This document shows positions 1-64,000 of a DNA stretch of 64,000 bases, piece after piece; the stretch's first letter is position 1, and each line of letters starts with the position of its first letter. The position numbers and the translations under genes are program-made. This DNA comes from Gracilinanus agilis (taxonomy: Eukaryota), in NCBI RefSeq assembly GCF_016433145.1, contig NC_058131.1, positions 35,793,650-35,857,649 of the forward strand, given 5' to 3'. The notes under the pieces are model-generated. The model was not told where the DNA came from. It searched no databases and saw nothing but the letters and a program-made list of their open reading frames with translations.

Positions 1-677
1 AAGGTTACATTTATTATTTCTGCTCTTTTGCATTTGTTTGCAATGATTCTATGCCCTGTAACATGGTCAATCTTTGTGAATGTGCCATGTGCAGCTGAAA
101 AGAAGGTGTATTCCTTTTTGTCCCTATTTATTTTTCTCCACATATGAATTAAATCTAATTTTTCTAGGACTTCATTCACCTCTCTTACCTCTTTCTTATT
201 TATTTTTCGGTTTGATTTATCTAGATCTGACAGAGGAATATTTAGATCTCCCACTAGTATGGTTTTACTATCTATTTCCTTCTTGAGCTCTGCCAGTTTC
301 TCCTTTATGAATTTGGGTGCTATGCCACTTGGTGCATACATATTGAGCAGTGTTATTTCCTCATTGTTTATACTGCCTTTAATCAGGATGTAATGACCTT
401 CCCTGTCTTTTTTAATCATATCTATTTTTACTTTGGCTTTGTCAGAAATCATAATAGCCACTCCTGCCTTCTTTTTCTCATTTGATGCCCAAAAGATTTT
501 GCTCAAGCCGTGAACCTTAAACTTGTGTATGTCCACCCGTCTCATATGTGTTTCTTGTAGACAACATATGGTAGGATTTTGGTTTCTAATCCACTCTGCT
601 ATTTGCTTCTGTTTTATGGGCGAGTTCATCCCATTGACATTCAGAGTTATAATCATCAGTTGTGCATTTGCTGACAT
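1..677 (-). CDS. L1 ORF2p N-terminal APE endonuclease domain (partial, open to window edge)
   Basis: Manual translation from ATG 677 gives MSANAQLMIITLNVNG..CCLQETH..LVGDLN..EYTFFSAAHGTFTKIDH with no stop through base 1. It is missing from the ORF track because there is no stop inside the window. Confidence 0.93.
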   Translation of the reverse strand, partial: MSANAQLMIITLNVNGMNSPIKQKQIAEWIRNQNPTICCLQETHMRRVDIHKFKVHGLSKIFWASNEKKKAGVAIMISDKAKVKIDMIKKDREGHYILIKGSINNEEITLLNMYAPSGIAPKFIKEKLAELKKEIDSKTILVGDLNIPLSDLDKSNRKINKKEVREVNEVLEKLDLIHMWRKINRDKKEYTFFSAAHGTFTKIDHVTGHRIIANKCKRAEIINVT

Positions 678-1391
678 TTTCGTTTCCTCCCTATTCCTAC
701 CCCTTCTCCTTAAACTATTTCCTTTAAAACCAGTGGTTTGCTATTAAGACCCTATCCCTTATCCCCTCCCTTGACTAACTTCCCTTCCTACCCCCTTCCT
801 TATTTCCCCCCCTTTTTGTTTTTAACGGCCTTATGAATTCCCTCCCCCTTCTTCTCCCCTCCCTTTTTTTGACCTCCCCACTCCTCTGTTTCCCTTGATT
901 TATCCCTTCTGACTTTCTCAGAAGGGTTTGATAAAAGTTTTATGTCCCAATGGATAGTATAGCTACTCTTCCCTCTCCGGGTTGATTACTCTGAGAGTAA
1001 GGTTTGATTATTACCTCTTAATGCTCTCTTCCTCTCCTTCTTATAATAGTATTTGTCCCCTCTCCTTCCCATGCCCTCTTTGTGTGTAATAGAATATCCT
1101 ATTTTTCTTATTCACTCAAGTTTCTCTTGGTGTCCCCTGCTATTCACCCCTTCTTTCCCATCCCCCATGTCATCTTAGATTATTTAGTGTTCCACCCTCA
1201 CCCAATGAATTATTTTTCTGATTACTATAATAGTGAATACTATAATAGTGAATAGATTTCACTACAGAGAATTATACATAACATTTCTCTACATAGGAAT
1301 ACAGATAATTAGATCTTACTAAGGCCCTTAAAAAGGCAAATTTAAAAATTATTAGTTTTCTTTCTTTCCCCTCTGTTTCTTATTTAACTTT

Positions 1392-2404
1392 TCATGTTTC
1401 TCTTGATTTTTGTGGTTGGATATCAAACTTTCCATTTAGCCCTGGTCTTTTCTGTGCAAATACTTGGAATTCTTCAATTTTGTTGAATGCCCATACTTTC
1501 CCCTGGAAATATATAGTCCATTTTAATGGGTAGTTGATCCGTGGTTGCAGGCCCAGCTCTCTTGACTTTCTGAATATCGTATTCCAAGCCTTGCGATCTT
1601 TTAGCGTGGAGGCTGCCAGATCCTGTGTGATGCTGATTGGTGCTCCTTGATATTTGAATTGTCTCTTTCTGGCTTCTTGTAAGATTTTTTCCTTTGCTTG
1701 AAAGCTCTTGAATTTTGCAATTATATTTCTGGCCGTTTTCTTATCTGGATCGAATGTAGTGGGTGTTCTATGAATCCTTTCAATGTCTATATTCCCCTCT
1801 TGTTGTAGGACTTCAGGGCAATTTTGCTGAATAATTTCTTTTAGTATGGAGTCCAGGTTTCTATTAATTTCTGGTTTTTCTGGAAGACCAATTTTCTCAA
1901 ATTGTCTCTTCTAGCCTGGTTTTCTTGGTCTGTCACTCTCTCATTGAGATATTTCATATTTCCTTCTATTTTTTCAGTCTTTTGACTTTGTTTTATTTGT
2001 TCTTGTTGTCTTGAGAGATCATTAGCTTCTAACTGCTCAATTCTTGCCTTTAGGGACTGGTTTTCAGCTATGATCTTTTGGTTTTCTTTTTCAATCTGGT
2101 TCAATTTGCTTATCAGTTCATTTGATTTCTGAGCCTCACTTTCCAATTGCAAGATTTTACCTTTTAAACTGTTATTTTCTTGCCAGATCTCTTCCATCTT
2201 CCTCAGAATCTCAGTTGTGAACTCTTCCATAGCTTGTGAGGAGTTTTCCTTATTTGAGGAGGGTCCGGATGCTTGTTTGTTCTCCTCCTCTGTTTGCTTG
2301 GTTGTCTGGATTTTCTCTGTGTAAAAGTTGTCGAGTGTTAAAGACTTCCTTTTCTTGTTGTTTATCTTTCTCTTCTGAACTTCCTGAGTCTGGGTAGCCA
2401 TCAT
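1392..2404 (-). pseudogene. L1 ORF1p with a single 1-nt deletion
   Basis: ORF 1841..2404 has a coiled coil up to RRDNLR. A frameshift near 1893 (expected R-I-I-G-L-P-E) is followed by RRM/CTD sequence (IERIHR, PRNIIAKF, IRITQDLA) ending KSRET* at 1392. The span of 1013 nt is 3n+2. Confidence 0.9.
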
Positions 2405-3048
2405 TAGCCCAGCAGCTTCTCAGCTTTATCCTTGTGCTTGGGGTCTGTCCGTGGATTTTGGCTTCTGAGGTCTGAGTTCTGGTTTTTTCCAAGGTCAAGC
2501 CCCCTGGTGGACCCCTTTGCTTGATCCTCTGCCAGAGGTTTCTTTACAAGTCTCAGGGCGCTGCTTCCACGGTCGTATACCCATCTGCACTGGTTCCCCA
2601 CTCAGGGTTTCAGAGCTTTAGCTCATGGCTGTGTCTGCTTCCTCCCATGCCTCCATCACTCCTGCGCTCAGAGTTCGCATGCGTTCTTTGGCTTTTTGGG
2701 GTCCCAAATCTTGCTGCTCTCAGGAACAGGCCCTGGAGCTGCCAATGACTCGATGGGTGCCCCAAACTTCCTCTATTTCTTTTTAACTGGCTTCGGCGCT
2801 ATTGGTGGTGTGTGTGGTAGAGGTGGGGGTGGGGTGGTTGCTCAGCCCGCAATTTAGTGAGAGCTGTTTCACCCCTTTATAGCATGGAAATGTCCCGATT
2901 CCACATACCTTCAATGCTGCACCCTGTTGTGGGGTTCCTCCGTTCGTCTGGACTTGTTTTTATGTCCCCTTGAGGAGTCTTGTGTGTTTTGGTCAGGAGA
3001 GGTTAAGAGCTGCTTTTTACTCTGCTGCCATCTTAACCCGGAACCCCC

Positions 3049-3480
3049 AACCATTCTTGATAAAAATACAAGATATGTATAAAAACTTTTAATTTCAAAC
3101 ATTTAAATGAAAGGATACATAAAAAGGTAAACTTGAATTAAAAATGATAAAAGACTAAACAAAGAACTAGCCTTACAGCTGACATTCATATATAGGAGAG
3201 GATAACTATGCCCCCTCAGAATCCTATCATCCTCTGGGGTCACAGAGGGAATCTACTTAGACAGGACCTGAGAGTGGTTCCCTTATGATTTGATCTTTTT
3301 TTAAATTGAAAGAAAGAAAAAAGAAGAATACTCTTGTGGTGGGTGCGTGGGGGGAAGGAAAAGGAAGGTGAGAGTTAAAGTATCTCATATAATGAAGGTA
3401 CACAAGTAGTCATCTCTGTAAGAACTAAAAATATATCTGGGCCATGATCCTGAGCTGAAAAACTGACTATATATTGACAA
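3049..3480 (+). mobile_element. Ancient L1 ORF1-end/spacer relic, part of the V duplication unit
   Basis: Aligns by eye to 36975-37370 and 55440-55570 (e.g. aatgaaggtacacaagtagtcatctctg). Confidence 0.6.
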
Positions 3481-5549
3481 ATTTATTTTATCCCTCTTCA
3501 AAAAAAGAACATGATGATTCCTAAATCTGAGTTGTTTTTAATATGAAAGCTTTCTGTAATCAATCCTGAGGTTTTTCATTTGTGGCAAGATTTCTTTGAA
3601 GGTAAGAGCTAATAACTTCAGAAGACGGTTCAGATTATCTTACAAATTAAATGAAGGTGGGCACCTTGAAGTCTAATTAATGGTGGTTTAGGAGAAAATT
3701 TCTTGAAGAAATATTGTTGTGGGGAGAAGATAGGGAAAATTTGGAAGTTAATTAGAATGTATAAAGTTTAACAAAACACTTAAGAGCTCGATAGTTTTTG
3801 GTTCTTTAATTCTATGATCTTCTTATACAACAGCCCCACTAAATATCTGGGCAATTTGTCTTAGTAGCCATGTCTGGTATGTTGAAATGATGCCTGAAGA
3901 AATCCAGTAGCTCTAATTGTATCAATCAAGTCTTGAGACAGGTTTTTACAGTGCTCACTCCAGTGGTGTTGGTCTAGTTAGTTCCTCAACCTCATTTGTA
4001 CTGCTGGTCCAGGATTCCTTCCCTGACTTGTGAGGTTACAGGGTCTTCCTTCCCTTATCTATGCTGAGGCTGTTTCTTCCACTGCCTTTAAAATCTAGGT
4101 TTTCTGTCTTCTAAAACTAAATCTTAATTCAACTCATTTCTCTTTTCTAATGGCCTTTTTTTTTGCTATATCCAGCCAGGCATTTATCTTTTCATTTGGT
4201 TGATTATTTTTTCAAAACCAACAATGATTTAGTCTCCCCAGAGAAGAGAGGTTTCTCTTGACTATAGCCACAGGGAGCAGATGCCTATTAGAGCCTTCCC
4301 AGGGGACCCTCCAAGCAGGCTTGGCAGGCCTTAGGAAGGACAGATCTCCCAACCATGAGGTCACACCTTCCTTCATATGTACCACTTAGCTAGTCTGGTC
4401 CCCATGTCCTACCTGGCACTGACTCTTGGAGGTGAGACGTGGCCTCACAGGTCTCAAACCTTCAGATCTACAAAAAAAATGATCTCCCCATCCCACTTCC
4501 TCTCCATGCTCTGCCTTCTGTCCTTGGACCACAATCTCCTTCCCCTCCTTCATCATCTTGAACTTGGCCCCTTAGTCCTCCAGCTCTGACAGGTGAGCTC
4601 TGGCTGGATCTTTTCAGAACCGAGGCCTCCACATTACTTACTTCATGATGTACCACTGGGCAATTTCCTCCCTCTTCTCCCAGGTGCTCTTATACTTACA
4701 TGTGTGAAAAAGAATTGATTCCTTCATCCATGATGTAGCCATAGTTTATTACGATCTATCTGTAATTTATTTCCAATCAGTATTTCTCTGATTATTGTGA
4801 TTGAATAAATAATTATTCAATATACCCAGAGTGTAAAGATAACCTAACGAAGAAACTTTAATCAGTTTCTATTGTGACTTTTTAGAACTGTATCCTCTGC
4901 ATATAATCCTATTAGATACCCACTGTTATTAGTGTAAGATTCGATTTAATAGTAAGCAAAAGTCCCAATTGTTGATTAGAGAATCGGGTGTAAGAATCAG
5001 TAATAAATAATCATATTGTGAGTAAAATGACATGGAAAAACTCTTCAAGGGCCTCACAAAATACCTTTGCCAAGGCAGGGTGTGCCGAGCCTTCAGTGAC
5101 CCGGAATGTGTCCAGATTGATGACGTCTCAGTTGTCTACTAAGTGACCATGTCTGTTACCACATATGGGGCAGAGAGGATGGGATTAGCCACAACAAGAA
5201 GATTCCACTTTCTTGAAGAAGGAAACTTTCTAAAAATGAGATTCAGGTTGTCCTCTCTGAGAAGAGACATTCATCTGGCCCCCATCCCATTCTGGGGGAG
5301 TTTGAGTCATCTGACTCTTCTGTGTAGACGATGTACACTTGTCCTTTCCTCAGCTCTGGGTATTAGACCTCACTACTGGGCAAGTCTTGACCTTGGTGTT
5401 ATAATTTACTGATCCAATAATAAATGTCAGTTTGGCTCAGAAAATTATTTCTTAGTATTTCTTTTTCTTTTATAATATTTACCTGTAGTCAATCCAGATT
5501 AATCATATAGGTATTGATTTTTGTTATGCTCATGTCAAGTTAAGGAGAT

Positions 5550-6135
5550 CCAGGAATCCAGAGACTCTTTACCAGATCCCAGCCCTCATCCTGATCTCAT
5601 TTTAGTGCTGAGACCCAGTTCCTGGAGATTTCATATGAATGAGAGAAGCTGCTGGGATAGAATCTGTCTTCCATACTCTGAGCTGGATCACTCTTGGCTT
5701 AAGCCTGTTGGTTTCTAGCTAAAACTTTATAATCTGAACTTCGTTCTCATTTTTGGACCAGCTAGTCAGATTTTAGTTAGCCAGAAGGGTTTAGGCAGAT
5801 AGAGAGAGTAAACAGAGTAGCCCAATGGTGTTGGGACCAAGCAGGTCCTTGCAGACCCGTATCTGAGTGGGAGGAGCTAGGACCTGGTAGCTTAGGAAAC
5901 TCTTTTTACTCTGGTTCTCTACCCATCCTGCTATTCATAAAGTAAACATCATTTATTTGAATAGCATCAAACCACAGTCAGATTTTGTGTTAAACTTACA
6001 GAGGACTGGTGTGGCTGACCCCTGGGCCTGCAAACTAGGCCAGAATCACTGTTTGGGTCATCACTGATCAAAACCTAAATCTACACTAAGGGACCTCTAT
6101 TTAGTGGGTAAAACCCCCCATTCTTTCAATATAAA
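5550..6135. mobile_element. LTR-like insertion flanked by a 38-bp direct repeat
   Basis: 5512-5549 and 6136-6173 match at 37/38. The paralogous site near 57170-57210 has one copy and no insert. The insert ends ..cccattctttca. Confidence 0.5.
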
Positions 6136-6225
6136 TATTGATTTTTGTTATGCTCATGTCAAGTTAAAGAGATTCTATCTTATATTAGGTTTTCAGGCCA
6201 TAAGAAGGAGCTTTAAGACTATACT

Positions 6226-6430
6226 GGGAAAACTAGTGGCTCAGTAGATAAAGAACCAGGCCTGGAGATGGGTGGTCCTGTGTTCAAATCTGACCTCAGA
6301 CACTTCCTAACTGTGTGACCCTGAACAAGTCACTTAATCCCCATTGCCTAGCCCTTACCACTCTTTCACTTTGGAACCAATGTCTAGTATTGATTCTAAG
6401 ATGGAAGGTGAGGTTTTTTTTTTTTTTAAA
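6226..6430 (+). mobile_element. tRNA-derived marsupial SINE
   Basis: A box (tggctcagtag), B box (gttcaaatc), core tgtgaccctg..caagtcactt and a marsupial tail. Confidence 0.85.
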
Positions 6431-6758
6431 TACTGTATATTAAGAGCCATGAGTACACTCTCTTAACCACAAAACTGTCCCAGCTAAAGAACTTCTACCC
6501 AATTTATGAGTCAATGGGAAGGATATCTCAAAGTCAGTCAGAGCACACATCACTGGATACACTCCTTTATTTAAATCTATTTCTTCTCATTTTATTTTTT
6601 CTATCTAAAGGTCCTTCCCCAAAGCTTTACTGGTGTAACTGTTTTCTTTTTTTTTTCGTATTCAGGTGTAGGAGTAGAGGGGAAATTGCTTAGTAAAACA
6701 CGTGTCTTTAAATTGGGCAAATATTCCTGCCTTTGGACAACATTTAAGATTCCATCCC

Positions 6759-7313
6759 TTGCCCTTCGATTGGGAAATGGTTGAGCAAATTGTGGTATCT
6801 GATGGTGATGGAATACTATTGTGCTGAAAAGAATAATGAACTAGAGGAATTCCATGTGAACTGGAAAGACCTCCAGGAACTGATGCAGAGTGAAAGGAGC
6901 AGAGCCAGAAGTACATTGTACACAGAGACTGATACACTGTGTGTGGTAAAATCGAATGTAATGGACTTCTGTACTAGCAGCAGTGCAATGACCCAGGACA
7001 ATTCTGAGGGACTTATGAGAAAGAATGCTGTCCAGATCCAGAGAAAGAACTGTGGGAGCAGAAACACAGAAGAAAAACAACTGCTTGATCACATGGGTCG
7101 ATGGGGATATGATTGGGGATGTAAACTTTAAGCAATCACTCTAATGCAAATATTAATGATATGGAAATAGTTCTGGATCAGTGACACATATAAAACCCAG
7201 TGGAATTGCTCCTTGGCTATGGGAGTGGGGTGGGAGGAGGGAAGGGGAAGAATATGAATCATTTAAGCATGGAAAAATTTTCTTAATCAATAAAATTCAA
7301 TTGATGGCAAAAA
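6759..7313 (+). mobile_element. 5'-truncated L1 3' fragment with 13-bp TSD
   Basis: TSD AAGATTCCATCCC at 6746-6758 and 7314-7326. The body is ORF2 C-terminus/3'UTR. The paralog at ~57988 is an empty site. Confidence 0.9.
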
Positions 7314-9900
7314 AAGATTCCATCCCCAAACTTCTGCATGTAAGATGATTTCAAAAATAATTTCTCTGCAGATTTGATACATAAGTAAATAAAGACTGAG
7401 GGAAGAAAGGGTACATGTTATCCTGCACAATTCTGATCTTCTTTTCTGGGGGCAGACTCCAATTTCCTCCTTTTCCTTCCTTTTGTCTGCTCAAATGCCT
7501 TCAGGTCTTGCCTGACAGCTCTGGCTGCTACCTTACTTTAAATCCTAATTTCCTCATAACAGTGATCAGGAGACTCCTGCTAGTTGGGAGGAGCCAATGC
7601 ATTCAGTTTACTCTCTCTTCCCTACCACGATGAGGTTTAGAGTCATACTGGAGCCTATCATTATCCTGGTTCCTGGTATTAGAATAATGCCATTTACTTC
7701 GTCCACTCTCTCATTCTCTTTTTCTTGCTACATAAATCATATCAAGGAGCAGACTCAGTGCTTAGGAGAGTTCTGTCAAAGAAGACAGGACTGAGAGATA
7801 GATGCTAGATGTCAGTAGTGGTCCTCTTCCCCCAACTCAGCAGGATGATCACACTTAATGTCAGACAAATCTTATTTCCTTTGAGATGGGGCTGCAGAGT
7901 TAGTTCATCAAGATCATGCTTTAGTAGAATTGACCTGGCTTTTGGGAAAGCATCTGAAAAAAGTCTTTGATACTCCCTATCTTGGAAAAAAATGGAGAAG
8001 AATGGGTCTATAAATTAAGGAACTGGCTAGTTGCTGGTCTCTATGCAGTCATAAAAGGTGGCAGCTTTCAAAGGAGGATTCATGTAAGGGACACAGGTTA
8101 TCTATGCTTATCCTCTGCTAGCTAACATTTTTATCCAAGTCTTGGATAAAGGTACAGATGGAAAGCCTAAGCAGATTTACATATTCTACACAACTGGGAA
8201 GGGAACTAAGACACTGAATGACAATCAGCATCCAAAAAAAAAAGGAAAGAATGAAAAAAGAGGAATACTGATGGGCTAGAACACTATTTACAGCCAGTGG
8301 GATCATTCATTTTATTTGATTATGCATATTTGTCATAAGAGTTTTGTTTTTCTTTTTTCCAAGAGTGGAAATAGGAACTGCCAGAAATAGGAGAAAAGCA
8401 TCAAAAAGAACATAAAGAAATAGTGTCAGTGAGGTGTCATTATTAATGCATAAAAGAGAACAGTAGGAAGGTCAGAAAGAAGCTGAGATGAGCAGAAGAG
8501 TTTTGAAACTTATAGGTTGAATTTATTATTTGCATAAAAACAAAAGCAAATTTACACATAATAGAAATCTTCAGCTTCATGAGCAATCCAAAGTTTCTAG
8601 CTTATTTCATATATAGAAATGCTCATTTTATTTGTTTTTTTCCTGGTACTTATTTCACTTGACATTCCTTCCTAGGTTTCTCAGGGAATGCTCCTGAACA
8701 CCAAGGAGCAATGTCATGAATAAATAAATTTCCCAAAGTGAAATTTCATATCCTATGTTTATTTTCTCCACATATCTTTTTAAAACAGATTTTCAGAATA
8801 AACCTTATTTCTAAAAAACTGGAAATACTTATTTGATCAGAGTGCTGATCAGAGGTTACTGTGGGAATGGAGGTATCAGCAAATAAGTTACTTTTGACAA
8901 AGAGGAAGAGGATTTTAACTTCTAAGATTGGTAGATAGGAGGAAGAAGGAGGGGATTAAGTTTGTGAGATTCTTAGAGACATACAGGAATATGTTTGGAC
9001 ACAGAAAGAATAGGAATCTCATCAGTCCTAAGGAGGAATGAAAATCTTCCAAAGACCTTCCAAAAATCTCAAATGAAATCAACACATTGGAGACGATCCT
9101 CTGATTCTTTATATGTCTGGAGGCTGGGAAGGTCAGCTCCTGGCCCTCTGAGGACACATTCTGGCTATCGGGCTAACCTTAGCTTCTGGTGAGAAAGTCC
9201 CACATCAGGTAATACCAAACTTCTATCTAGCAAGTTATTGATCTAAGAATATGAATCTCCTTCCATCCATCACCTTATATCTTTCCATCTCCTATGGGTC
9301 CCCTGCAGTACAATGGAATCGTGTAGGGATTGAGTTGTTTAAAGTACAGACAATGGTATGGAAATCGCAGGAACACAGGAGGAAATGCAGAGATCTGAGG
9401 AGGATCATTCCGGTTCCCCAATGGAGAGTGTCCAATTAGGCAAGCCCATTTTCCCCTCAGCCCAGGATCCACTTTGTGCTGTCCCAAGGTGGTTGTGTCT
9501 TCCTTCTCCTTCTCTGAATCTATTGCTTCACCTGTCTTGGAATTTGATCTTTTCATTCTTCTAAAATGAATTTCTCACTCAGGTCACTACCCTTTCCTAA
9601 CAACTTTTTTTGTTGTCTACAAACCAGACATCTGCTTCTCCTCTTCACTAACTTTTTAACCTAAACTCGAATTTCAACCTAGTAACTTCTGGGAAGAGAG
9701 AGAGGCCTCACTTGTTTATGACCACAAACAGTCATAGGCCATGACTTTTCTTTGTGATGCTCTACATAGAGTTGGTGGAGATGAAACTACTGAGACCATT
9801 TAAGTATGAGATAACAATCTCCAGTAAACCCAGTAGAGAGTCTGACCTTCTTCTGGGCTCTGGAGATGAAGCTGAGAGGCCTGAGGTGGTTCTGGGTCTG

Positions 9901-9952
9901 TTTTGCATGGGGAGATCTCAGCCCCCTGCACAAGGCTGTCCTGACATATAAA
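9901..9952 (+). promoter_or_regulatory. Vkappa promoter: octamer variant TTTTGCAT (9901-9908) and TATAAA (9947-9952)
   Basis: Lies ~120 nt upstream of the leader ATG, with the same arrangement at all three intact V genes. Confidence 0.8.
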
Positions 9953-10024
9953 TGCATCTCTATCCCTGTCTGTCTCATTCTGGGCTCAGAGCTCTCTGCC
10001 TGCAGCTCTACAAAGGACACAAGG

Positions 10025-10596
10025 ATGTCCCCATCCCAGCTCCTCTGCCTCCTGCTGCTCTGGGCTCAGGGTAAGACCAGCCACAGGCTAACCTGGCGGG
10101 GAGGTTCTCCAGGAGGTTCCAGAACTAGAAACCATCTGAGGAGGCAGAAGGAGAAGTTCTCTACAGCCAATGGGGATGATGTGTCAGACTCAGGCACAAA
10201 AGAGATGGTCTGAGAGGAGGGAACTCACTGGGGAATTCATAGCACCTGGATGGGGTTCTTTCTCTAAATCTGCTTTTTCTCTTTTCTTCTTTCCATGCCA
10301 GAGTCCAGGACAGCCATTGTGATGACCCAGACTCCAGCCTCCCTGTCTGTGGCTCTGGGAGAGAAAGTCACCATCAGCTGCAGGGCCAGTGAGGACATTA
10401 GGAGTTATTTAGCCTGGTACCAGCAGCCTCCAGGAAAACCTCCCAAACCTCTTATCTATCATGCTTATCATGTAGAATCAGGAGTCCCTGCCGGCTTCAG
10501 AGGCAGGAGATCTGGGACAGATTATACTCTCACAATCAGCAGTGTGAAGGCTGAAGATGTCGGACATTACTACTGTCTGCAGTATGATGATTCTCC
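10025..10596 (+). CDS. IGKV: Ig kappa-type V segment V1, apparently intact (leader 10025-10070; V exon 10302-10596)
   Basis: Leader [16 protein letters not shown]|gtaaga, phase-1 intron ending ccatgccag. V exon AIVMTQTP..C23..[14 protein letters not shown] has no stops. Confidence 0.93.
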
Positions 10597-10624
10597 CACA
10601 GTGATGGAAGCTTGAACAAAAACC
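10597..10624 (+). other. 12-RSS of V1 (consensus)
   Basis: CACAGTG + atggaagcttga (12 nt) + ACAAAAACC. A 12-nt spacer on V is the kappa-type configuration. Confidence 0.97.
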
Positions 10625-10655
10625 TCCCCAGGCTGTTGAGTCCTTCAGCTCAGGG

Positions 10656-11128
10656 CAGCAGCTGCTTCCTGCACAGCATCTGACTCAGAGTCATCAGGGA
10701 GCCCAGGGGAGGGCTGGGACTGAGAGCCCAGTTGGGGGGCCACAGAGCCCAGGCTGCCTCCTCTGACAAGCCATTGGGGAGGGCAAAGAGAGAAGAGGAG
10801 AACCTTCCCTCCAGCCTCTCTCCAGCAGCCTCAGAATCTCCTCTCACACACCTCAGAGAAGCTGGTCCCTTCCTTCCTGCCTGCTCTGCCTTCTCTCTGC
10901 CCCTTCCTGGGGGCTGCTCAGAGGAGGCTCCTCAGGGTTGATTAAGGGAAAGGCCTGGAAGGGCTCCTGGGAAGGGGCTGGCCTGACCCCTCTGAAGCTC
11001 TTCCTATAGTCTGCACTGCCTGGCAGGGCCAGGAGAGGATCCTTAGTGAGATCTTCCTGAGCATCCCATGACAAAGGACACATGAGAGTGTTTGTAACTG
11101 ACTCCAGAGAGACCCAAATGGCAGCTGA
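10656..11128 (+). repeat. Highly conserved post-RSS block (also 53839-54279 and 63579-64000)
   Basis: About 95% identical by eye in three copies. Contains CAGCTG, CATCTG and TGACTCAGAGTCA. Confidence 0.85.
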
Positions 11129-11255
11129 CATTATTATGCCATTATTAGTCCTCCCTGAACACCCCATTTCAATTGAAACTAGAAGAATCAAAGAGAGAGT
11201 CCCAGAGTCCCTATTACACAGCGAGGTTGCATTCAGGGCTATCATTAGGGACCAG

Positions 11256-11314
11256 AGCAGCGGGTCTGGGACACATTTAATTCTCACAATTGGCTGTGTG
11301 AGACCTGATGTTGC
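11256..11314 (+). pseudogene. Isolated V framework-3 relic
   Basis: agcagcgggtctgggacacatttaattctcacaattggctgtgtg translates SSGSGTHLILTIGCV, aligning with [14 protein letters not shown]. Confidence 0.5.
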
Positions 11315-13199
11315 TTCCAGTTTCCATGATCATGACTTCAGGTGAGGACAGACTCTGAATGAAGACCCCCCACTTTGGGGATTCTTTACCCCTTGGGGTC
11401 AGGAAAGAATTGCTTCCTCCAAAGGCACCAGGACAGAACACCAGAGTTTCCTTTGGCCAGTAGCCTTGGGCCTAGAGTTAGACTTAATTAATGCTCCTCA
11501 ATAGCATTTGGCTCCTCATGATTTACTTCCAAATCTGACTTAGCTGTTGGAAGAGTCCTCATCTCATCTGGGAAGAACTCTCAGAGGCTCTATGCTGGGC
11601 CGATTTGCTCACTCAACTCTGGAGGGACTCAATGTTAAGTCAGTTGTCTTGGGTCATTAGGTACTTCCTAGCTACTACTTTCCATGATAACTAGATGGAT
11701 AACTAAACAGAGCAAATTGTTCCCCTTCTCATCTTCTTTTGAAGTTTAAAGCAATTCTAGTTAGATTTTCAAAAATATATTTTATGATCATTTTAAAGAT
11801 AAATTCTGTTTTTGTCCACAAATGTGGTTTAATTAGAGTAAATGGGTAGCCTATCTTCTGTTCTCTCACAATGTAAAATTAGAGCTTGATTTATTGTTTT
11901 ATTGATTGTCTACACTTAAGAAACTGATGGAGAAAATATTTAAAATGGAGATTCGATTTTAAATTGTATCATTACAAATACATTTTCTTTTCAGAGAGTT
12001 ATTTGTGAAACATTTACCAGTTTAGACCTGAGAGAGTGAGAGTGAGGAGGGAAGAATGAGACCAAGGTTTCAAAACTTTATTTCAAAAGACTGCAGAGAG
12101 TGGTAGTGGGGTAAAATCTTGCTTCCAAGTAAGATAAAGCAAAGAAAGGATTCACCTATTCAAGCCAGGCTGTGGGATGGGGCCAGGAGTAGAATCCAAG
12201 TTTCTGATGGACTGGAGAGGGTCATAATGGGACCATCGTGAGGAGACCTCAGGAGGATGTATATTGACCACCAGAGACAAAAAAAGTATAGGATGTGTCT
12301 TTTTATTTTTTAAGGTTTGTGTTTAATTTAGGAAAAGTAGTAACATCAACAATGTTCAACATAAATTTAACCTACAACTGAAAAGTAAAGGAAGACAAAG
12401 AATATGGAGCCATTTGCAAGAATTAGGCTTGTCATTAAGGTACATTATAATCTGGCTATTTGGAAGTTTATCTTCTAAAAATTTAAATAATGGTTAGGTA
12501 GCTTCTCTCCCTCAGTTTCCAACACATTTACAGCGCTTTGGTATTTTGGGGATTGTGATGTTCTTTTCAGAATAATAGTCATACCCTTGAACCCAATTTC
12601 TTGGTTCTCCCCAAAGCCGGGAGCCCCTCCCCTCCTCCCACGTGGTGGGACTCGAGCTGGGCGTGGCTGGCTGGGTCCAGAAAGGACTTGGGGCTGGAGC
12701 GGAGCCAGACAAGAAGCTTAGGGGTGCGGATTTCATTGCGGGATACCCTGTGGCTGCTCTGGTCTGACAGGGTTCAGCCTCCTCCTTCCTCTTCTTGGTC
12801 TTCTTAACTGCTAAAACGTCCTGCCTGGAGGGGTCCCAGCTCCTCCTCCCCCGCCCCTTGGGCAACCTCTGCTTCGGGCACCCCAAGTGCGCTCTATTTT
12901 GGTGTTGGGGTTAAATTAGGAGTTTGACAAAGGTAGGAGAGCAGTTTAACACATTTTTTTAATTGAGAAAAATCAGTAGAGACGGAAAGATAGGAAAGAG
13001 ATTTAACTGTCTATCTTAGCACTACCTAAATCCAACCTAAAACTTCTTCTATCAACCTATAAGCTGGCTAAAAACTGTCCTTTGAGAGAGGCTCACTAAT
13101 AGCTCTTCAGCCTGGCTAAGCGGGCCGGACCTACACTATTGGTCCCTCTAGGGTCTAACTAGCTCCCTAAACAAGGGCAGCCGCCCACCCACACGCTCT

Positions 13200-13560
13200 C
13201 CTTCCACAGGATTCTCCAGCAGCAGCAGCAGCCACCACCTACCCTCAGGAAACCTTAGAGGGAGAGGGCGCCCTGCCCCCACTTCCTGCTTGCCTTTATC
13301 TCCCCCCATCCTGCTGCCCTTCTTATGTCACTTCCTGTCTGAGAGCAGTTTCTGTTTCCTTTTCCTGTGGGCTGGTCTCCAGGGTAACAGAACCTCCTCT
13401 TTTGGGCCTGGTTCTCTGTCCACTGTGCTGGCTCTTTCCCCAGTTAAGGTAGAGCGAGGGCGGGATAAAGAATTCCCTTTTACACTGGCTAAACAGGCCA
13501 TAATGACCAGAGAGAGGGCAGAGTGAAGAGTTCAGGAGGGCTCCCTGGAGGAGGTGAGAC
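13200..13560 (+). promoter_or_regulatory. Candidate promoter/non-coding first exon of the KRAB-ZNF gene
   Basis: GC-rich, with two ETS-type CACTTCCTG motifs (13280, 13329) and a donor GAG|gtgaga at 13553/4. A second strong donor AAG|gtaagt is at 13973/4. Confidence 0.4.
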
Positions 13561-14554
13561 TGTCCTTTGGACTGTAGGGAAGCTGGGGAGGGCAGTGGTC
13601 CGAGCTGGGGAGGAAGAGCCTGTCAGCTGCCCTGGGGGACAGCCAGAGAAGGTGCTCCTGGCCAGGAGCTGGAGGTGCCGTTAATGGGCCCCCAGGAGGC
13701 TGGTGTGGCCCAGGGCAGAGGGTGTGGCAGGAAGGAGGGGGATGGGGTCGTTAGAGCTGAGAGTGCCAAAGTGCATGATGGGAGTTTGGACGGGGGGCGG
13801 AGCCTGGGCCAGAGGAAAGTCACCTCAGGGGCTGAATGGAGGCTGGCTGGAAGGGGAAGAGAGGCCAGGAGGCAGCAGAGCACCAGGAGGGCCCTGCAGT
13901 CAGGGATGGGGGGCTGAGGGGAGGAGGAGGGCCTTCCCCACAGGGGAAGTTTCTACAATTTTCAACTGAGAAGGTAAGTCCAAATTTTTGTTTATCAAAA
14001 TCACTTAAAGCCCATTGTTAATCCTTTTAAGCCTGAGGCTAGCTAATAAAGGTTTTGCCCATATTCTGCTATAAAACGCCTTTAAAAATCCTTGAAAAGA
14101 CCACACTCTGACCCTAACCCCTAGCCAATAGCGCCATCTACTGGTAAAGAAAAGCAAAAATTACAATGAATCTAATAAGTAAATTAATACCAGTTAACAT
14201 GGATTTTTACCAACATAACTTGAGTTGGAAATACGTTGTCTTTTCTCCGTTTAAAATGACTCATATGTTCAGAGGACATTTCACAGTATCTCTATATAGC
14301 CAGTGAAATAAGTTTGATACTATATATATATTCCACCTGAAAAAGAAACAAGAAGATCCTTTGTTTGCACTCAGAGCTGAATTAAAAGCTCAAAATGAAA
14401 GTATGGAGAATAGTTTGTGGGAGATAAAAACTTTTATGAAAAACATTAGAAGAAAATTAAAGATCCTCCAGAATAAATCTCTCCATACTTCCTCATTATT
14501 GAAGCTGATTCAATCTCTGTCCCATCTTGACCTACACAAACTCATTCCTCCTAT

Positions 14555-14890
14555 TTAACCCACCCCCTCCCCTGCCCCCATCCTTTCTCCTCTGCCCCAG
14601 TCCCTTTCCCCCCTCTTCAACCTATCCCTTCCCTGCCCCTACCTCTGCCCCAGTCCCTCCCCACTGCCCAACACATCCCTCCCCCTCCTCCACCTCTTAT
14701 CTCCCTGCCCCTCCTATCTCAGCCTTCCCTCACCCTGTCCTCACCTCTTATCCCTCTTTCCCTCCGGCCCCAGCCCCCCCCCTCCATTACCCAATTCATC
14801 ATCCTCCCTGCCCCTCCCTCTAATACCTCTGCCTTTCCCTGCCCAGAACCCTTCCCTCTCAGTTTACCAACTCCTCCCCCTCCCCACCCC
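14555..14890. repeat. C-rich polypyrimidine low-complexity tract
   Basis: Repeated ccctgcccc/ccctcccc units. Confidence 0.85.
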
Positions 14891-15038
14891 AGTGAAAACC
14901 AACCATTGAGAAAAAATGATCCAGGTGGGAGGCAGGAGTCTGAGTAGGGAGGAAAGGCAGGGAAAGATGGAGGAGCTTCCCCAGAGGGACTCACTGAGGC
15001 TACTTTGCTGCCTCTACAGGGAGCCTGGAATCCCCGGG

Positions 15039-30043
<15,005 letters not shown>

Positions 30044-31957
30044 GAAGACAAGCTATATTGAAAGATGTTCACATGCAGCTCTAGTTTCGCTATTGTATGA
30101 ATTAAATTTACCCTCTCCCCCTTCTGAGGCAGCATACCTGGTGTGAGCCTAAACTTGACTCAGAGTTGAGGATTGCACGATGGAAACTATTGAGTGGGAA
30201 TAGAATGGCAGCAGAAAAAAAGGCAGCAATAGAGTTGAGAGATCACAAGATGAGGGCAAAGTGATGTCTCCTGCATTGCCCCCTGGATTGCCCCCCTGGG
30301 CTACCCAGGCAAAATAGAAAGCCACAGTTGGCACCTGAGATGAGGTTTGTGAGACTTAGTGGGTGGAGAAAAGGTTTGATAAACTGAGGCAAGTACGGAT
30401 ATCCAAGCTCTTCTCTTTCAGTTTTGTTGCTGGTTGGACTTCCTGTGACCATAGCTAGAGCACCCTAATGGTCACAGAAGAGCAAGCTAAGTGGAGCAGT
30501 GAGGAAAGTATCTCTCTCCTATTGTTCCATTTCCCCCTACTACCGTAGAATGAATAAAATTAGTTTATGGCCAATCTCATAATTTTCCCTCTTATACTAT
30601 ACTTCACAGAAACCTCAGACATTCACACTGAACTTTCACCTTGCTCAAAATTAGACAATTCACTCTATGTAATAAGCTCTCCTAAGATTAGGTCCAAATG
30701 GGCATAGGATTTAGACCTAAAGTGTGATCCCATAAACAAATTAAGGGAGAGTAAAATAGTTTACCTTTCAGATCAATTTATTGATAAGGGAAGACTTTAT
30801 GACCAAATAAGAAATAGATAGCATTATGAAGTGTAATATAGGCAATTTTTATTATATTAACTTCAAAACTGTTTGTACAAACAAAACTATTGCAACCAAG
30901 ATTAAAAGTAGAAACAAGAATTTATCATTTGTTTTACAACAATATGTCCAATTAAATGCTTCATTTAAAAAATTCTAACCCTATTTTTGAATGCCTTAAT
31001 TTATCAATACATGGCATCTAGATATAAAGAGGAGTATAGAAAATAAAATTATTGACATTCCAATGAGTTAAATTCACTGGAATGCATTATCAGAATAATT
31101 ATCTTACACGGAAAATCGCCACGCAACTATTACCTTGACACTGTGGACTGATTGAACTTAGAGGCCAGTGTAACATAACTGATACAATACATTTAGTTCT
31201 ACAATTTCTAAATTTATCATTTACATATTAAATCTTAAGCCTATTTTTCATTAAGGTGTGAGCTACATATGTGGTGAAAATTTATCACACCAGTATATAA
31301 CTCCAAGCTAAATAGGTTTGTTGGGAGGAGCCCAGATTCCCAATAAATCTAGAAACTGGTCAAATCAAGTGGAGAGACCCTGAGCATTAGGAGATAGCCT
31401 TTTTTATGCTAAGAAATATGATGCAGTGACAGAAAAATACAGTCACAATGAAAATATAATGGATGCAAAATTGTTCTTATGGGCATCTTCTTAATGACAC
31501 AAGAGCTGATTAATCTGGTAAGTATAAAAAAAGGTCGCTATGATAGTAACTTTGCAGTACTCAGGGTCTTGGTGTTTTCACAGATGATTATGGTGTAATA
31601 ATAGGAGTTTTGATTAACTGATATGTGAAAACAAGTGTAGCCCTCCACCTCCTGTGTGACTTGTCTTTTTCTACAAAGAAGACCATCCTTCCTCTTTTTG
31701 TCTGACCATCTTGTTATACAACCAAGAGGGGTGTGGAAGGATTTATGGAATCTTCTTGGTTACAGGCTTAAGGTCAGGATGTAAACAAAATTTGATAGTA
31801 CCCCAATCTGTAATTACCTTAGCTAATGTTTATAATTTTTGTAAAGTAAACTGTCATTTGACTATGAACTCAAAACTAATGATTGTGTTATAAAAGTAAT
31901 CATAAAGGCTAATAAAAATAAAAATAAAAGGGAATAGGGCGTTTCACACATATAAGA

Positions 31958-32646
31958 TGTAGTGAAATTAGGGAAAATGGAAGTGGCAGGCAGAGAGAAA
32001 GGATTCCAGAATTTGGGTCAGTGACTGGCTGGTGTGGCAATTAGTCCCTAGACTCTCACTCTGGAGGTACTGGCTTGATATCTCTCATTGGATACCCTGC
32101 CTAGGTGGATCATCTATCAAGATTTCACTGGCCAGGAAGAGGTTAAATTTTGGTGAAACACACTGGTTAATGATGTGGTCAAGAGCCTTACTCCCTCTCC
32201 TTTGGATTTAAGTACTGAGACCCTACTGGATTCCTGACAGAGCCTGAAGGACAACAACCATGAGATCTCCCTACCACCAGCAGACCTGTTTGCCTTCCAG
32301 CTTTCCCTTATTCTTAAAAACCATCAAAGGGGAAAATTCTGGATAGGATAGAGTGAGGTAGCTGGGTAAAGTTAGGTAGAGATCATTATAGAAATCTGTT
32401 GGACCTTGGTGGGAGGGAATTCATTTCTACCCAGATAGTTCATTCCATTTCCTTCCCTTCCCTGCCCCAGTTAACTAATAAAGCCCTATTATTACCTTAT
32501 AAGTATCCTTGAATCCTTTCCCAGATCTATAAGATTTTAAGTTACTGGCCCAAGGACTATGAAGAACCTAGAAATCATTTAATATTGTTCGATCTTTATA
32601 TCAACAACCTAATAATTATTTAATCCACCCACATTTTATTTTTTCA
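31958..32646 (+). mobile_element. Solo LTR
   Basis: TGTAGTG..TTTTCA termini, AATAAA near 32477, near-TSD AAGA/AAGG. Confidence 0.55.
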
Positions 32647-35049
32647 AAGGTCAAATATAATCATCCTAATAGGAAAACAGATGGGAATTGAGTGCTACCA
32701 CATAATTTATATTAAGACCATTCCATCAAATCTAGATTCATCCTTATAAATGGTACCCTACAGAATCTTTTCTCGAGACATTTGCTGTCAGCACCTCAAA
32801 TGATAAAGACCTCTACTTTCAGATTAGTCTGCTGCCCAGGGTTTATGGATATCTACCTGTTCAGTAGGAGGGTCTTATTCTTGGACATGAAAAAGGGAAA
32901 GAAGAAGGTCTTGAAGAGATGGGGAAAGTAGAGGCACAGAGATCAGCATGGGAGAGACCCAGGTAAAATTCAAGCCCTGGGGCAGAATTGAAGGCCTGAG
33001 GAAGAACTGGATCTAGGGACTCTCAGAAGGAAAGTGCTAAGAGTTTTAGGGACAAAGAAACTTCTCAGAAAGTGAGATGCTACCTGAGAAGACTGAATCC
33101 AAGAGGTCGATGTGAGCATGGAGGATATATTCGAAGCAGTGGAGACAATCAAGGGAAAGGCAGAGTTTCAAGATGGAGGTTCTTGACCAAAAATCATCCA
33201 GGAGGCCAGTATCACTGGGTCAGAGACTGAGTACAGAGGAGTTCTTGTTGCAGTAACACTCAAGTTTGTAGAGGAATCTCAGCCCAAGAATGGGAGGATC
33301 AAATTCCATTCAATTTATAAGAAAAGAATTGTATTTGAAGAAGTTTATGGTTGTATAATAACTGATGGAATAGTCTGGAGGCTAATCAGGTGGCCTTAGG
33401 GCTGATGGACAAGTCTAGGAGATAGAAGGGTAGCCTTTTTGTAGCTGATTGTATAGAGTAGCAGTTCTTTTGTACAGTGGTAGCTTCATGTATGGAGTAG
33501 CAGCCACAACTGTAGAATAGCAGCTTCCCAGCTCTGTGGATTAGAGTTGGCATATTTATTAGGGCCAAGGAGGTTGTCATCTCCCATTCTAGATAAATCT
33601 TCACCTTTCCTGAAAGCCCTGGTAGGGGACATTACCAAATTCAGGTGCAGGAGTGTTTTAGCATGTGATGTCATAGGGAATAAGAAGCATGTGTAAATTT
33701 GGGGGATTCCTCTGGATTTCCAGAGTCCCCAGTAGGCAGGCCCCTTGTTCTGCACTGTCCACCTTGTTATCATTGGTCAATATGGGAGAGTTCTCCCTGA
33801 CCTTCTGGAATGAGAACATGGTAATGGGGGATATGGCACACTGGAGGACCACTATAGGTAGATAATGATGTTATAGTTTTATGAACAATATGAGAGTTTT
33901 TACTTCATAAAACCAATTAGGCACAAAACTGATGCATAGTATGGAATATTACAGATCCCATACAGAGTTGGTAACAACTACCTGCCAATCATGTTTGACT
34001 AATGCTGAAACTACAGGTTTTGTAGTTGATGTTTAACCAGTTTTAACTACTGAGAAATGCCTGATTTTGGAGTCTGAGGGTTCCTTTCCTCACTACCCTT
34101 CAGTGGCTGCTATCAGCCCACATCAGAGTGAAGGATAAAAAGTCTGGAAAGGGGGTTGGGGAATTCCCTGTGATGAAGGGCAGGGCTTGGCAATTAGAGG
34201 CAGGCAGAATCTTGAAGTCCTGACCCAGGGTACCATTGGAGGAAAGGGCCCATCCTGGGGCTTCAGAGGCTGGGCATAGTGGGGCTCTCAGATCTGAGAA
34301 GACCCACCCAGAGTGGGCTGGATGTAAGGGAGACCCTTAGGAGCTGAGATCACTCTGTCTTTTGGAAACCAACTCTTCAGGTGCAGATCCCTCTTAAATC
34401 AGGGCCAAGAACCCCAAAGATACCAGACTTCTGCTGGCTTCCCTTTCCTTTGAGTCTTATTCTCCACTTCTTACTTCATGGTGAGCATCTTCTGAGGCAA
34501 TCTAGAACATGGCTCTCTCCTAGAACTCGTTATTGGCTATCCACACTCACATTTTCATCTCAAAAGTCATAGGGCACCATCCCCAATTTACCACTGAGTC
34601 ACACTTTCCTTTCACACATCTGCTATACCAGCTCAGGTGTCCTGTATCCCTACCTCCAGTTCTTGGTTAGAGGTTTGGTGATACTGCCTCCATCACAGGT
34701 CACTGTGAAATCAAAATTTCTGAAATGGGGCTGGGCCTGCCTCATTCTTTGGGTACTCAGTAGGAAAGCTCAGGTTTGGTATTCAGATGGTGGCAGCAAC
34801 CATTTTAATAAGACCCAGAGACAAGTAGTGAAAAGTGGAATGGGTAAAACTCCTTTGCTTATTTTATCAAATATTTTCTATAGTATTGGGATTATTTGGG
34901 TAAAAGGGGTGAAAAAGAGGATTTCACTGATAGAAAAGGGAAGAGACAGTTAAAATGGGGTAAATTATATCACCAGAAGAGGCATGAAAAAAGAAAGCTA
35001 TTACAGTGAAGGGGAGGATGAGGGTGGTGACAGTCAATGCTTATTCTGA

Positions 35050-35361
35050 GTTTGGATGATCCAGTCTCCAGCCTCCCAGTATGTGGCTCTGGACAAGAGA
35101 GTCACCCTTACCTGCAGGGCCAGTTGGGGCATTAGCAGTAATTTGGCCTGGTGCCAGCAGTCACCAGGAAAAACGTTCCAAGCCTATCTATGCTGCTACC
35201 TCTCTAGCATCAGGAGTTTGTGCCCACTTCAGTGGCAGTGGGTCTGGGACAGATTATACTCTCATTATTTGCAATGTGGAGGCTGAAGATGTTAAATATT
35301 ACTACTGTGGACAATCTGATGAGTTCTATCTCCCATAATAATGCACGCCTGAACCAAAACT
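35050..35361 (+). pseudogene. IGKV: Vkappa pseudogene psi-A (no recognisable leader, frameshift in FR2, decayed RSS)
   Basis: Two frames give [19 protein letters not shown] and [20 protein letters not shown]. The RSS remnant is cataata-12-accaaaact (35334-35361). Confidence 0.92.
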
Positions 35362-36239
35362 TCCCCAGGCTGTTGAACTCTTTAGCGTGGGGTAGCAGCT
35401 GCTTCCTCAGCAACACTTGAGGCAGAGACACCCACAGAGCTTTTCTGCCATCATCCATTTGACCAGAAGTGTCAAACATCAGACTTGCTCGAACCAGATC
35501 AAAATGTTACTGGGAAATATGTGTGGAAATAAATATAAATACAGTTAAAACAAACAATGGTAACTTGTGGTTCTCTGAATCCAGTGTGTAGGCAGCAAGG
35601 ATCCTTATGAATGATTTGGTGGTCTCTTTCCTATTTGAGTTTAAAATCATTGTAGTTGACTATTACTTTTGCCTAGAGAGATTCCCATTCTTTCTCAAAG
35701 GGATGAAGAAACTGTCCCAGTAATGCCTCCTGGTCATCCTTTCTGGGTCCAGGGAAATTAACAAGTGGTGGGAGGGACCCAGAGACAGAACTTAAGGTAT
35801 GAGCCTAAAGAGAGAAGCATATGAAGCCCATTCCTCTTCTCAAGGACAGACATTTACCCATAAGATATCTCTTTTTTAAGCTACTCAATTCTCAATCTAT
35901 CACCCTCCCTGCCAGGGTCCCAAGTATCTTAGTTTCCAGAGAGCCTGTCAAATAGGACCCAGGACTCTAGAGAAGACCACCTTATAGTGAGAGCAACAGG
36001 ACTGGTACTGAGGAGATCAGATCAGAGGACATATTTCCAGAAGAAAGGGATAACAGTGGGAAAGGCCAAATTGGGAAAGATCTGAACCAATAGATCAGTT
36101 GAAGGAACTGGCAATGGACTCTAGGCTATTTATTGGTTGTCTTAACAATTGGAACCTGGAATATCCCAGGTTGCAAATTTAAAATTCCTGGGATAAAAAA
36201 GTAATAGAGATTTTTTAAGCATTTGATTTTTATTTAATT

Positions 36240-37370
36240 AAATGAGGGCATTTCAGGGGAAAATGGAAAAGAAAAGAGCTGTGGGATAAAGAATTGGAAG
36301 AGAACTAGCAGCTAGCACGAAATAAGTAAAGCTTTACCTAAGCAAAAAATTCCCTGCAAATTAGAATGGATTAAATAAAAACAAATGATTCCATTAAACA
36401 ACAGAAAATATTCAAAAAAAGCCAAGAGATTGATGAAACAGAAGAAAATGTGAATTATCTCATAACATATTAACCACTAATTAATTAATTTATTGGTTAA
36501 TTAATTAACATGGAAAATAGATCAAGAAAAAATTAAGAACCAGTGGACTATCTGACCTCTATGACCAAAAAAGAAAAAAAAGTTTAACCATTCTGTTTTA
36601 AGAAACATACTTAAAAAAACTGCCCAGATGTCTTAGAATCATATGGAAAAGAAGAAATAAAAAGAATCCACTGATCACATCCTGATAGAAACCCCAAAAT
36701 GAAAATTTCCAGGAATATCATAGCCCAAATCTAGAGTTGCCAGTTCAAAGAAAAAAGACTGCAAACAAACAGAAAGAATTAAGTTATCAAGAAGCCACCA
36801 TAAAATGATTTCATGATTTCCACTATAAAGTTATGGAAAACTTGGAATTCCATATTCTAGAAGGCAAAATATTATGGGCACACAGCCAAGAATAACTTAA
36901 CCAGCAAAACTTGAACAAAATGCTAAAGAAGGAATAAAAATATATTTTAAATAAAATAAAGGCTTTTAAACACTCCTAATGAAAAGAAAAGATCTATTTA
37001 GAAACTTTGGGGTTCAAACATATAAATGAAGAGAAACATAAAAAAAGTGAAGAGGAATTAAAAAATGATGAAGGATTAGACAACAGACTAGCCCTTACCA
37101 ACTCTTCTGTTTACATTCAAATATAGGAAGATAATACCTATGTCCCCTCAGATCCTATCATACTCTGGGGTCAGAGAGGGAGTTTCCTTAAGACAAGGCC
37201 TAAGAGTGGTCTTAAGAAAAGAATGGAAAGAGAGAGAATGAAGAATACTCTTGGTGGAAGTGGAAAGGGAAAGGGAGATTGGAGAAAATTATGTAATGAA
37301 AGTACCCAAGTAGTCATCTCTGTAAGAAAGAAAAATATATCTGGGCCATGATTCTGAGCTGAAAAAAAGG
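36240..37370 (+). mobile_element. Ancient L1 ORF1/spacer relic
   Basis: Decayed RIH..RNIIA motifs. Its downstream part matches 3049-3480. Confidence 0.65.
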
Positions 37371-38807
37371 ATTTTACTTTGGGGGCAAATACAGTTCATG
37401 GTCCATCACACCCAGCCCATGGCAAAAGACCTCATTTATATTTTACAGTTTAACAGGTTTTTGACAGTGAAATAACATAAGTAATTAGCAAAATCAAATG
37501 TTCAGAATAAGTTACTAAAGCTTAGGAAATATTTGCTAAGAGTTAATAAATTCCAATAAAAGCTCCCATTAGCCCTTGTCCTTCTTGTGATTTAGTACCA
37601 GTTAAGAATTCTTATTTAGACGTCAGAAGGATTTACAAAGATCACGACCGCTTTTAAATATCTCAGCCTCTAGAATGTATGGTTCCCAGTATGTCACAAG
37701 CACCATCCATCACTGCGGTGTGAAAATAACAAAAACCATAAATATGGGAATGAATCTGATGAAGATACATTTTTCAGGCATCTCTAAATGATATTATAAA
37801 TAATACACTGACATAACCAGACTTCACTCCCTATACTGACGCTGAGAAGAAGACTAAAGATAAGCCAGAGATGTTGATCTTGGTCATATACTCTGAGGCC
37901 CAAAACTCATTGACTTTCACAAACCATATTCTCCCATACAAGGAAGGAACAAAAATAAGACAAGATCCTGATAAATTCAGAAAATCAAAGGGAATTAAAA
38001 ACCATTTCAAGGCTACTTGCCATCTTTAATTCCACAGAGAGTTTATCCTATTAAGATTCTAAATTCATATTGGGAGAGGAATTTAATGCTTATGTGTAGG
38101 ATTGTTTGGGTCATGATTGTTGGTTTTTTTCCCCCAACATAAGCACATCCTACTAACTGTCCTTTACATTCACTGTTAGCTGGAGAGTGTTCAGGAGCCA
38201 ATGACATATCATAGACAATGGCCCAGCCATAGTATGTTAGCAGTGTGTGTGTGGGTAAGACCTTGACCAGGAGGTGGAAGCACATACCCACTGTAGAACC
38301 ACCCTTCTAATATACTATTTTCTGCTTGTTACTTTGATAACTGTACACTAGAAACTAAAAATTTGCTCTTTCTTTTTTGGGTGACATAGAAAAAATGAGC
38401 TGCATGGCAAAAAAAGTAGGGTCATCAGGACTGATGTAAACAAAATAAGGAGAATAATTTATACAATAACAATAGCATTTTCCCATTCTATCACATTTCT
38501 ATTTTACTCCATATGTGGAAATATGCATTTTATTTGGTGGTACTATTTATTTCATTTTATATCCCTTCATTGGTCTTTTAGTAATTGTTCATGAAGACCA
38601 GACAGCAACTTCATGATTCTGGAAATGGGCCAAAGTATAATTTCACATCCTATTTTTATTTTCTCCAAATACACTTCTAAACTTTGTTTGTATGAAAAAT
38701 ATTATTTGTAGAAAACCTTGGAAATATTTAATGTGACTACAATAGTTAAAGGTTATGCTTGGAAACTGGAAATATCACAGAGAGATTTTCAGTTCTGTGT
38801 TTATCTC

Positions 38808-41172
38808 TTTTTTATTTGAAAATTTTTATTTAATTAATTGATTTAGAATATTTTTCCATGGTTACATGATTCATATTCATTGCTTTTTAAAATTTATCTT
38901 TATTTTATTGATTAAAAATTAAGAAAAATTTTCCATGGTTACAAGATTCATATTCTTTCCCTCTCCTCCTCCCACCCCCTCCCATAGCCAACGCAACCTA
39001 TTGCCATATTATTGATATTGATATTGCCACTTGGGTGGTCGTTTAGAGTCTACATCCCCAATCATATCCCATTGACCCATGTGATCAAGCAGTTGTTTTT
39101 CTTCTGTGTTTCTGCTCCCACAGTTCTTTCTCAGGATGTGAATAGCGTTCTTTCTCATAGGTCCCTCAGAAATGTTTTGGATCATCGCATTGCTGCTAGT
39201 GGAGAAGTCCATTACAATCGATTGTGCCACAGTGTATCCATCTCTGTGTATATGGTTCTCCTGGTTCTGCTCCTTTCACTCTGCATTGTAAAGATCGCAG
39301 TTGCAAAGATGTAGCTTGCAGGCCCAGAGCCCCGGCTGTGAACTCAAGTCTCCGGGAGGGTGGGTGGGTGGGGGGGGGGAAGGAAAACAAGTAAATAGAA
39401 CTACTCCTTCCCCCTTCCTCTGGAAGTTCAAGGCTCAAGGAGGTGGTTTAACTGAAATGTCTGTGGACCAATGTAGCTGCCTATCTGACAAGCTTTTCCA
39501 GGGCTAAATTTGATATAAAATGAGAATAACTTCACAGGAAATTGATGACTTTATCTATTTGAGATTTATCCCCTAAACAATGATGGTTAATTGGCTCAGG
39601 ATGTCTTCAAAGATGATTCCTTTCTCTCAGGATCCTAACTGCCTCCCAAGATGGAGGCTGACCTAGGTAATATATGTGTTTAGGCTTAACTAGGATAGGT
39701 AAAGAATTTACATACCTCACTGACAACTAATAACAAGGGTTTAATAACTTGGAGGGTCTGGGTAGATGATATGTACAGGAAAGAGGGAAAGGTAAAAATT
39801 GTCTAATTTATCTTCAGTACTATCAGGACAGCTTCTCCCCTAATGGGGAAAGCCCCAACAGACATCTTCTTTCCCTAACTATCTTACAAAGTAATCTGTA
39901 TCTCAATATTAACTAGGAATAAATGCAAGATGGTTAAAAGTATCTTGATTGGAGATCTGTAGATTCAGGTTTTGTTGAGATACTCCTAGCTGGATTTCTT
40001 TGCATCAGTAACTAAATCAGAGGTCAGTGTGGGATAGTTTTGATGATTGCTTCTATGGGTAAATATCTAACATCTACCAAGCTCCTTAGATCAGACTTGT
40101 TAGGCTTCAAAGAGAAGTAGAAAACCCACTATCACATCCACCCAGTATCCTGTCCCCCCCAAAGAATGCTTGACTCAAGCTTGGGGTGCTGTTTTATACC
40201 CACATTCTTAACTGTCCTAACTGTCCCTCTCTTGGGGATCTATGGGGTAATTCACCCCACTTAAGATTCTTCTGGTTACAGCATCAATTCCTGGAGGTCG
40301 TTCCAGTTCACATAGAATTCCTCTAGTTCATTATTCCTTTGAGCACAATAGTATTCCATCACCAACAGATAACCACAATTTTTTCATCCATTCTACAATC
40401 AAAGGGCATCCCCTCATTTTCCATTTTTTTGGCACCACAAAGAGCATGGCTATATTTTTGCAAAAGTCTTTTTCTTTAATATCTCTTTGGGTTATAAACC
40501 CAGCAGTGGTATGGCTGGATCAAAGGGTAGACAGTCTTTTAAAGCCCTTTGGGCACAGTTCCAAATTGCCTTCCAGAATGGTTGGTTCAATTCATAACTC
40601 CACCAGCAATGCATTAATTTCCCAATTTTGCCACATCCCCTCCAACATTCACCACTTTCCTTTGCTGTCACATTAGCCAATCTTCTAGGCGTGAGGTGGT
40701 ACCTCAGTTGTTTTGATTTGGATTTCTCTAATTATAAGAGATTTAGAACACTTTATCATGTGTTTATTGATAGTTTTGATTTCTTTATCTGAAAATTGCC
40801 TATTCATGTCCCTTGCCCACTTATCAGTTGGGGAATGGCTTAATTTTTTGTACAATTGATTTACCTCTGTATAAATTTGAGTAATTAGACCTTTGTCAGA
40901 GGTTTTTGTCATAAAGATTTTTACCCAATTTTTTGCTTCCCTTCTAATTTTGGTCACATTGGTTTTCTTTTGTACAAAACCTTTTAAATTTAATGCTATC
41001 AAAATTATTCATTTTACATTTTGTAATATTCTCTATCTCTTGCTTGGGCTTAAAGTCTTTCCTTTTCCATAGATCTGACAGGTAAACTATTCCATGTTCA
41101 CCTAATTTACTTATAATTTCCTTCTTTATATTTAAGTAATTCACCCATTCTGACTTTATCTTGGTGTAGGGT
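38808..41172 (-). mobile_element. L1 3' portion interrupted by a solo LTR and abutting the hAT
   Basis: ORF2 C-terminal and 3'UTR sequence. It reads continuously across the LTR (ctctgcat|LTR|gcatcaattcc). Confidence 0.88.
39287..40280 (-). mobile_element. Solo LTR (994 bp) with 4-bp TSD
   Basis: TGTAA..TTACA termini and TSD GCAT at 39283-39286 and 40281-40284. A 4-bp TSD is typical of gamma-like ERVs. Strand is inferred from TATA/ATTAAA motifs. Confidence 0.85.
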
Positions 41173-41540
41173 CCTGATGGTGAACCTATGGCATGCGTGT
41201 CAGCACTGACAGGTGTAGCCATTTTTTATGACATGCAGCCGCTGCATACAGAGAAGCATGGGACCGCATGCCAAGAATGAAACATTTGCTGTAGTGTAGT
41301 GTAGACACTCTGTGCCAGAGGTCTTTAGGCCAAAACAACAGAACTCCAGCACAGGGCCTCTAGTTCTGGGACTTCCGGGCTGTTAGGAGATCATTGACCT
41401 CAATTCTGGTTGGTGGAGCAGGGAGCAGTGGAATGCCATGGGGGATGCATCTCTGGGGTCCCTGTGATCTCCATTGCCAGCAACCACATAACCACAGCTA
41501 CCATCATCTATTCTACTGTTCTGGGATGTTTTGGATTTCT

Positions 41541-41770
41541 TTTTTTTTTTAATTTTAATTTTGAATATTTTCTCCTAGTTACATATTTCATGTTCTTTTC
41601 CTTTCCCCCAAGCCTCCGTAACCCCCCTTAGCCAATGCACAATTCCAGTAGGTTTTACATGTAACACTGATCAAGACCTAACTCCATATTATTAGTAGTT
41701 GGACTAGAGTTATTGTTTAGTGTCTATATCCCCAATAATATCCCCAACAGCCCATGTGTTCAAGCAGTTG
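41541..41770 (-). mobile_element. Short L1 3' fragment inserted inside the hAT
   Basis: Poly-T tail and 11-bp TSD TTTGGATTTCT at 41530-41540 and 41771-41781. Confidence 0.8.
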
Positions 41771-42099
41771 TTTGGATTTCTAATTGACCATCATTACTTA
41801 GATAAGTGAGGGGGAGGCTGGGAGAGGTGAGGGCCTATGCTATGGGTGCCATTTTCTGCCATTAGAAATAGCGGCAGCCATCTTAATTTACATAGGGAAT
41901 GCCATCTTGCAGTATAGTGGAGACTCTATTTCACTACTACTACTGTTGTGCATCCTTATAAATCCCTATTTCTGCTTATTAACCCTTCCCTTTCCTAAAA
42001 AATGGTTACCATCTTGTGGTCAGTTAGGCTAGTTAATCCCTAATTGCCTGCAGGGCTAACAGGATATCTATAATTCTATCTTCTGTCACTGCCTTCCTG

Positions 42100-44012
42100 A
42101 TGGAGACCCCCCCCCCAAAAAAAAAAAAAAAAAAAAAACCAAGGTTAAGTAAAGGAAGTGGTAGTACCAGTAGCTGACCCTTTCAAGAGACATGGACCAA
42201 GATATATGGCATTATAGAAAAAATGGCAGACCATTTTACATTCTATGTACTGAAACTGTAGTAAGCAGACATGGAATATAAATAGATATTTTGAAACTCA
42301 TCATTCCCAGCTCTTGAAAAAAATGAGGATGAAAGGAAGGAATACATTTCCAGGCAGCTACACCTTTATAAGACCCAATCTAATTCCATCTTTAAATTTG
42401 TAAAAAGTACAAATTTAACATCTGCAAGTTTGAGCATTGCTCACTCCATAGCTCAGCATGGAAAAGCACTCAGTGAGGGAGAATTTATTAAAGAAACTCT
42501 CCTAAGATGTGCACCAGTTCTATTTCACAACATGAAGAATAAAGATGCAATTATTAAGAGAATATCTGAGATACCACTCAGTAGAAATATCATAAAAGAT
42601 CAAATAATGAGACTGAACACAAACGTACAACATTAATTAGAGACATAAGTAATTGTAAATATTTTTTGATCTCTCTTGATGAAACTACTGATGTTACATC
42701 ACATGCTCAGTTGGCCATTATTGGTCAATATTCTGATGGTCTCACAATGAGAGAAGAGTTGATAAAGTTAGTATCAGTGCCAACAAGTACATCAGGAAGT
42801 GAAATATGTAAGGTTGTTACACAAACATTCTGTGACCTAAGCATTGATATCTCTAAAGCTGTGTCAGTGACGACAGATGGGGCACCAAACATGGTGGGAA
42901 AAAACATCAGATTTGTCAAATTGTTTATGGAAGCTACTGGACTTCAGATTATGCCTTTTCATTGTGTTCTCCATCAGGAGGCTTTATGTGCCAAGACAGG
43001 ATTAAACAACTTAATGTCAGTTGTTACAAAAATAGTTAATTTAATAACTGCTTACTCCCTTCACTTTTCTGCATTTTTACTGGAGATTGATTCCACCTAC
43101 TGTGGACTGCTAATGTACAATAATATAAGATGGCTGAGTCGAGGCAAAGTTCTTGAGTGCTTTGTGGAGTGTTTTGAAGAAACTTTCTTCAGCTCAATGA
43201 TGATAAGTGGGTCAACACCCTGATGTTTTTTACAGATCTCTCTGTTCATATTAATGAACTGAATTTAAAGTTACAAGGTTATGGCAAAAGTATTGATGTT
43301 ATGTTTGGATATATAAAAGCTTTTGAAAATAAACTTAAAATTTTCAAGCGAGATGTAGAAACTAAAACTTATAAGTATTTTCCTTGAGTAACAAACTATT
43401 TTGAGAAGACCAGTGCAGCTATACAAAATGAAATAGAACCTTTGCATAGAAAGTACCAGCATGTTTTAGACTCGTTACTTGACCAGTTCAGTGATAGATT
43501 TAATCAATTAAAAGCCTAGAACAGACCATGAAAATAATTAAGTATCCTGATGTAGTAGTCTACAGTATTTTGGAATTAAATGGTTTCCAATGGATGCAAA
43601 TTGATGATTTGGAGATGTAACTTAGAGAATTTAAAGAACAGCATCTGGGCTCAGGTGTTTGTCAACTTGAGGTCAAAGCTTGAGAATCTGGAAAGGTGCC
43701 ACTTGGAGAATCAAGAGGAGTGGCACTATGAACAGAAAATTTTGAGTGCCTAGAACTGATTACCAGACACTTTTAGTACCCTGAAAAATATAGCAATGGC
43801 TTTACTCACAATTTTGAACCTCTATGTACTTTTGTGAGACCTTGTTCTCAGTGTTAAATAATATCAAAATCATCAAAAGAAACAGATTGACAGATGAACA
43901 TAGTAGTTCTTGCTTGGGCTTGAAGTGTACAAAATCCAACCTTCAATTAAAGATTTAGTGGCTAAATGAATTTTCATTAGCCAATGAAATTCAGCAACAA
44001 AAAAGTCACTAA
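42100..44012 (+). pseudogene. Disrupted hAT transposase
   Basis: BED-like N-terminus, ISLDETTD, VTTDGAPNM, HCVLHQEAL, IRWLSRG and a dimerisation domain. Multiple stops and frameshifts, plus an expanded poly-A at ~42117-42138. Confidence 0.92.
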
Positions 44013-44325
44013 TAGGCAGGTTAGTTAAAGAATTCCCCTTCCCCTCACTTATCTTTGTTCACAGCACCCCATACAAGTTAAATAATATCAAGACCAACAA
44101 AAGAAACCGACTGATAGATGAACAAAGAAGTCACTAAGCAGGTAAGTTAAATAATTCGTTTTTGGTTTATTAAATACAGTTATATATTACAATTATACAT
44201 TTTTAACTTTAAACTACAAATATCACGAAATTATGTTTTTTTTCTCTAAGTGTAACACCACCTGAGTTATGCTCAGTTTTTTGGTGAATTTTGACACATC
44301 AAGCTCAAAAGGTTGCCCATCAGGG

Positions 44326-45072
44326 TTTAGATCAGCATCTCAAACCCTATACCAAGATAAATTTGGAACTTTGCCCAAAGGGCTTTAAAATAATGCCTGC
44401 CCTTTGATCCAGCCATACCACTGCTGGGTTTGTACCCCAAAGAAATAATAAGCAAAAATACTTGGACAAAACATTCATAGCTGTGCTCTTTTTGGTGGCA
44501 AAATACTGGAAAACGAGGGAGTTTCCACTGATTGGGGAATGGCTGAACAAACTGTGGTATCTATTGTGCTGAAAGGAATAATGAGCTGGAGGAATTCCAT
44601 GTGAACTGGAAAGACCTCCAGGAATTGATGCAGAGCAAAAGGTGCATAATCAGGAGAACATTGTACACAGATACTGATACATTATGGCACAATCAAACAT
44701 AATGGACTTCTCAACTAGCAGCAATGCAATGATTCAATACAATCCAGAAGAACTTGTGAGAAAGAATGCTATCAACATCCTGAGAAAGAACTGTGGGAGC
44801 AGAAATGCAGAAGAAAAACATTTACTTGATCACATGGTTCAATAGGGATATGATTGGGGGTGTTGACTTTAAATGATCACTCTTGCAAATATTAATAAAA
44901 TGGAAATAGGTTTTGAAGAGTGATACATGTAAAACCCAGTAGAATTGCTTGTTAGCTCTGGGAGGGGGAATGGAGGAGGGGAAGCAAAGGATATGAATCA
45001 TATAACCAAGGAAAAATATCCCAAATTAATTAATTAAATAAATGATTTTGTTTAAAATAATAAAAATTAAAA
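44326..45072 (+). mobile_element. L1 3' fragment with internal deletion
   Basis: 36 nt of ORF2 (tttagatcagcatctcaaaccctataccaagataaa) is fused to the downstream ORF2 end/3'UTR, followed by an A-rich tail. Confidence 0.85.
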
Positions 45073-45809
45073 AGGGCCAGTTTCACTGGCATTATACTTT
45101 TTCACATATTAAAATAAAAAAGAACATGGAAAATGTATGCCATCTTTATCTGTTTATTAATGGTTATCAGGGTTGGTTTGCTCCTGGCCACACTACATTC
45201 CTGAGGAGTTCCTCATGTACTCTTTCTGGTGACTTGGGGTCTCCAGGGCCCCCTGGGCTCCTATTCTATCCTTCCCCTTTCTAATATCTAAAGGATAAAA
45301 AATAAGAAAGGCAGTCTATTTTCTGTAACTTCTAGGCTGAAAATGGGGCATAGAGGTGTCTCTGATGGGCAAGGAGAGAAAGGGAGAGGTGGGTTCCTGG
45401 GGGCACCATTCAGGGGTCATAGGGACATGGCTTCAGGGAACACTTGGATCCTAGAAGCAAACAGAAATCCAAAGGGTCTGCCTCTCTTCATTGAAGGGTG
45501 GGGTGCAGGTGGAATTGGTTCAGTCCCTGAGGCAGAAGTAATAGGAAGAAAGACTGAAGTAATGAATAAAACCAGAAGAATCTAGTATAGTAGCAATGGA
45601 AAGCATTGACTACCATCAGGCCTCTCTACATTTTAGTACCTTATCCCCAATGCCAACAAAGCCCATCTCAGAAGCAATCTTTTGACAGGTAGGGATAGAT
45701 TTCCTTCTCAGTAAACTTGCTTTTTTTTGTTTGAAAGTCAGAGTACACACTAATGGACATGATTCTTCATCTAGATCTATTTCTTCTCAGTTTCTTCTTT
45801 TCCCCTCAG

Positions 45810-46132
45810 GGTCCTAAGGAGGTATTTTACTGACCCAGTCTCCAGCTTTCCTGTCTGTCACTCCTGGAGAAACAGCCACCATCAATTGAAGAGCCAATCA
45901 GGACATTAGGAAATATTTAGCCCTTTACCAGCAGTCACTGGGGCAAATTCCCAAGTCCATGTTTTATGATGTTTCCAAGATGAGGTCTGGGATCTCTACC
46001 TGCTCCAGTGGTCCTGGGTCTGGGACAGACTACACTCTCACCGTCAGCAAGATGGAGTCAGATGTTGCACATTGCTAGTGTCAGAAATATGATAAATTCC
46101 CTCCCATAGAGCTGCAGTCTTGAATAAAAACC
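45810..46132 (+). pseudogene. IGKV: Vkappa pseudogene psi-B
   Basis: Acceptor cccctcag, then ILLTQSPAFLSVTPGETATIN*. Cys23 is TGA, Trp is lost and YYC is decayed. The RSS remnant is catagag-12-ataaaaacc (46105-46132). No leader was found. Confidence 0.92.
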
Positions 46133-47281
46133 TCCCCAGAGCCTGGAGTCCTTTAGCTCACAGAAGCAACTGCTTTATTCATGGTCTAAAAGCCAGAACA
46201 GCCCTTGAACCCAGGGGAGCAATGGGTATCATTCAGTCATACTCTGGAGGTCAAGAATCCTAGCCTGTCCCATGGTTGTGAGGCAAATAGGGCCAAAAGA
46301 AGAGGATACAGATCCCTCTCCTCTTGCCTGTGACAGACAGGTTCACAATCTACCTTCCTCGTCCTCCAGTCAAGCTGGTCTCCTTGCTCTCACCTTCCCA
46401 AGTCCTTTTCTGTGTAGGCTGCTCACACAAAATCCATCAGTGATCTTCTCATTCAGAGGAAGTATTTGAAGGACTTCTTGGAAGAAACTGAACTGACAAC
46501 TATGAATGCTCTTCAACAGGCTTGCACTGATAGGGAGGACCAGGACAAGATCATTACATCCATTTGGGGGCCTCCCATTTGGGGAATATATCCATAGCTA
46601 AGGCCCTGCCATCACTGAGAAGTCACCAGCTCTTCTCCCCAGAACTGGAGTGCATCAGCAGTGGGCTTGACTGTGACACCTTCAGTAAAAGAATTTTATT
46701 GTCCAAGCTGGGGAAGTGAGCATCATCCTGGAAAGCTTGTTTTAAACTTCTCATTCTAGCCTCTTATCTGTTACTCTCCTGGGGTAAAATAGGGGTGTAA
46801 GTGTTTAGTGTATATCTAGTATCAAGCCCATGTTCCTACATGACACATAGATACTCACTGGCAACCAGGCACTCAAACCTGATCCTTTACCAGCTCTTCT
46901 TCCATTATTTAGCCACTAGTGAGTTCCTTGGACAGCAAGGAGACCAAATCAGTCAACACTTAGAGCAATTAATTCACACTCTTCATTGGAAGGAGAAATA
47001 CTGAAGCAGAAGCTGAAATACTTTTGCCATGTAATGAGAAGACAGGACTTCAGAATTATATTAAATGCAATGTCTCATCATTCAGGAAATGGCTAGAATT
47101 CAAACATGCTTCTTCCCTTTTACAGAAAAGGGCTTAACTTTAAGGGTGGTAGGAGGATTATGTTGTCAGACATGGAAATTATATTGACTTGTTTTGTCTA
47201 ACTATTTTCTGTGCAAAGTTGTGTTAGGATGTATATTTGAGAGGTTACAACCAAGAAAAATGAACAACTAAATATAGTAAC

Positions 47282-48128
47282 TGTAGAGAAATATTTGTTA
47301 ATTAATTAAGTTAATTAGGAAATAGAGTTAGGTAGCATAATTTATTGATAGATACATGAGGTTAAAAAGTTGGTTTTCTTTAAATCTGAATTGAATCTCA
47401 AGGATGATTGATGGGAGAGAACTTTATCAAGGAGCTTTGAGAAAGGCGGTTGATCTAACGATTCTCTCTTTTGGATGACGTGGTTCAAGAAAAGTTGTTC
47501 AAAGAGTGACTCTGCAAATTTGGAATATCTTGGTGAATGCACATTCTGAAAATCCATCTAATCAAGCCATAGGAGATTACTGGGTGAAGTACCAGTGATT
47601 TCCCCAATAGGTGGCAGCAAAGTCTGTCCTGGTAGAGTGAAGAAGGCAGTGGAATCTGACCAGCTGGAAATCACATCTGAGCAGCAGGAAAGAGAAACCT
47701 AACTTATTCTTTGTTTATAAGTTTATAATTTCGATTAGGATAGATAGATAAAGATTTTGGGGTTCTAGATAAATATAGATAAAAAAGATAAATAGGAAGA
47801 AAGAATAGCTTCAACTCTGTTGAAGGAGAATAAAGTACTTGCAGACCAGATTGGTTGGGTGGTTATAGTTAAGATTTATTAGTATAGGGATCTACATAAT
47901 ATAAGAAATACCTTTCTACCTGTTTTCTTTTAGTATCCCTTCCTTTAGAATTTATACCTACAATAAATATATTTTTATAGATCTGCCCTGAGCCAGAATT
48001 CTTTTAGACTGCTTAGAGAAGCCATCTTTATAACAGTCAAAACAGCAACTTGTCTACTCAAAACACAGCTATTGGTATATAAGCATATCAATACCAATAA
48101 TCTATAAGGGTCAATAACCCATATTACA
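47282..48128 (+). mobile_element. 5' LTR of an ERV remnant
   Basis: TGTAGAG..ATTACA with AATAAA inside, directly followed by a PBS-like sequence. The 5' boundary is approximate. Confidence 0.6.
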
Positions 48129-48130
48129 TT

Positions 48131-48140
48131 TGGCGAGCCA
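48131..48140 (+). other. Primer-binding site (tRNA-Arg-like)
   Basis: TGGCGAGCCA lies 2 nt after the LTR end. It is complementary to the 3' end of tRNA-Arg(ACG) as recalled (..TGGCTCGCCA). Confidence 0.6.
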
Positions 48141-48549
48141 ATTTAGGGAACAAAAGAATCTGATAACAACAAGAAAATTACTGTTTATATTTTAAAACAA
48201 GTCAAATACAGAAAGGGTTCTCAGTTGCCCAAAACTTCAAGTGCAGCTCCTCTTCAGCACCAAGGAGAGCACAAAGGGCTGTGTGTCTCCTACTGCCAGC
48301 ACCAAGTTTCACAGAAACAGGGTCTGCAGTGATTGCTAAAATCAACAATGACGTGGATCAGATTACAATATCTAAATATGGGGAATATTACCCAAATGGT
48401 TAACAAAACAATCCAATGATACATCCAGGAAATACCTTTGCCTAACCCTCTATACCAGATGCTGTGTTTATCACTTTTGGATATCCTGTACTGGTTTCTG
48501 TTGGGATATCTGGGGATGCTTGTGCTGTCCTTCTGTAGGAAGTCTGTTG

Positions 48550-50528
48550 TTTACATCCTAAATTTGTTCATATCATGGAAATTAAAATAGATCAGGGATA
48601 ATGAATGTGATTTGAAGGTGCTATATCTGGAAGGGGTCATAAATGGACAAGGGAAATTTATTGAAGAGATGAGGAAGAAATTGAATATGATCACCAATGT
48701 AGTACAGGCTCCTGTACAAACAAAACTTGAGCAGGAGACAGCAGAGCTAGAGAATGCTGTTGGGGGATGGGGTGGCTTCCCACTGGATGAGGTACCATGG
48801 TGATGAATAACAAAAAGCTGGTTACTGTCAAACAAAGGGAAAGCTTGACCCAAATGGATCCCAATAGTTTTAAGAAGAATACTTCCTCCTTTGAAAAGGA
48901 GCCTATTGCAGTAATTAGAAAATTCGAGAAGATTATAAAGAAGTATGATCCTAGATACTGACATGGACATATTGATGGATGAATTATTGACAAAAAGAGA
49001 AAATGGACAGATAGTTTCAGAAACAGTAGAGCAGCCAGGATTTTCCCCAGATTGGGATGTGAATATTCCCGAAGATTATGATGAATTTGTAAGAGCAAGG
49101 GAGGCACTAATTCACACTATGGGACAACACTCCAATAGACTCGGGACTTGGGCCAGTTTTGAATAGCTAAGACAGGAAGTGGGAGAAACACCTTCCAAAT
49201 TTATGGACAGATTAATTGACCTGGGTGAACATTATTTGTCCTTAGACATCGCAACAGATAAAGACATTAAACAATTAAGAAGGCAATTCATAAAGAATTC
49301 GTGCAAGGTGGACCTGTGATATTTTCAACAAAGTTGTCCTGACTGGCCAGAATTGTCTCTAGCTGACATCTGGAGAGTTGCTATATATATTTTTCAAGTG
49401 GACCATGACAAAAAAGAGAATGATACATTTGATTTAGTGGAAGACCTAAAGAAAGAGATTAGAGAATAGAGATATGAAAATGGAAATAAATAGAACAGAC
49501 AAAAAAAAGACTGTGATAGTACCAATGAAAGAATACATGCAGCCTAAGCAGTTTTTTACCCAGCAATGGTATTTTTGTGGAAATTATGGGCTTTTTATGA
49601 GGCAGTGTAGATCCTGAGGCAGACAAAATGGAAGATTTTACAGGATTTTACCTAGTTATCCTAGTAACTATGAAAGCAGATTTCATCAAAGGTCTGCCCA
49701 AGTAGAAGATATGGCAATGATGCAAACTTGTATTAAGAATGGTGATAGAGGGGGCAGCTGGGCAGCTCAGTGGATTGAGAGCCAGGACTAGAGACAGGAG
49801 GTCCTAGGTTCAAATCTGGCCTCAGATACTTCCCAGCTATGTGACCCTGGGCAAGTCACTTGACCCCTGTTGCCTACCCTTACCACTCTTCTGCCTTAGA
49901 GCCAATCCACAGTATTGACTCCAAGACGGAAGTTAAGGGTTATAAAAAAAAGAATGGTGATAGAAACTAATACTCTCAGGTGGTTAGTGGCAACATTCCA
50001 GAAGGCTGAATCACTGAAGGGAGCACATGTGGGAAGTGCATTATGAACTTTTTTTCCAGGGAAATGGACCAGATAATGAGGATGTAGACAAGGATATGGA
50101 CATACAGTCTATGGATGTAGAAAAAGAAATGCGAGGGGCAATAAATGAACTGAATGAATTAGAAAATGAAGGACAGGAAGATGAGTTTAGGTTTCCTGAT
50201 CCAACTGTTATGATTCTTGTTATCCTGGTCCACACCCTGCCTCAAAGCACAGAATCCTATGTCATCCTAAAAGTGGGAAATGCAACTTATGTCTTTTGGA
50301 CATTGGAGCCTCTAAGTCAACGTTAAAGAAGTCACCTGATAGGTTGTGTGATAGTGTGGGATCGATGCAAGTTGTGGGAATCTCAGGAACACCACAAGAA
50401 GTAAAGAGGTTACCATTTCATATGGTTTCCTTGGGGTCCCTGAGTATGGAGCATTCTTTCCTGCTCATGCCAAATTTGTCAGCAGATCTTTTGGTCAGAG
50501 ACTTATTATATAAGTTGAGGTGTACCAT
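48550..50528 (+). pseudogene. ERV gag-pro remnant (gamma-like)
   Basis: Capsid-like SPDWDVN and LRQEVGETPSKFMDRL, a degenerate Zn knuckle (YFCGNYGLFMRQC), and protease motifs LDIGASKS and LLVRDLLYKL. Many disablements; no pol seen. Confidence 0.8.
49750..49949 (+). mobile_element. Full-length SINE inserted in ERV gag, 15-bp TSD
   Basis: TSD AAGAATGGTGATAGA at 49735-49749 and 49950-49964, with a TT/AAGA target site. Confidence 0.93.
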
Positions 50529-51190
50529 TGTTGTGAGGAAGATTATTTAGATATTTGATAGGAGACTTAGCAGGAAGGGCCAGAGAATTCCAAGATGGAA
50601 TGAAGAAACAGGAAGTGTGTGCTTGCTCACTGAGAGAGACTCCATGGTGGTTGGGACAAGTTGCAATTGATCCTAGGAGACCTCAGTTTACCAGTGATCC
50701 TGTGGAAAGACCATCACCTACATGTGGGAGATTTTGGTAGAGACTATTAGTCCCAACCTGAGCTGCAGGTCAACTTGGGCTGGGTTAGCTCCCAGAATCT
50801 GCCCACCTGGAAGAGTGCAGCAGGAGGTCCTGGAGAAGCAGAATCATCTTTGGAGTGAGACTGGACACTACTGTGAAGAAATCCACTTCTTTCTTTGCTT
50901 TCCCTCTGAGCCCTGCCAGACTTAGGCCTCAGTTTAGCATAGCTAAGTCCCTTTCCTTGACCCTGGGTTGGCCCTTAGTCTTCAAGTGTAGGAAACCCTA
51001 ATTCCCATCCTTTGCCTTAGGTTGTCCTTGATTGAAAGGTGTTGCTTTTACTTATGAACCTCTTGCTTTTACTTTACTGGTTTCCATAGGCCTAGTCTTG
51101 AGTCTTCAGAGTGGCAGTTGGCCTAATTTCATCAACTGACACCCCTTAGCTGTTAAACTTAGTCTCCCTATTTGTTTGGTCCTGTTTTCA
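50529..51190. mobile_element. LTR-like element truncating the ERV
   Basis: TGTTGTGAGG..TTTTCA. The sequence is unlike the 5' LTR, and there is no TSD. Confidence 0.4.
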
Positions 51191-53085
51191 GACATTCCTG
51201 TCTCCCACACACCCTTCTGGACCCATGTTTAATGTTTAAGGCACCTTCCCTGGTTGTTCCCGCTTAACACCATCCTAAATACGCTGCTCATGTTCAGGTT
51301 CTCTGGGGACATCAAGATAAAAGGGGCTCAGAGGAAACATCATGGACGGACAGTTCTTTAAAAGAATGGATAAGAAGACAAGAACATTTGACACTGTTTA
51401 CATCCAATGGGATCATTTATTTTACTTGACTAAGCATATATGTCAAAGGACTTTGTTTTTCTTTTTTTTTCCAAAAGTGGGGATAGGACGTGATTGGTAG
51501 AAACAGGGAAAGAGCATCAAAAAGAAAATAAGGAAACAGTGTCATTGAGGTATCATTTTTAACGATGAGAAGAGAACAGTAGAAAGGCCAGAAAGAAGCT
51601 GAGATGAACAGAATACCTAAAACTTACAAGTTGAATTTATTATTTACATAAAAAAGAAAAGCAAACTATACATAATAGAAGCCTGTAGCTTCATAAGCAG
51701 TCCTCTATTTCCATCCCACTTTACTATGGAAATGCTCATTTGTTTTGTTTTTTTCCTGGCACAATTTATTTCACTTTACATCCCTTCTGAGTTCCCAGTA
51801 ATGGTTCATGAAGACCTGGGAGCAGATTCATGAATCAAGGAATTGGCCAAAGGAAAATTTCATATCATTATTTATTTTTTCCATATATATTTCTAAATGA
51901 GGTTTTTATAATAAATCCTATTTATAGAAAACTTTGGGAATATATATTTGACTAAAGTGATGATCAGAGGTTGTGTATTTTTTACCAAGATTGGAAGATG
52001 GGAAGAAGAGATAGGTAGTAGGCAGGTGAGATTCTTAGAGAGACACACAGGAGTAGATGTTTGGACACAGAATGATAATCTCATCATTTCCAGTATCGGA
52101 TGAAAATCCTCCACGGCCTCTCTCCTATGCACATCACATCATTGACCTTCCAGAAATCCCATATAGAATATCAACTCAACACACTGAGGACCTTCCTCTG
52201 ATTCTTTGCATTTCTGGAGGCTAGGATTATAATATCCTGACTCTCTGTCTAGGGACTTATTCTGTTTTTTTTTTCTGGTCTGAGGACCTTGCTCTGATTC
52301 CTTAAGTTTCTAGAGGCTAAGAATGTAATGTCCTGCTCTCTATCTGAGGACTCTCATTATTGCCAGATGGTCAGACAGCCTTAAATTCTGATGTTTCATA
52401 TGAACCTCATCATAAAATGACAAACTCCTAAGCAGCAATCACTGCTGGCGACATGTGCATCTGCTTCCATCCATCATCTTCCATCTATCCATTGCCTGCA
52501 GGTCGCCTGAAGATGAACTGAATCAAACGAGGGAGGGAGGAGACTAAAGCACAGACTATGGCATGGAAGTCTCAGGCACATGAAGGCAGAGATCAGCCTG
52601 GAGGAGCCCCTCCAGTTCCCCCCCATCAGGCCCATCTTTCTGTCAGCCCAGGATTCACTGGCTGCCTTCCCAGAGGCTTGTGTCTTCCTCCTCCCGCTCT
52701 CAGCCTCTTCCTTCACCTCTCCCTGAAGTTCTTCTTTTCATTCTTCTTACACTGACCTCTTAGTCAGGTCTCTTCCCTTTTCTAATGACTTTTCTGCCAT
52801 CTACAGTGCAAACATCTCTCTCTCCTCCTCACAGACTCTGCTCTAGGCTCACAGGTCCAGTCTCTTCTGGGGAGACAGAAAGAAAATCAATTTCTCCCTT
52901 GTTTTAGCCACAACTAGCCATCTGGCCTGGCCCTTCCTGTGACCCTGCAGCTGTCCTGGGCAGAGACAGAACCAGAGAGACCATTGAAGCCTGAGATAAC
53001 ATGCTCTGCTGAACCCAGTAGAGAGTCTGGCCTTTATCTGGGCTCTGGAGATGAAGCTGAGAGATTGGAGGTGGTTCTGGGTCTG

Positions 53086-53137
53086 TTTTGCATGGGGAGA
53101 TCTCAGCCCCCTGCACAAGGCTGTCCTGACATATAAA
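53086..53137 (+). promoter_or_regulatory. V2 promoter: TTTTGCAT (53086-53093), TATAAA (53132-53137)
   Basis: Same architecture as V1. Confidence 0.8.
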
Positions 53138-53209
53138 TGCATCTCTATCCCCATCTGTCTCATTCTGGGCTCAGAGCTCTCTGCCTGCAGCTCTGCAAAG
53201 GACACAAGG

Positions 53210-53778
53210 ATGTCCCCATCCCAGCTCCTCTGCCTCCTGCTGCTCTGGGCTCAGGGTAAGACCAGCCACAGGCTAACCCGGGGGAGGTTCTCCAGGAGGT
53301 TCCAAAATTAGACACCATCTGAGGGAGGCAGAAGGAGAAGTTCTCTACAGCCAGTGAGGATGACATGTCAGACTCAGGCACAAAACATGGTCTGAGAGGA
53401 GGGAACTCACTGGGGAATTCATGGCATCTGGATGGGCTTCTTTCCCTAAATCTGCTTTTTCTCTTTTCTTCTTTCCATGCCAGAGTCCATGACAGCCATT
53501 GTGATGACTCAGACTCCAGCCTCCCTGTCTGTGGCTCTGGGAGAGAAAGTCACCATCAGCTGCAGGGCCAGTGAGGACATTGGCTATAGTTTAGCCTGGT
53601 ACCAGCAGCCTCCAGGAAAACCTCCCAAACTTCTTATCTATGCTGCTGATGAGCTGGAATCTGGAGTCCCTGCCCGCTTCAGTGGCAGTGGGTCTGGGAC
53701 AGATTTTACTCTCACAATCAGCAGTGTGGAGGCTGAAGATGTCGGACATTATTACTGTCTGCAGCATTATGATTCTCC
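53210..53778 (+). CDS. IGKV: Ig kappa-type V segment V2, apparently intact (leader 53210-53255; V exon 53484-53778)
   Basis: Canonical splice sites. [49 protein letters not shown]. Confidence 0.94.
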
Positions 53779-53806
53779 CACAGTGATGGAGGCCTGAACA
53801 AAATCC
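53779..53806 (+). other. 12-RSS of V2 (nonamer ACAAAATCC, one mismatch)
   Basis: CACAGTG + atggaggcctga + ACAAAATCC. Confidence 0.95.
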
Positions 53807-56800
53807 TCCCCAGGCTGTTGAGTCCTTCAGCTCAGGGCAGCAGCTGCTTCCTGCACAGCATCTGACTCAGAGTCATCAGGGAGCCCAGGGGAGGACTGAG
53901 AGGCCAGCTGGGGGGCCACAGAGCCCAGGCTGCCTCCTCTGACAAGCCATTGGGGAGGGCAAAGAGAGAGGAGGAGAACCTTCCCTCCAGCCTCTCTCCA
54001 GCAGCCTCAGAATCTCCTCTCACACACCTCAGAGAAGCTGGTCCCTTCCTTTCTCCATGCTCTGCCTTCTAGGAAGCTCCTCAGGGTTCATTAAGGGAAA
54101 GTCCTGGAAGGGCTCCTGGGAAGAGGCTGGCCTGATCCCTCTGAAGCTCCTCCTATAGTCTGTACTGCCTGGCAGGGCCAGGAGAGGATCCTTAGTGAGG
54201 TCTTCCTGAGCATCCCATGAGAAAGGACACGTGAAAGTGTTTGTAACTGAGTCCAGAGAGACCCAAATGGCAGCTGAAAGGATCATACCCTAAAGACCAT
54301 GTCTATAGAGATACAAAAAAGTCTGAAGAAATTAGATTCAAATCTGTTTTTTCCCCAACAATAATGAAATACTCCCAATGGCTGGCTCAAATAGAGGACA
54401 GTTCAGAGTGTCTACCCAAGGCAGCTGGTCCTGAGTGGCCTCTGAGAAATAGGAGAGAAGCAGTGAGGAATTTTCTCTGCTTGTTTAAGGATGGTGGATT
54501 AGAGTGATTTGTGCTTCAACCTTATAATAACCTCAATTTCCAGAGTTGGTATAGACCTCTTGGGAGAACAAAGAATTCTTATATTTATGTCTTCCATTTC
54601 CTAGAAATTCCTGATTTTAGTGCATTTCAGGATATATATTCAGAACATTTTATCAGGTCTATCTGGTCAATACTTGGAACCCTGCTGCTTCTGCCCACAG
54701 TGGTGGGGTGTATAACCCTTCACCAGGAGCCTGAAGGAGGCAGGAGCAAGAAACAGGTCACAGGAAACTTGCTGTGCTCTAAGACTCCTTCCAACTGTTC
54801 AGTGCTTTGTATTATTCTGAGGTTGGGCAGTCCCAAGGAGGCTTGGTCAGGGCAGCCAAAGAATGCAGTGAAGAGACAGAAAGAAAATGTGACAAAAACT
54901 CGAGCCTAAGTCCATGCAGAGAACAAAGCAGGGGGAATGCAGACTGGTCAGTCCTTCAGCATCCAGGAATCCTACCCTCGCAGTAGCTCATTGCACAGAG
55001 TTCGGGGGTTCTGCATTCCTGGGCCATTTAGCTGATGGATCAGAAGCATCTCTGCAGCTCAGGGATGAACCAACCTGATGGGCTCAGTAAGCTGCTGCTT
55101 CTCTGAGTCCAGGCTGGAGAGAAGGGAGGGGGACTGGGATTCATGGGACATTTAAAATCAGTAGGAAATGTATTTATACTTCTGTAATTTACTGATATTT
55201 ACATGAAATTATTAGTAGTAAAATTATTCTCATTTTCAGATTATTCAGACCTGATTTGGAGGACGTGAAAATGATCACATTGAGGGCAGTGGAGGGATTA
55301 TTGTCCATACGCCACAGGGAATCTCCACACTAATGATGTCACAGATCTATGGAAGTTATGAAGCAGCTGCCAGGTCCCTTATGTTTTCACATTAAGAAAA
55401 AAGTGGGAAGAAAGAAAAAGAAAGAGAAATAAGAACACTTTGGGAAGGATATTGGGGGAAGAAAAAGAAGGCTGGAGAAAATGAATTATCTCATGTAATG
55501 AAGGTACACAAGTAGTCATCTCTGGAAGAAATAAAAATTCATTTGGGCCATGATTCTGACTGAAAAAATAGACTTTATTTTGTGGGTAAATACAGTCTTG
55601 AGATAGATCTCTACAGAGCTCACTCCAATGGTATTGTTTCAGGTCCCCAATCCCATTTTTACTGTTGGTCCAGAAACCTTGCCCTGACTGCTTCCCAAGG
55701 TTACAGGGTCTTCCTTCTTCCCTCATCTGCTCTGAATCTGTTTCTTCTGCTGCCTTTAAAGTCTGGGTTTTTTCTCTTCTGAAACTAAATCTTGATTCAG
55801 CTCCTTTCTCTTTCCTAATAGCCTTTTTTGCTGCATTTAGCCAGGCATTTATCTCTCCATTTAGTTGATTATTTTTTCAAAGCCCCAGAGAAGAGAGGTT
55901 TCTCTTGTTTATAGCCACAGGGAGCAGATGCTTATTAGAACCTTCCCAGGGGACCCTCCAAGCAGACTTGGCCGACCTGGAAGGACAGATCTCCCAACCA
56001 TGAGGTCACACCTTCCCTCACATGTACCAATTAGCTAGTCTGGCCCCCATGTCCTACCTGGCACTGACTCCTGGAGGTGGCCTCAGAGGTCTCAAACCTT
56101 CAGGTGTACGAGAGAAAGAATGATCTCCCCATCCCACTTCCTCTCCATGCTCTGCCTTCTGTCCTTGGACTACAATTCCCTTCTCCTCCTCCATCATCTT
56201 GGACTTGGCCCCTCAGTCCGCCAGCTCTGATAGATGAGCTCTGGCTGGATCTTTCCAGAACTGAGGCCTCCACATTACTTACTGGCCATTTTCATGACGT
56301 GCCACTGGGCAATTTCCTCCCTCTTTTCCCAGGTGCTCTTACACTTACATGTGTGAAAAAGAATTGATTGATTCATCTGTGATTTAGCCATAGTTTGTTA
56401 TGACCTGCCTTTTATTTATTTCCCATCAGTTTTGCTTAATTGAACATGATTGCATAAGTGATTATTCAATATACCCAGAGTGTAAAAGATAACCAAATAA
56501 ACAAACTTAAGTCAACTTATATCGTGCCTTTTTAGGACTGAATCCTCTGCATGTAATCCTATTAGATACCCACTATTATAATAATACATGGTAAGCATAG
56601 ATTTCATAGTAAGCAAAAATCCCAATTGCGGATTAAATAATTGTGTATAAGAATCAGTAATCAAAAATCATACTGTGAGTAAAATGACATGGAAAAATTC
56701 TTCAAGGGCTTCACAAAATACCTTTGCCAAGGCAGGGTGTGTCTGAGCCTTCAGTGACCCGGAATGTGTCCAGATTGATGACATCTTAGTTGGCTACAGA

Positions 56801-57257
56801 GTGACCATGTCTGTTACCACATATGGGGCAGAGAGGATGGGATTAGCCACAAGACAAGAAGATTCCACTTTCTTGAAGAAGGAAACTTTCTAAAAATGAG
56901 ACTCAGGTTGTCCTCTCTGAGAAGAGACCTTCAGCTGACCCCCAGCCCATTCTGGGGGAGTTTGAGTCATCTGACTCTTTGGTGTAGACGATGCACACTT
57001 GTCCTTTCCTCAGCTCTGGGTCTTAGACCTCACTACTGGACATGTCTTTGATCTTGGTGTTATAATTTACTTATCCAATAATAAATGTCAGTTTGGCTCG
57101 GAAAATTACTTCCTAGGATTTATTTTTTCTTTATAATACTCACCTGTAGTCAATCCATATTGATCACAAAGACATTGATTTTTGTTATACTCTTGTCAAG
57201 TTAAAGGGATTTTATCTTAGGATTTTAAGCCATAAGAAGGAGGTTTAAGACTATACT

Positions 57258-57672
57258 GGGAAAAGTAGTGGCTCAGTAGATAGAGAGCCAGGCCTGGAGA
57301 TGGGTGGTCCTGGGTTCAAATCTGGATTCAGACACTTCTTAGCTATGTGACCCCAGCTGGGCAAGTCACTTAAGCCCCATTGCTTGAGACTTATAACTCT
57401 TATGCCTTATACATGATACTTAGTATTGATTCTAAGACTGATAGTTAGGATTTTTAAAAAATGCTCTAGAAGGTAGCTGGGTGGCTCAGTGGATTGAGAG
57501 CCAGGCCTAGAGATGGGAGGTCCCAGATTCAAATCTGGCCTCAGATACTTTTTCGCTGTGTGACCACAGCTGGGCAAGTCACTTAACCCCCATTGCCCAG
57601 CCCTTACCACTCTTCCTCCTTGGAACCAATACATACTATTGAATCTAAGATGGAAGGTGAGGATTTTTAAAA
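57258..57672 (+). mobile_element. Two tandem SINEs (~57258-57460, 57469-57672)
   Basis: Two A/B-box heads and two tails. Copy A has a single SINE at this position. Confidence 0.8.
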
Positions 57673-58691
57673 AATACTGTATACTAAGGGCCATGAGTAC
57701 ACTCTCTCAACCGCAAAAATATCCCAGCTAGAGAACTTCTACCCAAGAGGACTTATAAGTCAATGGGAAGGATATCTCAGAGTCAGTCAGATCACACACT
57801 ACTCGTTATGCTCCTTTATTTTAAATCTATTTCTTCTCATTTTCTTTTTTCCATCTAAAGGTCCTCCCCCAAAACTTTACTTCTGTAGCTATTTTTCTTT
57901 TTTCCCCCCTATTCAGGTGTAAGGGAAATCACTAGAAAAACACATCTCTTTAAATTGGGCAAATACTCTTGCATTTGGACAACATTTAAGATTCCATCCA
58001 CAAATTTCTGGATGTAAGATGATTTCTAGAATAATTTCTCTGCAGATTTGATCCATAAGTAAAGAAAGACTAAGACAAGAAAGCGTAGAAATTATCCTGA
58101 ACAACTGTGATCTTTTTTTTGGGGGGGGTCAGACTCCAATTCCCTCCTTTTCCTTCCTTCAAATGCCTTCAGTACAGAGTCCATTCAGTCCTGCCTTCCC
58201 TCCTCCAGACTCTTAACCCTTTTCCCTCCTGCCCCTACCCCAGGCTTCTTCAATGCCATTACTTGAGGACAGTTGATTCCTTCAAGGAAGTGATGGAGGG
58301 AAAGAAGATTTGTTCCCTTAAAGCACACGGAGGAGTAAAACAATAGCAGACCTTACACTCTAAGGGGCTCCATGTTAAGCCCTCAAAAGGATCATTCATT
58401 GGAATGGGGTGATCAGGTCATGAGCTAGAGTAAAGTGAAGGATGTCAGGAGCTGTCGGGTCCTTCCTGACTCCAGGTCCTGATCTCTTTCCCTTGAAAAT
58501 ATTGCTTCTCATGCAATCCTTCTAGCCATTTAGAACCATAAAACTGACCCAAACTGAAAGGAACTAAGTAGGGGAGAAATAGCAGGAGCACACAGTAAAT
58601 GAGGGTCAAGGAAGGAAGTATATCTTTGGGGTAACAAGTCTCAGGTCTTCCTCTGAGCTTATAACTAGAACAATCCTCCGCACCTCAATAA

Positions 58692-59656
58692 TGTAAAAGA
58701 ACTAATTTTTTAAAGTCTAAGCTGAGTTTTTAATTGCTGTCCCTTACTGGGGTTTTGCTAGATCCAGTCAAGCAGGATGATCTCTTCAGAGACAGAATGC
58801 AAAAATGACTGCACCCCCTGTCTCAGACCAGAAAGTAACCAATCTGACTGCTTCTTCAAAGGAACAGAGTTTATTTAAGTTGTAGTTGAAGATGGGGTTA
58901 GGAATGTGGGTTGTGGATGTTTCTCTATCACTAATAAAACTATCTTATTACCCACCAATCTGACTTTGCTTTAAAGTCTCTTCAGTCCTCGACTTTTTGA
59001 GGCTACACTGATTACCCTCTCTGCCTAAATGATTTCCCTTTTATTCTAATCTAATTCTAGGCTGAACCCACATAGGAAATAGTCTCTAGAGTATTGATAG
59101 AATAGAGATGAATCAAATATTAGGAGTGATTAAGTCTACCCTGGTGAGGCTAAAGCCTCCCCAAAGGTAAACTAAGCAGTTCAGTCAACTCCCTTTGAGA
59201 TTTGGTCTTCTCAGAGTAACAGCAGAGCCAGACACTTGAAGGTCTTCAGGATTTTGGTAAAATATCTCTCTGGAACAATTTGAACTTTCACAGAAGGTTG
59301 GAGCTGGGTCTTGGAGATGCTTTTGCCTCCAGAGTCTAGGACCAACTCCCTCACCTGGACATTGGTTTCCCAGGATTCTCCTTCCCTCTGTATCAATGGA
59401 AAGTTTGAACCCTGGACTTCATCTACCATAAGTCCCTTAGTTTTCCCCAAATTCCCTTTAATCTCTTCTGTGCCTCCAAGTTTGCATGGTCACGTTATTG
59501 TTTTATAGTTGGCTGTAACTCTTCCCTCTTTCTCTTTGGTTCCTGGGAAGCGAGCTGGTTAGTAACCTTTTAGTTAGTCTCTTTGTTATTTTATTATTAA
59601 TAAAATATTTATAACTATAATATTTGGTATTTTGCATATTAATTTTAAAATCCACA
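58692..59656. mobile_element. LTR-like segment absent from copy A
   Basis: TGTAAAAG..ATCCACA with AATAAA near 59600. No TSD identified. Confidence 0.4.
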
Positions 59657-60831
59657 CCTCCAAGATTCTAAAAGAGTTTGCTCTTGCTTCTCCTGGTTCA
59701 ACTGCATTCCATGTCACTCTGCTTTCTCTACTCTGTAATCTTGTTTCCTTTCCAAAATCTCTCCTTCGCACATTCACTTCCTCCACGCTCTCTTTCTCTT
59801 CTCCTTACTATATAAAGCAAATCAAGGAGCAGACTCAGTGCCCAAGAGAGCTCTGTCAAAGAAGACAGGATGGAGAGAGAGACACACACACACACACACC
59901 GGAGGTCAGTAGTGGTCCTCTTCTCTCAACTCAGCAGGAAGATAACACCTAATGTCAGAGAAATCACATTTTCTTTAAAATAGAGTTGCAGAGTTAGTTC
60001 ATCAAGATCATGCTTTAGTAGAGTTGACCTAGCTTTCAGGAAAGCTTCTGGAAAAGTCTCTTATGCTCCTTTTTTAAAATAAACAACAAACAAATAAATG
60101 GATAAATAAATTAAAAAGGAGATTAGTGGGTCAAAAGACCAGAGAGTTCTATAGATTAAGGAACTAGCTAGTTGCTGCATCCAAAAACAGTTAAGAATGA
60201 AAAAGCAGAAACATCTGACTGGCTAGAACATTGTTTTACAGTTAGTGGAATAATTAATTTTACTTGATTATGCATATTTGTCATAATGGCTTTGTTTTTC
60301 TTTTTTCCAAGAGTGGGAATGGGAACTGCCAGAAAATAGGAGAAAAGCATCAAGAAGAACATAAAGAAATAGTGTTAGTAAAGTGTCATTATTAATACAG
60401 AAAAGAGAACAGTAAGAAGACCAAAAGGAAGCTACAATAAGTAGGAGAGTGTTGAAAATTACAGGTTGAATTTATTATTTGCATAAAAATAAAAGCAAAT
60501 TTACATATAATAGAAATCTGAATCTGCAGCTTCATGAGCAATCCAGTGTTTCCAGCTTATTTCATATATAGAAACGCTCATTTTATTATTTTTTTTCCTG
60601 GTATTTATTTCACTTGACATCTCTTCCTAGGTTTCTCAGGAATTGTTCCTGAACACTGAGGAGCAACGTCATGAATCAAGAAATTCCCAAAAGTGTAATT
60701 TCATATCCTATGTTTATTTTCTCCACATATGTTTCTAAAACAGTTTTTTCTAATAAATCTTATTTCTAAAAAACTGGAAATGCCTACTTGATTAGAGTGA
60801 TGATCAGAGGTTCCTATGGGAATGTAGGTAT

Positions 60832-61649
60832 TCTTATAGGTAATTTATGGGGTAGAGATAGATTTTAGGGTAAATAAACAGACAGACCTGGCTAAGACTC
60901 TGGCTGAGACTGGGGACATTCTATCTTAGAATGTACAGAGGAATTTTGAACCGAGAGACTGTCTTGGTTGCAGTTGAGAGAGAAGGTTTTTGCCTAGGAG
61001 TGTGGAGAATTGTCATCTTTACAACCAAGCCTCTAACCCAGTGAGCGGTCTTTGGGATCTCACTAGCAAGAGATTAATCGTCAAGCAAGACCTTGATGGA
61101 TTGAGTGCATGCCTGCTTGTTGGTGGACAGCAAGCAAGGATCCCTTTTCTCCCTGGTCCTATTTGGATTATTTTGCTGTGACAGAAGTGTTCCTGAGTCC
61201 AAACTACACCTAGAAGTCATCAAAGATGTTGTGTGTGAGATTCCCAAAGTCCCTGCCTCACCCAGCTAAGCCTTTGGTGGCTGTCTGTTAGGTAGCTTAA
61301 GATTAGCCAACCCAACTGCCACCATTCTCTGGGAGTTGGTACCCTTAGAAGTTAGAAACTCCTCTTCTTCTAATCTCATCCTTACCAAACCATTAAACTT
61401 AACTTTCATACAACTTCCTTGTCATTCTCTCCCCAACCACCAAGATCCTACAGAAAAGTTAACTGTTTCCCTGGCTATTGTGAAAGATTAGTTACTGTTA
61501 ATTTTCTCACTCCGTTTGCCATTTCCCTTCAAGTTTCATTAGTTTTATTTGTTATCCCTTTCCCCAGTGGCAGTCTTTGTGCCTCCTTGTGTGTTTCCCT
61601 GAGTTTTCAGTTTCTTCTCTGTCTGTTGTGAGTTTACATTTTTTTTTCA
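60832..61649 (+). mobile_element. Solo LTR with 4-bp TSD, absent from copy A
   Basis: GTAT flanks at 60828-60831 and 61650-61653. The empty site gaggtatcagc is at ~8870. The 5' terminus reads TC rather than TG. Confidence 0.7.
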
Positions 61650-62373
61650 GTATCAGAAAACAGATTACTTTTGACTAAGAGGAAGAGGATTTTAACCTCC
61701 AAGATTGGTAGATGGGAGGAGGTAGGAGGGTATTAGTGACATTCTTAGAGATACACAGGAATAAAAGTTTAGACCCAGAAAGAAGGGGAATCTCATTAGT
61801 CCCAAGGAGGAATGAAAATCTTCTCTGTTTTGTGTACTTCATAACCATGACCTTCCAGAAATCCCATATGAAATCAACACACTGGAGATGATCGTCTGAT
61901 TCTTTATATTTTTGGAGGCTGTGAAGGTCAGCTCCTGGCCTCTGAGGACACATTCTGGCTATCTGGCTAACATTTGTTTATGGTGAGAAATGTCCCTCAT
62001 CAGGTCAAACCAAACTCTTATCTAGCAAGTTATTGAACTAAGAATATGAATCTCCTTCCATCTATCACCTTATAGTTTTCCATCTCCTCTGGGTCCCCTG
62101 AAATCCAAATGAATCAAGTAGGGAGTGAGGAGCTTAAAAGTACAGACGATAGTATGGAAATCACAGGAACATGGGAAGAAATGCAGAGATCGGTCTGAAG
62201 AGGATCATTCCAGTTCCCCAATGGAATCTGTCCAATTCAGCAAGCCCATTTTTCCCTCTGCTCAGGATCCACTTTGTGCTGTACCAAGGTGGTTGTATCT
62301 TCCTTCTACTCTGGACCCATTGCTTCATCTGTTTTGGAATTTGATCTTTTCATTCTTCTAAAATGAATTTCTC

Positions 62374-62472
62374 CTGTGTGACCCTGGGCAAGTCACTTGA
62401 CCCCCAATGCCCACCCTTACCACTCTTCCACCAAGGAGCCAATACACAGAAGTTAAGGGTTTTAAAAAAAAT
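62374..62472 (+). mobile_element. 5'-truncated young SINE with 14-15 bp TSD
   Basis: AAAATGAATTTCTC at 62360-62373 and 62473-62486. The empty site is at 9562-9576. Confidence 0.92.
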
Positions 62473-62816
62473 AAAATGAATTTCTCATTCAGGTCACTAC
62501 CCTTTTCTAACGACTTCTAACTAAAGAGTTGGTCTACAACCAGACATCTGCTTCTCCTCTTCAATAACTTTTTAACCTAAACTCAAATTTCAGTCTAATA
62601 ACTTCTGGGAAGAGAGTGAGACCTCACTTGTTTATGACCACAAACAGTCATAGACCATGGCCTTTCTTTGTGATGCTCTACATAGACTTGACAGAGATGA
62701 AACTACAGAGACAATTTAAGTATGAGATAACATGCTCCAGTAAATCTAGTGTAGAGTCTGACCTTCTTCTGGGATCTGGAGATGAAGCTGAGAGGCCAGA
62801 GGTGGTTCTGGGTCTG

Positions 62817-62868
62817 TTTTGCATGGGGAGATCTCAGCCCCCTGCACAAGGCTGTCCTGGCATATAAA
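62817..62868 (+). promoter_or_regulatory. V3 promoter: TTTTGCAT (62817-62824), TATAAA (62863-62868)
   Basis: Same architecture as V1 and V2. Confidence 0.8.
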
Positions 62869-62940
62869 TGCATCTCTATCCTTGTCTGTCTCATTCTGGG
62901 CTCAGAGCTCTCTGTCTGCAGCTCTACAAAGGACACAAGG

Positions 62941-63518
62941 ATGTCCCCATCCCAGATCCTCTGCATCCTGCTGCTCTGGGCTCAGGGTAAGACCAGCCAG
63001 AGGCCAAAACTAATGGAAGCTGTCTAGGAGGTTCCAAAACTAGGAAATATAATGGAGAGTTATTAGGAGATGTTCTCTATTGGCAATGAGAATGAGATGC
63101 CAGACTCAGTTATGAAACATACTGTCTTAAAGGAGGGGAACTCAATGGGGAATTCATTGCATATGGATTTTGTTCTTTATCTAAATCTATTTTTTCTCAT
63201 TTCTTCTTTCAATATAAGAGTCCAGCGCAGTCACTGAGGTAACCCAATCTCCAGCTTCCCTGTCTGTGGCTCTGGGAGAGAAAGTCACCATCAGCTGCAG
63301 GGCCAGTAAGAGCATCAGCAATAATTTAGCCTGGCATCAGCAGCCACCAGGAAAACTTCCAAGACTTCTTGTGTATTATGCTAGCTCCCTAGCATCTGGG
63401 GTCCCTGCCCGCTTCAGTGGCAGTTGGTCTGGGACAGATTTTACTCTCACAATCAACAATGTGGTGGCTGAAGATGTTGGACATTACTATTGTCAACAGC
63501 ATTATGATTTCCCTCTCC
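62941..63518 (+). CDS. IGKV: Ig kappa-type V segment V3, open frame (leader 62941-62986; V exon 63219-63518)
   Basis: [15 protein letters not shown]|..[49 protein letters not shown]; acceptor atataag. Confidence 0.88.
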
Positions 63519-63546
63519 CACAGTGATACAGGATTGAACAAAAACC
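63519..63546 (+). other. 12-RSS of V3 (consensus)
   Basis: CACAGTG + atacaggattga + ACAAAAACC. Confidence 0.97.
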
Positions 63547-64000
63547 TCACCAGGATGCTGAACCCTTTAGCTCAGCACAGCAGCTGCTTCCTGCACAGCA
63601 TCTGACTCAGAGTCATCAGGGAACCCAGGGGAGGGCTGGGACTGAGAGGCCAGCTGGGGGGCCACAGAGCCCAGGCTGTCTCCTCTGACAAGGCATTGGG
63701 GAGGGCAAAGAGAGGAGGAGAACCTTCCCTCCAGCCTCTCTCCAGCAGCCTCAGAATCTCCTCTCACACACCTCAGAGAAGCTGGTCCCTTCCTTCCTGC
63801 CTGCTCTGCCTTCTCTCTGCCCCTTCCTGGGGGCTGTTCAGAGGAAGTTCCTCAGGGTTCATTAAGGGAAAGTCCTGGAAGGGCTCCTGGGAAGGGGCTG
63901 GCCTGACCCCTCTGAAGCTCTTCCTCTAGTCTGCACTGCCTGGCAGGGCCAGGAGAGGATCCTTAGTGAGATCTTCCTGAGCACCCCATGAGAAAGGACA

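What the first reader, a model, noticed from the sequence alone, without database searches (positions are those of the whole stretch)
10086..10655. Mosaic V units: an exchangeable intron+V cassette between two homogenised homology arms
Relationships among the three copies switch at sharp boundaries. Far upstream, A resembles C and B is distant. Promoter plus leader (~9840-10085, 53025-53270, 62755-63000) are ~95% identical in all three. Across the intron, V exon and RSS, A resembles B and C is distant (intron roughly 70%). From ~35 nt past the nonamer all three are ~95% identical again for over 400 bp. Simple duplication cannot give this pattern; it implies germline gene conversion or double crossover. 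Hypothesis: the conserved arms act as recurrent landing pads that let V cassettes be swapped between units while regulatory context is retained. Identities were estimated by eye.
Basis: partly seen in the sequence, partly recalled or inferred. Interest (0 to 1): 0.72.

Follow-up and report, generated by a model that had tools for sequence, protein, structure and literature searches.

The report
Patchy gene conversion among opossum Vkappa genes
Three antibody light-chain V genes in an opossum are patchworks: their promoter/leader and a 480-base stretch after the gene are nearly identical, while the part between comes in two old versions. This is a clear new example of the known copy-and-paste repair (gene conversion) between gene copies.

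Summary
Three intact Vkappa units (A about 9.9-11.1 kb, B 53.1-54.3 kb, C 62.8-64.0 kb) change relationship at sharp boundaries.

| Segment | Pattern (JC distance) |
|---|---|
| Upstream | A near C (0.12), B far (0.38-0.40) |
| Promoter/leader, 9883-10083 | all 0.015-0.04 |
| Intron + V exon + RSS + 31 nt, 10084-10655 | A near B (0.06-0.10), C far (intron 0.33) |
| Downstream, 10656-11137 | all 0.03-0.04 |

Site patterns differ between segments (chi-square p = 1e-23; max-chi-square, 0 of 10000 permutations).

A and C sit in colinear 8-kb duplicated blocks that are 80-86% identical. The arms are therefore 5-6 times less diverged than their own background, and the cassette is more diverged.

Public contigs suggest roughly 50-85 family copies share this ~1.3-kb module in the same species. 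Three other organisms hold it with letters fixed in all their copies but absent here. That points to concerted evolution, not plain purifying selection.

Best reading: recurrent interlocus gene conversion in a large Vkappa family, with C's cassette outside the exchange pool. The "landing pad" idea fits as a description but is unproven as a function.

This is a known kind of event. The scan noted similar patchy conversion on other DNA of this genome (PATE-like and smell-receptor paralogues).

The parts
3309..11080 (+). Block 1 of an ~8-kb segmental duplication. It contains unit A and is colinear with block 2 (55417-64000).
   Evidence: BLASTN chains at 80-86% identity outside the arms.
9355..9882 (+). 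Upstream segment U of unit A. A is near C (JC 0.12) and B is far (0.38-0.40). Family-wide homology starts at about 9812-9882.
   Evidence: Summed contig depth jumps in the 9812-9875 bin.
9883..10083 (+). Promoter/leader arm P of unit A. It holds an octamer-like TTTTGCAT (9901-9908), a TATA-like TATAAAT (9947-9953), the ATG at 10025, the leader exon 10025-10070 and the first 13 nt of the intron. The B copy is 53068-53268 and the C copy 62799-62999.
   Evidence: Sequence read. Eight variable sites in 201 columns. Leader translation and GT donor.
10084..10655 (+). Cassette K of unit A, the finding itself. It comprises the rest of the intron (to 10301), the V exon 10302-10596, the RSS (heptamer 10597-10603, 12-nt spacer, nonamer 10616-10624) and 31 nt beyond. 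A is near B; C is far.
   Evidence: V-set Pfam match E = 6.6e-16.
10656..11137 (+). Downstream arm D of unit A, about 482 nt. It is 59% GC with no CpG, its three copies form a star-like tree, and it ends sharply.
   Evidence: After 11137 the sequences of A, B and the family consensus all differ.
53068..54277 (+). Unit B, P+K+D: P 53068-53268, K 53269-53837 (V exon 53484-53778, RSS from 53779, nonamer with one mismatch), D 53838-54277. Its upstream homology to A (51391-53067) is old, 55-77% identical.
62799..64000 (+). Unit C, P+K+D: P 62799-62999, divergent K 63000-63577 (V exon 63219-63518, RSS from 63519, intron 35% GC), D 63578-64000, cut by the window end.
55417..64000 (+). Block 2 of the segmental duplication. 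It contains unit C.
35050..35335 (+). Frameshifted Vkappa pseudogene. It is used as an outgroup and has no P or D arm.
45791..46556 (+). Vkappa pseudogene with stop codons. Its downstream flank keeps a weak trace (68% identity) of the D arm at 46451-46556.

Best explanation
The three units belong to a large Vkappa family of an opossum. In this family a module of about 1.3 kb runs from about 20-70 nt upstream of the octamer to about 510 nt past the RSS. Recurrent germline interlocus (non-allelic) gene conversion keeps this module nearly uniform between copies.

A and C are positional paralogues from an 8-kb block duplication with about 16% background divergence. B is an older paralogue, about 30% diverged upstream.

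Conversion tracts have overwritten the promoter/leader and the downstream 482 nt in all three units. In A and B they also overwrote the intron, V exon and RSS, using the dominant family version. In C that middle part is an old lineage, about 0.33 substitutions per site in the intron. It either was never overwritten or came from a donor outside the pool. Once that diverged, mismatches would stop heteroduplex extension at its edges and keep the boundaries sharp.

Shown: the mosaic, its statistics, the block background, the age of C's cassette, the family-wide and species-specific uniformity, and the GC bias.

Inferred: conversion as the process, its recurrence, and the escape of C's cassette.
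For: - **Incongruent distances between adjacent segments.** Site type by segment gives p = 1e-23, and the max-chi-square breakpoint is reached by 0 of 10000 permutations.
- **Departure from the block background.** A and C lie in colinear blocks at 80-86% identity. Their arms differ by only 2.5-3.1% (Fisher p = 8e-5 and 5e-6 against the adjacent upstream segment) and their introns by 27%.
- **One old split.** The intron distance of C to A/B (0.33) equals the upstream distance of B to A/C (0.38; p = 0.53), as expected if a single old split is sampled in two different combinations.
- **C is not accelerated.** Relative-rate tests with two outgroup pseudogenes give 21 vs 28 and 18 vs 27 unique changes.
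- **Family size.** In a same-species run the summed contig depth rises from 1-4 copy equivalents to about 50-85 at 9812-9875 and stays high to beyond 11137. Collapsed contigs of depth 487 and 635 stand against about 25 for a single copy.
- **Species-diagnostic letters.** Three other organisms hold the module with letters found in all their copies but in none here: 9915 in all three; 10128 and 10811 in two of them and in part of the third's copies; 10857 in two only. Long cross-species pieces in D differ from A by about 9%, against 3% among A, B and C and 12% for the single-copy upstream piece.
- **Four-gamete violation** inside D between 10757 and 10879.
- **GC content.** P is 54-56% and D 57-60% GC, the A/B intron 50%, C's intron 35% and the window 42%. 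The strong/weak asymmetry in the intron is 35:7, p = 1.5e-5.
- **No constraint outside the pool.** The D arm has decayed to 68% identity behind an out-of-family pseudogene, so it is not under universal constraint.
- **Precedent.** Germline conversion among V family members is reported in PMC2187977 and PMC2189069, and interlocus conversion in IGK in 10.1101/006866.
Against: - Only three copies lie in the window, so the direction and number of events cannot be resolved.
- The promoter/leader arm is functional DNA, and part of its uniformity may be constraint.
- The copy estimates rest on summed k-mer depth of Logan contigs, which the tool warns is not a copy number.
- The cross-species pieces are not known to be orthologous, and the organisms are coded, so their evolutionary distance is known only from one upstream contig.
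- A–B divergence in the intron (6.1%) is not significantly above that in the D arm (3.6%; p = 0.22). A simpler history therefore fits about as well: recent common origin of P+K+D plus one replacement in C.
Confidence: 0.8

Rival explanations
1. One reading: the two arms are maintained as landing pads, so that V cassettes are repeatedly swapped between units while each unit keeps its promoter and position. This would be a selected germline diversification device.
For: One cassette type sits behind two upstream contexts, and two cassette types sit behind one context. In the same-species run the arms have roughly 1.5-2 times the summed depth of the cassette. Two contigs leave the A sequence 4 nt into the intron for a third intron type, so further arm-sharing units with other cassettes probably exist. 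The module ends are sharp.
Against: Nothing shows selection for exchange. The A/B cassette carries species-diagnostic letters of its own (10128, 10136), so it is homogenised together with the arms rather than moved between them. C's cassette is AT-rich and keeps ancestral letters, as if it had long been outside the pool. A boundary at the leader donor is also expected from coding constraint. Sharp boundaries arise passively once the divergence blocks heteroduplex extension.
Confidence: 0.1
2. Purifying selection keeps both arms nearly invariant over a long time. A single crossover or conversion inside the conserved arms moved a B-type cassette into A, and no homogenisation took place.
For: This needs only one event. 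The P arm holds the octamer, the TATA box, the 5'UTR and the leader exon. The arms are detectable in four organisms at 85% identity or more.
Against: Cross-species pieces of the D arm differ by about 9%, near the 12% of the single-copy upstream piece and three times the within-genome 3%. Letters are fixed in all copies of one species and absent from the others. The D tree is star-like (6, 8 and 6 private sites) instead of following the block tree, which predicts about two thirds B-private sites. D has decayed to 68% behind an out-of-family pseudogene. D has no CpG at 59% GC, and no known element was found in it.
Confidence: 0.08
3. The pattern is an artefact, either of assembly (paralogous reads collapsed or chimerically joined) or of alignment.
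For: Multi-copy families are hard to assemble. No listed same-species contig bridges 10084 or 10655.
Against: Every segment of every copy has private differences, so no copy is a splice of the other two. All three units show the same architecture. Contigs from other organisms do bridge leader to A/B-type intron (10046-10175) and RSS flank to D arm (10615-10779, 10614-10776). The boundaries are gap-free stretches of the alignment.
Confidence: 0.02

Closest known systems
Germline gene conversion among members of one immunoglobulin V family: the mouse T15 VH family (PMC2187977, PMC2189069), and, from my own knowledge and not checked here, human Vkappa (Bentley and Rabbitts 1983).
   Same: Paralogous V segments exchange short tracts in the germline. 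Variants are shared between family members in patchy combinations. Exchange coexists with selection on the binding loops.
   Different: Here the family is much larger and marsupial. The homogenised module has sharp ends and includes 482 nt of non-coding DNA after the RSS. One unit keeps a deeply diverged intron, V exon and RSS between converted flanks.
Interlocus gene conversion between the proximal and distal copies of the human IGK locus (10.1101/006866).
   Same: It is the same locus type, and a tract of raised identity was detected against the background of a segmental duplication.
   Different: That tract is 16.7 kb between two large inverted duplicates. Here the tracts are 0.2-1.3 kb between tandem units in direct orientation.
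Peak of divergence inside duplicates that undergo conversion, for example exon 5 of the red and green opsin genes (reviewed in PMC3924837; islands of divergence in PMC3728101).
   Same: Flanks are kept alike by conversion, and a bounded middle part stays diverged.
   Different: In the opsin case the peak marks a small target of selection. Here the peak is 570 nt, and its most diverged part is the intron, so selection on the V exon is only inferred.
Patchy conversion noted by this scan elsewhere in the same genome (PATE-like paralogues, s1-185005; twin smell receptors, s1-176219).
   Same: Promoter, signal exon and non-coding parts are overwritten while the part coding for the binding domain is skipped.
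   Different: Those cases are two-copy. This is a family of tens of copies with species-wide homogenisation. I did not check those notes.
Programmed cassette systems: chicken pseudo-V conversion, trypanosome VSG and Neisseria pilin (from my own knowledge).
   Same: Conserved flanks guide the copying of a variable middle part.
   Different: Those are somatic or clonal and unidirectional, going from promoterless donors into an expression site. Here all units have a promoter and an RSS, and the exchange is germline and evolutionary. This locus is not a member of that group.

Membership tests
Interlocus (non-allelic) gene conversion / concerted evolution | Adjacent segments of the same paralogues give incongruent relationships with sharp breakpoints. 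| tested here: met
   chi-square p = 1e-23; max-chi-square reached by 0 of 10000 permutations.
Interlocus (non-allelic) gene conversion / concerted evolution | Tracts are much less diverged than the duplicated block that contains them. | tested here: met
   The block background is 80-86% identical, against 96.9-97.5% for A-C in the arms. Fisher p = 8e-5 and 5e-6.
Interlocus (non-allelic) gene conversion / concerted evolution | Paralogues within a species are more alike than copies between species, and substitutions are fixed across all copies of one species. | tested here: met
   letters at 9915, 10128, 10811 and 10857. About 3% divergence within the genome against about 9% between organisms. 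Caveats: these are Logan contigs, the organisms are coded and orthology is unknown.
Interlocus (non-allelic) gene conversion / concerted evolution | GC-biased composition of the exchanged tracts. | tested here: met
   arms 54-60% GC against 42% for the window; intron asymmetry 35:7, p = 1.5e-5. Polarity is not rooted.
Interlocus (non-allelic) gene conversion / concerted evolution | Conversion events seen directly, as polymorphic tracts in haplotypes or pedigrees. | not testable with these tools
   The single read-laying run was used on contigs. Short reads of paralogues would mis-map onto arms that are 97% identical.
Functional Vkappa gene segment | Octamer and TATA box, leader exon, GT-AG intron, open V-set exon with the conserved Cys-Trp-Cys, and an RSS with a 12-nt spacer. 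| tested here: met
   kappa V hits. The nonamer of B has one mismatch. A has an unusual FR3 (RGRRSG in place of SGSGSG).
Functional Vkappa gene segment | Use in rearranged, expressed light chains. | not tested
   No RNA run was listed as holding the stretch.
Peak of divergence kept by selection within converting duplicates | The diverged island coincides with a target of diversifying selection. | tested here: inconclusive
   For A-B, pN/pS is 1.46 in the CDRs and 0.75 in the frameworks, on few sites. The island's most diverged part is the intron.
Programmed cassette-exchange systems | Promoterless donor cassettes copied one way into a dedicated expression site. | tested here: not met
   All three units carry a promoter, a leader and an RSS.

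The most novel reading that the evidence does not exclude
The ~1.3-kb module, from promoter to 482 nt past the RSS, has the same sharp ends in an estimated tens of copies. It could be a unit of exchange whose ends are set by sequence features, such as a meiotic recombination hotspot or an unrecognised regulatory element in the downstream arm. The arms would then work as homology arms that shuffle V cassettes among chromosomal positions, and this would be maintained because it diversifies which V genes sit in favourable recombination contexts.
Probability: 0.1. Interest if true: 0.7.

Novelty: new member of a known kind. Interest (0 to 1): 0.35.

Why it matters
This is a clean, quantified case showing that birth-and-death duplication alone does not describe the evolution of this marsupial light-chain V family. 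A short module is kept uniform across an estimated tens of copies and differs from other species by fixed letters, while an old cassette survives inside it.

For annotation, it warns that trees built from leaders or flanks and trees built from V exons will disagree. For repertoire work, it suggests many family members share one promoter and one post-RSS flank.

The 482-nt downstream arm has no known function. It would be the one part worth testing.

Tried and rejected
- **More V units with flanks.** I tried to fetch them through a Monodelphis protein hit; it is not on record in the contig collection. The other marsupial hits are UniRef-only with no contigs.
- **Closer relative of C's V exon.** A second protein search found none. 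The best hit is 71%, to the same Monodelphis family, so no donor lineage could be named.
- **Family consensus beyond the D arm.** The sequence that follows the D arm in other copies does not occur in the window.
- **Known RNA families.** Rfam finds nothing in 9300-11400 at E up to 0.1.
- **Dispersed repeat as the cause of the high D-arm depth.** Rejected. In the window the arm occurs only behind V units. Contigs of other organisms join it to the RSS. Its depth equals that of the V exon framework and the intron.
- **C-specific acceleration.** Rejected by relative-rate tests.
- **Assembly chimera.** Rejected because every segment carries private differences.
- **CTCF or other motif scans of the D arm.** Not run, because I hold no checked matrix. 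An E-box (CAGCTG) and an AP-1-like TGACTCA near 10660-10687 were seen by eye only.
- **Spliced product.** The leader exon and V exon were not joined. Only the V exons were searched, by reference.

Full report
**What is there.** The window has no N and is a Vkappa array.
- Earlier notes of this scan call the genome an opossum. The best protein hits of the V exons are Monodelphis domestica Ig V domains at 75% identity, followed by kappa V regions of other mammals.
- tblastn finds five Vkappa exons: A 10304-10597, a frameshifted pseudogene at 35050-35335, a pseudogene with stop codons at 45821-46102, B 53486-53779 and C 63239-63514.
- A, B and C each have an octamer-like TTTTGCAT, a TATA-like box, a 46-nt leader exon with a GT donor, an AG acceptor, an open V-set exon (Pfam E 1e-16 to 1e-18) and a heptamer / 12-nt spacer / nonamer signal.
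- The leader and V exons were not joined. Only the V exons were searched, by reference.

**The observation.** A three-way alignment, site patterns and per-segment Jukes-Cantor distances give the following.

| Segment | Coordinates | Columns | A-B | A-C | B-C |
|---|---|---|---|---|---|
| Upstream (U) | 9355-9882 | 492 | 0.38 | 0.12 | 0.40 |
| Promoter/leader arm (P) | 9883-10083 | 201 | 0.015 | 0.025 | 0.041 |
| Intron | 10084-10301 | 214 | 0.063 | 0.34 | 0.33 |
| V exon | 10302-10598 | 297 | 0.097 | 0.20 | 0.18 |
| RSS plus 31 nt | 10599-10655 | 57 | 0.055 | 0.25 | 0.27 |
| Downstream arm (D) | 10656-11080 | 390 | 0.037 | 0.031 | 0.037 |

- The distribution of which copy is the odd one out differs between segments (chi-square 121, p = 1e-23).
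- A max-chi-square scan places the switch from B-odd to C-odd between 10010 and 10040, and none of 10000 permutations reaches that value.
- The dense run of C-specific sites starts at 10084, 13 nt into the intron, and ends at 10655, 31 nt past the nonamer.

- A lies in a block (3309-11080) that is colinear with the block holding C (55417-64000), at 80-86% identity outside the arms. A and C are therefore positional paralogues of an 8-kb duplication.
- Against that background their arms are 5-6 times less diverged (Fisher p = 8e-5 for P and 5e-6 for D, against the adjacent upstream segment). Their cassettes are more diverged.
- B is an older paralogue, 55-77% identical upstream.
- The distance of C's intron to A/B is statistically the same as the distance of B's upstream region to A/C (p = 0.53). 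This fits one old split sampled in two combinations.
- C's cassette is not merely fast-evolving. With either pseudogene as outgroup, the unique changes are balanced (21 vs 28; 18 vs 27).
- The D arm ends sharply at about 11137 in A and 54277 in B. Beyond that point A, B and the consensus of other family copies are unrelated.
- D occurs nowhere else in the window, except for a 68% trace behind the pseudogene at 46451-46556. No Rfam family matches.

**Family and species level.** One call laid Logan contigs of four public runs on 9300-11200 at 85% likeness or more.
- Run X1 (organism A) is taken to be the window's species, because one contig has a single difference in 193 nt.
  - Its summed contig depth is 1-4 copy equivalents upstream (about 25 per copy).
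  - It jumps to about 1300-2150 in the 9812-9875 bin and stays at about 500-2000 to the end, dipping only at the CDRs.
  - Collapsed contigs of depth 487 (10205-10369) and 635 (10795-10925) differ from A by 3 letters and 1 letter.
  - The tool warns that this is not a copy number. As a rough guide, some 50-85 copies share the arms and perhaps half to two thirds of them share the A/B-type cassette.
- Runs of three other coded organisms hold the module too.
  - One single-copy contig of organism B covers 9341-9953 at 88% identity.
  - Long pieces of organism B in the D arm differ from A by about 9% (80 of 876 letters). A, B and C differ from each other by about 3%.
  - At 9915, no copy here shows the letter that all copies of all three organisms carry.
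  - At 10128 and 10811 the same holds for two of the organisms, and for only part of the third's copies.
  - At 10857 it holds for two of the organisms; the third has the same letter as here.
  - That pattern is the signature of concerted evolution or of a very recent expansion. Expansion alone is excluded by the older flanks of A, B and C.
- Inside D, positions 10757 and 10879 show all four allele combinations once the family fractions are counted. Exchange is therefore patchy even within the arm.
- Contigs of other organisms bridge leader to A/B-type intron and RSS flank to D arm. That arrangement therefore predates these species.

**Composition.**
- The window is 42% GC. P is 54-56%, D is 57-60% (with no CpG in A), the A/B intron is 50% and C's intron is 35%.
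- Where the intron of C differs from A/B at strong/weak sites, A/B hold G or C in 35 cases against 7 (p = 1.5e-5).
- The sequences that exist in many copies are GC-enriched, and the low-copy ones sit at background. This is what GC-biased gene conversion would produce. Without an outgroup the polarity is inferred.

**Mechanism.** I commit to recurrent germline interlocus gene conversion within a large Vkappa family (confidence 0.8).
- Tracts of 0.2-1.3 kb keep a promoter-to-post-RSS module uniform.
- A and B carry the dominant version throughout the module.
- C takes part with its arms only. Its cassette is an old lineage that escaped or was imported.
- High divergence at its edges then blocks heteroduplex extension and keeps the boundaries sharp.
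- Constraint on the promoter and leader probably adds to the uniformity of P.
- Diversifying selection on the CDRs is suggested but weak (A-B pN/pS 1.46 in CDRs against 0.75 in frameworks, on few sites).
- The history cannot be resolved from three copies. Two histories need three events each:
  - whole-module conversion of all three units, followed by replacement of C's cassette;
  - conversion of A by the B type, plus two separate arm conversions in C.

**Rivals.**
- Purifying selection on the arms plus one crossover (0.08) is contradicted for D by four results: near-neutral divergence between organisms, species-fixed letters, a star-like tree, and decay behind the out-of-family pseudogene.
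- An artefact (0.02) is contradicted by the private differences in every segment.

**Comparison with what is known.**
- Germline conversion among V family members has been argued since the 1980s (PMC2187977, PMC2189069).
- Interlocus conversion is documented in the human IGK locus (10.1101/006866).
- A diverged peak between converted flanks is a described pattern (PMC3924837, PMC3728101).
- The scan itself noted patchy conversion in PATE-like and smell-receptor paralogues of this genome (not checked by me).
- This is therefore a new, unusually clear member of a known kind. No paper found here describes it for opossum Vkappa, but the main opossum immunoglobulin genomics paper is not in the searchable library.

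**Limits.**
- Only three copies were available.
- Only one reads call was allowed, and it used contigs only.
- The organisms are coded.
- No RNA run holds the stretch.

Noticed in passing
window 11150-11330: Directly after A's downstream arm lies a degenerate V fragment. A framework-3 relic at 11257-11313 is 72-77% identical to the V exons. It is preceded by about 45 nt that, in contigs of two other organisms, is followed by a V exon start (joints 11195/11197 to 10310). It looks like an internally deleted V pseudogene fused to the arm.
   Followed up: partly
window 4440-4510 and 56078-56151: Leader-like relics, 73-75% identical to 9981-10053, sit at equivalent places in the two duplicated blocks. 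No detectable V exon lies behind them.
   Followed up: partly
I did not examine it.
   Followed up: no
window 10464-10530: Unit A has private changes clustered at the start of framework 3: GFRGRRSG where B and C have the canonical RFSGSGSG / RFSGSWSG. The reading frame is open, but the gene may be functionally impaired.
   Followed up: no
window 10656-11137: The downstream arm has 59% GC but not a single CpG. About 40 would be expected from its base composition. This implies long-term germline methylation and decay despite the high GC.
   Followed up: partly
window 52184-52352: Two tandem copies of 74 nt, 81% identical, lie upstream of unit B.
   Followed up: no
window 9923-10069: A Monodelphis domestica database protein (P0002) is an over-extended gene model. 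Its first 54 residues are a translation of the promoter and 5'UTR, and they match unit A at 88% over residues 6-54. The promoter arm therefore also exists in an annotated Monodelphis V gene.
   Followed up: partly
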